Source: Candidatus Aegiribacteria sp. (GTDB taxonomy: Bacteria; Fermentibacterota; Fermentibacteria; Fermentibacterales; JCC-6). From it: a stretch of DNA of 64,000 nucleotides. Below, piece by piece: positions 1 to 64,000 of the stretch. The notes below the pieces were generated by a model. That model was not told the DNA's origin. It saw only the letters and a program-made list of their open reading frames with translations, and did not search any database. Position 1 is the stretch's first letter. Each line of letters opens with the position of its first letter. The DNA lies in contig JAIORS010000076.1 in assembly GCA_021108005.1 (NCBI GenBank), positions 8,860 to 72,859 of the forward strand, given 5' to 3'. Position numbers and translations under genes: made by a program.

Positions 1-728
1 CCAACCGTGCATTTGGATTGGAATTCATGTCTATCGGTGGAAACTATAGCATTGGCTTCATAGACGGAGGCACAACAGACGCGCTCTACTTCGCGAGTCA
101 CACCGACCTGAACACCATGCTCTACGCTTCAGATTTGCATTCGAGCAATTCAAGCCCGTGGGGTACTACCGTGACACCGCCGAACATGACAAACACCGAC
201 TTTAGTAGTTCGAACCTTTTCAGAGGCCTATGGACCACATGGAGTTCCTATTCCAACCCAGCAGGAGACGATAGCAGGGGCATCACCAGAACCTCGGATG
301 ACTACCTGTGGCTGACAAGGACTACGGGAGCCTCGGGCTCCTACGACCAGTACCTTGGCCGCATGCAGAATGAGAACCCCGGAAGTATCGTATGGTACGA
401 CGCTAGTGCTGGATTAGGCGGAACACGACTTTTGAGCGGGCTCACCGACTTTACAAACTTCTCCGGCAACACAGTTCTTGCATACACCATCTACAACTCC
501 GGATGGGTGCGTTTCCAGGAGTACAACGGGTCGGGAATAAGCTTTCTAGGATACGCCGTCCTGCCTGTCTCCTCCGTAGACGGCTCTTACGGAATCTGCT
601 ACAACAGTATCCGCGATTCGTTCTACTGGTCCTACTATAAAGACTCACACTACTATGTGGTTGAGATGAGCATCGACGTTACAGCACTCTCCCGTTCCAC
701 ATGGGGACAGATTAAAACTTCGTTCTAG
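1..728 (+). CDS. Secreted or cell-surface protein, 5-prime partial, ending in TWGQIKTSF
   Basis: The frame of ORF 18..728 stays open back to nt 3. No signal peptide follows the TTG at 18, so the gene probably continues upstream of the window. The sequence is rich in S/T/Y/G/N. The last ~25 aa align with the C-terminus of the 19032..19871 protein. Confidence 0.5.
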   Translation, partial: NRAFGLEFMSIGGNYSIGFIDGGTTDALYFASHTDLNTMLYASDLHSSNSSPWGTTVTPPNMTNTDFSSSNLFRGLWTTWSSYSNPAGDDSRGITRTSDDYLWLTRTTGASGSYDQYLGRMQNENPGSIVWYDASAGLGGTRLLSGLTDFTNFSGNTVLAYTIYNSGWVRFQEYNGSGISFLGYAVLPVSSVDGSYGICYNSIRDSFYWSYYKDSHYYVVEMSIDVTALSRSTWGQIKTSF

Positions 729-738
729 GTTTTTGATA

Positions 739-768
739 TAAGGGAGCGCGCATTGGCGCGCTCCCTTA
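739..768. terminator. GC-rich hairpin between convergent genes
   Basis: Perfect stem GGGAGCGCGC / GCGCGCTCCC (742-751 / 756-765) with an ATTG loop, extended by flanking TAA/TTA pairs. It lies between the stops of the + gene (728) and the - gene (874). There is no clear U-tract. Confidence 0.5.
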
Positions 769-873
769 CAAAGAGTGTCATGTCCTGCATTTAAGCATTA
801 TTACCAAAACATACCATACATTTCAATACAAATGTGCATTATCAGAAATCTTCACTTATGTTCTGGATTCCCG

Positions 874-2940
874 CTATTCCTCTCTCAGCAACCCGAGAAT
901 GAAAGCGTATTCTTCCGCATAATCACGGAGCCAGCTGAATCGTCCCGAGGCGCCGCCGTGACCGGTTCCCATTTTCACACTGAGAAGGACTGGATCGAAA
1001 CCGGTATTCAGGTTTCTGATACCGGCTATCCATTTCGTCGGTTCCCAGTAACCAACCTGAGCATCGTTCACGCCTGTATAGACGTAGATGGCCGGGTAAT
1101 CAACAGCATCAAGGTTATCAACGGGCGAGTATGAGAGTATATACCAGTAAGCCTCCTCACTCTCCCCGGGATTCCCCCATTCGTCGTATTCGTTAGTTGT
1201 GAGGGGAATAGTCGGATCAAGCATTGTGGTCAGAGCGTCAACGAAGGGAACTCCCGCTACTACACCCCGCCATAGGTCCGGTCTGAGGTTGATTATTGCT
1301 CCCATAAGAAGGCCGCCGGCGCTTTCACCCATGGCGAATACTTTTTCAGTATCGCAATATCCCTCTTCGATTAGGTATTCCGCGCAGTCTATGAAATCGG
1401 TGAAGGTGTTCATCTTGTTCAGAACCCTTCCCTGGTTGTACCACCAGCGTCCCATTTCACTTCCACCTCTTACGTGGGCAATTGCGTAAACGAAACCTCT
1501 GTCAAGTAGAGAGAGCCTTGTAAAACTGAACATGGGGTCCAAACTGGAACCGTATGCTCCGTAGCCGTATATCAGGAGAGGATTCTCTCCTTCGTGGAAG
1601 AGGTCGGTCCTGTATACAAGGCTGATGGGAATCAGTGTACCGTCTTCCGCAGGGGCCATTATCCTGTGAGATTCATACAATGACCTGTCGAAATGTTCTC
1701 CAACATCTTCCATCTTCAGTACACGCATTGTGTCGGCGCCTACATCGTAGGCTATGGTTGACCAGGGAGTTGTCATGGATGAGTAGGCGAGCCTTACGGA
1801 GTCGGCCGAGCAATCGTAGTTATTGGATGTATAGATAATGGAAGCTTCATCTCCCAGATTAGCGTAGTGTCCTTCACCTGATTCTCTGTCAACGATGTAT
1901 AGTTTCTTAAGACCATCTGTTCTTACCGAAACGGCTAGAATATCATCGAAAATGTCAATTCCTTCTATCAGAACGCTATCGGAGTAAGGTACAATTGTCT
2001 CCCATTCGGGCATTGAAAACGATTCCGATGAAGCCTGCATAACCGAATAGTTTTCACCTTCAGCGTTGGTGAGGAAATAAAACGTGTTTCCGATGGGTTC
2101 AACGTAGTATTCAAACTCCTCCGTTCTGGGGTGTATCAACCGGAAAGAATCCATGGGGGTTGCCGCTGAAAGTATCCAGCATTCGGATTCAAGTTTACTT
2201 GAAGTTGATATACCCAGCCAGTTTCTGTCATAAGAATTCCATACTCCGGGCCAGAATGTGGGATCGTCCTCTCTGTACACGCATATCTCATCATCGCATC
2301 CGATTGTTCTTCGCATTATCCTGTCTGTTCTTCCCCTTGGGTCATTCAGACCGTAAAAGACCATTTTTGAATCAGTTGCCCATGCGATGTCACCGGAAGC
2401 ATTATGGATGTTATCCAGAATCTGACCTGTCCCTATATCCTGAAAAATAAGTGTATTCCAGTGTCCGCCGGTGGTATCGAATGCCCAGGCGAGCATTGAA
2501 TTGTCCGGACTTACGCTCATAGCTTCGACCTGGAAGTATTCCCTTCCTGCCGCATGGACATTTTCGTCCAGCAGTATTTCAGCTTCACCGTCGGGATGTT
2601 TTCTTCTCATATTCACACTGTACTCATCACCCTCGCGGTATTCGTACCAGTACCAGTAACCGTTGCTGAAGTAGGGAACCGAAGCGTCTTCCTCCGTTAT
2701 TCTCTCCCGCATTTCCATAATCAGCGTGTCAATCAACAGTGTACATCCACTCATCATGAAATCGGAATAGGCATTCTCCGCTTCAAGGTATTCACTGACT
2801 GCAGGATTTTCGATATCCCTCAGCCAGTAGTAGTTATCAATTCGGGTATGGCCGTGGGTCGTGATTTCATGGGGAATGATATCCGCTACAGGGGGCTGCA
2901 GCGAAAAAAGCATGAGCATAATGAGCTTTGCGGTTATCAT
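874..2940 (-). CDS. ptrB: Oligopeptidase B / prolyl oligopeptidase family serine protease (S9A), secreted
   Basis: N-terminal beta-propeller region plus a C-terminal alpha/beta hydrolase with the nucleophile motif GESAGGLLMG. I prefer the ATG at 2940 (MITAKLIMLMLF.., signal-like) because GGAGGT lies 4 nt upstream. The ORF track start at 2997 is less likely. Confidence 0.85.
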   Translation of the reverse strand: MITAKLIMLMLFSLQPPVADIIPHEITTHGHTRIDNYYWLRDIENPAVSEYLEAENAYSDFMMSGCTLLIDTLIMEMRERITEEDASVPYFSNGYWYWYEYREGDEYSVNMRRKHPDGEAEILLDENVHAAGREYFQVEAMSVSPDNSMLAWAFDTTGGHWNTLIFQDIGTGQILDNIHNASGDIAWATDSKMVFYGLNDPRGRTDRIMRRTIGCDDEICVYREDDPTFWPGVWNSYDRNWLGISTSSKLESECWILSAATPMDSFRLIHPRTEEFEYYVEPIGNTFYFLTNAEGENYSVMQASSESFSMPEWETIVPYSDSVLIEGIDIFDDILAVSVRTDGLKKLYIVDRESGEGHYANLGDEASIIYTSNNYDCSADSVRLAYSSMTTPWSTIAYDVGADTMRVLKMEDVGEHFDRSLYESHRIMAPAEDGTLIPISLVYRTDLFHEGENPLLIYGYGAYGSSLDPMFSFTRLSLLDRGFVYAIAHVRGGSEMGRWWYNQGRVLNKMNTFTDFIDCAEYLIEEGYCDTEKVFAMGESAGGLLMGAIINLRPDLWRGVVAGVPFVDALTTMLDPTIPLTTNEYDEWGNPGESEEAYWYILSYSPVDNLDAVDYPAIYVYTGVNDAQVGYWEPTKWIAGIRNLNTGFDPVLLSVKMGTGHGGASGRFSWLRDYAEEYAFILGLLREE

Positions 2941-3133
2941 GATTACCTCCGGAATATAAATGAACAGTATGGAGAGTCTACAAAGAATTATAATCACAAA
3001 TCAGTGATTTTCTATTTCTTTTCCTTAAGAGAACGATAATCAAGGTCTTACGATGAGGAAAGCAAGTTAATATATTAGCCTGTAAAGATATGATATTTGC
3101 TTCGGACACTACAGGATTCTGGAAGAGGTTGAT

Positions 3134-4372
3134 TTGAAAGAAAAGAAAAAGGGGAAGCGGGTTGTCATTTCCGCATCCGAGCGGTTGAGTATGCTTCCAC
3201 CGTACCTGTTCGCGGAGATAGACAGGCAGAAAGAAGCGGCTTTGAGGAAGGGTATGGAGCTTATCGATTTTGGTATCGGGGATCCGGATATGCCGACACC
3301 CTCCCACATAGTCCGTGAAGCGCGGGAAGCTGTTGCGGAACCGATCTACCACAGGTATCCAAAGGGAGCCGGAAGCGATTTCTTTCTGGATGCGGTGAAA
3401 AACTGGATGAGGGAACAGTTCGGAGTAACTATCGATGAAAGGCTGGATGTGGGAGCCGTCATCGGAACCAAGGAGGGCATCGCTCATGTTCCCATTTTCT
3501 TCTGCAATCCAGGTGATGTTGTTCTGATACCAAATCCGGGATATCCTGTATACAGGGCATCGGCAATACTGGCGGACGCGATTCCAGTTGACCTGCCGCT
3601 TCTCAGGGAGAATGGATTCGTTCCTGACCTTACATCTTTTGCCAGCGAAGTAATCGACAGCACCAGATTGATTTTCCTCAACTATCCCAATAATCCCACC
3701 GGAGCGGTTCTTACCCTTGATCAAATGAAGGAAATAGTTGAATGGGCAAGGCGTGAAGATGTACTTATTGTTAGTGACAATTCCTACAGCCATATAAGAT
3801 TTGACGGGAAGCCACCGGTATCGTTCCTTCAGATTCCGGGCTCCGAAGATGTCTGCCTTGAATTTCACAGTTTATCCAAAACGTTCAACATGACGGGATG
3901 GAGAGTCGGGTTCGTGGCGGGCGGCAGGAATCTTGTGAAGACTTTCATGAGTGCCAAGGAGAACATTGACTCGGGTGTATTCACAGCGGTTCAGAAGGCT
4001 GCTGAGAAAGCTCTTTACTCCAACACCTCCGGTTACTTCGGTATCTACAGCAGACGCAGGGAAGTTTTGGTGGCAGGGCTGAAGAAGCTTGACTGGGATG
4101 TCTGTGAATCTCCGGGAACATTTTACGTCTGGGTAAAACTCCCCAGGGGCACGCAATCCATGCGATTCACACGAAAGCTGATAACCCATACAGGTATCGT
4201 TGTTACACCCGGAAGCGGATTCGGAACGTACGGAGAAGAGTATGTCCGTTTTGCGCTTACGATACCTGAAGAACTCATACACCAGGCAATTGGAAGGCTT
4301 GAGCAGAAGGAGCTTTTCAGGCATAGAATAAAGGCTTGGCTTAAAAGGGAGTCGAATGAAGGGCAGGCTTGA
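3134..4372 (+). CDS. dapL: Class I/II PLP aminotransferase, LL-diaminopimelate aminotransferase-like
   Basis: N-terminal LPPYLFAEID...IDFGIGDPDMPTP, NPxNPTG (YPNNPTG) and PLP-lysine motif SLSKTFNMTGWRVG. TTG start. Confidence 0.65.
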   Translation: MKEKKKGKRVVISASERLSMLPPYLFAEIDRQKEAALRKGMELIDFGIGDPDMPTPSHIVREAREAVAEPIYHRYPKGAGSDFFLDAVKNWMREQFGVTIDERLDVGAVIGTKEGIAHVPIFFCNPGDVVLIPNPGYPVYRASAILADAIPVDLPLLRENGFVPDLTSFASEVIDSTRLIFLNYPNNPTGAVLTLDQMKEIVEWARREDVLIVSDNSYSHIRFDGKPPVSFLQIPGSEDVCLEFHSLSKTFNMTGWRVGFVAGGRNLVKTFMSAKENIDSGVFTAVQKAAEKALYSNTSGYFGIYSRRREVLVAGLKKLDWDVCESPGTFYVWVKLPRGTQSMRFTRKLITHTGIVVTPGSGFGTYGEEYVRFALTIPEELIHQAIGRLEQKELFRHRIKAWLKRESNEGQA

Positions 4373-4697
4373 TCTGAAAAATATCATCCTCCGGGTGAAA
4401 CTGGGAAGGGAACTCCATGAGAAGATATCCTCCAGGGATGTTCCCGTAACCGCGGTCTGGACGGGTGAGGTTGCCGGAAGCCTGTCGATTGATTACTCTG
4501 ATGTATGCGACGCTCTTGCAGGATTCGAGGAAAGCGAATACGATTACATTGAAGAACTGACCTCTGATATATTGAACCTGCTTCGAAAGAAGTTTCCAGA
4601 TGGTTTCTGGGAAGTAACCGTCACAAAGTCTTTCCCGCCGGTTTCCCTGAAGCTTGAATCTGCTTCATTTACCATTGGGGGAGGTGAAAATGGCTGA
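4356..4697 (+). CDS. folB: Dihydroneopterin aldolase-like protein
   Basis: 113 aa, matching FolB in size and pattern (IDYSDV..., ..IEELTSDI.. then a beta-strand tail). It overlaps folK by 8 nt. The assignment is helped by the folK neighbour. Confidence 0.55.
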   Translation: MKGRLDLKNIILRVKLGRELHEKISSRDVPVTAVWTGEVAGSLSIDYSDVCDALAGFEESEYDYIEELTSDILNLLRKKFPDGFWEVTVTKSFPPVSLKLESASFTIGGGENG

Positions 4698-5211
4698 ATT
4701 TGCGCTTGGAATGGGCAGTAATCTGGAGGACAGGGTAAAGAATATTATTGAAGGCATCCGCTTTCTTCTTTCCCGTTCAAAGATGGGATCATTCTGCCTT
4801 TCAGGTGTTTACGAAACACCTCCACTTGAAGGGGTTGAAGGTGACAGCTTTTTAAATTGCGTCCTTGCGGGAAACTTTTATGGAACTGTGGAAGAACTGC
4901 AGAGAGATTGCAGAGGGGCTGAGATCCTGATGGGTTCTATGGTAAGGAAGAACAACGCCTCCAGAACGCTTGATATTGATCTGCTTTTCTTCGATAACAT
5001 CACCCGAAACGATAAGGATCTCATTCTACCCCATCCGGGATTGCATAAAAGGAAATTCGTACTCGAACCCCTTTCAGAAGTCTGGCATAAAAATATTCCC
5101 GGGATGAAAGCTACGCCCGAGGAACTTTTGAAGAATTGCTCCGATACAAGCAGGATATTCAGTATCTACGATATGCCTGACAGAGGCTGCTTCTGGGAGG
5201 TGCACAGCTGA
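4690..5211 (+). CDS. folK: 2-amino-4-hydroxy-6-hydroxymethyldihydropteridine pyrophosphokinase (HPPK)
   Basis: Motifs GSNLEDR, RTLDIDLLFFD and LILPHPGLHKRKFVLEPL. The ATG at 4690 is preceded by GGAGGTG. Confidence 0.9.
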   Translation: MAEFALGMGSNLEDRVKNIIEGIRFLLSRSKMGSFCLSGVYETPPLEGVEGDSFLNCVLAGNFYGTVEELQRDCRGAEILMGSMVRKNNASRTLDIDLLFFDNITRNDKDLILPHPGLHKRKFVLEPLSEVWHKNIPGMKATPEELLKNCSDTSRIFSIYDMPDRGCFWEVHS

Positions 5212-5858
5212 CGGCTGATTTTGGATACGTAGTTGTTGAAGGTCCCATAGGAGTAGGCAAAACGACAGTATGCAACCTGCTGGCATCCCAATGGAAAGCC
5301 GTGACAATTCTTGAGGAAGTGGAAGAGAATCCATTTCTTTCACGGTTCTACAGGAACAGGAAAGCCTGGGCGTTTCAGACCCAGCTGTTCTTTATGCTGA
5401 GCCGTTACGGACAGCAGAAGAAACTGGCCCAGCTTGATCTCTTCAGTAAAAAATTCGTTGCCGACTACATGTTCGCGAAGGATAGAATATTCGCTTCCAT
5501 AAATCTCCAGGATGATGAATTCGTACTTTACGAAAAATTGTGTTCATTGCTGGCAGCTGATATTCCTCAACCTGATCTAGTGATATACCTTCAGGGTTCC
5601 TGCGATTCCCTTCTTAAAAGAATTTCCAGCCGCGGAAGATCCTTTGAGAGTGACATAAGCCGCTCCTATCTTGAAAAGCTGACCGATGCTTACAATGATT
5701 ATTTCTTCAGGGCTAGAAAGCACCCGACGCTTGTAGTGAACACGGATCATGCCGATTTCAGACATAAAGGTGAGGATTTTAACCGTCTGGTTGAGGCCAT
5801 TGGAAACCATACGGGCGGTGTTGAAAGCTTTGTTCCAAGACTTGGCGGGCGAAGATGA
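5208..5858 (+). CDS. Deoxynucleoside kinase (dCK/dGK family)
   Basis: The Walker A motif EGPIGVGKTT is encoded at 5238-5267, upstream of the ORF-track GTG at 5301. The frame opens at 5181 and has no ATG/GTG/TTG before the P-loop. CTG at 5208 is preceded by GGGAGGTG with a 5-nt spacer. See finding. Confidence 0.75.
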   Translation: MTADFGYVVVEGPIGVGKTTVCNLLASQWKAVTILEEVEENPFLSRFYRNRKAWAFQTQLFFMLSRYGQQKKLAQLDLFSKKFVADYMFAKDRIFASINLQDDEFVLYEKLCSLLAADIPQPDLVIYLQGSCDSLLKRISSRGRSFESDISRSYLEKLTDAYNDYFFRARKHPTLVVNTDHADFRHKGEDFNRLVEAIGNHTGGVESFVPRLGGRR

Positions 5859-6712
5859 ACTGCGTTTCGGTACTGAAAACGGCGAATCAGGTGGGGAAGC
5901 TTGTATGCGAGTGGCGAAAAGCGGGGATGACAATCGGATTTGTCCCCACGATGGGAGCGCTGCACAAAGGTCATCTCAGTCTTGTCTCGCTTGCTCTTGA
6001 AAAAGCTGACAGAGTGATAGTATCGATATTCGTTAACCCTTCACAGTTCGGGCCCGGAGAAGATCTCGAATCTTACCCGAGAACGTTTAATGAAGACTTG
6101 ATGAAACTGGAAGAAGCGGGTGCGCACTGTGTATTTTTTCCATCGGTCGAAGAAATCTATCCTGATGGGTTTTCAACCTTCATTCACATTTCCGGCCTTA
6201 CCGAAACCCTTTGTGGAAAATACAGGCCGGAGCATTTTGATGGGGTCGCAACTGTTTGCGCGGTTCTGTTCGGAATTGTGCGTCCCGATATCGCCGTCTT
6301 CGGGAAGAAGGACGCTCAGCAGCTGGCGGTTATTAAAAAAATGGTAAACGATCTAAGGATGGAAGTTGATATCTTTGGCGGGGATATCTTCAGAGAACCC
6401 GATGGCCTGGCGATGAGTTCGAGGAATTCTTATCTCATTCCGGAGGAGAGGAAGCAGGCGGCCGCGATATTCAAAGGATTATCGAGGGCTGTCGAACTGG
6501 TTTCAGAGGGTGAGAAGAACGTAGAGCGGATATGTAACGCGGTTCGGAAAATCGTTTATCGTGAGGCTCCTCTGGCTGAAATTCAATATCTGGAAGTAGT
6601 AGATTCGGGCACGATGGAGGTTCTTTGCGACCTGACCATCCCCGGTCTTCTTGCCATTGCTGTATATTTCACCCATACACGACTGATAGATAACGTGATC
6701 CTGAACCCCTGA
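5855..6712 (+). CDS. panC: Pantoate--beta-alanine ligase
   Basis: GFVPTMGALHKGHLSL (HIGH-like) motif and full-length PanC pattern. ATGA overlap with the upstream gene. Confidence 0.95.
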   Translation: MNCVSVLKTANQVGKLVCEWRKAGMTIGFVPTMGALHKGHLSLVSLALEKADRVIVSIFVNPSQFGPGEDLESYPRTFNEDLMKLEEAGAHCVFFPSVEEIYPDGFSTFIHISGLTETLCGKYRPEHFDGVATVCAVLFGIVRPDIAVFGKKDAQQLAVIKKMVNDLRMEVDIFGGDIFREPDGLAMSSRNSYLIPEERKQAAAIFKGLSRAVELVSEGEKNVERICNAVRKIVYREAPLAEIQYLEVVDSGTMEVLCDLTIPGLLAIAVYFTHTRLIDNVILNP

Positions 6713-6735
6713 GGGTTCTTGAAGGAGGATATATT

Positions 6736-7095
6736 TTGCATAGGTGCTTTCTAGGCGCGAAGTTACACAGAATGGTAATAACGGAGGCCGATCTCAATTA
6801 TGTTGGCTCGATAACCATTGACAGTGATCTTCTTGATATGTCCGGCATCCTTCCAGGCGAAAGAGTGATGGTGGCTGACATAGAGAGCGGTGCGAGATTT
6901 GAGACTTACGTAATGGAGGGCAGGAAGGGAAGCGGAGTAATCTGTGTTAACGGCGCGGCTGCAAGACTGGTTCATACCGGTGACAGGGCGATTATTCTGC
7001 AGTACGTGTGGCTGGATAATGCCGAAGCTCCACCGAAAGCAAGAGTAGTGGTTGCGGACGATAGAAATCTCAGCCCATCATTGCTTGATACATGA
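6736..7095 (+). CDS. panD: Aspartate 1-decarboxylase
   Basis: KLHRMVITEADLNYVGSITID, including the self-processing G-S site. 119 aa. TTG start. Confidence 0.95.
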   Translation: MHRCFLGAKLHRMVITEADLNYVGSITIDSDLLDMSGILPGERVMVADIESGARFETYVMEGRKGSGVICVNGAAARLVHTGDRAIILQYVWLDNAEAPPKARVVVADDRNLSPSLLDT

Positions 7096-8048
7096 CAGCC
7101 TGCATCATTCTTGCCGCCGGCCAGGGAAAGAGGATGAAATCACCTCTTCCAAAGGTTGCCCATCCCGTTCTCGGTGTGCCTATGGTCTTAAGAGTGGTGA
7201 AGCAAGCTTTTAAAGCTGGTCTTGACAGCCCGGTTGTTGTTGTAGGCCACGGCAAAGAGAGTGTAATTCCACTTCTGGAGGAAGCGGGAGCTTCGTGGGC
7301 AGTTCAGGCTGAACAGCTGGGAACGGCACATGCCCTTTCGTGTGGTTTTAAAGACATGACGTCTGGAAGCGTAACTGTCCTTCTTGGTGATGTACCACTT
7401 ATAAAAAGCAGTACTATTTCTGAGCTTGAGGAGGCTCGCAGGAAGGCAGGAGCGGCGATAGCTGTGCTTTCAACATTCCCGCCGGATCCTTCAGGATACG
7501 GAAGGATAGTACGGGACGGTGACATGCTCTCGGCAATAGTGGAAGACAGAGACTGCACGCCACGGCAACTGAAAACAGGTGAGATTAATACAGGCCTCAT
7601 GTCATTTGATGGACGCGTCCTTTCCGAATTGTTGAGGAAGATCAAGACCGATAACGACCAGGGAGAATATTACCTGACCGATGCCGTTTCCATTGCCGTA
7701 AGCATGGGAATGCCGTGTATCGCGGTAGTCGCCGGGGATTACAGAGAAGTTTCAGGTGTGAATGATCGTATACAGCTTGCCTGCGCAACCGACAATCTCA
7801 GGAGACAGGTTCTTGAAGCTCAAATGACCAGCGGTGTTAATATCCCGGACCCCGGAGGGGTGTGGATAGAGGATTCTGTTGAGATAGGCACCGGAGTTTC
7901 AATTGGAAGATCGGCAAGATTATCCGGCGAAACGGTCATCGGCGATAACTGCATTGTAGGCGATGGGAGTGTTCTTATAGACACTGCAGTACCTTCCGGC
8001 ACTATCATCGAACCCTATTCTGTCATGGGATGGAGAGGAACACTGTGA
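7092..8048 (+). CDS. GlmU-like sugar-1-phosphate nucleotidyltransferase with a shortened left-handed beta-helix tail
   Basis: N-terminal ILAAGQGKRMKSPLPKVAHPVLG and a GlmU-like pyrophosphorylase core. Only a short hexapeptide-repeat region follows (VEIGTGVSIGRSARLSGETVIGDNCIVGDGSVLID). 318 aa. Confidence 0.7.
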   Translation: MTACIILAAGQGKRMKSPLPKVAHPVLGVPMVLRVVKQAFKAGLDSPVVVVGHGKESVIPLLEEAGASWAVQAEQLGTAHALSCGFKDMTSGSVTVLLGDVPLIKSSTISELEEARRKAGAAIAVLSTFPPDPSGYGRIVRDGDMLSAIVEDRDCTPRQLKTGEINTGLMSFDGRVLSELLRKIKTDNDQGEYYLTDAVSIAVSMGMPCIAVVAGDYREVSGVNDRIQLACATDNLRRQVLEAQMTSGVNIPDPGGVWIEDSVEIGTGVSIGRSARLSGETVIGDNCIVGDGSVLIDTAVPSGTIIEPYSVMGWRGTL

Positions 8049-8545
8049 AACACCTCGCTGCTCCCTGGAGAAGCGCATATGTGACTAATTCCAAACCTGA
8101 AGACGGATGCGTTCTGTGCAGAATAGGCAGCGAGATGGATAAGGACAGTGAGAATTATGTACTCCACCGTGAGGGTGGTTTTTTTATTGTGCTGAACAGA
8201 TATCCGTACATCAATGGTCATCTAATGATCGTTCCTCTCAGGCATGCGAATGATTTCGCTGACCTGAACAGCTCGGAACTTGACACTATGATCAGGCTTG
8301 TGGTGAAGTGCGAAAAGGCGCTGGCGGAAGGCATGAACTGCATGGGAATGAATGGAGGGTGGAATCTTGGCAGCTGTGCCGGGGCCGGAATTGAGGGGCA
8401 TGTGCATATGCACATGCTTCCAAGATGGTCCGGCGATACGAACTTCATGGCCACCACTGGTGATACAAGGGTGATCTCTGCTTCCCTGGAGGACAGTTAT
8501 AGCAGGCTTCAGCCACTATTCAGCGGCGAGGAGAACTTAAGATAA
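8030..8545 (+). CDS. HIT family hydrolase/transferase (Ap4A phosphorylase / GalT-like branch)
   Basis: Histidine triad GHVHMHMLPRW and LNRYPYINGHLMIVP. Confidence 0.8.
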   Translation: MERNTVKHLAAPWRSAYVTNSKPEDGCVLCRIGSEMDKDSENYVLHREGGFFIVLNRYPYINGHLMIVPLRHANDFADLNSSELDTMIRLVVKCEKALAEGMNCMGMNGGWNLGSCAGAGIEGHVHMHMLPRWSGDTNFMATTGDTRVISASLEDSYSRLQPLFSGEENLR

Positions 8546-9042
8546 TGATAGCAGGCAGAGGTTTTCCATGGAGATGGGTAATAGCAAGCCTGGCGGTTGC
8601 CGTCATTGTAATGACCATACTCGTACCACCTCCCGGAACGGTTCAGGATGTTCAGAATGCCGACGAGACGGTTGAAACAGGCTTCACGGAGGAGAACGAA
8701 CCGGCCATTGAAGTCTGCGTTCCTGATACGATTCGGGTTATGGTTCTTAACGGAACATCGATTGACGGACTGGCTACTCGAACACAGCGACAGCTACTCG
8801 GCTCCTCTTCCGATTCAACGATCATCCTTGCTCCTTTTGACCCATCGAATACCGATATAAAACCATTCAAAGAGACTATCATCATATCCCATCTTGCCGA
8901 TTTGTCGGCAGCGAGAATAATCACTGATATCCTTGGCAGGTCGGAAAACTGCATTGTATGGGAGGTCCCTGAGGGGGATGCTCCCGTTTTTATAGATGTT
9001 ACCGTTTGTCTTGGTGAGAATGAGGATTTTCCCATTGAATAA
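8545..9042 (+). CDS. LytR_C domain membrane-anchored protein
   Basis: An N-terminal TM helix followed by IRVMVLNGTSIDGLATRTQRQL, the typical LytR cell-envelope C-terminal domain pattern. Confidence 0.65.
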   Translation: MIAGRGFPWRWVIASLAVAVIVMTILVPPPGTVQDVQNADETVETGFTEENEPAIEVCVPDTIRVMVLNGTSIDGLATRTQRQLLGSSSDSTIILAPFDPSNTDIKPFKETIIISHLADLSAARIITDILGRSENCIVWEVPEGDAPVFIDVTVCLGENEDFPIE

Positions 9043-9069
9043 TTCCCACGAGCACTATGGAGGTGTTTT

Positions 9070-9450
9070 TTGTCCGAAAGCATTCTAGAGACTTTTGTAG
9101 AAGCTATTCACCAGCGTCACGGTTACAAGGTTGTAGCCCTGGACATGAGCGATGTACCACTCACGATGGAAGCTTTTATTCTTGCAACCGCTGAGAACAG
9201 GATACAGGCAAGGGCGATTGTTGATCATATAGAAGAAACGGCAAGGAAAACTGGCTTCAGAAAGCACCATATTGAGGGTTACGATGAAGGCAGCTGGATA
9301 CTTGTAGATTACGTTGATCTGGTAATTCACATATTCCTTCCCGAAATCAGGGAATACTACAATCTTGAAATGCTCTGGAGCGATGTCCCAACTATTGAAT
9401 ACAATGATACGGAGGAACCGCCGGATGACTCCAGCCGCTCTGAGGACTGA
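9070..9450 (+). CDS. rsfS: Ribosome silencing factor RsfS (iojap)
   Basis: VALDMSDV...FILATAENRIQARAIVDHIEE...WILVDYVDLVIHIFLPEIREYYNLEMLW. Confidence 0.9.
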   Translation: MSESILETFVEAIHQRHGYKVVALDMSDVPLTMEAFILATAENRIQARAIVDHIEETARKTGFRKHHIEGYDEGSWILVDYVDLVIHIFLPEIREYYNLEMLWSDVPTIEYNDTEEPPDDSSRSED

Positions 9451-11105
9451 ACTTGAAAGGATTCTGGAATCTTCTGTCCGCAGCCTCTGGGGGAAACTGA
9501 TACCGGATGAATTTCGAGCAGTAGTATCGAGATCGGATAACCTTGAATTCGGTGACCTTTCATGTCAGACAGCAATGAAACTCGCGAGCATCGTCAGGAA
9601 TAATCCTCTATCAATCGCTGCAAAAATAGTTGAAGCCTCATCTGACGGATTTGAGGGAGTATCGGCCGTCAACGTTGATGGCCCCGGATTTATCAATTTC
9701 ACGCTTTCAGATGATTACCTTGCGTCTGTTGCTTTCCATCTGGCATTCGGAGGACTTCAGTCCCTTCTGCCGGATACAGGACACGGTAGAGAAGCTCTGG
9801 TTGAATTCGTCAGCTCAAATCCAACTGGTCCGCTTACAGTCGGCCACTGCAGGCAGGCTGTTCTAGGAGAAACCATCAGCAGCCTCCTGGAAACTGTAGG
9901 ATGGAGAGTCAGCCGAGAGTATTATTTCAACGATGCCGGAAGGCAGATGAACCTTCTTGGTGAATCACTCGCAGTCAGGTACACCTCCGCGCAAAGCGAT
10001 GAATCAGACATTCCCGAGGGGGGTTATCACGGAAACTACATTCAGGGCTTCAAGAGGAACAGGACTGACCTGGGAAAGCGACCGGGATACCTTCATCGGT
10101 TTCGCCGAAGAAAAAGCGATGGAGATGATACGATCTGATCTTTCCCTTCTTGGCATTGAATTTGACAGATATTTCGCGGAGAGCGAGCTGATACCCGGTG
10201 CTGTGACGGAAGCAATCGAAAGACTGTCCGGAGTTACAATTGACGGTAAAAGCCTTGTCTATAGCGATGAAGACGGCTCGGAGAAACTCTGGCTCAGGTT
10301 CACATCACTGCGCAGGCCGAAGGACAGGGTGATTGTCCGGGATAACGGAACGTATACTTACAGGATGCCGGATATTGCCTACCATATCGAGAAGTTCTCC
10401 AGAAATTATGATCTGATGGTGGATATCTTCGGAGCGGATCACCTGGATACCAGTCGTGACGTAACAAGCGCACTGGAATGTCTACTTGGCATGGAGGAGG
10501 TTTCAAAGCGGCTAAAAGTTATTATCCATCAGTTCGTGACACTGGTCAGGGATGGCAGAAGGATAAAAATGTCAACAAGATCAGGTGAATTTGTTACACT
10601 CAGGGAACTTATCAGAGACGCCGGCTCGGCTGATGTCACGAAGTACCTTTTCCTGACAAGGAGAGCGGAAGCCCATATGGATTTCGACCTTGATCTTGCC
10701 AGGAAACAATCCAGTGAGAATCCGGTTTATTACGTTCAGTACGCCCATGCCAGAATAGCAGGAATACTCCGCGTAGCCAGTGAAGCAGGCATCGAACCTC
10801 CGGATGAGTTCTCCGACGAACTTGCGGAACTCCTTGATGGGGAACACGAACGCGAGCTGATGCGTCTTCTTGAATCCATTCCGGTTGAGGTTGCAGCTGC
10901 CGCTGACGCGATGGAACCTCACAGGCTTACGGAGATACTTGCAGACCTGGCCACCGGGTTCCACAGATTTTACCAGCATGTAAGAGTGGTCGACAGTGAC
11001 AGTATAGATGTTTCGGCGGCCCGTCTGATGCTTTGTGAAGCATGCAGACGATGTATCAGCGGCCTGCTTTCAATACTTGGGGTGGATGCCCCGGACAGAA
11101 TGTAA
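9425..11105 (+). CDS. argS: Arginine--tRNA ligase, interrupted by an apparent +1 frameshift near 10046-10070
   Basis: The N-terminal part (frame of 9365..10138) has the HIGH-type motif SSNPTGPLTVGHCR. The C-terminal part (frame of 9957..11105) has the KMSK-like IKMSTRSG motif and the anticodon-binding DALR domain. The two frames differ by +1. Confidence 0.85.
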
Positions 11106-11138
11106 ACCCGGAAAATACCTGAACAGGATTGGTTTAAA

Positions 11139-12056
11139 ATGGCACTTCTTGTAGTTGGTTCTGTAGCGCTTGATACTGTAACAACCCCGGCGGGTAAGGT
11201 GGAGGAGGCCCTGGGGGGCTCGGCTATTTACTTCTCACTCGGAGCCGGATGCTTCGATGTGGTTCGGATAGTAGGGGTTGTTGGCCCTGATTTTCCAGTA
11301 TCCGAGAAAAGATTTCTGGCGGAGCGTAGAATAGATGTAAGGGGTTTGACCACAGGACAGGGTCCCACATTCCGCTGGGAAGGCGCTTACGGCCCTGATT
11401 TCGGAGATGCCCGAACAATAAGGACAGAACTGGGGGTATTCGCCAGTTTTGAGCCGATACTTCCGGATGATTATGTAAATACTCCATGCGTTTTCCTTGC
11501 TAATATCGATCCTGTGCTGCAGCTGCAGGTATTGGATCAGGTTCATAATCCTCGCTGGATAGCTGTTGATACAATGAACCTTTGGATAGACCAGCAGAGG
11601 GACAAAGTACTTGAAGTATTCAGTAAAGTTGATATCGTTTTTGTCAACGCTTCCGAATCGATGCAGTTGTCACGCAAAAGAACTCTTTTTGAAGCCGCTG
11701 AATTTATCATCAACTCCGGTCCCCGCTACGCCGTTATTAAAATGGGTGGAGCGGGAGCCATGATCTTTGGAGGAAGTGAACCCTTCGTTCTTCCGGCTTA
11801 TCCACTTGAAAAGGTTACCGATCCTACTGGAGCTGGAGACACCTTCGCTTCTGGAATGCTTGGATATCTCGCAGGCAGCGACAGTGACCTGAATTTCGAA
11901 AGTATGAAGAAGGGGCTGGCTTACGGATCTGTAAATGCCAGTTACGCCTGCAGCGGTTTCGGAGTTGAGCAATTGAGGGAACTGACCCGCGAAGACATCG
12001 ATTCAAGAATGGAATACTACCTCTCCACGAATCAGCTCGGAGAATTCAGAATATGA
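11139..12056 (+). CDS. PfkB-family carbohydrate/nucleoside kinase
   Basis: Ribokinase-fold signature DPTGAGDTFASG near the C-terminus, with an N-terminal GSVALD start. Confidence 0.8.
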   Translation: MALLVVGSVALDTVTTPAGKVEEALGGSAIYFSLGAGCFDVVRIVGVVGPDFPVSEKRFLAERRIDVRGLTTGQGPTFRWEGAYGPDFGDARTIRTELGVFASFEPILPDDYVNTPCVFLANIDPVLQLQVLDQVHNPRWIAVDTMNLWIDQQRDKVLEVFSKVDIVFVNASESMQLSRKRTLFEAAEFIINSGPRYAVIKMGGAGAMIFGGSEPFVLPAYPLEKVTDPTGAGDTFASGMLGYLAGSDSDLNFESMKKGLAYGSVNASYACSGFGVEQLRELTREDIDSRMEYYLSTNQLGEFRI

Positions 12057-13084
12057 AACCAGCCGATTACAAAAACAGCGGCGTTGATATCCTTGAGGGT
12101 GAAAGGGCCATCTCCCTGATGAAGGCTGAAGTAAGAAAGACATTCACGAAGAACGTCCTGTCCGACCTGGGCCATTTTGGAGGACTGTTCCGGGCGGATT
12201 TCAGCCATATGAAGGCACCAGTTCTTGTAGCAAGTACGGACGGTGTAGGCACAAAGCTCAAGGTTGCAGGCATGATGGGAAATTACGGAACCGTTGGAAT
12301 GGATCTGGTCAACCATTGTGTGAACGACATTCTCGTTCAGGGCGCGTTACCCCTGTTCTTCATGGATTACATAGCCTGCGGCAAACTTGAGGCGCGAACC
12401 GCCGCTGACATAGTATCGGGACTTGCCACCGCATGCAGTGAGAATGGCTGTGCCCTGCTTGGTGGAGAGACAGCGGAAATGCCGGGTTTCTACGGCGAAG
12501 GTGATTACGATGTGGCCGGAACCATTATAGGATTGGTCGAGAAGGACCTGATCATTGACGGTTCGGATATCCGCCCCGGCATGATCATCGTAGGCCTTCC
12601 CTCAAACGGGCTGCATACGAACGGCTATTCCCTTGCGAGAAAAGTTATCTTCGAAACCGCCGGTCTGGCTCCTTCCGATACCCATCCTCTTCTCGGAAAT
12701 AGAAGTGTCGGGGAAGCACTGCTTTCTGTTCATAAGAGTTATCTCAGGAATCTTGAGCCGCTTCTGAAGGAAAAACTAGTTAAAGGTATAGCACACATCA
12801 CTGGAGGCGGCATTCCGGGGAATCTTTCAAGAATACTGCCTGCAGGCTGCGGCGCCCTTATCGAACCACACTGGGATGTACCCGCAGTATTCGAACTCAT
12901 CCGCGAGTCAGGGAACATCGACATCGCAGAAATGAGAAAGGCGTTCAATATGGGAGCGGGCATGCTTCTTGTTGCTTTAAAGGCTGATGTGAACAGAATA
13001 ATGGAGCTTCTCAGAATTACAGGTGAGGAAGCATTTACAGCCGGCAGAATAACTTCTGATGCCGGCATCGTTTTCAAAGACTGA
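12053..13084 (+). CDS. purM: Phosphoribosylformylglycinamidine cyclo-ligase (AIR synthetase)
   Basis: YKNSGVDI..., DGVGTKLK and GGETAEMPG motifs. 343 aa. Confidence 0.95.
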   Translation: MKPADYKNSGVDILEGERAISLMKAEVRKTFTKNVLSDLGHFGGLFRADFSHMKAPVLVASTDGVGTKLKVAGMMGNYGTVGMDLVNHCVNDILVQGALPLFFMDYIACGKLEARTAADIVSGLATACSENGCALLGGETAEMPGFYGEGDYDVAGTIIGLVEKDLIIDGSDIRPGMIIVGLPSNGLHTNGYSLARKVIFETAGLAPSDTHPLLGNRSVGEALLSVHKSYLRNLEPLLKEKLVKGIAHITGGGIPGNLSRILPAGCGALIEPHWDVPAVFELIRESGNIDIAEMRKAFNMGAGMLLVALKADVNRIMELLRITGEEAFTAGRITSDAGIVFKD

Positions 13085-13205
13085 AAAACCCTCAAGCTGG
13101 AAATGCTATACGGATTTTGTATTTATAAGACAATTTCCTATAAATAATATATTTATTGTATCAATACTATATATATTGTAGTAAATTCACCCGTAAGTTG
13201 AAGAA

Positions 13206-14423
13206 GTGTGGTACGTCCCCCTTATGTTTGGAGGTCTTGTGGAAGAACTTGTTCAGAAGAACGATTCGAGAATACTTCTGGCCGTGATTGACGGGCTTGG
13301 GGATATCTCAATTGAGGAACTCGGCGGAAAGACGCCGCTTGAAGCAGCTATCACTCCTGAAATGGACAGACTTGCGGCAGGTGGAGTACTCGGTGTCCAT
13401 ATTCCTATTGCCAGGGGTATTACTCCCGGAAGCGGGCCTGCGCACCTTGGTTTGTTCGGTTACGACCCGGTTCTATATCAGGTGGGAAGAGGGGCTCTCG
13501 CGGCATTGGGAGTTGGTTTTGAACTGAAGCACGGAGATCTTGCGGCCAGAATAAATTTCTGCACACTTGATGATCAGGGAATAGTGACGGACAGGAGAGC
13601 TGGGCGGATAACAAGCGAGAAGTGCGCGGAACTTGTGGGAATGCTTGCGGATATAAAAATAGAAGATGTTGAGACGTTCGTGGTTCCGGTAAAACAGCAC
13701 AGGGCATGTGTTGTCTTTCGGGGCAACGGCCTCAGCGATGATATTCAGGATACCGACCCCGGTCTTGTTGGACTCGAGCCCATTCCTGTCGAAGGCTCCG
13801 ATAAAACCCGGAATGTGGTGAGGGAATTTCTGCGGAAGGCGGAAGAAATCCTGAAGGGGCTTCATCCGGCGAATTTCATTCTCCTCCGGGGTTTTGCCCT
13901 TCATAAGGAATTCCCCTCGATAGAGGAACGGTTCGGCCTTACCGCTGCCGCAGTGGCGCTTTATCCCATGTACAGGGGTGTCGCGGGACTGGTTGGTATG
14001 AACGTCGTCAAATGCGACCCGGAGAATCTTTCAGGACAGGCAGAAGCCGTGAGAAGAGCTCTGGATGACGGCCACGATTTTGTTTTCCTTCATCACAAAC
14101 CCGCCGACTCCGCGGGTGAGGACGGTAACGTCCAGGCAAAGATCAGGGCTATAGAAGAATTCGACAGGGCGCTGCCTTCCTTTCTTGATTCAGGATTTGA
14201 TGTGGTATGTATAACGGGAGATCACAGCACTCCCTGCCCCATGAAACTTCACAGCTGGCATTCGGTACCTGTCCTTATCCATGGAGGACCGCAAAGATGG
14301 GGGTACAGCTCGGCATTCTCCGAGAAACAGGCCGTTTACGGAGCGATGGGTTCATTCATGGCAACCGATATTATGCCCCTTCTTCTGGCATCGGCCGGGA
14401 AACTGGCTAAATTCGGAGCCTGA
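13206..14423 (+). CDS. apgM: Cofactor-independent phosphoglycerate mutase, archaeal type
   Basis: ILLAVIDGLGD near the N-terminus, TGDHSTPC and C-terminal AKFGA. The start is GTG 13206 or ATG 13224. Confidence 0.85.
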   Translation: MWYVPLMFGGLVEELVQKNDSRILLAVIDGLGDISIEELGGKTPLEAAITPEMDRLAAGGVLGVHIPIARGITPGSGPAHLGLFGYDPVLYQVGRGALAALGVGFELKHGDLAARINFCTLDDQGIVTDRRAGRITSEKCAELVGMLADIKIEDVETFVVPVKQHRACVVFRGNGLSDDIQDTDPGLVGLEPIPVEGSDKTRNVVREFLRKAEEILKGLHPANFILLRGFALHKEFPSIEERFGLTAAAVALYPMYRGVAGLVGMNVVKCDPENLSGQAEAVRRALDDGHDFVFLHHKPADSAGEDGNVQAKIRAIEEFDRALPSFLDSGFDVVCITGDHSTPCPMKLHSWHSVPVLIHGGPQRWGYSSAFSEKQAVYGAMGSFMATDIMPLLLASAGKLAKFGA

Positions 14424-14425
14424 TT

Positions 14426-15421
14426 GTGTTTAGCAGAGCCCTTATCGCGCTGTCAGGAGGGGTGGATTCATCCTATGCTCTGGCTCTGAGTATTGAACGC
14501 TACAGCCAGCTGAGGGCTGGTTACGTAGATACGGCAGGAGATGGCATTCCCCCGGAAGTTGAGAAGACAGCGAATGCTGCCGGGGTGGAGCTGATCAGTA
14601 TAGACGCGGCCGAAAGATTCCGCCGGGAAGTCGTACTCTGGTCTGAGAAGATGCTGGCCAAAGGTCTTACTCCCAATCCCTGCGCCAGATGCAACGCGAG
14701 AATCAAACTCCTTGCGCTTCATGAAATACTAAAACCTTCCGAAACACTCGTTACCGGCCATTATGTCGGCAGGAACGGCGAACTTATGAAGCGGGGCAGG
14801 GACGCGGACAAGGATCAGAGCTACTTCCTTTCACTTGTTGATAGTGAGATATTGAGAGACTGCGTATTTCCCCTTGGAGGAATGCTGAAGAAAAACGTTC
14901 GCAGGGAAGCTGTTCAGCTGAACATTCCCTTCAGGAAGAAGGAGAGTATGGATCTGTGCTTCAGCCTGACGGCTCCGGAGGGTAAACCGGGAAAAGTGAT
15001 CGATATTTCGGGAAAGCAGGTTGGCAGACACGGCGGCATAGAGAATTACACCGTTGGTCAGAGGAAGGGGCTGGGAGCTTACGGAAAAAGGATGTACGTG
15101 GTTGCTGTCAATTCACTTGACGGAACAGTTACGATAGGTAAAAGGGAGGATCTGCTTTCAACGGGATGCAGCGTTATTGAGATGAACTGGTTTCGGAAAC
15201 CATCGAGTTTTCCATCTGAAGCCCTTGTTCAGACAAGATACAGGAGGAAGGCGGTACCTGCGGTTCTTGATTGTAAAGACGGCAATCTGCATATTGAGTT
15301 CGGCAGGCCTGAGGAGGCTGTTGCTCCCGGGCAGGTTTGTGCTGTATATCTGAACACTTCGGTGATAGGAGGAGGGATAATCTCCTCAACTGAACAGCTT
15401 GATTGGAAAAGAAATGGATAA
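14426..15421 (+). CDS. mnmA: tRNA 2-thiouridine(34) synthase
   Basis: PP-loop ALSGGVDSS, NPCARCN, DQSYFL. GTG start 2 nt after the apgM stop. Confidence 0.9.
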   Translation: MFSRALIALSGGVDSSYALALSIERYSQLRAGYVDTAGDGIPPEVEKTANAAGVELISIDAAERFRREVVLWSEKMLAKGLTPNPCARCNARIKLLALHEILKPSETLVTGHYVGRNGELMKRGRDADKDQSYFLSLVDSEILRDCVFPLGGMLKKNVRREAVQLNIPFRKKESMDLCFSLTAPEGKPGKVIDISGKQVGRHGGIENYTVGQRKGLGAYGKRMYVVAVNSLDGTVTIGKREDLLSTGCSVIEMNWFRKPSSFPSEALVQTRYRRKAVPAVLDCKDGNLHIEFGRPEEAVAPGQVCAVYLNTSVIGGGIISSTEQLDWKRNG

Positions 15422-16319
15422 CCGGATTGTCAGCGAGATACTTGAACTGAAGGGTAAGAAAGATGCTGTTATTCTGGCTCACAGCTACCAGCCGCCGGAA
15501 ATCCAGGACATCGCGGATCATGTGGGAGATTCCCTCCAGCTGAGCCGGACTGCGGCATCCACGCGATCTTCCGTGATCGTTTTCTGCGGCGTTAGATTCA
15601 TGGCTGAAACAGCACATATCCTCTCGCCCGAAAAAACGGTTCTTTTGCCTGAGCCTGAGGCCGGGTGCCCCCTCGCGGACTGTATAGAAGCGCCGGCGCT
15701 GAGGTCCATGCAGGAAATGTATCCTGATGCCCTTACAGTTCTGTACGTTAACTCACCGGCCGATGTTAAAGCGGAAAGCTACGCCTGCTGTACATCCGCT
15801 AACGCCCTCGAAGTGGTTGAGAGTGCGCCTTCCGACGAAATTATCTTCGCTCCCGACAGGAACCTCGGGACTTTCGTATCGAGAAGGTCTGATAAGACCA
15901 TTCATATCTGGAACGGAGCCTGCAGATGCCATGCCACGGCTGACATACAGAATATCCGAGCCGTAATGGAAGAATGGCCTGACGCGGAACTCCTGGTTCA
16001 TCCGGAAACCCCTCCGGAAGTATGGGAACCGGCCCATGCTGTTCTGGGGACGGGGGGCATGATAAGGCATATCGCGGAATCGAGTTCACAGCGGTTCATA
16101 ATAGGAACCGAAGAGGGAATGGCGTACAGGCTCAAGACCCTTTATCCGGACAGGAAGTTCAGGACCGGAGGGAATATCTACTGCGTCAACATGAAAAAAA
16201 TTACACTGGAGAAAATACTCGATTCCCTGAAAAGATTAAAGCCTGTCATCGAACTCGACACTGAGATAAGAGAAAAGGCTTACGCGGCCGTAGCAAGAAT
16301 GACGGAGATAACCGGATGA
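15414..16319 (+). CDS. nadA: Quinolinate synthase
   Basis: ILAHSYQPPEIQDIADHVGDSLQLS and the three-domain NadA pattern. The ATG at 15414 overlaps the mnmA stop (ATGGATAA). Confidence 0.95.
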   Translation: MDNRIVSEILELKGKKDAVILAHSYQPPEIQDIADHVGDSLQLSRTAASTRSSVIVFCGVRFMAETAHILSPEKTVLLPEPEAGCPLADCIEAPALRSMQEMYPDALTVLYVNSPADVKAESYACCTSANALEVVESAPSDEIIFAPDRNLGTFVSRRSDKTIHIWNGACRCHATADIQNIRAVMEEWPDAELLVHPETPPEVWEPAHAVLGTGGMIRHIAESSSQRFIIGTEEGMAYRLKTLYPDRKFRTGGNIYCVNMKKITLEKILDSLKRLKPVIELDTEIREKAYAAVARMTEITG

Positions 16320-17029
16320 GAAAACCTGTAATCGGTATTACGCTTAACTGGTATGCTAACGATCAATCCAAGGTTCAGTCCTATGGGAAATGGCTTTTCG
16401 GGCTCAACCAGAGCTACGCTGAATTTCTGGGGAAGGCGGATGTAATCACGATGGGGATTATTCCTTCCTCTGAGGATTTTCGGAGTATGCTGGAAGTTGT
16501 AGATATGGTTGTTCTTACAGGCGGTGGTGATACTGACCCGGAGCTGTACGGTCAGCGGGACAACGGTTCAATTCAACACTGGAGGGATAGACCCCTCTGG
16601 GAAATTGGACTGTACAGGAAAGCCAGGGAAATGAAGGTACCCGTTTTAGGGATATGCCTGGGGATCCAGACGATAGCTATAGCGGAGGGTGAGCAGCTCA
16701 TCCAGGATATTTCCACCCAGATGGAAAACCCGGAAGAACACCATGGGGAAGCTGCCGATCCAAGGATGCATACGGTTGAGATCATTGAGGGTACCATACT
16801 GAGCGGAATCCTTGATAGAGAGATAGCAGTAAGCAGTTTTCATCACCAGGCCATAGCCGGAATTCCGGAAGGGTTTTACCAGTCGGCAAAATCTCATGAT
16901 GGCGTAATAGAGGGAATGGAATCGGACGATGGTCTTGTAGTCGCGGTCCAATGGCATCCCGAGCGGGATTTCACAGGTCCGCTTATTCTTAAAAGCCTGA
17001 TTCCAAGGTTTTGCGGGGATACAGAGTAA
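16316..17029 (+). CDS. Class I glutamine amidotransferase / peptidase C26 (gamma-glutamyl-GABA hydrolase family)
   Basis: Nucleophile elbow VLGICLGIQ and WHPE histidine motif. Confidence 0.85.
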   Translation: MRKPVIGITLNWYANDQSKVQSYGKWLFGLNQSYAEFLGKADVITMGIIPSSEDFRSMLEVVDMVVLTGGGDTDPELYGQRDNGSIQHWRDRPLWEIGLYRKAREMKVPVLGICLGIQTIAIAEGEQLIQDISTQMENPEEHHGEAADPRMHTVEIIEGTILSGILDREIAVSSFHHQAIAGIPEGFYQSAKSHDGVIEGMESDDGLVVAVQWHPERDFTGPLILKSLIPRFCGDTE

Positions 17030-17895
17030 TGCTGTACATCTCGGAGCCCAGGTACATACCCAGGATATGGGGTTCGCTGATGACCGCGGGGCAGGAAACA
17101 CCCATCGGGGAGATCTGGTGGCTGTTCCAGAAGGATGGCACTTCATCAAAACTCCGAAGCACATCCGATGGAGATTCGACCACAGTGAACGATCTGGTTT
17201 TAACCGGAGAATTGCCAGGTAAGGAAGTGTATCCCGTTCTTCTGAAGACCCTCCATACTGCGGACAGGCTGTCTGTGCAGGTCCATCCGGGAATCGAGGG
17301 GGGAAGCCTTCGAAAGGAAGAAACCTGGATAGTACTTGCGGCGAAAGAGAACGCCTGGATGATGGGGGGACTGAAAGTCACCGGCAGGAACCTTCTCCTC
17401 GATCTCCTGCGGCAGAATAAAGCGGAGGAAGCTCTGCAGGAGATCGATCTTGTAAAAGGAGATATTTACCATCTTCCTCCCGGAACCGTTCATGCGCTGG
17501 GGCCGGGCCTTGAGATCCTGGAGGTTCAGAGCAATTGCGACGTCACTTACAGGCTTTACGACTGGGGCAGAACCGGAGCCGATGGAAAACCCAGGGAGCT
17601 TCACATCGAAAAAGGTGTTGAGGCTGTCAACTGGTCTTCCGGAGGGAAACCAGTTGCCGCCGGTTCAAAGGGACAGGTGAACCGGCTGAAGCTGAATGCG
17701 GACTATCGGGTAACAGATATACGAGGAACAATGGAGATGAGTATGCCTGGAGGAGCGCTATTTTTCGTTTCCTCGGGCAGTGCTGATGTCAGGGATCGCA
17801 AAATCGATTCCCCTGTATGCCTTATCGCCGATACGAATGGCGGGAAACTGGAGCTTGACGGTTCAGGTTACCTGATAGAACCCGGAGGAAATTAA
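17029..17895 (+). CDS. manA: Type I phosphomannose isomerase (cupin)
   Basis: PRIWG, LSVQVHPG, KEETWIV and HALG zinc-ligand pattern. The ATG at 17029 overlaps the upstream TAA (TAATG). Confidence 0.75.
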   Translation: MLYISEPRYIPRIWGSLMTAGQETPIGEIWWLFQKDGTSSKLRSTSDGDSTTVNDLVLTGELPGKEVYPVLLKTLHTADRLSVQVHPGIEGGSLRKEETWIVLAAKENAWMMGGLKVTGRNLLLDLLRQNKAEEALQEIDLVKGDIYHLPPGTVHALGPGLEILEVQSNCDVTYRLYDWGRTGADGKPRELHIEKGVEAVNWSSGGKPVAAGSKGQVNRLKLNADYRVTDIRGTMEMSMPGGALFFVSSGSADVRDRKIDSPVCLIADTNGGKLELDGSGYLIEPGGN

Positions 17896-18924
17896 ATGGA
17901 ATCATCGTTTTTCGCGGTAATCATGGCGGGGGGAAGGGGAACCCGCTTCTGGCCGGTTTCAACCGGAAGAATGCCCAAGCAGTTTCTGCGGCTTACGGGC
18001 AGCATGACGATGCTGCAGGAAACAGCCGTCAGATTCGAGGGGCTCTGCGGACATGGGGATATTATGGTAGTTACAGGTAGTGATTCTCGTTCAACGGTTA
18101 TCGATCAGCTTCCATGGATCAGTGAGAACAACCTGCTGCTTGAACCCTCCGGCAGGAATACAGCCGCATGCATAGGCTGGGCGGCAAAGACCCTCATTGA
18201 AAGGGGCCGCGGTTCGGATCTTATGGTGGTTGTCCCCTCGGATCATGTCATCGATAACCCGGATGGATTCAGGAATACACTTTTGAAAGCGGCCATTCCC
18301 GCTGCGGACGGGAAACTTGTAACTATCGGAGTAACACCGGACCGTCCCGCAACCGGATACGGCTACCTTGAGAAGGGAAAATGTCACAGTGAAGGAATTT
18401 ACGATGTTTCATCCTTCAGAGAAAAACCGAATCTGGAAGAAGCTGAAGAATACCTTGAAAACGGAGACTATTTCTGGAATGCCGGCATGTTCATCTGGAG
18501 GGCAGACGTGATCATGAAGGAAATTGCCAGATACCTTCCGGAGCTTTCGGAAGGGTTGCGGAAACTCGGTACTGGAACCTGTCCGGATCAGGTTAGGTAC
18601 GATTCTCTTCAGTCTGTTTCCATAGATTTCGGAGTAATGGAAAAAGCTGATAACGTTGTATCGGTTCCCGCGCAGTTCGGATGGAACGACATCGGAGACT
18701 GGCCATCCGCAAGAAGATGCGGTGTGGGCAGGGGGGAGGTTCTCGCGATGGACAGTGTGAACACAACCGTCTGGAACGACGGGAAGCTTACCGTTCTTCT
18801 GGGCGTTAGCGATGTATCCGTCGTGGAGACCGATTCCGTAACCCTTATCATGAGTGATGAATATTCTCAGAAACTAAGAGAAGTCGTTGCAGATCTGGAA
18901 GATACAAAGCCAGATCTTGTATAG
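17896..18924 (+). CDS. manC: Mannose-1-phosphate guanylyltransferase
   Basis: VIMAGGRGTRFWPVS and GYGYLE motifs. It starts immediately after manA. Confidence 0.85.
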   Translation: MESSFFAVIMAGGRGTRFWPVSTGRMPKQFLRLTGSMTMLQETAVRFEGLCGHGDIMVVTGSDSRSTVIDQLPWISENNLLLEPSGRNTAACIGWAAKTLIERGRGSDLMVVVPSDHVIDNPDGFRNTLLKAAIPAADGKLVTIGVTPDRPATGYGYLEKGKCHSEGIYDVSSFREKPNLEEAEEYLENGDYFWNAGMFIWRADVIMKEIARYLPELSEGLRKLGTGTCPDQVRYDSLQSVSIDFGVMEKADNVVSVPAQFGWNDIGDWPSARRCGVGRGEVLAMDSVNTTVWNDGKLTVLLGVSDVSVVETDSVTLIMSDEYSQKLREVVADLEDTKPDLV

Positions 18925-18947
18925 AACGCTGCGCATGAATTCAGTTG

Positions 18948-18976
18948 TTTGACAAGACCGATCTTTATGAATATAT
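18948..18976 (+). promoter_or_regulatory. Sigma-70-like promoter candidate for the 19032 gene
   Basis: TTGACA (18948-18953), a 17-nt spacer, then TATATC (18971-18976). AAGGAGGAG RBS sits before the ATG at 19032. Confidence 0.35.
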
Positions 18977-19031
18977 CTATTTTGTGTATTTGATATCGAA
19001 CATTAACACTACAGCTCAATAAGGAGGAGAG

Positions 19032-19871
19032 ATGAAGACAGCAGTACTGTTGTTACTGTGTTTTGCTCTGGCGGCTTCTGCCACAACCAGGGTAATAGAG
19101 GGATCAGGTAGTAACGAACCTGCGTCAACCAGAGGGACATATAGCGTTCTGGACATGTGGGATCCCAGCACACCCGGAAGCACGTATGGTATGGCTCTAA
19201 AGGACGATGTTGCCAACAGCCTGTGGCTATCCTGCTGGGGTGATGGTTATGTATACGAGTACGACGTGTCTACATCCTCTGCCACCGGCAGCTCATGGGA
19301 GATAACGAACGCCATAGATGCCGATGACATGTGCTTCTGTGAATACACCAGCGGAAACCAGTTCTTCATTGGCGATTACACCTTCAGCAACATCGGTGTA
19401 TTCGACAATTCCGGAGTATGGGTTAAAGCCCTTGACGGTCCTGCTTCGTTTTCCAACGTGTACCCCATAGCCGCCGGACACGATATGCTTTATGCCGATA
19501 GACACGGGGAAATCGCATGGGGCTCCTACACCGGTACCGAAACCTCGGTAACCTGGACCGTTGTAGCATCACCGATAACATCCTGTTACGGAATGGCTGC
19601 ATGGGGAGACTACGTTTTTGCCTGCTGCGGAAACGAAGGTGAGGATAATATTTTCATCTTTTATATCAACTCGGATGGAAGCCTCAACTTAACCCCTGTA
19701 TGGTCATGCGAATTTGCTGAGGTCGCAGGAGGTGCTAACGGAGGAATCGACTTCGATGGCACTGACCTCTGGATTTACCCCCAGAACGATATGGTCTACA
19801 AACTGGATATTGACTGGGACCCCTCAAGCCTTGAGAATGCAACCTGGGGACATATTAAAGCTGACTTCTAA
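19032..19871 (+). CDS. Secreted protein of unknown function, ending in TWGHIKADF
   Basis: Signal peptide MKTAVLLLLCFALAASA. Repeated W-G-D/aromatic blocks suggest a beta-rich fold. The C-terminal tail resembles that of the 1..728 protein. Confidence 0.6.
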   Translation: MKTAVLLLLCFALAASATTRVIEGSGSNEPASTRGTYSVLDMWDPSTPGSTYGMALKDDVANSLWLSCWGDGYVYEYDVSTSSATGSSWEITNAIDADDMCFCEYTSGNQFFIGDYTFSNIGVFDNSGVWVKALDGPASFSNVYPIAAGHDMLYADRHGEIAWGSYTGTETSVTWTVVASPITSCYGMAAWGDYVFACCGNEGEDNIFIFYINSDGSLNLTPVWSCEFAEVAGGANGGIDFDGTDLWIYPQNDMVYKLDIDWDPSSLENATWGHIKADF

Positions 19872-19900
19872 TCACCTTCAGTTTATCTAATTCGCGTATG

Positions 19901-19930
19901 GAGAAGGCGGGGTTCATCCCCGTCTTCTTC
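19901..19930 (+). terminator. Hairpin terminator candidate
   Basis: GAAGGCGGGG (19903-19912), TTCAT loop, CCCCGTCTTC (19918-19927) with one G-U pair, followed by a T-rich CTTCTTC stretch. Confidence 0.45.
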
Positions 19931-19969
19931 ATAGTGCGGGTGACCTGGAAATGAAAGGTTCTTGATTAA

Positions 19970-20455
19970 TTATCTGTCGGAACTATAGCTTCTTCTGGGG
20001 CTTTCTGCCTGCACTCTTACGGTTGAACCAACACTGAGCCAGTAGTAGCTCCATCTTGCCGTTGTTTTGCCAAGCCTTATGCAACCGTGAGATTTTCTGA
20101 TGCCAAGAGAATTCGTACCGGATAGAAAAGTCTGGTGAAGGCCTATCTGGCCGGAAGGATGTATGCACAGCCAGTAAGGCATTCTGACATTGTAAGAACT
20201 TGATACGGGAGACCGCCTTCTGTACAGGACCTCGAATGTGCCTGTGGGGGTATCGTAACCAGCTCTTCCTGTGGAAACCAGCGCAAGGTTCGCTTCCCGT
20301 CCGTCTTCCAGGAAAACGATGGTCTGGAAATCTATGAGAATGACCGCTTCGCGGGATGAAGTATTTCCGGAAGCTGGAGCAGGATTAAAGGATGTAGTCC
20401 AGGATACGGCAAGTATACCCAGAAAAATTCGGAAAAGTTCTGTAAGACAAATCAA
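19970..20455 (-). CDS. L,D-transpeptidase (YkuD domain)
   Basis: Catalytic motif SHGCIRL preceded by IGLHQT. N-terminal signal/anchor. Confidence 0.85.
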   Translation of the reverse strand: MICLTELFRIFLGILAVSWTTSFNPAPASGNTSSREAVILIDFQTIVFLEDGREANLALVSTGRAGYDTPTGTFEVLYRRRSPVSSSYNVRMPYWLCIHPSGQIGLHQTFLSGTNSLGIRKSHGCIRLGKTTARWSYYWLSVGSTVRVQAESPRRSYSSDR

Positions 20456-20573
20456 ATGTTAACCTCCAACGCACTGTAAACTGAATACTAATCCGCATGA
20501 TGTCAATATTGACTTTCGTAAGTGAAAGGGTCAGATTTCATAATTGTAGATAATTATTTTTAATAGCAACACC

Positions 20574-21896
20574 ATGAATGGAGGGTCAGATTTGACTTTA
20601 CTGAATCGCAATCGAATGATGATTCTAATTTCTGTAGCAACATTCGCTTTACTATCAGCTTGCTCCTCACCGGCTGTAACGGGTATGAAGGTGCATATGC
20701 AGAACCAGGAGTACGACGAGATTATCTATCTCGCTGACAGCGTAATTGCCAGGGGAGATTCTCTGAATGCTGAAATCTGGTTCTGGAGAGGCATGGCCTT
20801 TACAGAGCAAGTTAAATGGTCTGAGGCCGCCGAATCATTCCTTAAAGCAGACGAACTTGATACAAACGGAGAGCTGGCGGTAAACGAATACTGGTTCGTA
20901 TTCTTTAACAGCGCCGCTAATATTATGAACGACGGAGACATAGGACATACCGTTGAAATACTGGAAACGGGTATGCATGTAGCTCCCGAAAGACCTGATT
21001 TTGAGCTTATGCTGGGTGATATTGAGATAAACATAAACAATGATTTACCAGCAGCCCTTGAAGATTTTCAGAATGCATCCCTGAAAGCGGAAGAACTGAT
21101 AGCAGACATTCAGGAACTTATTAACAGTACGGACGATCCGTATACACTGAATTATTACTCGCAGAGCCTTGAAAAGGCCAAAAGCCTTTTCATTCAGTCT
21201 CTTTTCAATTCGGGGAGCGTTCTGACCATGATAGCCATCGACGCCACGGAAGAAGAGATGCTGGAGTACTTGCATCAGGCCCAAGATGCTTATAGCAAGG
21301 CTCTTGAGATCGACCCTACGAACGTTGACATGCTCGACGCTCTCGCAGGGGCGTGTATGCTTGAAGGCGATTATGAATCAGCTCTCACCATTTTCAACGA
21401 AGCTTTCGCTAACATCGATCTGGGGCTTTCAGAAGGCTGGCTCGAAGAAGAAGAGGCGGATCAGATCAAGGCAAACATATTCGTATCCAAGGGTTACGCC
21501 TATATTGAGATGGAAGACTTCCAGCAGGCAATAATCGAGCTTGACAATGCGAGGAACCTCATAGGTGACGATTTCGTAGTTCTTTCAACTCTTGCGCATG
21601 CCAACTTCATAATGGAGAATTACGATGAAGCTCTTTCGATTCTCGATTCTATCATGATTATGGATGGATTGACTCCCGATCAACTTGCCAATGCTTACTA
21701 TACAAGATATGCCTGCTGCAACAGGAAAGAACTGGATTCTGAAGCTGCAGAGGCTCTGGAAACAGCCCTTGAGTACCAGCCTGACAATGCCAACTACTGG
21801 CGCTACCTTGCAAGTACCTACAGCCGGCTTAACCGCAGGAATGACGCAATTGATGCAATGGAGAGAGCAAACCAGCTGGATTCAGAGAACGAATAG
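20574..21896 (+). CDS. TPR-repeat lipoprotein
   Basis: Lipobox LLSAC after a hydrophobic leader; the start may be the downstream MMILIS.. Met at 20616. Multiple TPR-like A/Y/W-x-A repeats to the C-terminus. Confidence 0.7.
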   Translation: MNGGSDLTLLNRNRMMILISVATFALLSACSSPAVTGMKVHMQNQEYDEIIYLADSVIARGDSLNAEIWFWRGMAFTEQVKWSEAAESFLKADELDTNGELAVNEYWFVFFNSAANIMNDGDIGHTVEILETGMHVAPERPDFELMLGDIEININNDLPAALEDFQNASLKAEELIADIQELINSTDDPYTLNYYSQSLEKAKSLFIQSLFNSGSVLTMIAIDATEEEMLEYLHQAQDAYSKALEIDPTNVDMLDALAGACMLEGDYESALTIFNEAFANIDLGLSEGWLEEEEADQIKANIFVSKGYAYIEMEDFQQAIIELDNARNLIGDDFVVLSTLAHANFIMENYDEALSILDSIMIMDGLTPDQLANAYYTRYACCNRKELDSEAAEALETALEYQPDNANYWRYLASTYSRLNRRNDAIDAMERANQLDSENE

Positions 21897-21916
21897 CAGC
21901 AGAATACGCTGAAAAG

Positions 21917-21946
21917 AAAAGGGAAGGGCAGAAGCCCTTCCCTTTT
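21917..21946. terminator. Bidirectional intrinsic terminator
   Basis: AAAA-GGGAAGGGC-AGAA-GCCCTTCCC-TTTT: a perfect 9-bp GC stem flanked by an A-tract and a T-tract, between convergent genes. Confidence 0.8.
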
Positions 21947-21991
21947 CTAGTTCATTCATTTGAGTGAAGTTTGAAGTAAGTATCGAAGCGG

Positions 21992-22306
21992 TCAGTCGCT
22001 GCCTATGCTTACAAGAAGCTGACTCTTCTGAACTGTATCACCCATTTTTACATGCATCCGCTCTACTCGGCCCTTGATTGTTGAGCATATCTCATTATGC
22101 ATCTTCATGGCATCGAGAAGAAGCAGTACATCGCCCGGCTGAATACCGTCACCTTCGGATACTTTAATATCAACTATGGTTCCGGGTATGAAAGCCCTGA
22201 CCTCAGAGGGATCTGGTGCGCCTTCGTAAGGCTTCAGGCTGCATTCAGGTATCTCTGTGGAGTAATCAGTATCGTCAATTGTGAGTTTATCCAGTTTACT
22301 ATTCAT
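21992..22306 (-). CDS. Biotinyl (biotin carboxyl carrier) domain protein
   Basis: Biotin attachment motif LLLLDAMKMHNEI. 104 aa. It sits directly downstream of the carboxyltransferase. Confidence 0.85.
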   Translation of the reverse strand: MNSKLDKLTIDDTDYSTEIPECSLKPYEGAPDPSEVRAFIPGTIVDIKVSEGDGIQPGDVLLLLDAMKMHNEICSTIKGRVERMHVKMGDTVQKSQLLVSIGSD

Positions 22307-22318
22307 GATTTCCCGCCT

Positions 22319-23854
22319 TTACAGAGGTATGTTTCTGTGGGGACGGCCTGTTCTGGACTGCTTGGCCACAGAGAGAACTTTAATAAGAGTGTCCCTGGTT
22401 TCGCTGGACTTTATTATCGTGTCAACGTATCCTTTTTTCGCGGCAACGTAGGGATTGGCGAATTTCTCTTCGTACTCATCGACCTTTTCCTGTCTATATG
22501 CATCAGGGTCGTCAGCAGCCGCTATTTCTCTTCTGAATATGATATTGGCCGCTCCCTCAGGTCCCATTACAGCGATTTCACCACTGGGCCAGGACGCGAC
22601 GAATGTAGCTCCAAGGTGCCTGCTGCACATGGCAATGTAAGCTCCACCGTAAGCTTTTCTCATGATAACTGTCATCTTTGGAACTGAGGCTTCGCTGTAA
22701 GCGTAAAGGATCTTTGCTCCGTGTCTGATTACTCCCGCGTGTTCCTGATCCACTCCCGGAAGGTATCCGGGGGTATCCACAAGGGTCAGCAGGGGAATAT
22801 TGAAGCAATCGCAGAATCTTATGAATCTTGCTGCCTTGTCCGAAGCGTTCACATCAAGAACACCGGCAAGAACCCTGGGCTGATTTGCTACGATTCCTAT
22901 GGACCGGCCTGCAAGCCTTGCGAAGCCTACAACAATGTTTCTGGCGTAGTACTCGTGTACCTCAAGAAAATCGGAAGCGTCAACAATACCACGGATAATG
23001 TCTTTTACGGAGTAAGCCTGCCTGCGATTGTCAGGAATAACATCATCTCCAAGAGGCTGATCGGGAGGAATGGGTTTTCTGACCGGAGGGTTTTGCTTTG
23101 AGTTGGCCGGGAGGAATGAGAGAAGTTTCTTAACGGTGTTGAACGCATCCACTTCGGTTTTCGCATAGAAGTGCGCGTTACCGGTGATAGAAGCATGGGT
23201 CATCGCGCCACCAAGCTCCTCCTGGGTTACTTCTTCTCCCAGGACGGTTTTGATCACCTGTGGCCCGGTTATGAACATGTGGGATATTTTGTCGACAACA
23301 AACACGAAATCCGTAAGGGCGGGTGAATAGACCGCGCCACCTGCGCAGGGGCCCAGGATGACGGAAATTTGAGGAACATCTCCACTGAGTCTGGTATTGC
23401 GGTAGAACAGCTCGCCGTAACCGCAGAGGGATTCCACTCCTTCCTGTATTCTGGCTCCGCCGGAGTCGTTTATTCCAATAAGGGGTATTCCAGCCTCCGC
23501 TGCGCCATCCATTACCTTAACGATTTTCATTGCATGGGCTCTTCCGAGGGATCCTCCGGCAACTGTGAAGTCCTGCGCGAATACGGCAACTGCTTTGCTA
23601 TCTACCTTTCCATAACCTGTTATGACTCCGTCCCCGGCCATTTCCTTCCTGTCCATCCCGAAATCCTTTACGGAATGCTCTACGAAAAGGTCTGTTTCAA
23701 GAAAAGAATCCTTATCAAGCAACAGATCTTCTATACGCTCTCTGGCCGTGTTTTTTCCCCTTTTCTTCTGTTTTTCAATTGCCTTATCACCGCCGCCCTT
23801 CAGTTTGCTGGACAACCGAGCGATGAAGTCGTTTACAGATCTTTTTATTGACAT
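22319..23854 (-). CDS. Acyl-CoA carboxyltransferase (methylmalonyl-CoA decarboxylase alpha / propionyl-CoA carboxylase beta family)
   Basis: INDSGGARIQEG, ILGPCAGGAVYSPA and the duplicated crotonase-like halves. 511 aa. Confidence 0.9.
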   Translation of the reverse strand: MSIKRSVNDFIARLSSKLKGGGDKAIEKQKKRGKNTARERIEDLLLDKDSFLETDLFVEHSVKDFGMDRKEMAGDGVITGYGKVDSKAVAVFAQDFTVAGGSLGRAHAMKIVKVMDGAAEAGIPLIGINDSGGARIQEGVESLCGYGELFYRNTRLSGDVPQISVILGPCAGGAVYSPALTDFVFVVDKISHMFITGPQVIKTVLGEEVTQEELGGAMTHASITGNAHFYAKTEVDAFNTVKKLLSFLPANSKQNPPVRKPIPPDQPLGDDVIPDNRRQAYSVKDIIRGIVDASDFLEVHEYYARNIVVGFARLAGRSIGIVANQPRVLAGVLDVNASDKAARFIRFCDCFNIPLLTLVDTPGYLPGVDQEHAGVIRHGAKILYAYSEASVPKMTVIMRKAYGGAYIAMCSRHLGATFVASWPSGEIAVMGPEGAANIIFRREIAAADDPDAYRQEKVDEYEEKFANPYVAAKKGYVDTIIKSSETRDTLIKVLSVAKQSRTGRPHRNIPL

Positions 23855-23888
23855 TGTTTATCCCCTCAGTTTTTCTCTGGCATCGTAG

Positions 23889-26321
23889 TCATTTGTGTTC
23901 TTCTTGTCGGGGTATACCTTCCGAGAGATATTCACCCCATTCTAACATGGATTCAACCGCAGGACTAAGATAATTAAGTTGCCTCAGCAAGCGGTAGTCT
24001 TCCATTGCCGCTTCTATAGAACCGTTCATCCATAAGTATCGGGCTCTTCGATATCTGGCCTCATGGAAGGCTTCGGCTTTATCAATGCATTCAGAATAGA
24101 ATTCGATAGCCTGGTCAGGGCTGCCTGTGATTCCTGCGATATTTCCCCTTATCAGGAGTGTATAGAGATTTCTGTTCAGTGACAACGATGAGTCGCCCCA
24201 GAGTACAGCAAGGGAATCCATCCCGGCAAGGGCGGCCAAACCGCCCGAAACGGAAAACGTCCAGGGAGAGTGAGCCTCCGACCCGTTCATTACCGCCATT
24301 ACGGAATCCATGGATCTATCACGCATTCCGCAGACGAACATCGCCGAGGCTTCCACTATACTGGAATCGGCCCCTGACATATCTCCCTTCAGGTACTTAT
24401 CCCATATGACAGGATGTACATTTAATGGAGGTATACTGTTCTCTGAAGGGTGTTCACCGGCAAGCAGGGCCAGGCATCCCGTCAGCATTTCATCTCCTGA
24501 ATATTCTGCCGCTTCAAGAGCCTCATCGAATCTCCCGTTTCTTGCGTTGGCCCACGCCTGCAACTTCCTCATCCTTGGATCATCGATGCATGGTGTATCT
24601 CCCCGCAGTGCTGACCTGAGAGCTGTTTCCAGACTGTCGTTTCCGAACTTGAAGGGAAGAGTATCGGTATCCGTTATAGAGCCATCGGAAAACAGAAGCG
24701 CTGTGGTTGTGATGATCGAAGGCGCGAAGTTAAGAGGGGGGGATGAAGCCAGCAGCAATTCTTCCTTCCAGCCTTCAGGCACCAGATAAAAAGGTGTTTC
24801 AAGAAATAAATCCTGGGACAGAGGGTCTATATGGGGAAAGCTGTGCCACTGGAATCCGATTGATTCGATGTACGTTTTCCTGCCGTATACGATGGTGACA
24901 CTGTCCCAGTATACAGGACACCAAAGCGGGCTTGCCGAGAGTATGTAAGCGGATGATTCGCCGGGTTTCGGCCAGTCGTAAATGGCCAGGTTGATTCCGC
25001 GGGAATCTAATATGTTCATGACCGTGCGTGTGTCCTGCATGCGGGAACAGGCCAGAATAAGGTATTCGGCGTACATTCTTTCCGGGAATAGGTGACAACG
25101 CCCGTCCATGTACAAAGGTAGTCTTTCTCCGAAAGTGTACTGGAGGTATCCTGAAATTTCATTCGTATTGAATATCCTGGTTTCAAGCAGCTCATCGTTT
25201 TCTTCCAGGAATTCTGCCAGCTGTCTGGGATATATGGACCAGTCCACTCCGAGTCCTATTTCCCTGGGAGGACCGAACTCCATAGGTATTCCTGTTACGA
25301 ACGGAACAACAGCAGCAGCAGCCAGCATCACTGTCGAAAGGCTGAATGGAACCCGCTTCAGGAGGGGGGCTGTCCAGGCTATAGCGGCGAGGGCGAGCAT
25401 ATCGATATTTCTACTGGAAAGAACGGTAGCAATTGAAAGAGCCCCCAGGGCTACCATTCGAGCTGTGCCAATTTTCTTCCTTTTAATTATCACCAGTGTC
25501 CATGTGGCGGCAAGGATTAATACAAGGATGATGGCAGTCGTTGAAATCGAATGGCCCGGCTGGTACAATGGATGAAAGGGGCTCCACCATTCCCTTATTG
25601 TTTTCCTGAAGAGGGGGCGGGAAAGGAAATCAGTGATGTAAGTGAATGACTTGAAACCGTTCGGGTGAACGCCGCAGCTCAGAATTGCCGCTCCCAGAAC
25701 CCCGATTTTACGGATTACTGTCTTCCAGTTTTTCGCAAGCAGGCTCTCAAGGACTGGAATGCCGAGAAGAAAGTAACCCATAATGAATCCTGCGTGGGCA
25801 TTGGTCCAGAGTATCTGAAGGGGAATGAAGATTGCGAGGGATTTCATGAAGCCGCCCGTTCCTCTGGCGAGAAGATAGAGGTAGAGGCTGAAAAAGAAGA
25901 GGGATAATATATGGGGCCGAACGATCCACCTTCCATGGCTCAGGATGAACCAGAGGAGCCCCGTGAGGACTACAGCCTGAACACTGGCCCCTCTCCGTCT
26001 GGCTGCAAGATAAACGAGCAGTATTGAAAATACTATCGTAAGAGTTTTAAACAGTACAAGACCCGAATCTCCACAGGTCATCCGGGAAGCGGCAAAGAAC
26101 ACTTCCGCCAGCCATTCCTGCTGAAGCCATGTATTCCCCCTGCAGGTCCAGGTGAATGGATCAGATGTGCGTATCTCCCCGGTTTCGATGATGTCTTCTC
26201 CATTGCGAAGATGCCAGAAGATGTTACCGTTATGCACTGGAGTCATGCAGTAGATCGCGCAGACCGCGAGAAATCCGGCAAGCAGAATCATGGTTCTGGC
26301 AGAAGATTCAGTATTTATCAA
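23889..26321 (-). CDS. Large polytopic membrane protein (GT-C-like N-terminal half) with a soluble C-terminal half ending in TPR-like repeats
   Basis: 810 aa. Many hydrophobic segments occupy the first ~400 aa, with a loop motif FWHLRNGEDI..DPFTWT..QQEWL. A soluble region follows (..YMDGRCHLF..) and then helical repeats. Confidence 0.55.
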   Translation of the reverse strand: MINTESSARTMILLAGFLAVCAIYCMTPVHNGNIFWHLRNGEDIIETGEIRTSDPFTWTCRGNTWLQQEWLAEVFFAASRMTCGDSGLVLFKTLTIVFSILLVYLAARRRGASVQAVVLTGLLWFILSHGRWIVRPHILSLFFFSLYLYLLARGTGGFMKSLAIFIPLQILWTNAHAGFIMGYFLLGIPVLESLLAKNWKTVIRKIGVLGAAILSCGVHPNGFKSFTYITDFLSRPLFRKTIREWWSPFHPLYQPGHSISTTAIILVLILAATWTLVIIKRKKIGTARMVALGALSIATVLSSRNIDMLALAAIAWTAPLLKRVPFSLSTVMLAAAAVVPFVTGIPMEFGPPREIGLGVDWSIYPRQLAEFLEENDELLETRIFNTNEISGYLQYTFGERLPLYMDGRCHLFPERMYAEYLILACSRMQDTRTVMNILDSRGINLAIYDWPKPGESSAYILSASPLWCPVYWDSVTIVYGRKTYIESIGFQWHSFPHIDPLSQDLFLETPFYLVPEGWKEELLLASSPPLNFAPSIITTTALLFSDGSITDTDTLPFKFGNDSLETALRSALRGDTPCIDDPRMRKLQAWANARNGRFDEALEAAEYSGDEMLTGCLALLAGEHPSENSIPPLNVHPVIWDKYLKGDMSGADSSIVEASAMFVCGMRDRSMDSVMAVMNGSEAHSPWTFSVSGGLAALAGMDSLAVLWGDSSLSLNRNLYTLLIRGNIAGITGSPDQAIEFYSECIDKAEAFHEARYRRARYLWMNGSIEAAMEDYRLLRQLNYLSPAVESMLEWGEYLSEGIPRQEEHK

Positions 26322-27900
26322 GTATCGTCCTTATCCTCTCTTCAGCAATCCTGTTTTCAACGTAGTTCAGCGCCTTTTCTTCGCAGATAATCCTGTCATT
26401 TTCATCTTCGGACTGTATCGCCCTTCGTGCCCATAATTCAGCAATTTCATCGGACGCGAATATATCATGAACATCTCCCTCGTAGCGGAAAATGTCGTAT
26501 ATGTTCCAGTCAACCGTATCGCCTTCCGAAGTAAAAAGAAGCCCGTTGAGATGGAGTTCAATCTGGTCCCAGCCGCGTGTTGCGTAGACCCGTCTTCCCG
26601 AAATATGGTCCGGTAGTTCGGAAGGTGGCGGAATCCGGAAAAAGCATTTGAAAGCATCCATTGGAAGTATGTCAGGTCTTATATCCTCTACTTCAAGGAG
26701 ATACGCGGTATGGTATGTAGTCATGCCCACAGATACAAAGACCGCTTCGGGAGCGGTTCCTCTGATGAAATCACGGGTAATCAGAGGAGCAGCAGTATCG
26801 TTTCTCCTGGAAGCGTGGGAGATACCGGACAGTATCGAAGCCAGCAGCAGAATCCATGCAGCAGTTCTTTTGTAGACCCCGCTGCTCAGCATTCTGCCCA
26901 GGCCCAGAGATGCCCAGATCGTAAGGGGAACCAGAAGTATCCAGAGTATGCTGGCTGTATCCGGTATGGAATAGCTGGACAGGAAAATCAGACCGGCAGC
27001 CGCTGTGAGGAAAAGACCAGGGGACCACCTGCGGGAGTAAAATATGAATATTCCGATAACCGTAAGCGATATTACTCCTGTACTTCTGTAGAGAGCTTCA
27101 AACCCGCGGAGAGCAGGTACTGTCAATCTGGAGCCGTATATTGTAAGGTAATTCCAGAGAAGGGGGACATTCGCCGGATACGAGTAATGGCATACGGCCT
27201 GGAATGTTGATCTTATTGGAATGAACAACCAGAGAGAGAGTGGTATTATTCCGAACAGCACCCATCTTCGTTTGAAAATTCGTGATACTATGGATGGAAA
27301 AAACAGCACTGATACCGGATGGCCTCCGAACAAGGATAGTGAGAAGAAGTACGGACCTGCCGGTGAATTCCTGAGAGCAAGCGCGGTCAACACCAGAAGA
27401 ATCGCAAATCCGTGAACTTCTACGATGTTAAGCTGTCCTAAAACAGGTCCGAGCGTGAAGAGTAGAATTGAACCGCTCAGGGCTCCCGCCCTGCTGCATC
27501 TAAAACTTCTTATAGCGGCGCAGGCGGCGATTACGCCTCCCCCCGCAAAGATGGCGGATGCAATCCTGAGGCAGGCATAATCAAGATTCATGCACGGAAT
27601 GATAACGGAAAACAGCCTCAGCATGAAAATGAAAAGAGGATAGCCCGGCGGATGTGGCAGTTCCAGGTTCGTGCCGCACAGGACGAATTCAGGACCATCG
27701 ATGAAATCGAACCCGGAAGAACCTGTAAACCAGGCTGCAGCACTGATTGCGGCTGCGACTATCAGAACCAGGCAGAGGTATCGCCTGTGCCGCACTATTC
27801 CTTTAATCGGCGGAGACCGATGACAGTGCATCATGCGATTCGGAAAGAAAGTGACTGAAAAGCTCGTTCTCAGGGTAAAGCTGTGAAGCATAAAATGCAT
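26308..27900 (-). CDS. DUF2723 / TMEM260-like polytopic membrane protein (putative GT-C glycosyltransferase)
   Basis: ELPHPPGYPLFIFMLRLF sits just after the first TM segment and is followed by many TM segments. GGAGG lies 10 nt upstream of the ATG at 27900. The gene overlaps its upstream neighbour by 98 nt. Confidence 0.55.
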   Translation of the reverse strand: MHFMLHSFTLRTSFSVTFFPNRMMHCHRSPPIKGIVRHRRYLCLVLIVAAAISAAAWFTGSSGFDFIDGPEFVLCGTNLELPHPPGYPLFIFMLRLFSVIIPCMNLDYACLRIASAIFAGGGVIAACAAIRSFRCSRAGALSGSILLFTLGPVLGQLNIVEVHGFAILLVLTALALRNSPAGPYFFSLSLFGGHPVSVLFFPSIVSRIFKRRWVLFGIIPLSLWLFIPIRSTFQAVCHYSYPANVPLLWNYLTIYGSRLTVPALRGFEALYRSTGVISLTVIGIFIFYSRRWSPGLFLTAAAGLIFLSSYSIPDTASILWILLVPLTIWASLGLGRMLSSGVYKRTAAWILLLASILSGISHASRRNDTAAPLITRDFIRGTAPEAVFVSVGMTTYHTAYLLEVEDIRPDILPMDAFKCFFRIPPPSELPDHISGRRVYATRGWDQIELHLNGLLFTSEGDTVDWNIYDIFRYEGDVHDIFASDEIAELWARRAIQSEDENDRIICEEKALNYVENRIAEERIRTILDKY

Positions 27901-29995
27901 GTGTCCGGAGCCTCCTGTTGTCGCCGGCTTCAGCAGCCGCGAGACAGGCTATCTCAAGAAGAGATGGATTCGGCTCCCCGGATGCGGCAATGGCTCTTTC
28001 GGCGTAGGCCGTCGCTTCCTCTGCACGGTTTGCATGCAGATACCACACAGCGGCGGTTCTGAGGATAGAGGGAGAAGCGGGATTCAATGCAAGGCATTTG
28101 TCAAGAAGATCCTCATGATCAGGTGTGCTGCCAGCTGTTATGGGCGCCATGAGACGTGAGGACATTATTTCAATGGAACCGGGGAATTTCGAGACGCCTT
28201 CAGAATAGAGGGAATCGTAATCGCCATTTTCCAGAGCTGTCAGATGTATTGCCCATGCGTAATGGTTTGCCCGGGCGTCAGGATGAGTCACAGCTGCCCT
28301 GGCCCAGGAGGCAGCTCTTTCCGAATATCCGTTCATTGAACAGGCTCTCGAAAAAGCATTGAAAAGCTCAGGTGATGCCCCGCTAATTTCCATTGCCCTC
28401 TGGATGAAGAGGGTATCCGTATTTCTCGATGCTCTGGCCAGTATTATCCCGGCAACATCCACACGATCAACAAGTTCTGGATTTGACAGAACCTCGATCA
28501 TAATATTCTCGAATTCCTTCATCCTGCCCTGTGAAAAAGCCAGATTCAGCCCTGTTTTGTACGCGTCAGGCGAATCATCGCCCTGGATTACAGCAATTTC
28601 GTATGCCCATCTTGCTCTGTCCATATTGCCGTCATCCAGTTCCGACTTCGCCAGGTTAAGCATATTACCGCCCGCACTTGCCGCAGCGGTTGCGACCGGA
28701 AGGGAAAAATCCAGTCTTCCGTTTCTGCATACCGCGTCGTTGAGCCATGAGTAGTATTCTACAAATGAGGTTGTTCCCTCCGACTGGAACAGTATTACGA
28801 ATAGAACTGTGAGTAGCCCGGCTACAGTTCCTGGAATGGCTTTCCTGACAAGCATTGCGAATACGCAGAGTACTGATGCGGGAATTATGTAGATTCCCCA
28901 TGAAACACCCGCTGGACTGGAGGAAAGGAGAAACAGGACAGGCGCCAAAAGGAATCTTGATATCCATCCGGGCCCCGGGAGCAGTGTAACTGAAATCGCA
29001 AGAAGAGCAAAGACTGTTGTCGACCAGCCGACGGCAAATGAAGCTGAGACAGCGATTATGAACATTGCTGTTCGGGCAATACCTTTCGCAGTCCGTGATA
29101 ACAAGATAAGAAGTGCCGCAAGAAGAGCGCCGGCAATTGATATGAAATCAGCGAATGTCATCACTCCGGATGCCGCGATATATACACTGAGAGCTCCGGA
29201 CAGGGGAATTGATACTTGCCAGAACGAGTGTTTAAGGGAAGTTGCATACTCCTTCCACTCATCCCTGTGAAGAGTTCTGTAGAACCATGCCAGAATGAGT
29301 GTAACCGGAAGGAGATCAATAAGGTAAGTTGTATAATGGAGTGAACCTGTGAAATGCGGAGCCGTTACCGCATGCCACTGGAAGTATTCCTGAACCGTTA
29401 AAGCGTAGGGGAAGTGGTTGACAGTCAGGAGGTACACAAGACTTGGCCAGGTGAAGAACACCAGGAATACCGGCGCGAAAACAACACTCGTGGTTATACC
29501 TCTCAGAATTTTTCTGTTCGATGCGACTGCCCATGAAAACACACCGGCGAGTGCGCACCCTAAGGCAGCTTCGATCCTTATACCGGATGTGGTGCCTGTC
29601 AATTCCACCATAGGGTTGAAAAAATTCATCAGGAAGAATACAGCGTTGTTTCTGTGCAGTGGGAAATACCCGATAGCGGTCGATGATCCCATTATGAAAT
29701 CAAGAAGGGGCGGGAGCAGTGTCAATGTCCAGGCGAAGATCATAAGACGCAGCAATTTTCTCAGGGGGTATCCCGAGAAAAGGTGCAGCAATCCCGTTAA
29801 CCCGAGCATCGGGAATAAGTAAGCTATAGGGAAATGAAAAACAAACGCGGACAGGGGGAAAAGCAGCCCGGCTGAAACCGATTCAAGGAGATTTCTAGTA
29901 ATTATCGTTGCCGCGAACAGCGCGATGAGTTGAGCATCTGAAGCTTTAATCCCAGAAATTCTATCCAAGGTGCTTACGATTAAATTCCTTTTCAT
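27803..29995 (-). CDS. Large polytopic membrane protein with a ~300-aa TPR-like C-terminal domain
   Basis: 730 aa. The first ~430 aa are hydrophobic segments, then helical repeats rich in A/L/Y (..RARWAYEIAV.., ..AEEATAYAERAIA..). ATGA overlap with the lipoprotein gene. Confidence 0.55.
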   Translation of the reverse strand: MKRNLIVSTLDRISGIKASDAQLIALFAATIITRNLLESVSAGLLFPLSAFVFHFPIAYLFPMLGLTGLLHLFSGYPLRKLLRLMIFAWTLTLLPPLLDFIMGSSTAIGYFPLHRNNAVFFLMNFFNPMVELTGTTSGIRIEAALGCALAGVFSWAVASNRKILRGITTSVVFAPVFLVFFTWPSLVYLLTVNHFPYALTVQEYFQWHAVTAPHFTGSLHYTTYLIDLLPVTLILAWFYRTLHRDEWKEYATSLKHSFWQVSIPLSGALSVYIAASGVMTFADFISIAGALLAALLILLSRTAKGIARTAMFIIAVSASFAVGWSTTVFALLAISVTLLPGPGWISRFLLAPVLFLLSSSPAGVSWGIYIIPASVLCVFAMLVRKAIPGTVAGLLTVLFVILFQSEGTTSFVEYYSWLNDAVCRNGRLDFSLPVATAAASAGGNMLNLAKSELDDGNMDRARWAYEIAVIQGDDSPDAYKTGLNLAFSQGRMKEFENIMIEVLSNPELVDRVDVAGIILARASRNTDTLFIQRAMEISGASPELFNAFSRACSMNGYSERAASWARAAVTHPDARANHYAWAIHLTALENGDYDSLYSEGVSKFPGSIEIMSSRLMAPITAGSTPDHEDLLDKCLALNPASPSILRTAAVWYLHANRAEEATAYAERAIAASGEPNPSLLEIACLAAAEAGDNRRLRTHAFYASQLYPENELFSHFLSESHDALSSVSAD

Positions 29996-30774
29996 TGGTA
30001 ACTCCAGATATCATTGGTGTCTTCAAATATGGAAAGAGCGGGAACACTGCCCGGAAGGTCATCTGCCCATCTGAGTCCAGCAAGCAGCTGAATCGTAGAG
30101 AATAGACCACCTCTTGTAATTCCGCTTGGAGTGGAGCCGTTTATCCCTTCTCCCGCAAAAACACACCACCCCCTTGTATCAGGATTTTCAGAAATGGAGA
30201 ACAGTACGATTCTGTATCGGGATAGAATATCAGGGGCTGTCCAGTATTCAGATATTTTAAGGACTGAGGATAGATCCGGGATTCTGAGCACCATCAGAAT
30301 AAGATCAGGTTTGTACATGTCGAATAACTCCAGAAGAACATCCTGACGATTCGTGTTATTCAGCCATGCGGTTCCGGAAATTCCATCAAGAAGTTCTTCC
30401 GGTTGCGATCGTACGTTGCCGCCGCTGTCTACCCATATCCGGATATGGTCTCTGTTTATCTCGTAATCAAGGCAGCTGTCGCTGATGAGAGCCACAAACA
30501 GATCGTTTTCGAGAGCTTCGGTAACAAGCTGATTGCTACTATGGTCATCCTCGCGGGAGTTCGGGGTATCCGGAAGAAGCATGGAAGCAGACACGTTGTT
30601 GCGGCCCGATGAGATATCCCAGGGCAGGCGGGGGGATATTCCGATATCCCTGAATTGAATGATAACAGTGGGAGAGTAATCTGAACCTGTGTTGTCAGAT
30701 TTATCGACTTTATTACCGCATCCTGCGATAATGAGTAGAAGGACCGGGATACATCGGGTCAAGGTTACCTCCAT
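29992..30774 (-). CDS. Lipoprotein of unknown function, first gene of the membrane-protein operon
   Basis: Lipobox LLIIAGCG. 260 aa. I recognise no motif. Confidence 0.55.
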   Translation of the reverse strand: MEVTLTRCIPVLLLIIAGCGNKVDKSDNTGSDYSPTVIIQFRDIGISPRLPWDISSGRNNVSASMLLPDTPNSREDDHSSNQLVTEALENDLFVALISDSCLDYEINRDHIRIWVDSGGNVRSQPEELLDGISGTAWLNNTNRQDVLLELFDMYKPDLILMVLRIPDLSSVLKISEYWTAPDILSRYRIVLFSISENPDTRGWCVFAGEGINGSTPSGITRGGLFSTIQLLAGLRWADDLPGSVPALSIFEDTNDIWSYQ

Positions 30775-30834
30775 GGTTGTTTTTCTTCCGCAGGCGGAAA
30801 TATAACCAAAAGCCTCAGGCGGGTTAACCTCAAT

Positions 30835-30866
30835 AAAAAAGCAGGGACCCTTAAGAGGATCCCTGC
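30835..30866 (-). terminator. Intrinsic terminator of the T9SS protease gene
   Basis: On the minus strand, GCAGGGATCC..GGGTCCCTGC forms a 10-bp stem with one mismatch and is followed by TTTTTT (complement of 30835-30840). Confidence 0.75.
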
Positions 30867-30884
30867 ATGAGAAGCGATCAACAG

Positions 30885-32606
30885 TTAGTTTGAGAGAACC
30901 ACTTTCTGTGCTGAGATCTTATCGTTTGCGAACAGCATTATAAAATAGGTTCCATTAGACATGTCTGAACCTTCGAACTGCACCGAGTGGGAACCGGCCT
31001 GCATCTCTTCGTCTATAAGTGTGGAAGCAATTCTGCCGCTCATATCGTAGACACACATTTTGGCATTTCCATCGAATGGAAGGTCAAAGGTTACATAGCC
31101 ACCGGCCTGGATGGGATTGGATGAGACATTCAGATTGAGAAGGTCTGTGGTTGAGGGGGATCCCTCTATGCCTGTAGTAGCCGTAATATTGAAAGTGTAC
31201 AGGTGATCCAGAGGGGAATTGGACATAAATGCCGGGAAGAAGATCGCGTAGTCCCATCCGTCGGCGCCGACTGAAACACTGAAATCGCCGGTTGTGGGAT
31301 CGCATTCGTACCAGTCGAAGACGAGTCTTCCGGCGTTATCCTGCATGATTACGCCGAGGTTCCATTCGAAGCTATCTCGGCCGTTGAAGGCCATTTCGAT
31401 CCAGTCATTCTGATAGTTCGTCAGATCAACTTTTATCCAGTGGATGCCGTATCTATCCGGCTCGTAGTTGGTTGTCTGGTCACCGCTGGCCGGCAGAGTC
31501 GTAATGTTATGCCAGGGAAGAACCCTGGGGCCCGGGGTCCAGGTGGATGCTTCTTCTTTGTACATACCGCAGCCGGAGAACCAGTTACCTGCGGTGAACC
31601 ATCTCCAGCAGCCGTAATCCATGAAGAACGATTCGAAATCGGTTCCGTGGCTGGCGAACATCTGCTCGTGGGCTTCGATCAAGCTGCTCCCGGATATTGC
31701 AGCGCAGTTTTCCCACACTTCGCGAACAGCTTCGTAGTTCCATCTGTCCCACATCATCCATGGCCATGTGAAAGCACCGTACCAGTACATCGCGTTGGAA
31801 CGGATATCCATCCAGGGGGTACGGAGTGCGTTATCGCCGGAGGTGATGTACTGCCTGTAGTCGTCAACGTCGGGGTATACCATTTCTTCCATCCAGACCG
31901 CGCAGTTTTCCATGAACCAGGTTTGTTCTTCGTAGCTGTAGGAGAACTGGATGGCGTGCTGGAATTCGTGGGCTACAGTGCAATTTCTACAACCAACGTT
32001 CGTGATACTATTGCCTATGACAACATGGCTTGCGGAACACGCCTGGGAGGAATCGGGCGGGTGGTATTCGCCGTTGCGACTTGTGTATCCGAGTGTTCCT
32101 CCTTCAAGGTGGCAGATGTAGATATCGTAGAGATCGTCGCCGCCTACGCCGTTATCGGGAGGGGGATAAATAAAATTCATTTCGTTACATTCAACCTGCC
32201 AGGATGAATCCGCAGCGACGGCAACTGTGTACGCGTACGAATAGCTGGTCGCGTCTACACCCGAATTGGTCCAGTGGATTTTGAAGTGACCGTCATCTGA
32301 GTTGAACGTCTGTACAGGCCCGCTAAGGATGGGACGGCTTGCAAGCGGTGAGTCGATGTCAGCGGTAAGTCGGCTGGCTTCGAGAAAAGCGGGTGTTCCG
32401 CAGGGAACGTGATCGGTTCCCTCTGTATAAATCGATGGCAGATTATCGTAATCCGTTACGCTCCGGATCAGAAGATCCGCTGCAACAGTATTTGTGATCT
32501 CTCCCGTTTCCAGAGCCGACAGAATTCTGTCCATGGAAGTATCTCCAAGCGCGATGCCGGAGATAATCAACAGAAGAGAAGCAAGAAGAGCAAGAGTACT
32601 TTTCAT
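30885..32606 (-). CDS. Secreted HExxH metalloprotease-like protein with a T9SS (Por) C-terminal sorting domain
   Basis: Signal peptide MKSTLALLASLLLIISG and zinc motif VAHEFQHAIQ. The C-terminal ~80 aa (..VYDMSGRIASTL..GSHSVQFEGSDMSNGTYFIMLFANDKISAQKVVLSN) are typical of a type A T9SS CTD. Confidence 0.75.
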   Translation of the reverse strand: MKSTLALLASLLLIISGIALGDTSMDRILSALETGEITNTVAADLLIRSVTDYDNLPSIYTEGTDHVPCGTPAFLEASRLTADIDSPLASRPILSGPVQTFNSDDGHFKIHWTNSGVDATSYSYAYTVAVAADSSWQVECNEMNFIYPPPDNGVGGDDLYDIYICHLEGGTLGYTSRNGEYHPPDSSQACSASHVVIGNSITNVGCRNCTVAHEFQHAIQFSYSYEEQTWFMENCAVWMEEMVYPDVDDYRQYITSGDNALRTPWMDIRSNAMYWYGAFTWPWMMWDRWNYEAVREVWENCAAISGSSLIEAHEQMFASHGTDFESFFMDYGCWRWFTAGNWFSGCGMYKEEASTWTPGPRVLPWHNITTLPASGDQTTNYEPDRYGIHWIKVDLTNYQNDWIEMAFNGRDSFEWNLGVIMQDNAGRLVFDWYECDPTTGDFSVSVGADGWDYAIFFPAFMSNSPLDHLYTFNITATTGIEGSPSTTDLLNLNVSSNPIQAGGYVTFDLPFDGNAKMCVYDMSGRIASTLIDEEMQAGSHSVQFEGSDMSNGTYFIMLFANDKISAQKVVLSN

Positions 32607-32651
32607 TGATTCACCCTTTCAATAATTTCCGGGTGCATTGACACCCGAGTA

Positions 32652-32681
32652 TTTGTGACAAAGTAATTACCTGTGGTACAA
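32652..32681 (+). promoter_or_regulatory. Sigma-70-like promoter candidate with extended -10
   Basis: TTGTGA (32652-32657), an 18-nt spacer, then TGgTACAAT (TACAAT at 32676-32681). It would give a ~170-nt leader before the ATG at 32856. Confidence 0.3.
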
Positions 32682-32855
32682 TATCTTGCAGTAATCATCC
32701 GCATAGTCAATAGATCGGTAACATCGTATTGATTCTGCAAAGATACATTCAATATAAGGTAACGTCCATACGATGAATAGGGTTCCCGAAGCACAATTCC
32801 GAGGTTGCACAGGGTCTGCTTCCTCATCATAGTCGGGCTTTGGAGGTTAATGTAA

Positions 32856-34247
32856 ATGAGAATTACTTTTTACGGAGCAGCACAGTCAGTTACCGGTTCA
32901 AAACACTTGCTGGAGGTCAACGGTAGAAAAATACTTCTGGACTGCGGCCTGCATCAGGGCCACAGAAAAGAAAACGAGAAACTGAACAGGGAGATGCCCT
33001 TCGATCCGGGAGAACTTGATTCCATAATTCTTTCCCATGCCCATATTGATCATTCGGGGAATCTTCCCGGAGCCGTGAAACATGGATTCGGAGGGATGAT
33101 AACCTGCACCTTCGCAACGAGAGATCTTGCGGCGATAATGCTTCCCGACAGCGCACACATTCAGAAGTACGATACTCAGTATATAAATAAGAAAAGGGAA
33201 CGAGAAGGACTGAAGCCCATTGAGCCTCTTTACGATGCTGAAGATGTCACAGAAACGCTCAAGCACTTCATGTCCATACCCTACAACAGATCGTTTCCTG
33301 TATTTCCGGATATCTCACTCAGATTCCTCGAAGCCGGGCATATATTGGGTTCCGCCCAGGTGGAACTCACAATAAAGGAGAAAGGAACGCAAAAGGTTCT
33401 CCTCTTCTCCGGAGATCTTGGAAGACCCGGAAGACCGATTTTGAAAGATCCTGACATGAGCGCACACGCGGATATTCTGATCATGGAAAGCACCTACGGC
33501 GGCAGGAATCATGGGAAACAGGAAGAGTCGCTGCAGAAGTTCAGAGCCATAGTCAACAGCACATTCAAATCCGGCGGAAAGCTTATAATTCCGTCTTTCA
33601 GTGTGGGACGCACGCAGGAAGTCCTTTTCGACATCCATGAACTGGTGGACAGGAATGAAATGCCCCCAATGAAAGTGTACGTTGACTCTCCTTTGTCTTT
33701 TGACGCCACTGAGGTTTACAAGCTTCATCAGGAGTGTTTCGATACGCACATGCGTGAGCTTCTTTACAGTAACAAGAGTCCTTTCCAGTTTGAGGGTCTT
33801 TATTTCACCCAGGGGGTAGGTGATTCCAAGGCTCTGAATAATGATTCCAGCCCTATGATCATTATCTCAGCCTCTGGAATGTGCGAGAATGGGAGAATCC
33901 TTCATCATCTTAAAAATAATATCGAAGACGAAAGAAGTACCGTGCTCGTTGTCGGGTTCATGGCGATGCATACGCTGGGCAGAAGGCTGCTGGAAGGCGA
34001 GAAACAGGTTAAGATATTCGGCGAGGAGTACACGGTGAATTCCCGTGTTGAAGTTATAAACGGGTTTTCAGCTCACGCTGATTCCGATGCCCTTGTTGAT
34101 TACGCTGAGAAAGTCGGCAGTAACGCTGAGCGTATATTTCTTGTTCATGGCGAGCCCGATCAGAGTTCAATACTTTCAAACAGAATCGCGGACAGGATAA
34201 ATACGATACCTGTAGTTCCCGCAAGGGGTGAAACGTTTGAATTGTAG
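32856..34247 (+). CDS. MBL-fold beta-CASP ribonuclease (CPSF73/RNase J-like)
   Basis: GSKHLLE.., HAHIDHSG metallo-beta-lactamase motif, and beta-CASP / C-terminal RMMBL region ending GFSAHAD...LVHGE. Confidence 0.85.
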   Translation: MRITFYGAAQSVTGSKHLLEVNGRKILLDCGLHQGHRKENEKLNREMPFDPGELDSIILSHAHIDHSGNLPGAVKHGFGGMITCTFATRDLAAIMLPDSAHIQKYDTQYINKKREREGLKPIEPLYDAEDVTETLKHFMSIPYNRSFPVFPDISLRFLEAGHILGSAQVELTIKEKGTQKVLLFSGDLGRPGRPILKDPDMSAHADILIMESTYGGRNHGKQEESLQKFRAIVNSTFKSGGKLIIPSFSVGRTQEVLFDIHELVDRNEMPPMKVYVDSPLSFDATEVYKLHQECFDTHMRELLYSNKSPFQFEGLYFTQGVGDSKALNNDSSPMIIISASGMCENGRILHHLKNNIEDERSTVLVVGFMAMHTLGRRLLEGEKQVKIFGEEYTVNSRVEVINGFSAHADSDALVDYAEKVGSNAERIFLVHGEPDQSSILSNRIADRINTIPVVPARGETFEL

Positions 34248-34334
34248 TCACAGGATAACGGTCAGCTGGAACATTGTACAACCTGTCAGGATACATCGAC
34301 TGATGATAAGGAAACGCGAAACACTGGAGACAAT

Positions 34335-35435
34335 ATGACCATTTGCACCTGTATTGTATTTGTTCTTTCAGGGATTTTCTCTGTTGATTACCTGCCTCCG
34401 CCTGATGGAATCGGTTCGGAAATACTGCCCCTGAACACAAGATCCTTCGGCATGGGTGGAGTATGTGTCGGAGTGCCTGACAGTACCGGTTTTTCGATGC
34501 TTAATCCCGCGGCTTCCGCCTGGACTCTTGATGGGGGTGTCTGCTTCGGGGGGAAATACAGTGAAGGAGATGTGAAAGCCTGGGATAATCAACTTGGTTT
34601 TCCGATGATCTCGGCCTTTGTGCCCTTGCCGGGAGGAATCGTGATATCCGGAGCCATAGATGGCAGAAGCAGGCTTGATTCCGAGCTTCAGGAAGCTGTC
34701 AGTGACAACTATACAGGAGAATTTACCTGGTCCGGTGGCATTGTGGAAACCTATACCGGCATCTCTATCAGCGCTAACGACTGGCTGGCCTTATCGTTTG
34801 GAGGGCGCTGCTCCTTCGGAAATATCCTTTCCGATATAACACTGATCCCATCCGACAGTATTTCTCCGATTCCGATCAATTCCGTTTACCGTGATGATGC
34901 CCGTTTGAGAATGGCATGGGGCGGCACATTCGGGATACTTGTCAATACTGACCGATTCGGGCTTGGATTCTCGATATCAACCGACAGGAAGGGAACCCTT
35001 GAAGTAAACAGGGACTTTCTAACGTCAGGATCACCTGACAGCTCCAGCAGCATCTATTCCCTTCCAGGTGAAATAACCGCAGGAATATCCTTCAGACCGG
35101 TTGAAAGGCTTCTTTTAGGTGTTGATATCTACAGTAGAAAAGTCCTGAACATCCTCGGAAGCTGTACGGATGACGGAAGTGTATATTCGGTTGGAGCGGA
35201 AGTGAATGTGGGAAACGGCTTATTAACCCGCTGCGGATTCAGCTATATGGATGGATTATGGAGGGACGGGGCTGAAACCTTCTCTGCCGGTGCCGGATAC
35301 AGTTTCAGCGAAGGAAGGGCCGGAATAGATATTGCGGCCGGTTATCAGTACTGGCGCGGCGTTCAGGACCGCTTCCAGGAGGAAACGGTGTTATGTGTTT
35401 CATTATGGGCTACTGAGAAATGGCTGGGACGATAG
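34335..35435 (+). CDS. Outer-membrane beta-barrel protein candidate (PorV/FadL-like pattern)
   Basis: N-terminal TRSFGMGGVCVGVPDSTGFSMLNPAA motif and alternating amphipathic strands with G/S/D turns through to the C-terminus. Confidence 0.4.
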   Translation: MTICTCIVFVLSGIFSVDYLPPPDGIGSEILPLNTRSFGMGGVCVGVPDSTGFSMLNPAASAWTLDGGVCFGGKYSEGDVKAWDNQLGFPMISAFVPLPGGIVISGAIDGRSRLDSELQEAVSDNYTGEFTWSGGIVETYTGISISANDWLALSFGGRCSFGNILSDITLIPSDSISPIPINSVYRDDARLRMAWGGTFGILVNTDRFGLGFSISTDRKGTLEVNRDFLTSGSPDSSSSIYSLPGEITAGISFRPVERLLLGVDIYSRKVLNILGSCTDDGSVYSVGAEVNVGNGLLTRCGFSYMDGLWRDGAETFSAGAGYSFSEGRAGIDIAAGYQYWRGVQDRFQEETVLCVSLWATEKWLGR

Positions 35436-36142
35436 CTGCTTCAGATAGAATCATTGCCATAGTCCCCGCCAGGTACGCTTCCACAAGACTTCCCGGGAAG
35501 CCACTGGCGGACATAGCAGGCATTCCAATGATAATCAGAGTACTGCAGGGGATAAGTGATTCCGTTGACAGGGCAGTGGCGGCAACCGATGATAAACGTA
35601 TTATGAATACCGTACAGAACGCCGGCTTTGAGGCTGTTTATACTGGAGAAGCCATATCAGGTACTCAAAGGGTCTTCGATGCCTGGAAACTGCTTGGTTT
35701 TCCGGGAGATACCATAATAAACGTGCAGGGTGACGAACCCCTTGTAAATGAAGACTGGATCAATTCACTCACATCGGTACCCGCTCAGGATGATCGAATT
35801 GTTACACTTGCCAGGGAAACACCAGCTGAGCTCATAGGATCACCCGATTCAGTCAAAGTCGTGCTTGATGAAGAGCGGGAAGCTCTGTATTTTTCCAGGT
35901 ATCCCATTCCTCATGGTTCGGATAATCTGCTGGAACACATCGGAATCTATTCTTTCAGTCCGGAATCGCTGACGAGGTGCGTCGAAGCAGGGAGTACCTT
36001 TCTTTCCAGGGCTGAAAGGCTTGAACAGCTTGCCTGGCTTGAACGGGGAATTCGAATCCGGGTTGTAACCGGTGAATTCCGGGGAATAAGTGTTGATACT
36101 TCGGAAGACCTTGAGAGGGCGGTGGATTATTTCAGTACATGA
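35420..36142 (+). CDS. kdsB: 3-deoxy-manno-octulosonate cytidylyltransferase
   Basis: IVPARYASTRLPGKPL and VQGDEPL motifs. Confidence 0.9.
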   Translation: MAGTIAASDRIIAIVPARYASTRLPGKPLADIAGIPMIIRVLQGISDSVDRAVAATDDKRIMNTVQNAGFEAVYTGEAISGTQRVFDAWKLLGFPGDTIINVQGDEPLVNEDWINSLTSVPAQDDRIVTLARETPAELIGSPDSVKVVLDEEREALYFSRYPIPHGSDNLLEHIGIYSFSPESLTRCVEAGSTFLSRAERLEQLAWLERGIRIRVVTGEFRGISVDTSEDLERAVDYFST

Positions 36143-36917
36143 TAAAACCCCGTTTTTTGTAATTGGCCCTTGCAGCCTTGAATCCAGGGAAATATCGGCA
36201 AGAGTTGCCGAATTCACGGCAGAACTTATAGGATCACTGGATCAACAGGTCGAGTGGGTTTTCAAGGGTTCCTTTTTAAAGGATAACCGAACCAGCCATA
36301 ATTCCTACCGGGGTCCTGGAATGGATGAAGGCTTGAGGATACTGGAAGAAATTTCTGAATCGTTCGGTGTCAGAACCATTACCGATATTCACAACGCGCA
36401 GCAGGCCGTTCCTGTAGCCCAGGTGGTCGATGTTATCCAGATCCCGGCGTTCCTATGCCGGCAAACCTCGATTCTCGAGGCGGCAGGAGCTGCTGGAAAA
36501 CCGGTGAACATTAAAAAGGGTCAGTTCATGAATCCTGAAAACATGAAGGGTGCTGTAACGAAGACTTCGGAAGCAGGATGTCCTGAAATTTGGTTGACCG
36601 AAAGAGGCACGTTTTTTGGCTACGGTGATCTCGTGGTTGATTTTCGTTCACTTTCGGTAATGAGCGAATTCTCGGACAAGGTTATTCTGGATGTGACCCA
36701 TTCCCTTCAGCGCCCCGGAGCAGCCGGAGGTCAAAGTGGTGGCTGTCGGGAGTACGCTCCCGCCCTTGCGAGGGCAGGTGCGGCATGGGGTGTTGACGGC
36801 CTCTTTATTGAGACGCATCCTGACCCTTCTTCAGCGCTGAGTGATTCCGCGACAATGGTGGATTTCGATACTCTTGAAGCCATGGTAAGGAAAGCTGTTT
36901 TTCATTGGGAAAGCTGA
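36090..36917 (+). CDS. kdsA: 3-deoxy-8-phosphooctulonate synthase
   Basis: FFVIGPCSLES, FKGSFLKDNRTS, IPAFLCRQT and HS.QRPG motifs. The true start is probably one of the in-frame TTG codons (36093 or 36111) or the ATG at 36090. Confidence 0.9.
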   Translation: MLILRKTLRGRWIISVHDKTPFFVIGPCSLESREISARVAEFTAELIGSLDQQVEWVFKGSFLKDNRTSHNSYRGPGMDEGLRILEEISESFGVRTITDIHNAQQAVPVAQVVDVIQIPAFLCRQTSILEAAGAAGKPVNIKKGQFMNPENMKGAVTKTSEAGCPEIWLTERGTFFGYGDLVVDFRSLSVMSEFSDKVILDVTHSLQRPGAAGGQSGGCREYAPALARAGAAWGVDGLFIETHPDPSSALSDSATMVDFDTLEAMVRKAVFHWES

Positions 36918-37399
36918 TAATGCGACTTGAAGGAATAAAACTGCTGGCTCTGGATGTTGACGGAGTACTTACAGACGGAGGGATGTACTACGGTGCTGAG
37001 GGAGTGATTCAGCGATTCAATTCAGCAGACGGGGCGGGGATAATTGAACTTCGAAGGAGGGATTTCCCGGTTGCACTGGTTTCCTTCAGAGATTTCCCCG
37101 CAACCAGGAGAAGGGCAGCTGACCTCGGGATAGAACTGCTGTGTCTGGGCAGCGCCGAGAAGGCAGAAGCCCTTAGAAGTATTTGCGGAAACCTGTCGAT
37201 TGAACCTGAAGCCGCGTTATTCATGGGTGATGGTCTTATGGATCTGCCTGCAATAAGAACTGCAGGAATCGGAGCCTGTCCTTCCAACGCTCACCCTCTT
37301 GTAAAAGCTGAATGTGATATCATCACAGAAAATGCCGGTGGAGATGGAGCTGTCAGAGAGGTGGTGGATATGCTCCTCGAGAGTCAGGAAAATGGCTGA
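36905..37399 (+). CDS. kdsC: Kdo-8-phosphate phosphatase (HAD)
   Basis: LALDVDGVLTDG and GDGLMDLP HAD motifs. 164 aa. Confidence 0.85.
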   Translation: MGKLIMRLEGIKLLALDVDGVLTDGGMYYGAEGVIQRFNSADGAGIIELRRRDFPVALVSFRDFPATRRRAADLGIELLCLGSAEKAEALRSICGNLSIEPEAALFMGDGLMDLPAIRTAGIGACPSNAHPLVKAECDIITENAGGDGAVREVVDMLLESQENG

Positions 37400-38351
37400 C
37401 CTGTACGAAGAAGCTCTGAGGGTGCTCAGGATCGAAGCGGACTGGCTCGAAGCCACAGGAGTACTTGTCGAAAAAACCTTTACCCGGGCGGTTGAGATTC
37501 TGGCGGGAACCGAGGGCAAAATAATCATATGCGGGATGGGCAAATCCGGGCATGTGGGCAGGAAGATAGCCGCAACCATGACCAGTACAGGAAGCCCGGC
37601 GTATTTCCTGCATCCTTCGGAGGGTATCCATGGAGATATCGGAATACTTCAGAAGAACGATGTCGCTCTTGTCCTTTCCAAAAGCGGTGAAACGGAGGAG
37701 ATAGCTCTGCTTCTTCCCGGTTTCATGAGATTGAAAATTCCCATAGTTGCCATAACCGGATCCGACGATTCTTTACTCTCCCGGGCGGCAGATGTGGTTT
37801 TGCCCCTTCCCGATATGAAGGAAGCCTGCCCTTACGATCTCGCGCCTACAGCAAGCACCACCTCGATGATGGCGCTTGGCGATGCCCTGGCAATGGCGCT
37901 GCTTCGGATCAGGAACTTCTCCTCCGATGATTTCGCGCAGGTTCATCCCGGCGGAACACTTGGCCGGAAGCTGCTTACAAGAGTAAGGGATCTGATGGTT
38001 TCCGATTCGCTTCCTGTAATGAACGAATCAGCACCCCTATCGGAAGCGATAGCAATGATGACGGGGCACCGTGGAGTGTGTTTTTCAACTGACGATGAGG
38101 GAAAACTCAGCGGGATTTTCGTTTACGGAGACCTTGGCAGACTCATGAAGAACAGAACCAATGTACTTGATCTGACACTTGAGGATGTTATTGTACGTGA
38201 ACCCTCAATCTGTTTTGAAGAGGAACTTGCGACCATCGCTGTCTCAAGAATGGAAGAACTCGGAATAACCTGTCTCGTGGCTGTTGATCATGATCGTTTG
38301 CCTGTGGGCGTTTTCTATCTTCACGATGCACTCCAGGCAGGAGTGAAATAG
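37392..38351 (+). CDS. kdsD: Arabinose-5-phosphate isomerase (SIS + tandem CBS)
   Basis: CGMGKSGHVGRKIAATMTSTGSP SIS motif and a C-terminal CBS pair. The ATG at 37392 overlaps the kdsC end. Confidence 0.9.
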   Translation: MADLYEEALRVLRIEADWLEATGVLVEKTFTRAVEILAGTEGKIIICGMGKSGHVGRKIAATMTSTGSPAYFLHPSEGIHGDIGILQKNDVALVLSKSGETEEIALLLPGFMRLKIPIVAITGSDDSLLSRAADVVLPLPDMKEACPYDLAPTASTTSMMALGDALAMALLRIRNFSSDDFAQVHPGGTLGRKLLTRVRDLMVSDSLPVMNESAPLSEAIAMMTGHRGVCFSTDDEGKLSGIFVYGDLGRLMKNRTNVLDLTLEDVIVREPSICFEEELATIAVSRMEELGITCLVAVDHDRLPVGVFYLHDALQAGVK

Positions 38352-38358
38352 ATTTGTA

Positions 38359-39270
38359 ATGGCATCAAATCTACCATTCCGTAGATTCAGGCATTCACTG
38401 CAGCTTCCTGTTGTGAAGCTCCTGGCTTTTCTCGGAAGGGTTATGCCCAGGAAGCTTATCTGGGATATCTCTTATTTATTGGGTTCGATTGCGTCCCTGA
38501 TTCCCGGCAGATCCAGGAGAATATTCAATATAAACGAAAAACACATCATTCAGCCCTGCGGTTTGAAAGTCAGTCTCAGCCGTGTATACAGGTACATTAT
38601 TGCAGGGATAATTGATTTCATCAATCTGAATTACAAGTCGGATGAGGATTTTCTCCAGGTGGTGGAAATTCGAGGCGAGGAACACATGAAAGCGGCGCTT
38701 TCCCTCGGGAAGGGAGCCATAGCAATAACCGCGCACTACTCTGCATGGGAGCTTATACCAAGAGCTATTCATCTTCAGGGGCATGAAGTTGGCATTATTA
38801 CAAGGAAGTTGGCTCACAAAGGTACATCCACGTATTTCAACAGTCTGAGAACCCGGCACGGAGTTGCGCTTATTGACAGAGGAAGTGGAATTGCAAGGCT
38901 TATGCGGGTGTTGCGGGATAATACCGCTGTGGGTATCTTGATAGATCAGGATACCCTGGGAGTTGAAAGCGATTTTGTTGACTTCATGGGTCTTCCCGCG
39001 AGAACACCGGTTGGGCCGTCACAGCTGGCTGTAAGATTTGGAATACCCGTTCTTACACTGCATATATCAAGAAGAGAAAACGGGAAGTACCTGCTTGAAA
39101 TCGACGAGGCTCTAGACCTGTCCAAGTACCAGGGTGATAAGGGTTATATTGAACTTACAGCCGATCTTACCGGAAGGATTGAGGAGTGGGTTAATGAAGA
39201 TCCCGAACAGTGGGTCTGGATTCATGAGCGCTGGGCTCGCCGTCCTGGTGGGGCTCCTGGCCTGCGGTAA
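38359..39270 (+). CDS. Lipid A late acyltransferase family (LpxL/HtrB/MsbB)
   Basis: ITAHYSAWELIPRA (HxxxxE-type motif), ILIDQD, and a C-terminal WVWIHERW. Confidence 0.8.
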   Translation: MASNLPFRRFRHSLQLPVVKLLAFLGRVMPRKLIWDISYLLGSIASLIPGRSRRIFNINEKHIIQPCGLKVSLSRVYRYIIAGIIDFINLNYKSDEDFLQVVEIRGEEHMKAALSLGKGAIAITAHYSAWELIPRAIHLQGHEVGIITRKLAHKGTSTYFNSLRTRHGVALIDRGSGIARLMRVLRDNTAVGILIDQDTLGVESDFVDFMGLPARTPVGPSQLAVRFGIPVLTLHISRRENGKYLLEIDEALDLSKYQGDKGYIELTADLTGRIEEWVNEDPEQWVWIHERWARRPGGAPGLR

Positions 39271-39763
39271 CTCCGATAGCGCTGACATGGATCCCGATCG
39301 GGAACCGATGCAGACCGTTGAAGATTTTACATTGGTTCAGTCACTTAAAGGTGATCGGTCATGGCGTCTTGTCAGCGAAGTGGCAATTTATACCGAGGGT
39401 GACAGTCTGCTTCTTATCTCGGATGTTGATCTGACATTCTTTGAAGATGATATTCCAACAACGATTCTGAAGGGCGACTCCGGGCGGGTTGAACTGCAGA
39501 CCGGCCTCATGAGAATATGGGGTAATGTCAACGCTGAAACGGATGACGGCAGGTATCTGGAAACTCAGGAGATAATCTGGGATGATGAAATGGAGATATT
39601 CCACAGTGACTGTCTGGTTGTAATGACAATTCCGGATTCGGCAGGGGAAACCGTGCTTTCCGGAAGAGGTGTTGATCTTGATACCGGTCTCGGAGCCGTT
39701 GAAGGTGTTGATATAGAAGAGAATTTTACCGCTGTATATCTTGGAGATCTGGAACTTGAATAA
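39194..39763 (+). CDS. lptC: LPS export protein LptC-like (lipobox variant)
   Basis: LVGLLACGN leader followed by an LptC-type beta-jellyroll pattern, and position upstream of lptA/lptB. The start is uncertain (39194 or 39224). Confidence 0.65.
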   Translation: MKIPNSGSGFMSAGLAVLVGLLACGNSDSADMDPDREPMQTVEDFTLVQSLKGDRSWRLVSEVAIYTEGDSLLLISDVDLTFFEDDIPTTILKGDSGRVELQTGLMRIWGNVNAETDDGRYLETQEIIWDDEMEIFHSDCLVVMTIPDSAGETVLSGRGVDLDTGLGAVEGVDIEENFTAVYLGDLELE

Positions 39764-40811
39764 CCTGATACTCGTCCTCTTCTCGGTTCTGACAGCTGGC
39801 ACCGGTGTTTTTACAACGTCCGCTGACAGGGCTGTAAGCAGGGATACGGATATTGGAGAGATGGTGATTGACCTGGTTGGCAATGTAGTTGTCACCGATG
39901 GAGAGGTAACCGTAACCTCCGACAGCGGAACTGTATGGCAGGGATCAGGTAATGCCGTTTTCTACAGCAATGTAACCGTTGAAGCTGATACCCTCACGGG
40001 AACTTCTCATTACCTTGAATACATCAAGGAAGCGGGAATGATAACCATGACCGGCAATGTAATGTTAACCGATGGAGAGACGGTTCTGGAAGCCGGAGAA
40101 GTCGTTTACTTCCGGGAATCGGGAAAGGCTACCGCCAGAGATAGCGTACTCATGACAGGCCCGACCCTGGGAAGGGTAGAAGGACAGTATGCGCTGTACG
40201 ACCGGGAGAGAGGAAGCCTGTTCGTAACGGTTGATCCTGTCCTGAGAAGAGTTGAGGACGGTGACAGCTTGATTGTCATAGCTGACAGGCTGGAATTCTT
40301 TCCCGAAGACAATTCTGCGGAAGCCCAGGGCAACGCTTCAGTTTCAATGCCTGAAAAGGATTTCTATTCCACTTCGGAGTATCTGCGATATTTCGGAAAC
40401 GAAGACCGTTTTGAGCTTTTTGGTTCACCCGTTCTCGAATCTGAGGATGCTGAATTAACCGGAGACTGGATGGAGATACTGCTGGAATCCTCAGGCGACC
40501 CACGCTCCGTCAGGATAGAAGGGGGCGCTTCCGGCCATTTCCTTGATACAGGTGTTGATCCGCCTGCCGAAACATGGTTCTCGTCGGAACGGGCTTTCTT
40601 CGCATTCAAGAACAATGATCCTGATTCAATAATGCTCACAGGGTCCGCAACACTCAGGATGAAATCCGGTGGTGAAGCTGCCTCAAGAAATGAAATGAAC
40701 ACGGTCAGAGGTAACACTCTGCTTATCAGTTTTGAGAATGGAGAGGCAGTGGAAGTTATTGTATCGGGCAGCGTAACCGGAACGTACAGCTACCTCGGAG
40801 GTAATCCATGA
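39741..40811 (+). CDS. lptA: OstA/LptA-like periplasmic protein (extended, repeated OstA-like fold)
   Basis: Signal/anchor followed by repeated GNV.VT.G....A..A.Y patterns typical of OstA_N. It is flanked by lptC and lptB. Confidence 0.6.
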   Translation: MEIWNLNNLILVLFSVLTAGTGVFTTSADRAVSRDTDIGEMVIDLVGNVVVTDGEVTVTSDSGTVWQGSGNAVFYSNVTVEADTLTGTSHYLEYIKEAGMITMTGNVMLTDGETVLEAGEVVYFRESGKATARDSVLMTGPTLGRVEGQYALYDRERGSLFVTVDPVLRRVEDGDSLIVIADRLEFFPEDNSAEAQGNASVSMPEKDFYSTSEYLRYFGNEDRFELFGSPVLESEDAELTGDWMEILLESSGDPRSVRIEGGASGHFLDTGVDPPAETWFSSERAFFAFKNNDPDSIMLTGSATLRMKSGGEAASRNEMNTVRGNTLLISFENGEAVEVIVSGSVTGTYSYLGGNP

Positions 40812-41560
40812 CCGCTCATAAGGTCAGAAATCCAAAGTTGGAAATTTTAAGAACTGACAAACTAATCAAGAGGTACCGGAGAAGGGCAGTTGTCAACGGT
40901 ATCTCACTGTCCGTCAGCCGGGGTGAGACGGTTGGGCTTTTAGGGCCTAACGGTGCCGGGAAGACTACTACTTTTAACCAGATTGTTGGTTTCATCAGAC
41001 CGGACTCCGGTGATGTATATATGGACGATATAGTCCTCACGCATTTGCCCATGTATAAAAGATGCAGGCTTGGAATAGGTTATCTGCCCCAGGAATCAAG
41101 CGTGTTCAGAAAGTTGTCTGTAGCTGACAACCTGATGAGTATTCTGGAAACAACGGGGCTGAAAAAGAGGGAGCGAAAAAAAAGACAGGCCCGGCTCCTT
41201 GCGGATCTGGGTATTGAAAAGCTTGCTGATCAGAAGGCTTACACTCTTTCCGGAGGAGAGAGAAGAAGAGTTGAGATAGCAAGAGCCCTTGTTACGGACC
41301 CGGCGTTTCTGCTTCTGGATGAACCCTTTGCGGGGATAGACCCTATAGCTGTTGATGATATTCAGAGTATCATCATGGACCTCAGAACCAGAGGGCTTGG
41401 TATTCTCATCACCGATCATAACGTAAGGGAAACCCTTGAAATTACCGACAGAGCTTATATTATGTACGATGGAAAAATCTTGATATCCGGTTCCGCCCAG
41501 GAACTTGCTGAAGACCCCGAAGCCAGAAAGATCTACCTGGGAGAAAGGTTCAAGTTGTAG
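40808..41560 (+). CDS. lptB: LPS export ABC transporter ATP-binding protein
   Basis: Walker A GPNGAGKTT, signature LSGGERRRVEIARAL, Walker B LLLDEPFAGIDP. Confidence 0.9.
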   Translation: MTAHKVRNPKLEILRTDKLIKRYRRRAVVNGISLSVSRGETVGLLGPNGAGKTTTFNQIVGFIRPDSGDVYMDDIVLTHLPMYKRCRLGIGYLPQESSVFRKLSVADNLMSILETTGLKKRERKKRQARLLADLGIEKLADQKAYTLSGGERRRVEIARALVTDPAFLLLDEPFAGIDPIAVDDIQSIIMDLRTRGLGILITDHNVRETLEITDRAYIMYDGKILISGSAQELAEDPEARKIYLGERFKL

Positions 41561-41561
41561 T

Positions 41562-43001
41562 ATGCCCGATTTCAAGTTGAGTCAGAATCTCCGAATGGTC
41601 CAGACCCAGAAACTGGCGCTTACCCAGAGGATCAGGCAGGCTCTGGAAATTCTTCAGGTTCCATCCCTGGACCTTGAAAATCTGATAAAACAGGAACTCC
41701 AGGAAAATCCGCTTCTTGAGCAGAGCGGTCCCGAGGACAGGAAAGCGGATGAAAAAAATGATGGAGATGAGAACCGCGAGAGGGAAGAGCCATGGGACGA
41801 GGAGCCTTCCAGAAGCGATAGCAAGGAAGATGATACTCTTGATATTCTCAGAAAACTGGACGAGCACTCCGGTGACAACTTTTCAGAGCCTTACCGTGGT
41901 GATGACGAGCCCTGGATTCGTGAACCCCCAAGCGAGTCAACGCTTTACGAGTATCTTCTTAAACAGGTATGGTCGATTATGCTTCCAGGTGACATTGAGG
42001 AAGCTGTGGTTTACATAGTCTACTCTCTTGACAGGCACGGGTTGTTATCCCTTCCAATTTTTGAACTGCAGTCAGCATGGGAAGGAAACCCCGATCTCAT
42101 TGTACAGGCTATTGAGATCGTCCGTACTCTTGAACCGACCGGTGTCGGAGCGCTGAGCGCGAGCGGCGCTCTTGAAATGCAGCTGGAAGAACTGGGATAT
42201 GAGCATGACAGTCTTGAGTACCGGATTGTAGCTGAGCATTTCAGCGAAATCGCTGAGAGAAAGATAAAGGATATAGCGGCAGCTGAAGGTGTATCGGCAC
42301 ATAGGATTCAGGAAGCAGTTGATCGAATATCTGTTCTTAATCCGTGGCCTGGCAACGAATTCACATCATCGGCGAATACAGCTGTAATACCTGATATTAT
42401 CATCGTCAAAATAGAAGACCATTTTGAGGCAATTCTCAACGACAACAGGTTTCCGCACCTGATGATATCCGCAAGGAACAGACGGATACTCGAATCACCC
42501 GGTACTTCATCGAAGGAGAAGGAATACGTAAAGAACAAGTTCCGGAAAGCTTCATGGTTCATTAAGGCTATAAGGCAGCGGCAGGAAACCGTTACCAGGA
42601 TAGGAGAATTCATAACTGACTATCAGAAAGATTATTTTGAGTGGGGCATTGAGGGGCTGCGGCCTCTTACACTGCAGATTGTGGCCGATGCTCTCGGGTA
42701 CAATCAGTCCACTATAAGTCGAGCCATAAACGGAAAATACGTTCAGTCGCCAAAGGGCATTCACGAAATGAGGTTTTTCTTCAGCAGGGCTCTTCCGGGC
42801 GAGAGGGGTGATGTCTCCAGCAGAACCGTCAAAGATGAACTAAGAAAAATCATTGAAACGGAGGATAAGAGCAAACCTCTGTCCGATACGAAGCTTGTTC
42901 TGGCACTTGAGGCTGCCGGCATGAAAGTCAAGAGGCGGACGGTCGCGAACTACCGGTTGGAAATGGATATTCCATCCGCGAGAAAAAGAAAAAGATACTG
43001 A
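41562..43001 (+). CDS. rpoN: RNA polymerase sigma-54 factor
   Basis: N-terminal Q/L-rich region I (LSQNLRMVQTQKLALTQ), an acidic region II, an HTH, and the RpoN box RRTVANYRLEMDIPSARKRK. Confidence 0.95.
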   Translation: MPDFKLSQNLRMVQTQKLALTQRIRQALEILQVPSLDLENLIKQELQENPLLEQSGPEDRKADEKNDGDENREREEPWDEEPSRSDSKEDDTLDILRKLDEHSGDNFSEPYRGDDEPWIREPPSESTLYEYLLKQVWSIMLPGDIEEAVVYIVYSLDRHGLLSLPIFELQSAWEGNPDLIVQAIEIVRTLEPTGVGALSASGALEMQLEELGYEHDSLEYRIVAEHFSEIAERKIKDIAAAEGVSAHRIQEAVDRISVLNPWPGNEFTSSANTAVIPDIIIVKIEDHFEAILNDNRFPHLMISARNRRILESPGTSSKEKEYVKNKFRKASWFIKAIRQRQETVTRIGEFITDYQKDYFEWGIEGLRPLTLQIVADALGYNQSTISRAINGKYVQSPKGIHEMRFFFSRALPGERGDVSSRTVKDELRKIIETEDKSKPLSDTKLVLALEAAGMKVKRRTVANYRLEMDIPSARKRKRY

Positions 43002-43022
43002 TTATCTGAAAAGGCGGTACCT

Positions 43023-43514
43023 GTGGATAAACCCGGAATTGAACTCGTAGACATTGATTTCCCTGAGGGCTGCAACATCATTCTGGGACAGTCCCATTTT
43101 ATTAAAACCGTTGAAGATCTGTACGAAGCGGTTATCGGCACTGTTCCGGAAGCCCGGTTCGGACTTGCATTCTCCGAAAGTTCGGGGCCAAGACTGATTA
43201 GAAGCGACGGGAGTGACCTCGAACTGAGATCCATAGCTGAGAAGAATCTTCTAAAGCTTGGATGCGGCCACACTTTCCTGATTGTATTGAACGGAGTTTT
43301 TCCAATACAGATATTGAATCAGGTGAAAAATGTGCCCGAAGTCTGCAGTATCTACTGCGCCACAGCAAATCCACTGCAGGTTATTGTCGGTCGGTCACGA
43401 CAGGGAGGCGGAGTCATGGGAGTAATAGATGGGGAATCTCCACTTGCCGTCGAAATAGAAGAGGATATCGAAAATCGTATCGAACTCCTGAAAAGAATAG
43501 GGTACAAAAGATAG
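43023..43514 (+). CDS. Adenosine-specific kinase family protein (PF04008-like)
   Basis: GQSHFIKTVEDLYEA, FGLAFSESSGPRLIR, GCGHTFLIVL and IYCATANPLQVIV match my memory of this mostly archaeal family. Confidence 0.55.
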   Translation: MDKPGIELVDIDFPEGCNIILGQSHFIKTVEDLYEAVIGTVPEARFGLAFSESSGPRLIRSDGSDLELRSIAEKNLLKLGCGHTFLIVLNGVFPIQILNQVKNVPEVCSIYCATANPLQVIVGRSRQGGGVMGVIDGESPLAVEIEEDIENRIELLKRIGYKR

Positions 43515-43531
43515 TATCTCACAGGAAGAAA

Positions 43532-44794
43532 CTGCTTCTTGCAGCCGTTGTTCTGCCACCACTGTCAGCACTGCTGCTCCCGCTGATATTCCAGGTTGAC
43601 GTTCCAGTTCACGATCAGTGGGACCTGGTGCCGGCGATGTCTTCATGGTGCGACGGCAGACTGCCTGCAAGTGAGATATGGCATCCCTACGGTGAGCACA
43701 GGATGTTCCTGCCCAGGCTGCTGATGCTCCTGATGGGCAGAGCTTCCGGATGGCGTATTCAGCTTGAGTCACTGCTTTCTTCGCTGCTTCTTATATCGGG
43801 AGCTGTTCTGATTGCGATAAAGGTCGTTCGCGAATCACGTGAATGTAATCGAAATATCTGGATACCCCTTGCCCTTACTTCGCTGCTGGCCCTTGCTCCA
43901 AACCGTGCTGAAGCCTATATGTGGGGATGGCAGCTGCAGGTTTCCCTCGCCCTGTTCTTCACTGTATCCGCAATGATGCTGTTTGAAAGATCACAGAACC
44001 GTCTGATACTTCTGATTCCTGCTGTTATCTTCGGTTTCGCCGCGTCATTCTCATTCGGAGCCGGTCTGGCGGTCTGGCCATCGGGTCTGCTGATTTTGCT
44101 GCCATTTCGATCAAAACGCTCATGGATTGCAGCTGCCGTATGGTTTGCCGCAGCTGCAGCGGTTGTTTCCCTTTATCTGGGGTCCATGTTCGAAACTTCC
44201 CGGACGATCATGATTGATGATATTCCGCGGATCGTATTCTACGCGATAGTCTTTGTTGGCTCGCCCCTTCTTTCCTATGCGCACAGGGTGCCGGCGGTCG
44301 GGATATATATTGCCGGACTTATAGGATTATCAGGAATAATTATGCTTGCGCTGCTTGTATCCAGAATATGGAGATCCGGAGGTGATAACTGGAGATTCTG
44401 GGGCGCTCTCGGGTGCATTTCCATCTTTTCGGGACTGCTTGCAGGATCTGGAAGATCGGGATTCGGTGCCGAGCAGGCACTGGCTCTCCGCTATATACCG
44501 TTCTCTTCCCTGCTATGGATCTCAATTGTCGTTTTGATGATTGCGGCGAAGAATCCGCCTTTCACTGTCCGCGCGAGGAAAACGGCTACGTGGATTCTTG
44601 TTCTTATGCTGCTTCTCTCTTCTGCTCACGGTATATACTACTGCTGCAGAAGGATGGAGCGACTGAAGCCGGTACCGCAAATGCTTCTCGATGAAAGGTT
44701 TGATCAAGCTGCTCCCAGGGTTCTGATTGAACAGGAAAAACTTCAGCATCTCTGTGAACATCTCAGGGATAACAGGCTTTCTGTCTACAGGTAA
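43532..44794 (+). CDS. Polytopic membrane protein of unknown function (start uncertain)
   Basis: The ORF frame 43262..44794 overlaps the upstream gene until 43514. The first TM helix (LLLAAVVLPPLSALLLPLIF) precedes the first Met. Candidate starts are CTG 43532 and ATA 43511. Confidence 0.45.
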   Translation: MLLAAVVLPPLSALLLPLIFQVDVPVHDQWDLVPAMSSWCDGRLPASEIWHPYGEHRMFLPRLLMLLMGRASGWRIQLESLLSSLLLISGAVLIAIKVVRESRECNRNIWIPLALTSLLALAPNRAEAYMWGWQLQVSLALFFTVSAMMLFERSQNRLILLIPAVIFGFAASFSFGAGLAVWPSGLLILLPFRSKRSWIAAAVWFAAAAAVVSLYLGSMFETSRTIMIDDIPRIVFYAIVFVGSPLLSYAHRVPAVGIYIAGLIGLSGIIMLALLVSRIWRSGGDNWRFWGALGCISIFSGLLAGSGRSGFGAEQALALRYIPFSSLLWISIVVLMIAAKNPPFTVRARKTATWILVLMLLLSSAHGIYYCCRRMERLKPVPQMLLDERFDQAAPRVLIEQEKLQHLCEHLRDNRLSVYR

Positions 44795-44804
44795 CTTCCT
44801 GAGT

Positions 44805-45737
44805 TCAGATTCCTTCGCGTATGTGCTGGAACGTTTCTTTCATGGCTTCCTCAACAGGGAGAATCGGTTCCCATCCTGTGACACTGCGCGACAGCCCATC
44901 CTCAACAGGCCATTCCGATGCCAGAAGTTCCCTGCATTTGTCCCTGCAGAAGAACGGAATTCTTCTGGTTAAGGATGCCAGGGCTTCCGACATGAATCCA
45001 GCGGTGTACACCAGAAATGGAGGAATTCTGATATGAAGTATTTTTCTGGCGGCAGCTTTCTCCAGGATTCTATGAAAATCCTTCCATGAAAAGAGTTCTC
45101 CGTAGGATGGTTCGAGTGTCTTTCCAACAGTATCAGGATAATAGGGAAGGTCTGCTATCAGTCTCGCCAGGTCCCTGGCGTAAACCAGGCAAAACCCTTT
45201 GCCATTGATCCAGGGGGATACGAAAATGCCTTTGAGAGCAAGCTTCATCACAGGTGTGGAAGCTGGATCGCCGGGTCCGAAAATGGCAGGGGGACGTAAT
45301 ATCACCCAGTTGTCCGTATCCCTGACGGCGAATTCGCCCAGAAGTTTGCTTCTTCCGTAATCGGTCACCGGTGCTCTTCCTGTCGGTCCCGATGCGGCCT
45401 GGCTGGAAACGAAGATGAAGAGGGCGTTCGGTGCATACCTTTCTCTGGCGGTCAGCAGATTTTTCGTTACAAGGGCATTCGCTCTGTCGAATTCCTCCTG
45501 GCTCGCGGCGCTGGTCGCGCCGGCTGCGTGTACAATCACATCAGCATCGGAGACTGCCTCAGCCATCGAATCCGGATTCATAAAGTCTACTCGCGCGAAT
45601 TCGCATTCATCAGGCAGATTTTTCAGCGATGAGGATTTTCTGAGAAGGGCGTGGACAGGGATGCCCCTGTCCAGCATTGTCTTTATAATATGGCTTCCGA
45701 GGAAACCTGAAGCGCCGGTAATGATAGTCTTATTCAT
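44805..45737 (-). CDS. NAD(P)-dependent epimerase/dehydratase (extended SDR)
   Basis: The Rossmann motif IITGASGFLGSH follows the ATG at 45737. YxxxK is present as YGRSK. Confidence 0.8.
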   Translation of the reverse strand: MNKTIITGASGFLGSHIIKTMLDRGIPVHALLRKSSSLKNLPDECEFARVDFMNPDSMAEAVSDADVIVHAAGATSAASQEEFDRANALVTKNLLTARERYAPNALFIFVSSQAASGPTGRAPVTDYGRSKLLGEFAVRDTDNWVILRPPAIFGPGDPASTPVMKLALKGIFVSPWINGKGFCLVYARDLARLIADLPYYPDTVGKTLEPSYGELFSWKDFHRILEKAAARKILHIRIPPFLVYTAGFMSEALASLTRRIPFFCRDKCRELLASEWPVEDGLSRSVTGWEPILPVEEAMKETFQHIREGI

Positions 45738-45826
45738 ATTTGCCGGAATCCGTTGACTTTTGAGGGTATACTGATTAATTTTCTTTGCAATGCTACATAT
45801 TGATTCAACCAATGACAAGGTGTAAT

Positions 45827-47020
45827 ATGAATAACCTGCCCAACGATGTATTTCAGAAATGCTACGATTACGAAAGACTTGATAAGGTAGTTAAATCGGG
45901 TCTCTATCCATACTTCGTACCACTGAGCGGGCATGTCGGGGCAGAAATGGAGATCGAAGGTCACAGTATAATCATGCTGGGTTCGAACAATTATCTGGGT
46001 CTCACCGATCATCCAAGGGTCATGGAGAAGGCGAAGGAAGCCATTGATAAATACGGCACCGGCTGTACCGGAAGCCGGTTTTTAAACGGAACCCTTGATC
46101 TCCATATCGAGCTTGAGGAAAGAATGGCACAGTTTCTTAACAAGGAAATGGTTATCACTTTCAGTACAGGGTTCCAGTCCAACCTGGGGGTCATTTCAAC
46201 TATTGCGGGCCGTAACGACATCATATATCTGGACAGACTGGATCACGCATCGATAATTGATGGTTCAAGAATGAGCTTCGGCAGAGTTCTGAAATACAGA
46301 CATAACGATCACGAGCATCTAAAGTATCTGCTTGAGAATAACAGGGAACATCCTGGTGTGATTGTCACCGATGGCGTTTTCAGCATGGAGGGAGACCTTG
46401 CCAATATTCCCGGACTGGTCGAGATCAGCAGGGAATTCGGTGTAAGGCTCATGGTCGACGATGCACATGGAGTAGGTGCCATGGGGGCAGCGGGCAGAGG
46501 AACCGCTGAACATTTTGGATGTCATGATGATGTGGATTTACTGGTAGGTACATTCAGCAAATCATTCGCATGTGTTGGGGGTTTCGCGGCGGGACCCGCC
46601 AGGGTAATGGACTATATCAAACATACCGCCAGGACTATGATATTCTCAGCAAGCCTTCCACCCGCAGCTGTAGCGACTGTTATTGCAGCGCTCGATGTTC
46701 TGGAGCAGGAACCGGAACTTATTGCCAACTCTCACAAGGCTGCCGAGAGGGCCAGACAGGGACTGGCATCATTGGGATTTAATGTTGGTAATTCCGAAAC
46801 GCCGATCATTCCGATAATTGTGGGAGACGAGTATCAAACGCTTCTATTCTGGAAGAGACTTTTCCAGGAAGGGGTCTTTGCCAATCCTGTTATCAGTCCC
46901 GCGGTTGCCAGCGGGGGCGAAATGCTGCGAACCAGCTATATGGCTACCCATACTGATGATATGATAGACAGAGCGCTGGATATTTTCGAAAAGTGCGGCA
47001 AAGAACTCGATTTAATTTGA
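45827..47020 (+). CDS. Alpha-oxoamine synthase, serine palmitoyltransferase-like (PLP)
   Basis: GSNNYLGL, GTGCTGSRFLNGTLDLH, DDAHGVG and the PLP lysine in GTFSKSFACVGGF. The N-terminal ..LYPYF.. resembles SPT-type rather than BioF-type enzymes. Confidence 0.75.
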   Translation: MNNLPNDVFQKCYDYERLDKVVKSGLYPYFVPLSGHVGAEMEIEGHSIIMLGSNNYLGLTDHPRVMEKAKEAIDKYGTGCTGSRFLNGTLDLHIELEERMAQFLNKEMVITFSTGFQSNLGVISTIAGRNDIIYLDRLDHASIIDGSRMSFGRVLKYRHNDHEHLKYLLENNREHPGVIVTDGVFSMEGDLANIPGLVEISREFGVRLMVDDAHGVGAMGAAGRGTAEHFGCHDDVDLLVGTFSKSFACVGGFAAGPARVMDYIKHTARTMIFSASLPPAAVATVIAALDVLEQEPELIANSHKAAERARQGLASLGFNVGNSETPIIPIIVGDEYQTLLFWKRLFQEGVFANPVISPAVASGGEMLRTSYMATHTDDMIDRALDIFEKCGKELDLI

Positions 47021-47033
47021 TCCTGGAGGTTCG

Positions 47034-48158
47034 ATGTCTTTTTCAATCGAGGAGGTAAGCGGCAGCCGGCTGCTTCGCGAATTCATAGACCTTCCTTTCG
47101 GGTTGTACAGTAACGATCCGAATTGGGTACCTCCGGTGAGATATTTCCAGAAGGAGCTTTTCAACAGGAAGAAGCACCCTTTCCACGGCCATGGCGATGT
47201 GACTGCGCTTCTGGCCAGGAACAGGGAAGGCAGGGCAGTTGGCCGGATCGTATCCATCGTAAATCATGCACACAATGAATACCATAATGAAAAAACAGGA
47301 TTCTTTGGATTCCTGGAGGGAGAGAAGGATGAAGAACTTTTCAGCCTTCTTCTACACACTGCGGAAGAAAAACTGCGCGGAGCCGGCATGGATAAAGTAC
47401 GGGGGCCTATGAATTTCTCAACGAATGAGGAATGCGGACTGATGATCAAGGGGTTCGATTCCCCTCCGCTGATAATGATGACCTACAATCCGCCCTGGTA
47501 CGCGGATATGATTGAGAGAACAGGCTATCAGAAATTAAAGGATCTTTACGCCTATTACCTTGATTCAGGTATTTCGGACTATTCCCGGATAGCACGGGTA
47601 GCGGGGCTTGTAAGGAAAAGAACCAACGCGGTGATAAGGAATATTTCCGTTGTACATATTCATAAAGAGGTTCCCGTGATAATGGATATCTATAATGAAT
47701 GCTGGGAGGATAACTGGGGATTTGTTCCAATGACCCAGCGGGAAATGGATATGATGGCGGACGAACTCAAGATGATCATGCTCCCCCAGCTTGCCCCGAT
47801 AGTGGAGATCGATGGAGAACCGGTAGCTTTTGCTGTTTCCATCCCCGATGCGAACCAGGCATTCATACGAGCTGGTGGCGGCCTGATCAGGGCAGTCATG
47901 GCGCTGAAAGCTCCGCTGTTCCGAACACGGATCAACCAGGTAAGGGTGCTTCTGCTGGGAGTGAGAAAGGCTTACCGCGGACGGGGCCTTGAAGCCCTGC
48001 TGATAGATAGAGTAATAGAATCCAGCATTAAGAAAGGAATGGGAAGAGGAGAGCTTTCCTGGATACTGGAAGATAACGTGTCCATGAGAAGAATACTCGA
48101 GAAAGACCTTTGCGCGCAGCAGTATAGAACTTACAGGATATATCAGAAAGATATCTGA
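47034..48158 (+). CDS. GNAT-fold acyltransferase of unknown specificity
   Basis: N-terminal FIDLPFGLYSNDPNWVPP and a C-terminal GNAT motif A (VRKAYRGRGLEALLI). 374 aa. Confidence 0.55.
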   Translation: MSFSIEEVSGSRLLREFIDLPFGLYSNDPNWVPPVRYFQKELFNRKKHPFHGHGDVTALLARNREGRAVGRIVSIVNHAHNEYHNEKTGFFGFLEGEKDEELFSLLLHTAEEKLRGAGMDKVRGPMNFSTNEECGLMIKGFDSPPLIMMTYNPPWYADMIERTGYQKLKDLYAYYLDSGISDYSRIARVAGLVRKRTNAVIRNISVVHIHKEVPVIMDIYNECWEDNWGFVPMTQREMDMMADELKMIMLPQLAPIVEIDGEPVAFAVSIPDANQAFIRAGGGLIRAVMALKAPLFRTRINQVRVLLLGVRKAYRGRGLEALLIDRVIESSIKKGMGRGELSWILEDNVSMRRILEKDLCAQQYRTYRIYQKDI

Positions 48159-48173
48159 CTTAGAAGGATAGCA

Positions 48174-49961
48174 ATGACCTCAGAAGAACTAAGACGACTC
48201 TATTTTGACTTTTTCATCGGGAAAGGTCACTCCGTTATCCAGGGGGCTTCACTCATTCCACAGGAGGATTCCACCATACTGTATACCCCGGCGGGAATGC
48301 AGCCCCTTGTTCCGTACCTGCTGGGAGAGAAGCATCCTGCGGGAAGAAGACTCGTTGATGTTCAGAAGTGCATTCGCACAGGGGACATCGAAGAGGTGGG
48401 AGACGCATCCCATCTGACTTTTTTCGAGATGCTGGGAAACTGGTCCCTTGGAGACTATTTCAAGCGCGAATGCATCACCTGGAGTTTCGAGTTTCTTACA
48501 TCCGGCTCGTGGCTGGGTTTCAAGCCTGAGCAGCTTCACGTAACTGTATTTGCCGGGGACGAACAAGTACCCCCGGACGAGGAGGCTGCATCGATCTGGG
48601 AGGAAGTCGGGATTCCCGTGGAACGGATTTACTTTCTGGGAAGGGACGACAACTGGTGGGGACCCACGGGAAATACAGGCCCCTGCGGGCCCGATACCGA
48701 GATATTCATCGACACCGGAAAACCACCCTGCGGTCCCGACTGCAAACCGGGCTGTGGCTGCGGAAAATACTTTGAGATATGGAACGATGTTTTTATGGAA
48801 TACCTCAGAACCGCCGACGGACGGTACGTTCCCCTTGAACAGAAAAATGTTGATACTGGAATGGGGGTAGCCAGGACAGTCGCGATGATGAACGGCCACG
48901 AGACAATTTACGATATACCCCAGTTCCAGCCTCTCTTCGGATTTCTGAAAAAACTTTCAGGGCTCGGTTCTGAGCCTGATGACCAGGCACTAAGATCCCT
49001 CAGGATCATATCCGACCATATCAGGACAGCCACACATATTCTGGGGGATGACCAGGGTATTCCACCCTCGAATCTTGACAGAGGGTACGTACTCAGAAGG
49101 CTTATTCGCCTTGCTGTGAGGCATGGAAGGAAACTGGGTATAGACGATCCATTTTCTTCGAGGCTTGCAGAGATCGTCATCGATGTAGAATCACCGGTTC
49201 ATGAGGAATTATCGCGAAACCGGAAATTCATTCTTGATGAATTATCCCTCGAGGAGTCAAGATTCGAGAAGACACTTCAATCCGGCCTTCGCGAATTCGA
49301 GAAGCTCCTTCCGAATCTGATGAGGAATCCCGCGAGAACCATCCCCGGAAGAATCGCTTTCAGGCTGTACGATACGTTTGGCTTCCCTGTTGAATTCACG
49401 GCTGAATTGGCTGCGGAGAACGATATGACAGTTGACATGGAAGGTTACAGAAAGGCCTTCGACAAGCATAGAGAGCTTTCCAGACAGGGAGGAGAGGAAA
49501 AATTCAAGGGAGGTCTTTCCGATAACAGCGAAATGGTAACAAGGCTTCATACCACGACTCATCTTCTACATCAGGCTCTGAGGGAAATCCTGGGTGATCA
49601 TGTGGAACAGAAGGGAAGCAATATAACCGAGAAAAGGCTGCGTTTCGATTTCAGTCATCCCGATAAAATGACGAACGAAGAAATCGCTCTGGTTGAAAAC
49701 AGGGTCAACGAAATAATAGAGGCCGACCTGCCTGTTATCTGTGAGGAGACTCAACTTGAAACCGCGCTTGAAATGGGTGCCATCGGCCTGTTCAGAAACA
49801 GGTACGGTGATATGGTGAAGGTTTACAGGATAGGGGATTTCTCAATTGAGATATGCGGAGGTCCCCACGCCGGCAGGACAGGGGAACTGGGCAGGTTCAG
49901 GATAGTGAAGGAGAAAAGCTCCTCAAGCGGTGTAAGAAGAATAAGGGCGGTACTGGAATGA
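48174..49961 (+). CDS. alaS: Alanine--tRNA ligase, compact form (595 aa)
   Basis: Class II core (LTFFEMLGNWSLGDYFK, FEIWNDVFMEY, DTGMG) and editing-site zinc motifs HTTTHLLHQAL and CGGPH. The protein ends ~30 aa after CGGPH. Confidence 0.85.
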   Translation: MTSEELRRLYFDFFIGKGHSVIQGASLIPQEDSTILYTPAGMQPLVPYLLGEKHPAGRRLVDVQKCIRTGDIEEVGDASHLTFFEMLGNWSLGDYFKRECITWSFEFLTSGSWLGFKPEQLHVTVFAGDEQVPPDEEAASIWEEVGIPVERIYFLGRDDNWWGPTGNTGPCGPDTEIFIDTGKPPCGPDCKPGCGCGKYFEIWNDVFMEYLRTADGRYVPLEQKNVDTGMGVARTVAMMNGHETIYDIPQFQPLFGFLKKLSGLGSEPDDQALRSLRIISDHIRTATHILGDDQGIPPSNLDRGYVLRRLIRLAVRHGRKLGIDDPFSSRLAEIVIDVESPVHEELSRNRKFILDELSLEESRFEKTLQSGLREFEKLLPNLMRNPARTIPGRIAFRLYDTFGFPVEFTAELAAENDMTVDMEGYRKAFDKHRELSRQGGEEKFKGGLSDNSEMVTRLHTTTHLLHQALREILGDHVEQKGSNITEKRLRFDFSHPDKMTNEEIALVENRVNEIIEADLPVICEETQLETALEMGAIGLFRNRYGDMVKVYRIGDFSIEICGGPHAGRTGELGRFRIVKEKSSSSGVRRIRAVLE

Positions 49962-50896
49962 AATACGTTATGACCGCATTTACTGTTTTGTTTCTGTTTG
50001 CCGCAGCAAACCTCGAGGCTTATGAAATATCGGATTTTTCGGGAACCTGGGAAACAACGTATGGAACGATGTACCTTCAGCAGGAGAATTCCCATGTTAG
50101 CGGACATTATACGTACGAATCGTACTCCAGCATCGAGGGTGAGGTCAGCGAGGACGGGAAGCTTGTTTTTACTTACAGCGAGCCTTCTGCCTCCGGTGAA
50201 GGCTGGTTCGAACTGTCAGGTGACACCATGAGCTTTGCAGGTATGTGGCGACCGGACGGGGGAGGCCAGTGGTACGAATGGGAAGGTTACAGGGCCGGCG
50301 CAGGGATACCTCCGTCCAACTGGCTTGTAATTCTCGAATCCGAATGGCAGTCGTCCCTTTCCGAGCAGGAATACTCCTTCGGTGAAATGCTGGAAGCATG
50401 GTTCGCGAGGGTATCAGGAGTGAATGTAAGGCACAGATTCGTTCATGATGTGGACGACCTTGCGGCTTTCTGCCTTGAATCATCGGGTCTTCCCGGAGAC
50501 GTTTACCTGGTAATCGCTTCCCATGGATCTACTTCGGGTATGGAACTGGCATCGGGAACCATCTCTTCAAGGGAGTTCATCGATGCTTTAAGACCCTGCA
50601 GCAACCTGGCAATGATACATTTCAGCTGTTGCGAGATCATGTCCGGCAGAATGCCTGAAGCCATAGTATCATCCAGAAGCGGGTGGCCACAGGATTTTGT
50701 GGTTTCCGGATACTCGCGAAGTGTGGACTGGGGGGCAAGCGGCATGATAGAGATATTCTATTTCAACCAAATGCTTGAGAATGGCTTTTCACCCCCCGAT
50801 GCCGCAAACAGCGTTATTGATGATATAGATTTCGCCGGACAGTCATCCACAAAATGGATGGACGCCGCTGGATTCACCTGGATTCAAGCCGAATGA
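49958..50896 (+). CDS. Secreted protein with a C-terminal clan-CD (caspase/legumain-like) His/Cys pattern
   Basis: Signal peptide MKYVMTAFTVLFLFAAANLEA. The ATG overlaps the alaS stop (ATGA). A hydrophobic strand followed by SHG (VYLVIASHGS) and a second followed by SCC (LAMIHFSCCEIMSG) lie ~40 aa apart. Confidence 0.45.
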   Translation: MKYVMTAFTVLFLFAAANLEAYEISDFSGTWETTYGTMYLQQENSHVSGHYTYESYSSIEGEVSEDGKLVFTYSEPSASGEGWFELSGDTMSFAGMWRPDGGGQWYEWEGYRAGAGIPPSNWLVILESEWQSSLSEQEYSFGEMLEAWFARVSGVNVRHRFVHDVDDLAAFCLESSGLPGDVYLVIASHGSTSGMELASGTISSREFIDALRPCSNLAMIHFSCCEIMSGRMPEAIVSSRSGWPQDFVVSGYSRSVDWGASGMIEIFYFNQMLENGFSPPDAANSVIDDIDFAGQSSTKWMDAAGFTWIQAE

Positions 50897-50946
50897 ACCG
50901 TTTCAAGATAATACTGCTGAAAATTGTTTGAAAGGATGTTTATCTG

Positions 50947-51981
50947 ATGGATCTTCTTAAATTACTCTGCGAAGCTGACGGTATCTCAGGCCACGAGGAC
51001 AATATTGTATCCCTGTTCCGTAAAGCTCTTGAAGGCTATGCGGACAGCTTTTCAAGCGATGCCATGAAGAATATTATTGCATTCAAGTCCGGTACCCAGG
51101 GTGATTCAAGGCTAAGGGTCATGCTGGCCGGGCATATTGATGAGATCGGTTTTCTGGTCCATAACATCGATGATCGTGGATTCGCTTCGGTGGTTCCCGT
51201 CGGGGGATGGGATCCCGCAAATATCCTTGGTCATACCGTCAGGGTGCACACAAGGAACAGTGAAATACTACCGGCCGTAATGCACAGAAGGTGGGAATCA
51301 ACGCAGAAATTGCGTGAAACATCTCCCAAATACGACAAACTGTACCTTGATTTTGGGCTTTCCCGCGATGACGTTAAGGAGATGGTCAGCTGCGGCGACT
51401 GGGTTTCAATGGATACCGATTTTCACGAACTGGGTGAATGTTTCGTCGCGAAGGCGTTCGACGACAGGGTTGGAGCGTTCATTATCATCGAAGCGATGAA
51501 GAGGTACGATAATCCCTCGATCGATGTTTACGCCGTAGGCACAGCGCAGGAAGAGGTGGGGCTCCGTGGTTCCACAGTTGCCGCCCAGTCAATTAATCCT
51601 GACATAGGTATAGCCGTGGACATCACCGGCTCGGGAGATACACCTGGATTTCCCGCAAGAATGAAGACCGCAGAGCTTGGAAAAGGTGTGACCATCAAAC
51701 AGATGGATTCCAGTGTAATTTGTTCAACATCGCTTGTGGAGTATATGAGGAAGCTGGCTGAGGATAACGGGATAGATTATCAGATGGAGATCCTTGTTCG
51801 CGGAGGCACCGATACATCAAGTATGCAGAAATTCAGTCCTGGAGCTCATTCCACGTGTCTGTCAATTCCCACAAGGTACGGTCACAGCCCGGTAGCGGTC
51901 ATTAACAGGCATGATGTTGAATGTGCTATCGAACTTCTCGTAGCATTCCTTAACGGAATAGGCCCGGATACAAGCCTCTGA
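50947..51981 (+). CDS. M42 family metallo-aminopeptidase (FrvX/CelM-like)
   Basis: GISGHED, MLAGHIDEIGFLV, FDDRVG, QEEVGLRG. Confidence 0.9.
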   Translation: MDLLKLLCEADGISGHEDNIVSLFRKALEGYADSFSSDAMKNIIAFKSGTQGDSRLRVMLAGHIDEIGFLVHNIDDRGFASVVPVGGWDPANILGHTVRVHTRNSEILPAVMHRRWESTQKLRETSPKYDKLYLDFGLSRDDVKEMVSCGDWVSMDTDFHELGECFVAKAFDDRVGAFIIIEAMKRYDNPSIDVYAVGTAQEEVGLRGSTVAAQSINPDIGIAVDITGSGDTPGFPARMKTAELGKGVTIKQMDSSVICSTSLVEYMRKLAEDNGIDYQMEILVRGGTDTSSMQKFSPGAHSTCLSIPTRYGHSPVAVINRHDVECAIELLVAFLNGIGPDTSL

Positions 51982-52095
51982 TAAATAGGGACGGAGGCTT
52001 TTTATTCGAAATTAGCAAATAATATCACACTCGGCAAGTCGATAAGCCCCAATTATTTGCGTTCTATGTATAAAATACCCTCCGTCCCTATTTAT
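51981..52095. repeat. Nested inverted repeat (17-bp outer arms, 9-bp inner arms)
   Basis: ATAAATAGGGACGGAGG (51981-51997) is the perfect reverse complement of 52079-52095. An inner pair GCAAATAAT (52015-52023) / ATTATTTGC (52052-52060) lies within. The repeat sits between convergent stops. Confidence 0.6.
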
Positions 52096-52099
52096 GAGT

Positions 52100-52438
52100 T
52101 CAGTCTCCGGATGCTATTCCGATCAGCAGAAATACGGTCATTACAGCCGCTATTATCATTGCTGTCCTGGCTTTTCGGGGGGAGGAGTCCTTGTAAAGGA
52201 AGTAGATTATCCAGCCCAGAGGAAAGAAGAAGAAGCAGAGGCACCCCATACCAACGGATAGTTTATCCGGGGCTTCCTGATGATGGTAGTGGTGAATCTC
52301 CCTGATATCGGGGGTATCCTGATCGTTTTTCCAGTCAGGATCGAATTCTCTGGTATGATAAGTTGATCTGCAGTATTCGCATGTGTAGATCTCACCCTCG
52401 AATTTTCCCATCTGTGCTCCGCAGTTGGGGCATTTCAT
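52100..52438 (-). CDS. Zinc-ribbon protein with a C-terminal double-TM region
   Basis: MKCPNCGAQM..YTCEYCRS (CxxC...CxxC), a His-rich linker HHYHHQ, and two hydrophobic segments. Confidence 0.55.
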   Translation of the reverse strand: MKCPNCGAQMGKFEGEIYTCEYCRSTYHTREFDPDWKNDQDTPDIREIHHYHHQEAPDKLSVGMGCLCFFFFPLGWIIYFLYKDSSPRKARTAMIIAAVMTVFLLIGIASGD

Positions 52439-52477
52439 ATGACTCCTTCCGAATAAACGTAATCTATTCCGACAGAG

Positions 52478-54214
52478 ATGATGTGTCCATCCAATCCGGC
52501 AGGGACTATGAAATGCAGGTTTCAGCTTTTATCTTTTAGCATGGGTTCAAAAACCAGGCTTCTCGTTCGTATAAAGATCGCCAGTCTTAAAGGCGCAATG
52601 GTTTCCGAATGGCGGAACAATAAGCTGAAGCTGATCGCGGGTGGAATAACCCTTACTATTCTTGTGTGTGGCATTTTTCTGATTTTCCGTTTTCTTTTCA
52701 CCTACATATACAACCTCGAGGAGATGTTCACCGGTTTTGGAATAGCCCTCGCCAGGAGGCTTATGGCAATGACCTTCATGTCCCTGGGAGTTTTCATAGG
52801 GATATCATCTTTCATCAGCGGAGTTTCCGTTGTCTACAGATCGTGGGAGACCTCGTTTCTGCTTACAATGCCGATAAAGGACAGGCTGACAGCTTATATT
52901 CGCGTATTGGAAAGCTGGTTCAACGCGGGCTGGGCGACTGTCCTGCTGGGAATTCCAATAGTAACCGCTTTTTGCATTTCTCTCAAAATCAACACATCCG
53001 CGACCTTTATTTCGATTCTGCTGTTTCCTTTTCTCATCATCATATGGCTGTCATTCGGGTCGATTCTTCTTGGTGTCGCGATCAGATTCAGTCGTCAAAA
53101 CGGACGCATATGGAGAACATCCACTGTTCTGGGGTTGCTGGTTGCTGTGGGGATATTCGCAATACTGAAAAATTCCGGTCCGGAAAGCATGATTGCCAGA
53201 GAGAATTCCGCTCTGGATGCCGTACAGAGGTTCGTGTCGGAGCTTCCTGTTGCCGGTGGAGAATTCTGGCCCCACACAGTTTTCGGAAATGTTATCTCAC
53301 TGATTGACAGACAAGCATGGTCTGAAGCGCTGAAGTATATAGGAATTCTCCTTATCGAGGCAGCGCTTGCCCTTACCCTTTCATTGGTCATGATATGCCC
53401 GGGATTTAGAAAAAAATATTCAGCGGTTTCATCCTCATCAGGCAGCAGCAGAAGCAGCCGGTATTTTCTTAGGTCCGGTGGACGTCTCAGAACCATGCTG
53501 CACAAGGATATTCTTCTTTTCATGAGAGATCCGGTGCAATGGAGTCAACTCTTCCTCCTTGCCGGTCTGTTTCTTGTTTACGCTCTGAACCTGGATCGGT
53601 TTCCCACGGATATCGGCCCAAAATTCTGGCGTATGATTGTTGTATACCTTAATTTTTCCTTTTCGTGCTTTGTTACAGCCACACTTCTTGTCAGGTTTAC
53701 ATTTCCGTCCATAAGCCTTGAGGGTCCCGGCCTGAGTTATATTCTGCAACTCTCGCGTGGCAGGAAATTGCTTCTCAGCATAAAATGGGTTGAGTCCTTT
53801 ATTTTTATTGCACCATTCATTGTGGGTGTAGGGATCTGGTCTACACTGCGAATAGACGCGGGATGGATACTGGTGTCCATGTCTACAGTATCGCTGATTC
53901 TCATGTGTATCGCTCTTGTAAGTATCAATGTAGGGTTGGGTGCGGTATTTCCAAGATTCGAAAAAGGAAGCGCGGCGAACATCGCCAGCGGACAGGGCGG
54001 GATAATAGCAGCCTTCGTTTCAATGGGATATGTTCTCATATTCATAATGGTACTGGGGTTGATAATGCGGAGATCATTTACCGTTGCTATGCCGGTGCGG
54101 GCTCTTGCAGGGTCGCTGAATATTGTTCTTATATTTCTGACCGTATTGACTCTGATTGTTGCTTATGTCTTTATCAGAATAGGATATCGAAGTCTTGTGA
54201 AGAGGGATTTCTAA
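52478..54214 (+). CDS. Internally duplicated polytopic membrane protein (ABC-2 / putative ABC-exporter permease-like)
   Basis: Two homologous halves each begin with a basic amphipathic segment (..IKIASLKGAMVSEWRNNKLK.. and ..MLHKDILLFMRDPVQWSQLF..) followed by ~6 TM segments. The likely start is ATG 52541. Confidence 0.45.
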   Translation: MMCPSNPAGTMKCRFQLLSFSMGSKTRLLVRIKIASLKGAMVSEWRNNKLKLIAGGITLTILVCGIFLIFRFLFTYIYNLEEMFTGFGIALARRLMAMTFMSLGVFIGISSFISGVSVVYRSWETSFLLTMPIKDRLTAYIRVLESWFNAGWATVLLGIPIVTAFCISLKINTSATFISILLFPFLIIIWLSFGSILLGVAIRFSRQNGRIWRTSTVLGLLVAVGIFAILKNSGPESMIARENSALDAVQRFVSELPVAGGEFWPHTVFGNVISLIDRQAWSEALKYIGILLIEAALALTLSLVMICPGFRKKYSAVSSSSGSSRSSRYFLRSGGRLRTMLHKDILLFMRDPVQWSQLFLLAGLFLVYALNLDRFPTDIGPKFWRMIVVYLNFSFSCFVTATLLVRFTFPSISLEGPGLSYILQLSRGRKLLLSIKWVESFIFIAPFIVGVGIWSTLRIDAGWILVSMSTVSLILMCIALVSINVGLGAVFPRFEKGSAANIASGQGGIIAAFVSMGYVLIFIMVLGLIMRRSFTVAMPVRALAGSLNIVLIFLTVLTLIVAYVFIRIGYRSLVKRDF

Positions 54215-54215
54215 A

Positions 54216-54602
54216 ATGAATGAAATAGCCGTTGATTACGGCAGGAAGAGAACCGGGTTTGCCATTTGCCTTTCCGGTGTTGTTATACCTCTCGATCCGC
54301 TATCCGAAACTTCATGGAATGGCATATCGTCGAGATTGAAACATATTCAGGATGAAAACGCGGCCGGCACAGTAATCCTGGGGCTTCCGCTGACTGCCGA
54401 GGGGAAACATACGGAATTATCTCGCGAGGTGGAGAAGCTGGCTGAATACCTTCGGAACAGTGGATTCATCGTGGAACTTGTCAGAGAAACCGGTTCAACC
54501 GCTGAGACGGTGGAAGAAACCGGGACGAATCGTCGACGGGACGGTAGAAAGGACTCTCTTGCCGCAATGATTATTCTTAAACGTTACCTGGGAATGCCAT
54601 GA
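54216..54602 (+). CDS. ruvX: Holliday junction resolvase-like / pre-16S rRNA nuclease YqgF
   Basis: IAVDYGRKRTGFAI and GLPLTAEG motifs. 128 aa. Confidence 0.85.
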   Translation: MNEIAVDYGRKRTGFAICLSGVVIPLDPLSETSWNGISSRLKHIQDENAAGTVILGLPLTAEGKHTELSREVEKLAEYLRNSGFIVELVRETGSTAETVEETGTNRRRDGRKDSLAAMIILKRYLGMP

Positions 54603-55597
54603 AGCGTAAGGTTTTGATAATAGCAGTCTCGATACTGATTTCTGTCATTTCAGTAATTGTCTTTTTCGTATGGAGCAGCCAGCCTCCATGCACCGGAAGG
54701 GAGTGCGTGTTCACTGTGGAGAAGGGTTGGGGAGGAAGAAGGATCTCACAGGTCCTTTCAGATTCCGGGCTTGTCCGTTCCAGGTTCTATCTGCTCTGGC
54801 GCTATTCCCGCATGGAAGGTTCGCCATCGCTCCAGGCAGGGATTTACAGGCTTGATGATTCGATGTCTCCTGACTCCATACTGGGGATATTTGCCCGCGG
54901 AGAAGTGATACCTGCGAAAACCAGATGGATAACGCTTGCTCCGGGCCTGACTCTCGAGCAGTCCCTCGAAGTTATTTCGGAGAGCACGGGGAGAGAGATG
55001 AGTGTATTTGACAGCCTTTCGACGGATTCTTCCTTTCTGGCAGAAAGCGGTGTACAGTCACTCGAAGGATACCTTTTTCCTGAAACCTACGAATTCGCTG
55101 ATACCCTTGAATCGCGGGAGATACTGGGCAGGATAGTAGATACAGGGAAAGGCAGATGGCCTGAAGATACGGATGGATTTTTGCAGGTAACAGGCCTCAG
55201 CCTGCATGAAACCATGATACTAGCTTCCATCGTTGAGCGGGAAGCAAGAGTAGATTCCGAGAGGGTTCTCATCGCGGGAGTATTCCTTTTGAGAATCAGG
55301 CGCGGAATGAAGCTCGAAAGCTGTGCCACAGTGCAGTATGCTCTTGGCGAGGTTAAGGAAACCCTCCTGTACCGTGACCTTGAGACAGACGATCCATACA
55401 ACACGTACCTTTATGAAGGTTTACCTCCCGGTCCAATCTGCTCACCCGGACTTCCTTCGATAAACGCTTCGTTCCAACCGGATACGATTGAGGGATATCT
55501 GTTTTTTGTAAGCAGGGACGATGGAACTGGAAGACACCTTTTTGCCGGAACACACGCCGGACATCTGTCCAATATACGATCGGTAAACGGCAGGTGA
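54599..55597 (+). CDS. mltG: Endolytic murein transglycosylase (YceG)
   Basis: N-terminal TM, ASIVEREA and YNTYLYEGLPPGPICSPG. Confidence 0.9.
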   Translation: MKRKVLIIAVSILISVISVIVFFVWSSQPPCTGRECVFTVEKGWGGRRISQVLSDSGLVRSRFYLLWRYSRMEGSPSLQAGIYRLDDSMSPDSILGIFARGEVIPAKTRWITLAPGLTLEQSLEVISESTGREMSVFDSLSTDSSFLAESGVQSLEGYLFPETYEFADTLESREILGRIVDTGKGRWPEDTDGFLQVTGLSLHETMILASIVEREARVDSERVLIAGVFLLRIRRGMKLESCATVQYALGEVKETLLYRDLETDDPYNTYLYEGLPPGPICSPGLPSINASFQPDTIEGYLFFVSRDDGTGRHLFAGTHAGHLSNIRSVNGR

Positions 55598-55602
55598 CCT
55601 GA

Positions 55603-55630
55603 TTGACACGATCGATTAGTGTTATAGTTA
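55603..55630 (+). promoter_or_regulatory. Sigma-70-like promoter candidate
   Basis: TTGACA (55603-55608), a 16-nt spacer, then TAGTTA (55625-55630), upstream of the 55678 gene. Confidence 0.3.
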
Positions 55631-55677
55631 TAGTGTGATTTTGTGTGTACAGATAATTTCAGAGAAAGGACAGGATT

Positions 55678-56202
55678 ATGAGTGAGGGAAGAAATCTGGG
55701 TTTTCTGGAGAAGGCTATGCGCCTTATTCCGGGTTACAAAGGTTACAAGAGTAAGGAAGAACGGAGAGATAACGATCAGCTTTTCAGAACCGGTCTCGTA
55801 AGCAGGCTTGAGAGGCTTAGAACCGAAACCAACGAGATCCCGGCGAGTCTCAGGGGGCCTTCGGCACTGAAATCGATTACCGATTTTGACAGAATCTTGA
55901 AAAATCTTGAAAAGGTAACTGACGAAATCCGTTTTGCCTCAAGGGGTTACAGGGGCTGGTTCGACATGCACAAAGTCCGTGAGGATGAATTGGACAAGCT
56001 CTACGCATTTGATGTCGGGCTTGTAGAGAACATTGAAGAGCTTGAAGAAGCGTTGAAGGTTTTGCAGGCAGCAGCCGCGGCCGGTTCCGATATGAAGGAA
56101 CCCATTGACAAAATGGTCGCTATACTCGTCGAATTCAGCAGCAAAATGTCCGGGCGCAGTGAACTCATGATTGATCTTGAAAAAAATAAACCGATAGACT
56201 AG
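55678..56202 (+). CDS. Helical/coiled-coil protein of unknown function
   Basis: 174 aa. N-terminal IPGYKGYKSKEERRDNDQLFR followed by heptad-like E/L/K-rich helices. It lies 22 nt upstream of the SPFH gene. Confidence 0.5.
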   Translation: MSEGRNLGFLEKAMRLIPGYKGYKSKEERRDNDQLFRTGLVSRLERLRTETNEIPASLRGPSALKSITDFDRILKNLEKVTDEIRFASRGYRGWFDMHKVREDELDKLYAFDVGLVENIEELEEALKVLQAAAAAGSDMKEPIDKMVAILVEFSSKMSGRSELMIDLEKNKPID

Positions 56203-56224
56203 ATCGAAGGAAGGTTAACGGATC

Positions 56225-57361
56225 ATGTTCAAGAAACTTGAGATTGTAGAGTGGATGGATGAGAGTGGGAAAGAAATTGTCCACAGGATTCCACAGAGTG
56301 GTTCAGGTGAGTTCCGCATTGGAACCCAGGTTGTAGTCAGAGAAAGCCAGGATGCCGTATTCTTCCGGGATGGAAAGGCAATGGATACCTTCGGTCCGGG
56401 AAGGCATACGATAACAACCGAGAATATCCCCCTGCTGACAGGTATTGTCAGTACTCTCTTTGAGGGTAAGGATTCCCCCTTCAGGGCAACGGTTTTCTAC
56501 ATTAACAAGAAGACCTTCACCAATATGAAATGGGGAACCAAGGAGCCGATAATATTCAGGGACAAGGAACTCTCGATTGTAAGGTTGAGAGCCTTTGGCA
56601 GCTTTTCAATGAAAGTTGACCAGAGCCAGCTCTTCATCAACAAGATAGTCGGAACAGAGGGAAGATTCTCAACCGATGAGATAGAGGGTTTTCTTAAGGG
56701 CATGATAATATCAAGGCTTGCCGACCTTCTTGGTGAAACCATTGAAAGCATATTCGATCTTGCGCAATACTACGATGAGATAGGTACACTGGCTAAGTCC
56801 AGGCTTGGCGACGATTTTGGGAAATACGGAATACAGCTGGTTGATTTCTACGTTCAGGCTATCACGCCTCCTGAGGAAGTTCAGGAAAGAATAGATGAAC
56901 GCAGCGCAATGGCTGCGCTTGGCGATATGAATCAGTACATGCGTTTCAAGACAGCCACCGCCATGGGCGATGCCGCAAAGAACGAAAGCGGCGGCGGAGC
57001 CGCCGGCGCAGGAGTCGGTATGGGTGCCGGACTGGGAATGGGAATGACAATGGCCAATATGATGGGTCAGACTATGTCGGGAGGCGGCCAGGGCTCAAAC
57101 GGTTCTGGTAATTCCGGTGCCGCTGCACTGGTTGTATGCCCCTCGTGCGGAAAGAACGTTGTTCCGGGTAAATTCTGTCCCGAGTGCGGTAAACCCCTTG
57201 GCTTGACATGTCCCGAATGCGGTAGTGTTGTTCCTCCTGGAACGAAATTCTGTCCCGAGTGTGGTGCGAAGATCGGCGGCGGGAAGGTATGTTCCAAATG
57301 CGGCGCAGACATCCCGGCAGGATCCAAATTCTGCCAGGAATGCGGAGAGAAACAGGAATAA
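56225..57361 (+). CDS. SPFH/band-7 domain protein (YdjI/COG4260-like) with a Gly-rich linker and four C-terminal zinc ribbons
   Basis: The N-terminus IVEWMDESGKEIVHRIP..G..VVVRESQDAVFFRDGK is typical of the family. The tail has CPSCG..FCPECG, CPECG..FCPECG, CSKCG..FCQECG. Confidence 0.8.
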   Translation: MFKKLEIVEWMDESGKEIVHRIPQSGSGEFRIGTQVVVRESQDAVFFRDGKAMDTFGPGRHTITTENIPLLTGIVSTLFEGKDSPFRATVFYINKKTFTNMKWGTKEPIIFRDKELSIVRLRAFGSFSMKVDQSQLFINKIVGTEGRFSTDEIEGFLKGMIISRLADLLGETIESIFDLAQYYDEIGTLAKSRLGDDFGKYGIQLVDFYVQAITPPEEVQERIDERSAMAALGDMNQYMRFKTATAMGDAAKNESGGGAAGAGVGMGAGLGMGMTMANMMGQTMSGGGQGSNGSGNSGAAALVVCPSCGKNVVPGKFCPECGKPLGLTCPECGSVVPPGTKFCPECGAKIGGGKVCSKCGADIPAGSKFCQECGEKQE

Positions 57362-59026
57362 ATGCCGGGGACGGTTCACGAACTGCTTGAGAAACGAGCA
57401 GTAGACACACCTGGCAAAATCGCTCTTATAGACGACCGGCGGGAATTGAGTTTTGCCGCCTGGTGGCGGGTATCCTGTCATATAGCGTCTCTCCTGCAGA
57501 AAGCAGGAGTCCGACAGGGTTTTGTTGTGGGAGTTGTATCCGACTGTTCTTCTTTTCTCCCATGTACCTTCACTGCGATTTCCATGCTGGGGGCGAAATT
57601 CGTTTCAATGAATCCGGATTGGCCCGCTCAGGAAAGGATGCGGGTTTTCAGCAGGTGGTCGGACCGCCTGGTTCTGACTGCGGATAATATTGAGTACTGT
57701 TCCCAGCCTGATGAGATAACCCTTTCACTCGACGATGATATCTATCAGGGCACCGGAATACCTCTTGAAGTTCCGTTTCTGAATGGCGGCGAGGAATTTT
57801 ATCTTAACGTTACATCGGCATCCACAGGCCAGGCAAAGATAGCGCCTACGACTCACGATCAGCTCCTGGCGAACACAGAAGGCGTTACTGCAACCATGGG
57901 TTTAACCTGTGATGATGTGAACCTGTCCATATTTGGCGTCTATGGTCATCCACACGAGCTCTTTATGAGGGGATTGTATCTTGGAGGCAGGACGGTCCTC
58001 ACCGAGCACAGATACCCCAGAGATTTGCTCCATCTGATCTCAAAAAAGGGTGTTACCGCAATCATGGCTCTACCAACGCAGCTCATAAGCCTGTCGCATA
58101 TGTGGAATCGAATTGATACTGATCTTTCATCCGTGAGAATCTCGGAAGCCGGAGGTATGTTCGTCTCAGAAGAATTCGCGGTGAATTATACCGAGATAAC
58201 CGGTGTAGAACTCGTACCTGTATGGGGAAGCACTGAAACCGCCGGAGTAGGTCTTGTTGGAAAGAGCGGTATACAGGGATTCACATCGGTCGTAGATGGT
58301 TACGAGGTAGAACTGCGTGATCTGTCCGGCAACAGGATGGATGAAGAGGGTAGTGGTGAATTGTGGATTTCAGGTCCAGGAGTTGTCAACAGGTATCTCG
58401 GGGACAGGCCGCAGACGGAAGAAGCTTTCCTTGATGGATGGTATAGAACGGGGGATATGTTTAAATCGGAGAACGGAAGATTGATCTTTCTTGGGCGCCG
58501 GGGAGGGCTGATAAAAGCAGCCGGCCTGAAGGTTTATCCCCTTGAGCTCGAACTGGCTATTCTGAAGCATCCTTCAATAATAGACGCCTGTGTCGTAGGT
58601 AGAGATCATCCCACAAGAGGCGAGATGCCATCCGCCTATATCGTAGTCAGGCCCGGAACGGAGCTTACAGTTGCCGGGATGAGAGCATTTCTCAGGCAGT
58701 ACCTCGATGAGTACAAGATTCCCAGGCTTATTAATTTCGTTCACGGGTTACCCAGAACCGCCAACGGCAAAATTGACAGAAAGGCTGTGGGAACCAGAGA
58801 GCTCGTTCCAGATTTCCGAGGTGAGCTACTTCGTTCCGATGTGGAACTGGTAAGGCTCATAAACCATAGAGCGGCACTCATGAACGAAATCGGAGGAGGT
58901 TTCGATCCGACATGGGTTGATGACCAGGTGGATAACGCCATGGGGCATAACGCCGGTCCCATATCGGACAGTTCAATTAGAGATATTATCAGATTCATCA
59001 TCAGCGAACTTGGGAAGAGGCAATAA
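57362..59026 (+). CDS. Acyl/aryl-AMP-forming ligase (ANL superfamily) with a ~78-aa chorismate-mutase-like C-terminal extension
   Basis: ANL motifs [30 protein letters not shown] and [12 protein letters not shown]. The ORF then continues with ..[25 protein letters not shown]...[13 protein letters not shown]. The start abuts the SPFH stop (TAAATG). Confidence 0.8.
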
Positions 59027-59790
59027 TGGACATAAGATCCGTAGAAATAGGTAATGTCCATATAGGCGGGAAAGCCTCTATCCTCATCGCCGGTCCGTGT
59101 TCGGTGGAAAATATCGAAATGCTCAGGGAAATTGCGGCAGCTGCGGTAGAAGCGGGTGTTTCCATATTGCGAGGCGGTTCGTTCAAACCCAGAACATCTC
59201 CCTACTCATTTCAGGGTCTGGGCGTTGAAGGATTCGAGATGCTTTCTCTGGTGAGCCGTGAATTCAACATTCCGGTGGTCAGTGAAGTCCTGGCAATTAG
59301 TCAGATAGAATCCGCTGAGAAGCACATCGATATGATCCAGGTTGGAGCCAGGAATATGCACAATTTTCCACTGCTCTCCGCTCTCGGTAGAACGGAAAAA
59401 CCCATTCTCCTGAAAAGGGGATTCATGGCCACAATTGAAGAGTGGCTTATGGCGGCGGAGTATATCGTAAAGGAAGGTAATGACAGAGTTGTCCTGTGTG
59501 AAAGGGGAATAAGGACTTTTGAACCCTGGACAAGGAATACATTGGATATTTCGGCTGTTCCACTTGCAAGAATGCTCGGCGGATATCCGGTTATTGTGGA
59601 TCCGTGTCATGCTTCTGGAAGAAGGGATCTTCTTGAACCACTGTCTCTTGCAGGATTAGCGGCAGGTGCTGACGGTATTATGCTGGAGGTTCATCCTGAT
59701 CCGGACAAGGCTCTTTCCGACGGTGGGCAATCACTTTCGATTCCTGAATTGATAAGACTCGCCGGGAAACTGCTTGAAAAAAATAACTGA
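59026..59790 (+). CDS. 3-deoxy-7-phosphoheptulonate (DAHP) synthase, type I-beta, core only
   Basis: [40 protein letters not shown]. 254 aa with no N- or C-terminal regulatory domain. TAATG overlap with the ligase. Confidence 0.85.
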
Positions 59791-59822
59791 AGAATTCTCC
59801 GATAGAGAGAAAAGGAGTTAAC

Positions 59823-60860
59823 ATGCATATAGGCTTACTTACCGGCGGGGGAGACGCTCCAGGATTGAATGCTGTAATTCGAGGCATAACAATAAGAGGG
59901 AAGAAAAACGATCACAGGATAACCGGTTTCTTGAGAGGCTGGAAGGGCGTCATTGAGAACGATTCTGTTGATCTCAATATTGACAGAGTCAGGGATATTC
60001 ACATGGAGGGCGGAACAATACTGTTCTCCTCCAGGACCAATCCCTTTAAAGTCGAGAACGGTCTTGAAAGAATAAAAAAGACTTTCATTAACACGAAGCT
60101 GGACTGCCTTATAGCGATGGGCGGTGAGGATACCCTTGGAGTCGCCGGCAGCCTGAATGCAGAAGGCCTTCCTGTGATAGGTGTCCCCAAAACAATCGAC
60201 AACGACCTGAACGCTACCGATTTTACCTTTGGTTTTGATACCGCTATAAACTACGTTATGAAAGCACTCGATATGCTTCATACAACTGCGAGAAGCCATG
60301 AAAGGATTGTCGTTGTGGAGATAATGGGACGTCACGCGGGATGGATGGCTCTGTATGGAGGTATAGCCGGCGGCGCTCATGTTATTCTCATTCCCGAGGT
60401 GGAATTCGATACCGACGAGGTCTGTGAAATCCTTAAGAAGCGTTACAGCGAAGGAAACAGGTATGCAATTGTTGCCGTTGCAGAGGGGGCGATAGACCCC
60501 AAGCTTCAAAGGCATGTAATGCACTCATCTGAGAAGGATTCCTTTGGCCATGTGCAACTCGGCACAGGCATAGGTATTGGTGAAGTACTTAAAAACGAAA
60601 TCGCTGACAGGACCGATCTCGAAACAAGGCATGTTGTTCTTGGTCATGTTCAAAGAGGCGGAAGCCCGACCGCATTCGACCGCGTATTGGGAACGAGACT
60701 GGGAGTAAAGGCAGTTGAGATGGCGGAACAGGGCTTATTCGGTAAAATGGTGGCTCTGCAGGGAACGGAGATAGTAGCAGTGGATATCGAGGAAGCGGTC
60801 GGAACTCTTAAAACTATACCTATCGAGCAGTACGAAGCTGCAGAACTCTTTTTCGGATAA
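59823..60860 (+). CDS. pfp: 6-phosphofructokinase, probably PPi-dependent
   Basis: GGDAPGLNAVIRG and MGRHAGW. The specificity positions read GGEDT and PKTIDND, giving Asp/Lys where ATP-PFKs have Gly/Gly. Confidence 0.8.
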   Translation: MHIGLLTGGGDAPGLNAVIRGITIRGKKNDHRITGFLRGWKGVIENDSVDLNIDRVRDIHMEGGTILFSSRTNPFKVENGLERIKKTFINTKLDCLIAMGGEDTLGVAGSLNAEGLPVIGVPKTIDNDLNATDFTFGFDTAINYVMKALDMLHTTARSHERIVVVEIMGRHAGWMALYGGIAGGAHVILIPEVEFDTDEVCEILKKRYSEGNRYAIVAVAEGAIDPKLQRHVMHSSEKDSFGHVQLGTGIGIGEVLKNEIADRTDLETRHVVLGHVQRGGSPTAFDRVLGTRLGVKAVEMAEQGLFGKMVALQGTEIVAVDIEEAVGTLKTIPIEQYEAAELFFG

Positions 60861-60872
60861 CGGAGGTAAGAA

Positions 60873-61889
60873 ATGGCAGTGAAAGTCGCGATCAATGGAT
60901 TCGGAAGAATCGGAAGGCTTTTCTACAGGCAGACACTCAACGACAGCGATATCGACATTGTTGCTGTGAATGACCTTACTGACCCTGCAGCCCTGGCGCA
61001 TTTGCTGAAATACGATTCTGTGCATGGTCAGTTTCCCGGCGATGTGAAAGTTGATGGAGACGTTATCCACGCCGGAGGTGACAGCTTCACTGTACTCTCC
61101 CAGCCTGACCCTTCGAAGCTTCCCTGGAAGGAACTCGGCGTAGAAATAGTCATCGAGGCCACCGGCTTTTTCCGAACGAGGGAAAAAGCGATGATGCATA
61201 TCGAGTCCGGCGCGAAGAAAGTGCTTCTCAGCGCCCCCGCAAAGGGGAAACCAGGAGCGGATCTTACAGTTGTCTACGGTGTGAATCATACCCTTTACAA
61301 TCCTGAGAAGGACGAAGTGATATCAACCGCCAGTTGCACAACCAACTGCCTGGCGCCGGTTGCATTAGTACTGAACGATACATTCGGTATTATCAACGGA
61401 ATCATGACGACTATTCATGCTTACACGAATGACCAGAAAATACTTGACCTGCCTCACAGTGATTTCAGGCGGGCAAGGGCGGCAGCCGTAAATATCATTC
61501 CAACAACCACCGGCGCTGCTGCAGCTGTAGGTCTGGTGATTCCTGAGCTGAAAGGAAAGCTCGACGGTATGGCGGTAAGGGTTCCCGTAAAGGATGGATC
61601 ACTTGTGGATCTTGTATGTGAACTGAGAAGCGATGCAACGGTTGAAGCGGTGAACGGCGCAATGCTGGAGGCTTCGGAGGGCAGCCTTAAAGGTGTGCTG
61701 CAGTATTCCATTGAACCCCTTGTATCCAGCGATATAATAGGCAATTCATACAGTTCAATTTTTGATTCACTGGTTACCAGAACAATGGGTTCGAGAATGG
61801 TGAAAATTCTGTCGTGGTACGACAACGAATTCGGTTATGCTTCCCGAATGGTGGATTTCTCGCGCTATATGATCAAGGTCGGATTGTGA
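60873..61889 (+). CDS. gap: Glyceraldehyde-3-phosphate dehydrogenase, type I
   Basis: INGFGRIGR and SCTTNCLAP. 338 aa. Confidence 0.95.
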   Translation: MAVKVAINGFGRIGRLFYRQTLNDSDIDIVAVNDLTDPAALAHLLKYDSVHGQFPGDVKVDGDVIHAGGDSFTVLSQPDPSKLPWKELGVEIVIEATGFFRTREKAMMHIESGAKKVLLSAPAKGKPGADLTVVYGVNHTLYNPEKDEVISTASCTTNCLAPVALVLNDTFGIINGIMTTIHAYTNDQKILDLPHSDFRRARAAAVNIIPTTTGAAAAVGLVIPELKGKLDGMAVRVPVKDGSLVDLVCELRSDATVEAVNGAMLEASEGSLKGVLQYSIEPLVSSDIIGNSYSSIFDSLVTRTMGSRMVKILSWYDNEFGYASRMVDFSRYMIKVGL

Positions 61890-63085
61890 AATATCCAGCG
61901 CTGGAAGATGCTGAATTAAAAGGTAGAAAGGTTTTTCTGAGAGCTGACCTGAATGTTCCCCTGCGGGATGGCAGAATAGCTGACGATACCAGAATAAAGG
62001 CTGTTCTTCCAACGGTAAAGTACATTCTTGATCATGGGGCATCACTTATAATCGCAAGTCACCTTGGCAGACCCGACGGGATAGAAAATCCTGAATTGTC
62101 ACTTGCGCCCGTAGCGGACAGATTGAGCGAACTCCTTGATAAAAAAGTGCTGTTCGCTCCCGACTGTATTGGAGCCAGGGTGAATACACTCGCCGCGTCA
62201 ATGAATCCGGGCGATATCCTCCTGCTTGAGAATCTCCGCTTTCATCCGGAAGAGAAGAAGGGCGATATGGATTTTGCCCGCAAACTGGGCTTGAACGCGG
62301 ATATTTACGTTAACGACGCATTCGGTACCAGCCACAGATCCCACGCTTCCATGGTTGGAGTGCCGGAGATTCTTGGAAGAGGCTACGCCGGACTCCTGGT
62401 CCAGAAGGAATTGAAGGTTTTCGAAAAAATGCTTTCTTTTCCTGCCAGACCTTTTGCCCTTCTGCTGGGTGGCGCTAAAGTTTCCGACAAAATCCCTGTG
62501 ATAGAAAACCTTCTGCCCAGGCTGAACCATCTGATGATAGGTGGTGGAATGGCCTTTACCTTCATGAAGGAAATGGGGTTGAATGTAGGGACAAGCCTTC
62601 TTGAGCTTGACAGGCTTGGAGCGGCCCGAAAGATACTTGATGATGCAGAGAAATACGGTGTAGATATACATCTTCCAGTTGACATAGTCATCGCGCCCTC
62701 CACTGTCAGGCCTGAATTGGCTGAAGTCGTACCAGCGGACGCAATACCTGATAAAAAGGCCGGGTTGGACATCGGACCCGGGACGGTTGCCGAGTTCACA
62801 GAAATCATCAGAAAAAGCTGCACGGTTGTCTGGAACGGACCAATGGGAGTATTTGAAATTCCTCCATTTGACAAAGGTACAATAGGAATTGCCAGTGCTC
62901 TTGCTGAAGCAACAGGTGATGGCACAATCACGGTTGTAGGTGGCGGAGATTCGGTAAGGGCTGTTGTGGAGTCTGGACTTTTGAATAAAATCTCCTTCGT
63001 TTCCACGGGAGGCGGTGCGTCTTTGAAACTTCTTCAGGGTAACAAACTGCCTGCCCTTACCGCGCTTAGAGGTGGTACAAGATGA
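61886..63085 (+). CDS. pgk: Phosphoglycerate kinase
   Basis: RADLNVP, SHLGRP and NGPMGVFE. The GTG at 61886 overlaps the gap stop (GTGA). The ORF-track upstream extension lies inside gap. Confidence 0.95.
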   Translation: MKYPALEDAELKGRKVFLRADLNVPLRDGRIADDTRIKAVLPTVKYILDHGASLIIASHLGRPDGIENPELSLAPVADRLSELLDKKVLFAPDCIGARVNTLAASMNPGDILLLENLRFHPEEKKGDMDFARKLGLNADIYVNDAFGTSHRSHASMVGVPEILGRGYAGLLVQKELKVFEKMLSFPARPFALLLGGAKVSDKIPVIENLLPRLNHLMIGGGMAFTFMKEMGLNVGTSLLELDRLGAARKILDDAEKYGVDIHLPVDIVIAPSTVRPELAEVVPADAIPDKKAGLDIGPGTVAEFTEIIRKSCTVVWNGPMGVFEIPPFDKGTIGIASALAEATGDGTITVVGGGDSVRAVVESGLLNKISFVSTGGGASLKLLQGNKLPALTALRGGTR

Positions 63086-63843
63086 AACAGATAATTGGTG
63101 GAAACTGGAAAATGAACGGTTTCAGACTGACCGGTCTGGAGTTCCTGAGGGAAATAAAGGGGTTAGGATCCGAGCATGTATCCTCGGATATTGTCCTTTT
63201 CCCGCCCTTTACTCTTCTTCCCATGATGGCGGATGCCGCAGCTGACGCTGGTATTGAAACGGGAGGACAGGACGTTTTCTGGCTCGAAAAGGGAGCGTTC
63301 ACAGGAGAGATAAGTCCTGCAATGCTTGTAGATGCAGGCGCTTCCTGGTTCATCGCCGGACACAGCGAGCGGAGACACGTAATAGGCGAATCCGATGAAA
63401 TCGTCAGGAGAAAACTCGAAGCCGGTCTTGAGACGGGACTTCACGGAATCCTCTGCGTTGGTGAACTGATAGAGGAGAGGGAGACTGGTAAGACTGAAGA
63501 AGTCGTAAGAAGACAGGTTGAATCTGCCATTGAAGGCCTTGACTGTGCTTCCCCTGAGAATTTTGTGATTGCATACGAACCGGTATGGGCAATAGGAACC
63601 GGTCTTACGGCAACACCTGACGAAGCCGATAGAATGCATTCACTGATAAGGGAATGGGTTGCCGCGACAGTCAGCCGCGATTTCGCTGATAATACAAGGA
63701 TACAGTATGGCGGCAGCGTGAAACCTGACAACGCTGCTGAGATACTCGCAAAGCCATCGATCAACGGAGCCCTTGTGGGCGGGGCCAGCCTGAAGCCTGA
63801 GAGTTTCATGGATATTATTAAAGCGGTTCCTCTGCAGGAATGA
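63082..63843 (+). CDS. tpiA: Triosephosphate isomerase
   Basis: GGNWKMN, GHSERR, YEPVWAIGTG. ATGA overlap with pgk. Confidence 0.95.
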   Translation: MKQIIGGNWKMNGFRLTGLEFLREIKGLGSEHVSSDIVLFPPFTLLPMMADAAADAGIETGGQDVFWLEKGAFTGEISPAMLVDAGASWFIAGHSERRHVIGESDEIVRRKLEAGLETGLHGILCVGELIEERETGKTEEVVRRQVESAIEGLDCASPENFVIAYEPVWAIGTGLTATPDEADRMHSLIREWVAATVSRDFADNTRIQYGGSVKPDNAAEILAKPSINGALVGGASLKPESFMDIIKAVPLQE

Positions 63844-63860
63844 CGAGCTGAAGAACAGCC

Positions 63861-64000
63861 ATGAATATCGGGTTCGATGCCACCAATATTCTTGGACATG
63901 GGGGAATCAAGACCTATACCAGAGAACTTCTGGTTGGACTCGCCGAAGAGTTTCCCGATGACGATTTTGTACTGCTGACAACCTTCAGCGACTCAAAGAA
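63861..64000 (+). CDS. Glycosyltransferase (GT4-like), 3-prime partial
   Basis: The ATG at 63861 opens a frame that runs to the window edge (MNIGFDATNILGHGGIKTYTRELLVGLAEEFPDDDFVLLT..). This N-terminal pattern is typical of GT-B family 4 enzymes. Confidence 0.45.
   Translation, partial: MNIGFDATNILGHGGIKTYTRELLVGLAEEFPDDDFVLLTTFSDSK

Follow-up and report, generated by a model that had tools for sequence, protein, structure and literature searches.

A candidate periplasm-facing envelope-modification cluster of Fermentibacterota, with two putative GT-C glycosyltransferases and an unclassified membrane protein paired with a lipoprotein

Four adjacent genes of Candidatus Aegiribacteria sp., here called A, B, C, and D, may form a composite, periplasm-facing envelope-modification cluster of two modules, and not a set of three paralogous enzymes; we put the chances of this reading at about even. 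The first module would consist of C and D, two membrane glycosyltransferases with the GT-C fold. The second would pair the periplasm-facing membrane protein B, equipped with periplasmic TPR repeats, with A as its obligate lipoprotein partner. The first-pass annotation of the window (the whole 64,000-nucleotide stretch of DNA that was analysed) had proposed three GT-C-like proteins of paralogous architecture. This proposal fails for B: searches of Pfam, NCBIfam, and the PDB and hhalign comparisons connected it neither to C or D nor to any GT-C protein.

Organization of the locus

Genes A, B, C, and D are real open reading frames, tightly packed and co-directional on the minus strand, and all four have the coordinates and lengths given in the first-pass annotation. 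The features of the locus and its flanks are:

30885..32606, minus strand: MXAN_6640-family HExxH metalloprotease with a T9SS C-terminal sorting domain (NF045524, TIGR04183)
30841..30866, minus strand: terminator-like hairpin plus T-run, following the upstream gene (T9SS metalloprotease)
30827-30799, minus strand: weak promoter-like site TTAACC-17-TATATT, following the hairpin
29992-30774, minus strand: open reading frame of gene A, 260-aa lipoprotein
27803-29995, minus strand: open reading frame of gene B, 730 aa, about 13 helices and then TPR
29081..29995, minus strand: N-terminal module of gene B, residues 1-305, 8 helices, conserved unclassified membrane module
27836-28768, minus strand: TPR repeats of gene B, residues about 410-720
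26308-27900, minus strand: longest open reading frame of gene C, 530 aa
26308..27795, minus strand: gene C from its favoured GTG start, about 495 aa, predicted DUF2723/TMEM260-like GT-C protein
23889-26321, minus strand: open reading frame of gene D, 810 aa
25296..26321, minus strand: membrane domain of gene D, residues 1-342, 11 helices
23907..25295, minus strand: predicted periplasmic part of gene D, α/β domain (residues about 343-503) and TPR-like repeats (about 504-805)
21992..23854, minus strand: carboxyltransferase (511 aa) and biotin carboxyl carrier (104 aa) genes, Pfam assignments

The genes are coupled at their junctions. A and B share a real ATGA overlap (29992-29995). The 98-nt overlap originally assigned to B and C is an artefact of selecting the longest reading frame for gene C, which is probably shorter, since its close homologues measure 494-509 aa. 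A GTG codon at 27795, with AAGGA 5 nt upstream, gives a protein of 495 aa and leaves a 7-nt gap after the stop codon of gene B, which this Shine-Dalgarno-like AAGGA spans. The 14-nt overlap of C and D hinges on a TTG start of gene D at 26321; public gene calls start gene D at the ATG at 26291 (800 aa), which separates the two genes by 16 nt.

Between gene D and the carboxyltransferase gene lie 34 nt, as first annotated, and no terminator was found there. The carboxyltransferase and biotin carrier genes always follow the cluster, even where D or both C and D are missing, and they probably belong to the same transcription unit. Upstream of gene A, where an intrinsic terminator had been annotated, there is a terminator-like hairpin at 30866-30841 (11-bp stem containing 7 G-C pairs, then TTTTTTATTG), but the region as a whole is no richer in terminator-like sites than shuffled sequence. 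The hairpin boundary may not hold throughout the phylum, since the metalloprotease gene ends 7-16 nt before the A homologue in several relatives. This gene (150.5 bits to NF045524 and 27.4 bits to TIGR04183) is always located upstream of A in relatives, often as a tandem duplicate.

Conservation across Fermentibacterota

The order A-B-C-D is intact in 31 of 48 species-level loci, in which the sequence identity of B falls to about 35%. The A-B pair is always kept, with A directly upstream of B in all 44 related loci that retain the upstream flank, and A-B-C occur together wherever the contig allows, except in locus L020. Co-conservation of the four genes holds for their order across the phylum but is not strict: at least six species lack gene D at the locus, and one lacks both C and D. 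Because D is sometimes missing, and C with it once, the locus resembles a combination of an A-B module with GT-C genes and not a set of three paralogues. The whole region of more than 20 kb is syntenic across the phylum, and conserved order alone is therefore weak evidence of functional coupling; the adjacency of the genes may be inherited and not functional.

Gene C resembles TMEM260

Gene C is predicted to be a GT-C enzyme of the DUF2723/TMEM260 type, in agreement with its first assignment. The protein matches PF11028 over residues 68-131 with 35.7 bits (cut-off 24.2), and the domain is found in 38 of 44 homologues among the matches listed. Its sole PDB sequence match is human TMEM260 (9rql, E = 0.01). 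The alignment places D68 and H83 of gene C at D52 and H67 of TMEM260, both essential according to mutagenesis (10.64898/2026.03.17.711096). The conserved acidic residue sought in loop 1 is D68, the D52 equivalent; D65, D68, and E71 are nearly invariant among 43 sequences, likewise H83 and PGYP; the ELPHPPGYPLF motif that had drawn attention to the gene is present and conserved. Gene C would keep the donor-binding Asp and His of loop 1.

The catalytic base of TMEM260 is D441, located in the soluble domain and not in loop 1, and its TPR grips the extended acceptor peptide and is needed to recruit the acceptor (10.64898/2026.03.17.711096). The position of gene C aligned with D441 is occupied by Met, Phe, His, or Gly, within a stretch whose alignment is not significant (-2.2 bits); an outlier homologue, P0242, has Gly-Asp there. 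The invariant D410 and D415 of gene C could substitute for D441. The TPR tail attributed to all three membrane proteins is missing from gene C, which has no TPR match at E <= 1 and ends after a soluble C-terminal domain of about 165 aa.

Gene D has a predicted GT-C fold

Judging from its predicted structure, gene D founds a putative GT-C family that is not covered by Pfam. The AlphaFold model (pLDDT 94.9, pTM 0.91) has Foldseek matches to AglB (3wak, E = 8.5e-4, 646 columns) and ArnT (5f15, E = 3.1e-3, TM-score 0.47 on the target, 600 columns), which supports the GT-C fold suggested by the first-pass annotation. TPR repeats are the only Pfam matches of gene D, and the profile of its membrane domain returned nothing from the PDB. 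The C-terminal repeats were confirmed as TPR by Pfam, PDB profile search, and Foldseek. Loop charge counts predict that the N-terminus is inside, the C-terminus outside, and the TPR periplasmic.

In the model, the first periplasmic loop comprises residues 26-69 and contains a helix (34-47). The loop region bears W36, H37, R39, D43, D54, E69, W70, and E73, and its motif FWHLRNGEDI..DPFTWT..QEWL, noticed at the outset, is conserved. Residues R135, N174, H176, E244, R304, and D473 are invariant in the family; the last of these, in the α/β domain, is retained as Asp by 76 of 85 Fermentibacterota sequences and by 14 of 14 distant ones. A remote homologue of gene D (P0103) carries PF09594 GT87, and a TPR-less one (locus L003) belongs to a glycan gene cluster. 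The profile similarity of C and D is marginal (hhalign E = 0.006, probability 6%).

Gene B and its probable lipoprotein partner A

The AlphaFold model of gene B (pLDDT 82.6) has about 13 helices across residues 20-402. The hydrophobic part is thus about 405 aa long, and not about 430 aa as first estimated, and the TPR that had been annotated behind it was recovered by Pfam and Foldseek. Averaged Lys/Arg counts of the B family alternate perfectly from loop to loop, and the predicted topology has the N-terminus inside and the TPR in the periplasm. By the same charge pattern, almost every invariant polar residue falls on the periplasmic side, and a cluster of invariant Arg, Glu, His, and Asp would be positioned at the periplasmic membrane surface. 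We infer the membrane topologies of the cluster proteins from charge counts or homology.

Homology of gene B to its distant relatives ends near residue 305, which delimits the N-terminal module. In an alignment over several phyla, the invariants of the module are R34, E38, H54, P56, A58, Y59, W89, L91, T92, P95, P96, Y110, P128, G134, T136, G138, R140, E142, F181, G267, D283, and G289. The module is found in at least Fermentibacterota, Acidobacteriota, Gemmatimonadota, Eisenbacteria, and Coatesbacteria, and in the other phyla it is fused to TPRs. It matched nothing in the PDB profile search, Pfam, or NCBIfam. The 49 members of the B family have no common membrane-domain match in Pfam or NCBIfam, two of them having weak matches to Wzy_C_2, and hhalign comparison of gene B with C, D, PMT_2, GT87, and Wzy_C proteins gave probabilities below 1%. 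Among the best 50 Foldseek matches of the complete model there are only TPR proteins (E up to 2.4e-3), and weaker matches of the membrane domain would therefore be hidden. Only 5 residues separate helix 20-42 from helix 48-74, so that gene B, unlike GT-C proteins, has no long first loop; long loops are present in the model at 103-136 and 192-217. An assignment of gene B to GT-C is not demonstrable, as the protein has neither the long first loop nor any sequence match, and no GT-C fold is among these best 50 Foldseek matches. The substrate of gene B, too, is most likely lipid-linked.

Gene A has the annotated lipobox, LLLIIAG|CGN, with cleavage before Cys, and the Cys-Gly pair is the family consensus. 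The family has 41 representatives among 1.84 billion proteins and was seen only with Fermentibacterota B genes; homologues of B and D occur on the contigs of its cluster members, one of which bears the name Fermentibacteria. Gene A had no match in Pfam, NCBIfam, or the PDB, and no Pfam match was found among 42 members of the family. From its sequence and gene context, A is predicted to be a lineage-restricted lipoprotein and the partner of gene B.

Proposed function and alternatives

GT-C enzymes transfer a sugar from a polyprenyl-phosphate carrier to a periplasmic acceptor at the outer face of the inner membrane. We infer the action of both modules in one pathway, and likewise the identity of the sugar and of its donor; the acceptor would be a protein, most likely through O-glycosylation of periplasmic or secreted proteins. 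The linked polyprenyl-phosphate sugar synthase that such a system had been expected to include was not found, nor was a flippase, among the scanned or annotated open reading frames of the 64 kb window. A ManC-like gene is conserved nearby, with a weak PMI match beside it.

The alternative that A-B and C-D are two unrelated adjacent systems appears to us somewhat doubtful. The A-B module would then cooperate with enzymes of the alkaline-phosphatase fold or take their place; it could be, for example, a transferase of phospho-substituents or one that uses undecaprenyl-diphosphate-linked glycans, and C and D would be its neighbours only by deep synteny. Consistent with this, A-B is invariant while D, and once also C, can be missing, and the B-like genes of Acidobacteriota and Gemmatimonadota often adjoin Sulfatase or Phosphodiest (alkaline-phosphatase-superfamily) genes, distant B-like genes never being found beside C- or D-like ones. 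Among the neighbours of distant B-like genes, alkaline-phosphatase-fold proteins score best, if weakly, against the A-family profile. The outer-face invariants of B (two Arg, one His, and acids) also resemble those of GT-C clans that use lipid-diphosphate sugars (PMC10920833). However, B and C are translationally coupled (7-nt gap here, overlaps of 20-50 nt in the gene calls of relatives), A-B-C stay joined outside L020, and the similarity of A to alkaline-phosphatase-fold proteins is colinear but weak, with an hhalign probability of 5-7%; the catalytic positions of this superfamily are not conserved across the A family. We consider it unlikely that the acceptor of C and D, and perhaps of B, is a glycolipid or polysaccharide, such as the lipid A/LPS core, an O-antigen-like polymer, or exopolysaccharide, with the TPRs binding partner proteins and not substrates. 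Glycolipids or polysaccharides are decorated in this way by the lipid A modifier ArnT and by mycobacterial GT-C enzymes, and the GT-C structures among the Foldseek matches listed for gene D are ArnT and AglB, the latter an archaeal oligosaccharyltransferase. The polysaccharide gene cluster around the TPR-less D homologue of locus L003 includes GT2, GT4, GT87, WecG, PMT_2, and Wzy_C-TPR genes, and an LPS block, kdsB-kdsA-kdsD-lpxL-lptA-lptB-rpoN, is located 3-10 kb from the locus and is syntenic in relatives. The LPS genes are, however, on the opposite strand, with protease and beta-CASP genes intervening; no Wzx, Wzy, or initiating transferase of O-antigen/EPS assembly was found nearby, and the layout of GT-C plus TPR is best documented for the protein O-mannosyltransferases TMEM260 and TMTC.

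Gene D could also be a pseudo-enzyme that has kept the GT-C scaffold and TPR, lost catalysis, and serves as substrate receptor or scaffold for the TPR-less C, which we regard as improbable. The DxD directly after TM1 of distant TPR-less D relatives (Asp kept in 14/14 and 12/14) is replaced by NxN, with Asn or Ser at the first position and Asn at the second, in every one of the 82 Fermentibacterota orthologues whose sequence includes this region, and D may therefore be atypical or inactive. The dispensability of D in one clade and the requirement of TMEM260 for its TPR in acceptor recruitment point the same way. Against the loss of activity, R135, N174, H176, E244, R304, and D473 are all kept, the acid could be supplied by D43, or by D54, E69, or E73, and the catalytic base of TMEM260 is not in loop 1 (10.64898/2026.03.17.711096). 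D43, D54, and E69 are present in all 82 of these orthologues; D43 is not conserved in distant homologues. Very little weight can be given to the original proposal of one dedicated four-part system, in which A and three paralogous GT-C enzymes act on the upstream T9SS cargo. The constant position of the protease gene, 7-16 nt from A in several relatives, and the GT-C character of C and D agree with it, but gene B is without any testable GT-C feature, the C/D profile similarity is marginal, and the four genes are not strictly co-conserved.

If the composite two-module reading is extended, the N-terminal module of B might represent a new class of periplasm-facing membrane transferase for lipid-linked substrates, whose partner is soluble or a lipoprotein (A here, enzymes of the alkaline-phosphatase fold elsewhere), and B, C, and D together a bacterial pathway of protein O-glycosylation resembling eukaryotic O-mannosylation; we rate this as a long shot. 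In the related phylum Bacteroidota, neither the core machinery of O-glycosylation nor its transferases are reported to have been discovered yet (PMC12871550), so the extended reading, if true, would point to candidates for both.

Comparison with known systems

Three-component extracytoplasmic systems, composed of a polyprenyl-phosphate glycosyltransferase, a flippase, and a GT-C enzyme, add single sugars in the periplasm from lipid-phosphate donors (PMC11127046); their defining synthase and flippase genes were found neither at the locus nor elsewhere among the scanned or annotated open reading frames of the window. Wzy-type polymerases, WaaL/PglL ligases, and SEDS proteins (PMC10920833) resemble B in having 8-14 helices and conserved Arg, His, and acidic residues, all on the outer face, and fusions of Wzy_C to TPR exist, for example adjoining the D homologue in L003. 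The likeness is one of residue repertoire only, as B has no profile match to them, no fold match among the best 50 of Foldseek, and in its family no Pfam match beyond the two weak ones to Wzy_C_2.

ArnT (GT83, 5f15) and AglB/PglB (GT66, 3wak) resemble D in the N-in/C-out topology predicted for it, in the length of the first periplasmic loop, and in a periplasmic soluble domain that follows the last helix. They have no sequence similarity to D and TM-scores of only 0.34-0.47, and D has an additional TPR but no Asp right behind TM1. TMTC1-4 (GT105) and bacterial proteins of PMT_2 plus TPR have, like the proteins described here, a membrane domain (GT-C in their case) followed by an extracytoplasmic TPR, which selects the acceptor; the likeness to B and D is architectural only, neither having a PMT_2 or TMTC Pfam match.

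The protein O-mannosyltransferase TMEM260 (PF11028/DUF2723; PDB 9rql, 9rqm, 9rqn) uses dolichyl-phosphate mannose as donor, whereas the putative enzyme C would use a bacterial polyprenyl-phosphate sugar. C differs from it in having no TPR, a shorter soluble domain, and no conservation at the D441-aligned position. The two share D68, E71, and H83 of C in the pattern ..DG.EF...HPPGYP.., and the RPD motif in the soluble C-terminal domain of C aligns with the Rossmann-like domain of TMEM260. Gene D has no detectable sequence similarity to TMEM260, but it independently shares the layout of 11 helices, an α/β domain, and TPR.

Gene organization of the cluster

Four minus-strand genes, A to D, form the cluster, which lies between a metalloprotease gene and carboxyltransferase and biotin-carrier genes.

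Features of the window in and around the cluster
9365–10138, plus strand: arginyl-tRNA synthetase, N-terminal domain and start of the catalytic part
9957–11105, plus strand: arginyl-tRNA synthetase, DALR domain
20574–21896, plus strand: TPR protein of 440 residues, N-terminus resembling a lipoprotein signal (..LLSAC..)
21992–23854, minus strand: carboxyltransferase and biotin-carrier genes, co-directional with the cluster and 3′ of it
23889–26321, minus strand: D, membrane protein with TPRs
26308–27900, minus strand: C, DUF2723/TMEM260-like membrane protein
27803–29995, minus strand: B, membrane protein with TPRs
29992–30774, minus strand: A, lipoprotein
30885–32606, minus strand: HExxH metalloprotease of the MXAN_6640 family carrying a T9SS sorting domain, always 5′ of A
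35420–43001, plus strand: LPS block of KdsB, KdsA, KdsD (SIS+CBS), PF03279 acyltransferase, LptA-like protein, LptB-like ATPase, and RpoN

The four reading frames described in the first-pass annotation are present at the lengths claimed (A, 260; B, 730; C, 530; and D, 810 residues), as are the ATGA overlap of A and B and the 34-nucleotide spacing between the end of D and the carboxyltransferase gene. The upstream hairpin, which had been sited at 30835–30866, lies at 30866–30841, just past the upstream gene; its stem of 11 bp includes 7 G-C pairs and leads into a T-run. The 98-nucleotide overlap reported for B and C is an artefact of longest-ORF calling, since a GTG at 27795, with AAGGA 5 nucleotides upstream, begins a C protein of 495 residues 7 nucleotides past the B stop codon; close homologs of C have 494–509 residues. 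The 14-nucleotide overlap of C and D holds if D starts at TTG 26321, and becomes a 16-nucleotide gap if D starts at ATG 26291, as in public gene calls. The genes are tightly packed with either start of D. No terminator was found between D and the carboxyltransferase gene.

Conservation of the locus in Fermentibacterota

Every named homolog that shares over 30% identity with B, C, or D belongs to Fermentibacterota (Candidatus Aegiribacteria, Sabulitectum, Fermentibacteraceae, and Hyd24-12). In a comparison of 48 species-level loci of this phylum, the order A-B-C-D on a single strand is preserved in 31, and most of the others are interrupted by contig ends. The expected co-conservation of the four genes is thereby seen in part: D is missing at six full-length loci, where C directly precedes the carboxyltransferase gene (L017, L018, L019, L022, L027, and L034), and both C and D are missing at L020, where B does so. 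A is positioned 5′ of B in every locus that retains its upstream flank.

The upstream flank is syntenic and contains a β-CASP nuclease gene and either one or two T9SS protease genes of the MXAN_6640 type. The downstream flank comprises carboxyltransferase, biotin-carrier, TPR protein, YkuD, and ManC-like genes, with kds genes further out. The carboxyltransferase and biotin-carrier genes are located directly 3′ in all relatives, even those without D or without both C and D; nothing seen here ties them functionally to the membrane proteins. The flanking 20 kb are as syntenic as the cluster itself. Therefore, the conserved gene order is real but is not specific evidence that the four proteins work together, which weakens its use as proof of coupling.

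The metalloprotease gene is tandemly duplicated in many relatives (for example, L006 852–4341 and L017–L034). Only 7–16 nucleotides separate it from A in several relatives, and in the window the hairpin and T-run divide the two genes. The 440-residue TPR gene is convergent with the end of the minus-strand block, a position kept in L001, L004, L005, and L006.

Proteins C and D resemble GT-C glycosyltransferases

GT-C enzymes are membrane glycosyltransferases that use lipid-linked sugars. Recent work identified TMEM260, the human relative of DUF2723, as a protein O-mannosyltransferase; we know of no function assigned to bacterial DUF2723 proteins. The proposed DUF2723/TMEM260-like identity of C is confirmed by a match to PF11028 (35.7 bits, cut-off 24.2), and human TMEM260 is the sole PDB sequence match of C (9rql, E = 0.01). 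Residues D68 and H83 of C, both nearly invariant in its family, align with D52 and H67 of TMEM260, which are essential for activity by mutagenesis (bioRxiv 10.64898/2026.03.17.711096). C lacks TPRs and ends in a soluble domain of ~165 residues. An RPD motif is common to this domain and the Rossmann-like domain of TMEM260; the alignment there falls short of significance, and the C family varies at the site corresponding to D441, the catalytic base of TMEM260. A simple count of loop charges does not alternate cleanly in C, so homology to TMEM260 is the basis for its predicted topology.

The AlphaFold model of D (pLDDT 94.9, pTM 0.91) is composed of 11 membrane helices, an α/β domain formed by residues ~343–503, and TPR-like repeats, and thus has the membrane core, α/β, and TPR layout of TMEM260. 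The first loop is 44 residues long and contains a short helix. Foldseek matches of D other than TPR proteins include the archaeal oligosaccharyltransferase AglB (3wak, E = 8.5e-4, 646 columns) and ArnT (5f15, E = 3.1e-3, target TM-score 0.47, 600 columns). Judged by its predicted fold, D is a GT-C protein, as had been suggested, and a search of the PDB by sequence with the D-family profile found nothing. Loop charge counts put the N-terminus inside and the C-terminus outside, which places the α/β domain and TPRs in the periplasm.

The membrane and α/β parts of D (~480 residues) also occur as stand-alone proteins in other phyla, and belong to no Pfam family. One remote relative of D carries GT87, and one stand-alone homolog is encoded within a glycan gene cluster with GT2, GT4, GT87, WecG, PMT_2, and Wzy_C-TPR genes. 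In other GT-C enzymes, a key acid is placed right after the first membrane helix. The stand-alone relatives have Asp-x-Asp at this position (14/14 and 12/14), and residues 31–33 of D read Asn/Ser-x-Asn in all 82 Fermentibacterota orthologs with this region. The same 82 orthologs retain D43, D54, E69, and E73, of which D43 is not conserved in distant relatives; R135, N174, H176, E244, R304, and D473 are invariant in the D-family alignment. The replacement of Asp-x-Asp, with other residues kept, suggests that D may have a relocated acid or else may be inactive.

Protein B contains a distinct and widespread membrane module

The first-pass annotation regarded B, C, and D as three GT-C-like proteins of paralogous architecture, which is not supported for B. 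The model of B (pLDDT 82.6) contains ~13 helices up to residue 402, followed by TPRs. Its first two helices are only 5 residues apart, so the hallmark loop of GT-C enzymes is missing; long loops are located at residues 103–136 and 192–217. Among the 49 members of the B family, no Pfam or NCBIfam model consistently matches the membrane part, and profile searches of the PDB gave TPR matches only. Comparison of B by hhalign with C, D, and single PMT_2, GT87, and Wzy_C-TPR proteins gave probabilities below 1%. Foldseek of the whole model against the PDB and BFVD returned only TPR proteins among the 50 matches listed, a list swamped by the TPRs. The identity of B as a GT-C paralog is thus unsupported by any of these searches, and a relation at the level of fold may yet exist beneath the TPR matches. 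Family-averaged Lys/Arg counts alternate perfectly over 14 loops, and predict that the N-terminus of B is inside and its TPRs are in the periplasm.

Other assignments of B fare no better. It matches none of the exosortase, CPBP, rhomboid, PAP2, and UbiA families; beyond Fermentibacterota, Cys147 of B is not conserved. That B might be the membrane subunit of a biotin-dependent decarboxylase, an idea prompted by the carboxyltransferase and carrier genes downstream, was rejected: B has no OAD_beta match, and B-like genes elsewhere lack such neighbors.

The B family grew when species-representative genomes were scanned. The eight helices of residues 1–~305, here called the N-module, recur in Acidobacteriota, Gemmatimonadota, Candidatus Eisenbacteria, Coatesbacteria, and other MAGs. 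The distant B-like proteins mostly have 680–913 residues, and all ten scanned end in TPRs. Across these phyla, 22 residues of the N-module are invariant, including R34, E38, H54, Y59, W89, T92, P95-P96, Y110, D283, and a GTTxGIRxE motif (G134 to E142). Nearly all of them are predicted to lie at the periplasmic membrane surface. The outer-face invariants (two Arg, one His, and acids) are similar to the set described for GT-C clans using lipid-diphosphate sugars (PMC10920833), a likeness of residue repertoire only. With invariant residues that span several phyla, the N-module offers a clearly bounded subject for structural and biochemical work.

In three distant B-like proteins (L056 6887–9424, L066 6773–9445, and L073 6842–9430), helices past the N-module match UbiA (PF01040) below the family cut-off, at best with E = 9.5e-8 and 32.1 bits (cut-off 34.2). 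All three lack the Asp-rich motifs of UbiA, and the Fermentibacterota B proteins have no UbiA match.

No C- or D-like genes were found at the distant B loci. A Sulfatase-family gene lies directly upstream of the B-like gene in Acidobacteriota L055, L060, and L072, with two more downstream in L060, and Phosphodiest-family genes flank the B-like gene in Gemmatimonadota L058, L059, and L070. Some of these alkaline-phosphatase-superfamily neighbors are fused to TPRs. The B-like genes of L055 and L072 are followed by a spermine-synthase-like protein of ~1046 residues, which in L055 also matches TPR; a 944-residue protein of this kind is encoded near P0242, an outlier DUF2723 protein (L079).

Lipoprotein A

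Lipoprotein A has 41 representative relatives among 1.84 billion proteins, encoded on contigs that also carry B and D homologs, and no match in Pfam or the PDB. Its C-terminal motif, RGW..AG..I....GLT..GL..T...LAGL.W....G.PA, is colinear with the alkaline-phosphatase-fold neighbors of distant B genes, at an hhalign probability of 5–7%. Among the neighbors of distant B genes, these proteins are also the best, if weak, matches of the A profile. That A might be an alkaline-phosphatase-fold protein is a lead, not a finding.

Sugar donors and neighboring genes

No gene for a polyprenyl-phosphate sugar donor synthase or flippase was found among the scanned or annotated ORFs of the 64-kb window, and the co-occurrence with such synthases that was to be looked for is thus not seen here. 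At 17011–18924 (plus strand), a ManC-like nucleotidyltransferase gene, which remains near the cluster in relatives, adjoins a gene that weakly matches phosphomannose isomerase (22.7 bits against a cut-off of 22), and the two putative enzymes could provide a route to GDP-mannose. The LPS block, in which the PF03279 member is a lipid A acyltransferase and the LptB-like protein an ABC ATPase, lies a few kb from the cluster on the opposite strand and is partly syntenic in relatives.

Two tRNA synthetase genes of the window may be disrupted. The arginyl-tRNA synthetase appears to be divided between two overlapping ORFs in different frames (9365–11105, plus strand), and at 48174–50896 (plus strand) the alanyl-tRNA synthetase ORF (595 residues) is followed by an overlapping 347-residue ORF without a Pfam match. 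These arrangements may be frameshifts or assembly errors.

Two proposed periplasm-facing modules and their relation to known systems

The data best fit two periplasm-facing modules, one formed by C and D, and the other by A and B as a separate, older pair. C and D would be GT-C enzymes drawing sugars from polyprenyl-phosphate carriers. B is translationally coupled to C, and C to D, and the modules are retained together at B identities down to ~35%; both points argue that they belong to one pathway in Fermentibacterota. Two further points argue that this pathway is modular: one clade has lost D, and neither C nor D is found near other B-like genes.

The acceptor may be a protein or a glycolipid. 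A protein is favored by the TPRs and the relationship to TMEM260, whose design of membrane core, α/β domain, and TPRs binds an extended peptide (bioRxiv 10.64898/2026.03.17.711096). A glycolipid acceptor is favored by the nearby LPS genes and the ArnT match of D.

According to a review, the transferase, ligase, and core-glycan machinery of Bacteroidota O-glycosylation are undiscovered, and homologs of eukaryotic O-mannosylation enzymes should be sought there (PMC12871550). We speculate that this FCB-group locus is relevant to that gap. Should its genes glycosylate proteins, they would be candidate components of an O-mannosylation-like pathway in the FCB superphylum. GT-C-plus-TPR enzymes and DUF2723 proteins are already known kinds; new are D as a GT-C family outside Pfam, the widespread, unclassified membrane module of B, and the lineage-specific lipoprotein A, together with which the DUF2723 enzyme is placed in a conserved operon context.

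Follow-up and report, generated by a model that had tools for sequence, protein, structure and literature searches.

A predicted pseudo-chorismate mutase domain fused to an adenylate-forming ligase and encoded beside a core-only DAHP synthase in Fermentibacterota and other uncultured lineages

The stretch of DNA analyzed here (hereafter the window; 64,000 nucleotides from Candidatus Aegiribacteria sp.) encodes a 554-residue protein in which an ANL ligase carries a C-terminal chorismate mutase (CM)-like domain (57362..59026, stop included; recognized from the ORF list, Pfam, and homologues), followed without a gap by a core-only type I-beta DAHP synthase (DAHPS) of 254 residues (59026..59790; NCBIfam profiles and a PDB match). 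All coordinates refer to the forward strand. The ligase-CM fusion is genuine, with no lost stop or start, and ANL-CM fusions form a large, widespread, and uncharacterized family in metagenome-assembled genomes that is not peculiar to the window. The CM-like tail is predicted to be a catalytically dead pseudo-CM, and its strongly conserved adjacency to DAHPS in several lineages indicates that the two are probably functionally linked.

The first module of the protein is an intact ANL adenylate-forming ligase whose structural neighbors are aryl-acid and alicyclic-acid CoA/AMP ligases. All of the ANL core motifs (A3, A5, A7, A8, and A10, including the catalytic Lys) are present. The AMP-binding N-terminal domain spans residues 9-346 (57386..58399; Pfam PF00501, E = 1e-39; AF2 pLDDT ~90) and contains the P-loop TSASTGQAK (residues 151-159, nt 57812-57838) and the motifs GHPHE and PVWGSTET, all conserved in alignments, as are TSxSTGxx..., GRRGGxIK, and GKxDR. 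The P-loop departs from the canonical TSGTTGxPKG in the Fermentibacterota, but not in distant lineages. The AMP-binding_C subdomain covers residues 395-470 (58544..58771; Pfam PF13193, E = 3e-17), and the A10 motif (residues 464-475, nt 58751-58786) extends past this match; the catalytic Lys470 is invariant in the family alignment (A4). No named ANL equivalog (MenE, benzoate-CoA ligase, FadD, or others) was reached, with NCBIfam scores falling far under the cut-offs (best PRK06187, 228.5 bits against 476; MenE TIGR01923, 177.6 against 330; benz_CoA_lig, 163 against 375). The top 30 Foldseek neighbors of the ligase are aryl-acid activators, comprising benzoate-CoA ligase, FscC/EntE/DhbE, PchD/CahJ, MenE, and anthranilate-CoA ligase.

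The preliminary description of this locus, made from the sequence alone, held that the ORF runs on beyond the A10 motif, and it does so by 78-79 residues past residue 475. A short, flexible linker at residues 476-484 (58787..58813), without secondary structure and with lower pLDDT in the full-length AF2 model, leads into a predicted three-helix AroQ/CM_2-fold domain at residues 485-554 (58814..59023; Pfam, PDB profile match, AF2, and Foldseek), with helices at residues 485-510, 516-529, and 536-553. Pfam CM_2 (PF01817) aligns to residues 486-553 and scores 19.8 bits when the whole protein is used and 27.0-27.6 bits for the isolated tail (gathering cut-off 27); it also matches 21 of the 21 family tails scanned, with a best E of 1e-16. 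A profile of the tail family finds 2d8d in the PDB (E = 2.3e-7), and its first four matches (2d8d, 5gmu, 3nvt, and 5j6f) are CM domains. The AF2 model of the isolated tail (pLDDT 90.2) shows the three helices of an AroQ protomer at tail positions 6-31, 37-49, and 57-72, and Foldseek places it with 5go2, 3nvt, 5j6f, and 2d8d (probability 1.0, TMq 0.77-0.91). The closest solved structures to the tail are AroA(G)-type CM domains, and its nearest CM relatives in a library of 1.8 billion proteins are mostly stand-alone CMs. Profile matches and model thus agree on the CM-like nature of the extension that had been proposed from its helical pattern, the structural check suggested at that time included, and the extension is predicted with confidence to be a CM-fold (AroQ) domain. 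When the full-length monomer is modeled by AF2, the pLDDT of the tail is only 50-66 and its position is undefined.

The possibility had also been raised that an assembly error created this arrangement, a frameshift or the loss of a stop or start codon having joined the ligase ORF to an independent CM or CM-DAHPS gene. Such errors do occur in this material: an arginyl-tRNA synthetase (ArgRS) in the window is seemingly split into two ORFs, and in Ca. Sabulitectum silens (L061) ligase, CM, and DAHPS appear as a single ORF, a candidate natural triple fusion that was rejected as the artefact of a 1-nt deletion in a G run, with a second frameshift in the same gene. For the ligase-CM fusion itself the chance of an artefact is practically negligible. 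The identical 554-residue protein is found on four independently assembled contigs from different assemblies, and the suggested search for ligase homologues returned more than 100 full-length proteins (46-92% identity, 99-100% query coverage), all of which span the tail. The same layout is present in ~58 Fermentibacterota species genomes and the ANL-CM architecture in several other lineages (identity range 31-92%), and no homologue examined has a stop or alternative start in the stretch from the A10 motif to the tail.

The polar active site of CM_2 domains (EcCM Arg11', Arg28, Lys39, Asp48, Arg51, Glu52, and Gln88) is not intact in the tail. Alignments to solved CM domains reveal an 8-residue deletion in the H1-H2 loop, between G513 and F514, which removes Lys39 and leaves GGG without a cationic substitute, so that the absence of the catalytic Lys after the first helix had been read correctly. 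Arg51 is replaced by W518, a Trp invariant in the orthologues, and Glu52 by V519 (Val or Leu in the orthologues). The 'terminal S...Q' previously taken as a CM feature is not conserved: Q554 aligns to Gln88 only in the window protein and in one other (P0001), and among the other orthologues listed the majority stop one residue earlier (at 553 aa or the equivalent), with R, G, or K as the last residue and no counterpart of Gln88. The residues that are kept are Arg11 (R486; R/K in the family), Arg28 (R503; invariant), and Asp48 (D515); of these ligand-anchoring residues, Arg11 and Asp48 are retained in the Fermentibacterota and Arg28 more generally. Stand-alone CMs of the same clade keep Lys39, Arg51, Glu52, and Gln88. 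Despite the loss of the transition-state-stabilizing residues, the tail is under purifying selection and is as conserved as the ligase, with a mean pairwise identity among 95 proteins of 63% versus 56% for the ligase N-domain and with 12 invariant positions in the tail family.

The DAHPS is predicted to be catalytically intact. It scores 380 bits against PRK08673 (cut-off 335) and 356 bits against TIGR01361 (cut-off 268), its best PDB match is 1vs1 (E = 2e-86), and it contains the KPRT motif. Residues C25, H195, E221, and D232 align without gaps to the metal ligands C102, H272, E298, and D309 of the Thermotoga maritima enzyme. It had been described as lacking a regulatory domain, and this holds, since the NCBIfam alignments begin only at position ~82 of the profiles and the ORF cannot be extended upstream because each ORF is listed from the earliest start codon that follows a stop. 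Identity as a KDO8P synthase was considered and rejected; KDO8PS models score 110-118 bits, below cut-off and about one third of the scores of the DAHPS models, and the window has a kdsA of its own elsewhere, within a kdsB-kdsA-kdsD-lpxL-lptA-lptB cluster (35.4-41.6 kb of the window). The nearest relatives are core-only DAHPSs or forms with a ferredoxin-like domain, and the DAHPSs paired with non-Fermentibacterota ANL-CM genes form one cluster in a neighbor-joining tree. The suggestion that the AroA(G) order of CM then DAHPS has been preserved here finds no indication, and neither does transfer of the CM domain from an AroA(G)-type DAHPS: 0 of the 120 nearest DAHPSs are CM-fused, a search for an N-terminal CM domain among its relatives having been one of the checks suggested, and the nearest CMs mostly stand alone.

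The junction between the two genes was reported as a stop/start overlap and can be read directly in the sequence as TAATG (59024..59028), where TAA (59024-59026) and ATG (59026-59028) share one A (GGC AAT AAT GGA), an arrangement that suggests translational coupling. Of 58 Fermentibacterota genomes, 51 have -1 to +3 nt separating the ligase stop from the DAHPS start. A purine-rich, Shine-Dalgarno-like stretch, GGGAAGAGG (59012..59020), lies in the last tail codons (LGKR), 5-13 nt 5' of the DAHPS ATG. Purine-rich equivalents (GGGGAAGAGG, GGGGAGGGG, and GAAAGG) occupy the same place in the majority of the Fermentibacterota junctions inspected and are weak or absent in four loci (L052, L054, L056, and L057). 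No Rfam RNA elements were found in the window, and promoter and terminator scans did not rise above chance level.

The architecture had been presented as new, but it is found across a family whose members pipelines auto-annotate as 'acyl-CoA synthetase/chorismate mutase' and UniRef and JGI label 'chorismate mutase'. A literature search produced no relevant paper on an ANL-CM fusion or on the chorismate metabolism of Fermentibacteria. A core-only DAHPS lies beside the ANL-CM gene in 9 of the 11 lineages sampled. The module is universal among the Fermentibacterota genomes sampled; it is seen again in LCP-89, Schekmanbacteria, and further uncultured lineages, where it frequently lies within envelope-glycan clusters. 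In two of the ANL-CM lineages (the Coatesbacteria and P0215 types) no DAHPS was found within the flanks seen, and none was found near the tail-less relatives of the ligase. An orthologous DUF362 gene sits beside the ANL-CM/DAHPS pair in 7 loci. When metagenomes were scanned with the DUF362 orthologues, 79 of the 80 loci proved to be distant paralogues with neither DAHPS nor ANL-CM, and the scan yielded one additional instance of the pair, with aroB (L097). A B12-radical-SAM gene was considered as shared synteny between Fermentibacterota and LCP-89 and discarded at only 27% identity. Among the larger ORFs elsewhere in the window, Pfam searches found no shikimate, chorismate-utilizing, or DUF362 genes.

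By analogy and from the sequences, we tentatively propose, with slightly less than even confidence, that the non-catalytic pseudo-CM module couples the ligase to the DAHPS in a pathway starting from DAHP. The pseudo-CM domain would act without catalysis, would dimerize like all AroQ domains, and would dock onto or gate the DAHPS, doing in trans what the CM of the Bacillus, Listeria, and Geobacillus AroA(G) enzymes does in cis, in a role that can be likened to that of the free CM of the mycobacterial CM-DAHPS complex. In this manner the carbon that enters at DAHPS would be matched to the ligase's consumption of a carboxylic acid derived from the pathway. In favor of coupling stand the recurrent pairing with DAHPS and its absence beside tail-less relatives, the tight junction with its Shine-Dalgarno-like stretch inside the tail codons, the conservation of a dead domain, the clustering of the paired DAHPSs outside Fermentibacterota, and two precedents: CM domains that serve type I-beta DAHPSs purely as regulatory gates, and a non-covalent CM-DAHPS complex (PMC8408635, PMC5526877). 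Lys39, Arg51, Glu52, and Gln88 are kept by known regulatory CMs (PMC5526877) and lost here, so prephenate-type regulation cannot simply be assumed and it is doubtful that the tail has an effector site of the type described for them. Several observations count against coupling: adjacency by itself is also compatible with proteins that share a pathway and never touch, aroB intervenes at one locus and many loci lie in envelope-glycan clusters, two ANL-CM lineages have no DAHPS in the flanks seen, the tail is unplaced in the full-length model, and the DAHPS shows no specific relationship to the CM-fused enzymes.

The first of these points can be developed into an explanation of its own, which we consider somewhat unlikely and which is not mutually exclusive with coupling. 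Here, a dedicated, feedback-free DAHPS would feed a shikimate-type branch whose carboxylic-acid product is activated by the ligase, and the CM-like domain would serve the ligase only, with no regulation involved. Feedback-free DAHPS isozymes are found in many secondary-metabolite clusters. The ligase product might decorate an envelope glycan or lipid, and the tail might be a dimerization module or a capture module for a chorismate-like or cyclohexene-carboxylate ligand. The uniformly aryl-acid-activating structural neighbors of the ligase fit this explanation, as do the DHQ synthase gene (aroB) between ANL-CM and DAHPS at one locus, the accompanying DUF362 gene, and the retained ligand-anchoring residues. 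It is also in line with the neighborhoods of the non-Fermentibacterota pairs, which contain Wzx-like flippase, glycosyltransferase, Bac_transf, B12-radical-SAM, and LpxL-like genes, and with the location of tail-less relatives in polysaccharide clusters too. The Fermentibacterota pairs, however, are surrounded by glycolytic and not glycan genes, and a shared pathway leaves unexplained why it should be a CM fold that is repeatedly found beside DAHPS and why DAHPS is absent beside the tail-less relatives. A highly unlikely explanation is that the tail is an active, non-canonical CM or a related pericyclic enzyme (e.g., an isochorismate-pyruvate lyase), making the protein bifunctional. The CM_2 fold, the database names, and the Arg11, Arg28, and Asp48 equivalents of the window protein speak for activity, and the lineages without adjacent DAHPS keep Arg11, Arg28, Arg51, and Glu52; further, the mycobacterial CM is reported to be weak alone and activated by DAHPS (PMC7762937). 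Against this stand the deleted Lys39 loop, the Trp and Val at the positions of Arg51 and Glu52, and the missing Gln88 of most orthologues, in a fold whose polar active-site residues are all reported to be retained without exception, in catalytic and regulatory CM_2 domains alike (PMC5526877). The residues lost also differ between the DAHPS-linked ANL-CM lineages, which is the pattern expected once catalysis is no longer selected.

The CM-DAHPS partnership is a textbook case of allostery through domain recruitment, known as an N-terminal fusion, a C-terminal fusion, and a free complex. If coupling is correct, a dead CM-fold module that is carried on another enzyme and whose gene is coupled to that of a bare DAHPS would add a fourth form to these, and would offer a natural example of a pseudoenzyme domain acting as a go-between. 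One genome study predicts that the Fermentibacterota make no more than eight amino acids and no aromatic ones (PMC5030696), and a module that is universal in the sampled members and recurs elsewhere near envelope-glycan genes points to an unrecognized use of the first step of the shikimate pathway. A more speculative and rather improbable extension is that the ANL-pseudoCM/DAHPS module, joined by DUF362 in many lineages, constitutes a dedicated, unrecognized route from DAHP or a shikimate intermediate to an adenylate- or CoA-activated block for a non-amino-acid product (for example, an envelope glycoconjugate decoration), running even where an inability to synthesize aromatic amino acids has been reported for the bacteria concerned, and with the dead CM as the allosteric subunit of DAHPS. 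The analysis provides a functional lead for two orphan families, the ANL-CM ligases and one DUF362 subfamily.

Among known systems, the AroA(G) enzymes of Bacillus subtilis, Listeria monocytogenes (3NVT), and Geobacillus sp. (5J6F), where the CM domain is a regulatory gate on a type I-beta DAHPS (PMC8408635), resemble the locus in associating an AroQ CM with a type I-beta barrel and in placing the CM coding sequence directly 5' of that of DAHPS. They differ in that the CM-like domain here is joined to an unrelated upstream enzyme and not to DAHPS, in that their CM keeps the Lys39, Arg51, Glu52, and Gln88 that the tail is without (PMC5526877), and in that the DAHPS here is phylogenetically not close to the CM-fused DAHPSs. 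The CM and DAHPS lie in different reading frames with a stop between them, and the DAHPS matches the AroA(G) model PRK12595 over positions 106-349 only and the tail over positions 7-79 only; the artefactual L061 ORF is the one case in which they share a frame. The DAHPSs of Prevotella nigrescens and Porphyromonas gingivalis, with a C-terminally linked CM, demonstrate that other CM/DAHPS orders are possible, with reciprocal allostery (PMC8408635, PMC12202928), but there the two form one polypeptide and the active CM is the sole CM of the cell. The separate CM and DAHPS polypeptides of Mycobacterium tuberculosis and Corynebacterium glutamicum, which cooperate (PMC8408635, PMC7762937), are a precedent for a partnership in trans; that complex pairs a type II DAHPS with a free, catalytically competent AroQ-delta CM, whereas a complex in the present case would pair a type I-beta DAHPS with a degenerate CM-like domain on a 476-residue ligase.

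The DAHPS itself is most similar in sequence to the unregulated, core-only type I-beta enzymes of Aeropyrum pernix (1VS1, 293 bits) and Pyrococcus furiosus (1ZCO, 261 bits), which are of the same length class and have no N-terminal domain; no CM-like module is known directly upstream of DAHPS in either organism. On the ligase side, the closest structural neighbors are BadA, MenE, EntE/DhbE, and PchD, and to our knowledge no characterized aryl-acid ANL enzyme has a fused AroQ domain. PchB is an AroQ-fold enzyme that retains its catalytic Lys and makes the acid that PchD adenylates, and PchD and PchB thus resemble the fusion as an aryl-acid ligase and an AroQ protein that cooperate in one pathway.

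The ligase gene of the window lies on the forward strand at 57362..59026 (554 aa) and combines Pfam AMP-binding (residues 9-346) and AMP-binding_C (395-470) domains, the latter followed by the A10 motif (464-475), with a C-terminal chorismate mutase (CM)-like CM_2 domain (486-553). The DAHP synthase (DAHPS) gene occupies 59026..59790 (+; 254 aa), such that the ligase TAA (59024-59026) and the DAHPS ATG (59026-59028) have one base in common, and a purine-rich, SD-like stretch, GGGAAGAGG (59012-59020), lies within the final codons of the tail. ORFs, Pfam, and NCBIfam all agree with the preliminary description of a CM-like tail on a ligase (ANL-CM) whose gene overlaps that of a core-only DAHPS. 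The ligase ATG (57362) also abuts the TAA of an SPFH/Band-7 gene (56225-57364), the product of which ends in three zinc-ribbon repeats. The order hyp174, SPFH-Zn-ribbon, ligase-CM, DAHPS, PFK, GAPDH, PGK, and TPI recurs at a second locus, L005, where the ligase is 49% identical.

An artefact is excluded as the origin of the fusion. Four contigs, each from a different assembly, encode the identical 554-aa protein, and the three contigs examined all have the overlapping DAHPS. Among 5.8 billion proteins searched are >100 homologues (545-580 aa) from Ca. Fermentibacteria, Aegiribacteria, and Sabulitectum (46-92% identity, 99-100% query coverage each) and a second set of 585-606 aa (32-35% identity) with a Pfam CM_2 call already attached, and no homologue has a stop codon between A10 and the tail. 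The earlier suggestion of a stop or start lost through assembly error can therefore be set aside. Among GTDB species genomes, both genes occur together at 58 Fermentibacterota loci, with -1 to +3 nt between ligase stop and DAHPS start in 51 of them, and most Fermentibacterota junctions place a purine-rich SD-like stretch inside the terminal tail codons; the junction is thus of a form suited to translational coupling. The sole apparent ligase-CM-DAHPS single ORF, in Ca. Sabulitectum silens JCC-6 (L061), is false: a G run immediately 5' of the ligase stop (L061:5540-5700) has lost 1 nt, and a second frameshift lies near the ligase N-terminus, the two together creating the ORF.

The tail has a CM fold. 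Against a cut-off of 27, the CM_2 profile gives 19.8 bits for the full-length protein and 27.0-27.6 bits for the isolated tail, and it matches 21 of 21 tails from three sub-lineages. A profile built from 22 Fermentibacterota tails retrieved solved CM domains and little else from the PDB: 2d8d (E = 2.3e-7) was best, with weaker matches to the CM-like domain of the bifunctional B. subtilis AroA(G) (5gmu, 1.6e-4) and to the Listeria (3nvt, 3e-4) and Geobacillus (5j6f, 0.015) DAHPSs. The AlphaFold2 model of the tail consists of three helices (pLDDT 90), for which the first 11 Foldseek matches are those CM domains (probability 1.0, TMq 0.77-0.91), and these concurring results confirm the AroQ CM-like helices proposed initially. 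Among 1.84 billion representatives, 2746 proteins match the tail profile, led by other ANL-CM fusions (551-598 aa, aligned at the C-terminus) and then by stand-alone CMs (85-150 aa) and a few CM-prephenate-dehydratase proteins, a ranking that assigns the tail to the 'N-x-G-P' AroQ clade in general and not specifically to AroA(G).

The polar residues that define the CM active site are, in EcCM numbering, Arg11', Arg28, Lys39, Asp48, Arg51, Glu52, and Gln88, and all catalytic and regulatory CM_2 domains are reported to keep them (PMC5526877). In an alignment with EcCM and the B. subtilis AroA(G), the window tail has R486 for Arg11' (R or K in orthologues), R503 for Arg28 (invariant), D515 for Asp48 (D in most orthologues, N in some of P0060 type), W518 for Arg51 (invariant Trp), V519 for Glu52 (V or L), and Q554 for Gln88 (missing from most orthologues). 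The catalytic Lys was correctly noted as missing, as Lys39 falls in an 8-residue deletion between GGG and F, deleted in the orthologues as well. Stand-alone CMs of the same clade retain Arg11, Arg28, Lys39, Arg51, and Glu52. Other DAHPS-linked tails are altered at Arg11 (L/F), Asp48 (F/Y), and Arg51 (Y) in lineage A, at Arg11 (E/Q) and Glu52 (G/S) in lineage B, and at Arg11 (E) and Glu52 (I) in the P0197 lineage; such differing losses would be expected where catalysis is no longer selected. Catalytic residues have been lost, yet selection acts on the tail, which is conserved to the same degree as the enzyme: across 95 proteins, mean pairwise identity reaches 63% for the tail, compared with 56% for the ligase N-domain and 64% for its C-subdomain, and 12 tail positions are invariant, including the family-specific W518, Q522, and G-H-N-x-G-P. 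The full-length AlphaFold2 model (ligase pLDDT about 90) retains the three tail helices at pLDDT 50-66 after an unstructured linker (about 466-484), which fits a separate module needing a partner.

The downstream enzyme is a type I-beta DAHPS by NCBIfam (PRK08673, 380 bits, cut-off 335; TIGR01361, 356 bits, cut-off 268); the profile alignment begins only at position about 82, which shows that the N-terminal regulatory domain is missing. It retains all four metal ligands along with the KPRT motif, and the closest solved relatives are those of A. pernix (1vs1, 293 bits), T. maritima, Listeria, Geobacillus, and P. furiosus. None of the 120 nearest DAHPSs is fused to a CM; each is either core-only or equipped with the ferredoxin-like domain. 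KDO8PS scores are <=87 bits, and identity as KdsA was rejected because the window has its own kds/lpt cluster (35.4-43.0 kb). This canonical LPS cluster (35420-43001) comprises kdsB (35420-36142), kdsA, a second DAHP_synth_1 gene (36090-36917), kdsD, SIS-CBS (37314-38351), lpxL-like (38359-39270), lptA-like (39741-40811), lptB (40808-41560), and rpoN (41505-43001). The ligase itself conserves core motifs A3, A5, A7, A8, and A10, including Lys470, and no NCBIfam equivalog comes near its own cut-off. The top PDB matches by sequence are the LgrA adenylation domain, benzoate-CoA ligase, and MenE, and the top 30 structural neighbours are almost all aryl-acid activators (among them benzoate-CoA ligase, FscC/EntE/DhbE, PchD/CahJ, MenE, anthranilate-CoA ligase, and 4-chlorobenzoyl-CoA ligase), a kinship that serves as a lead only since E-values are similar throughout the superfamily.

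ANL-CM genes show conserved coupling to a core-only DAHPS. Outside the Fermentibacterota, ANL-CM genes precede core-only DAHPS genes (261-276 aa) in candidate division LCP-89 and relatives, in lineage A, in the P0143, P0197, P0164, and P0266 lineages, in Schekmanbacteria, where the ligase gene is uncalled owing to 38 N, and at the metagenomic locus L097; DAHPSs paired with non-Fermentibacterota ANL-CM genes group together in a neighbour-joining (NJ) tree. At L097, a 3-dehydroquinate synthase (L097:10379-11569; Pfam DHQ_synthase and DHQS_C), followed by a Wzx-like flippase, separates the two genes, so that the module in this lineage feeds at least to dehydroquinate. No DAHPS was found in the available flanks of the tail-bearing Coatesbacteria (L078, L081) and P0215 types, the tails of which keep Arg11, Arg28, Arg51, and an acidic residue at 52 (Glu; Asp in L078). 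The closest tail-less ligases (499-510 aa) nest within the tail-bearing radiation (NJ tree) and belong to polysaccharide clusters containing no DAHPS, in Nitrospirota (L082:3998-5497), Desulfobacteraceae (L083:2309-3841), and an unclassified bacterium (L084:3965-5494).

Orthologues of one DUF362 protein, 403-425 aa long and 33-41% identical to each other, of a family sharing a Pfam clan with LarA racemases (PMC11770544), directly adjoin the pair at seven loci from several lineages (L090:8515-9726, L091:8603-9880, L093:8604-9821, L095:6801-8033, L097:6980-8233, L006:4662-5891, L077:2540-3736) and form a conserved triad with ANL-CM and DAHPS; no such orthologue was found in the window or the Fermentibacterota flanks. 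Neighbours are PFK, GAPDH, PGK, and TPI in Fermentibacterota and envelope-glycan genes elsewhere (Wzx-like flippase, GT2-Bac_transf, B12-radical-SAM, LpxL-like, PMT_2). The three tail-less genes lie directly 3' of a polyprenyl-phosphate sugar transferase gene, and GT2-Bac_transf takes the equivalent place 5' of ANL-CM at L090 and L096, a hint of an original role for the ligase family in glycan synthesis.

The window genome is an Aegiribacteria-like member of the Fermentibacterota. The amino acids that Hyd24-12/Fermentibacter genomes can make were predicted by Kirkegaard et al. (PMC5030696) to be limited to Gly, Ser, Cys, Thr, Asn, Asp, Glu, and Gln; the pair is nonetheless found in Ca. Fermentibacter daniensis Dam_1 (L056). 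Elsewhere in the window, arginyl-tRNA synthetase (9365-11105) is apparently split over two overlapping ORFs, with the N-domain and start of the catalytic domain at 9365-10138 and DALR at 9957-11105, implying that the reading frame shifts between 9957 and 10138, either genuinely or through an indel of the assembly. The alanyl-tRNA synthetase ORF (48174-50896 region) has just 595 aa (catalytic domain and SAD) and is overlapped by a 347-aa ORF without Pfam match, and could represent either a short enzyme with a second, independent gene or one gene broken in two.

On type I-beta DAHPS, CM domains function purely as gates, and CM domains can also operate as chains of their own (PMC8408635). Based on this precedent, the tracking of the tail with DAHPS adjacency, and the coupling-type junction, we tentatively favour a non-catalytic tail that would dock or regulate, tying the ligase to DAHPS. 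The main rival, in which the enzymes share a pathway and the tail serves the ligase alone, seems somewhat less likely, and the two readings are mutually compatible. That the tail is an active CM is highly improbable given its lost catalytic residues.

The architecture had been put forward as new, and this holds for the literature searched, where no description of the ANL-CM fusion was found, but not for the databases, which carry it only under automatic labels and include >100 homologues. Compared with AroA(G) of Bacillus, Listeria, and Geobacillus, the window tail is not specifically of that kind, and ANL-CM/DAHPS is classed as a new form of the known CM-DAHPS partnership.
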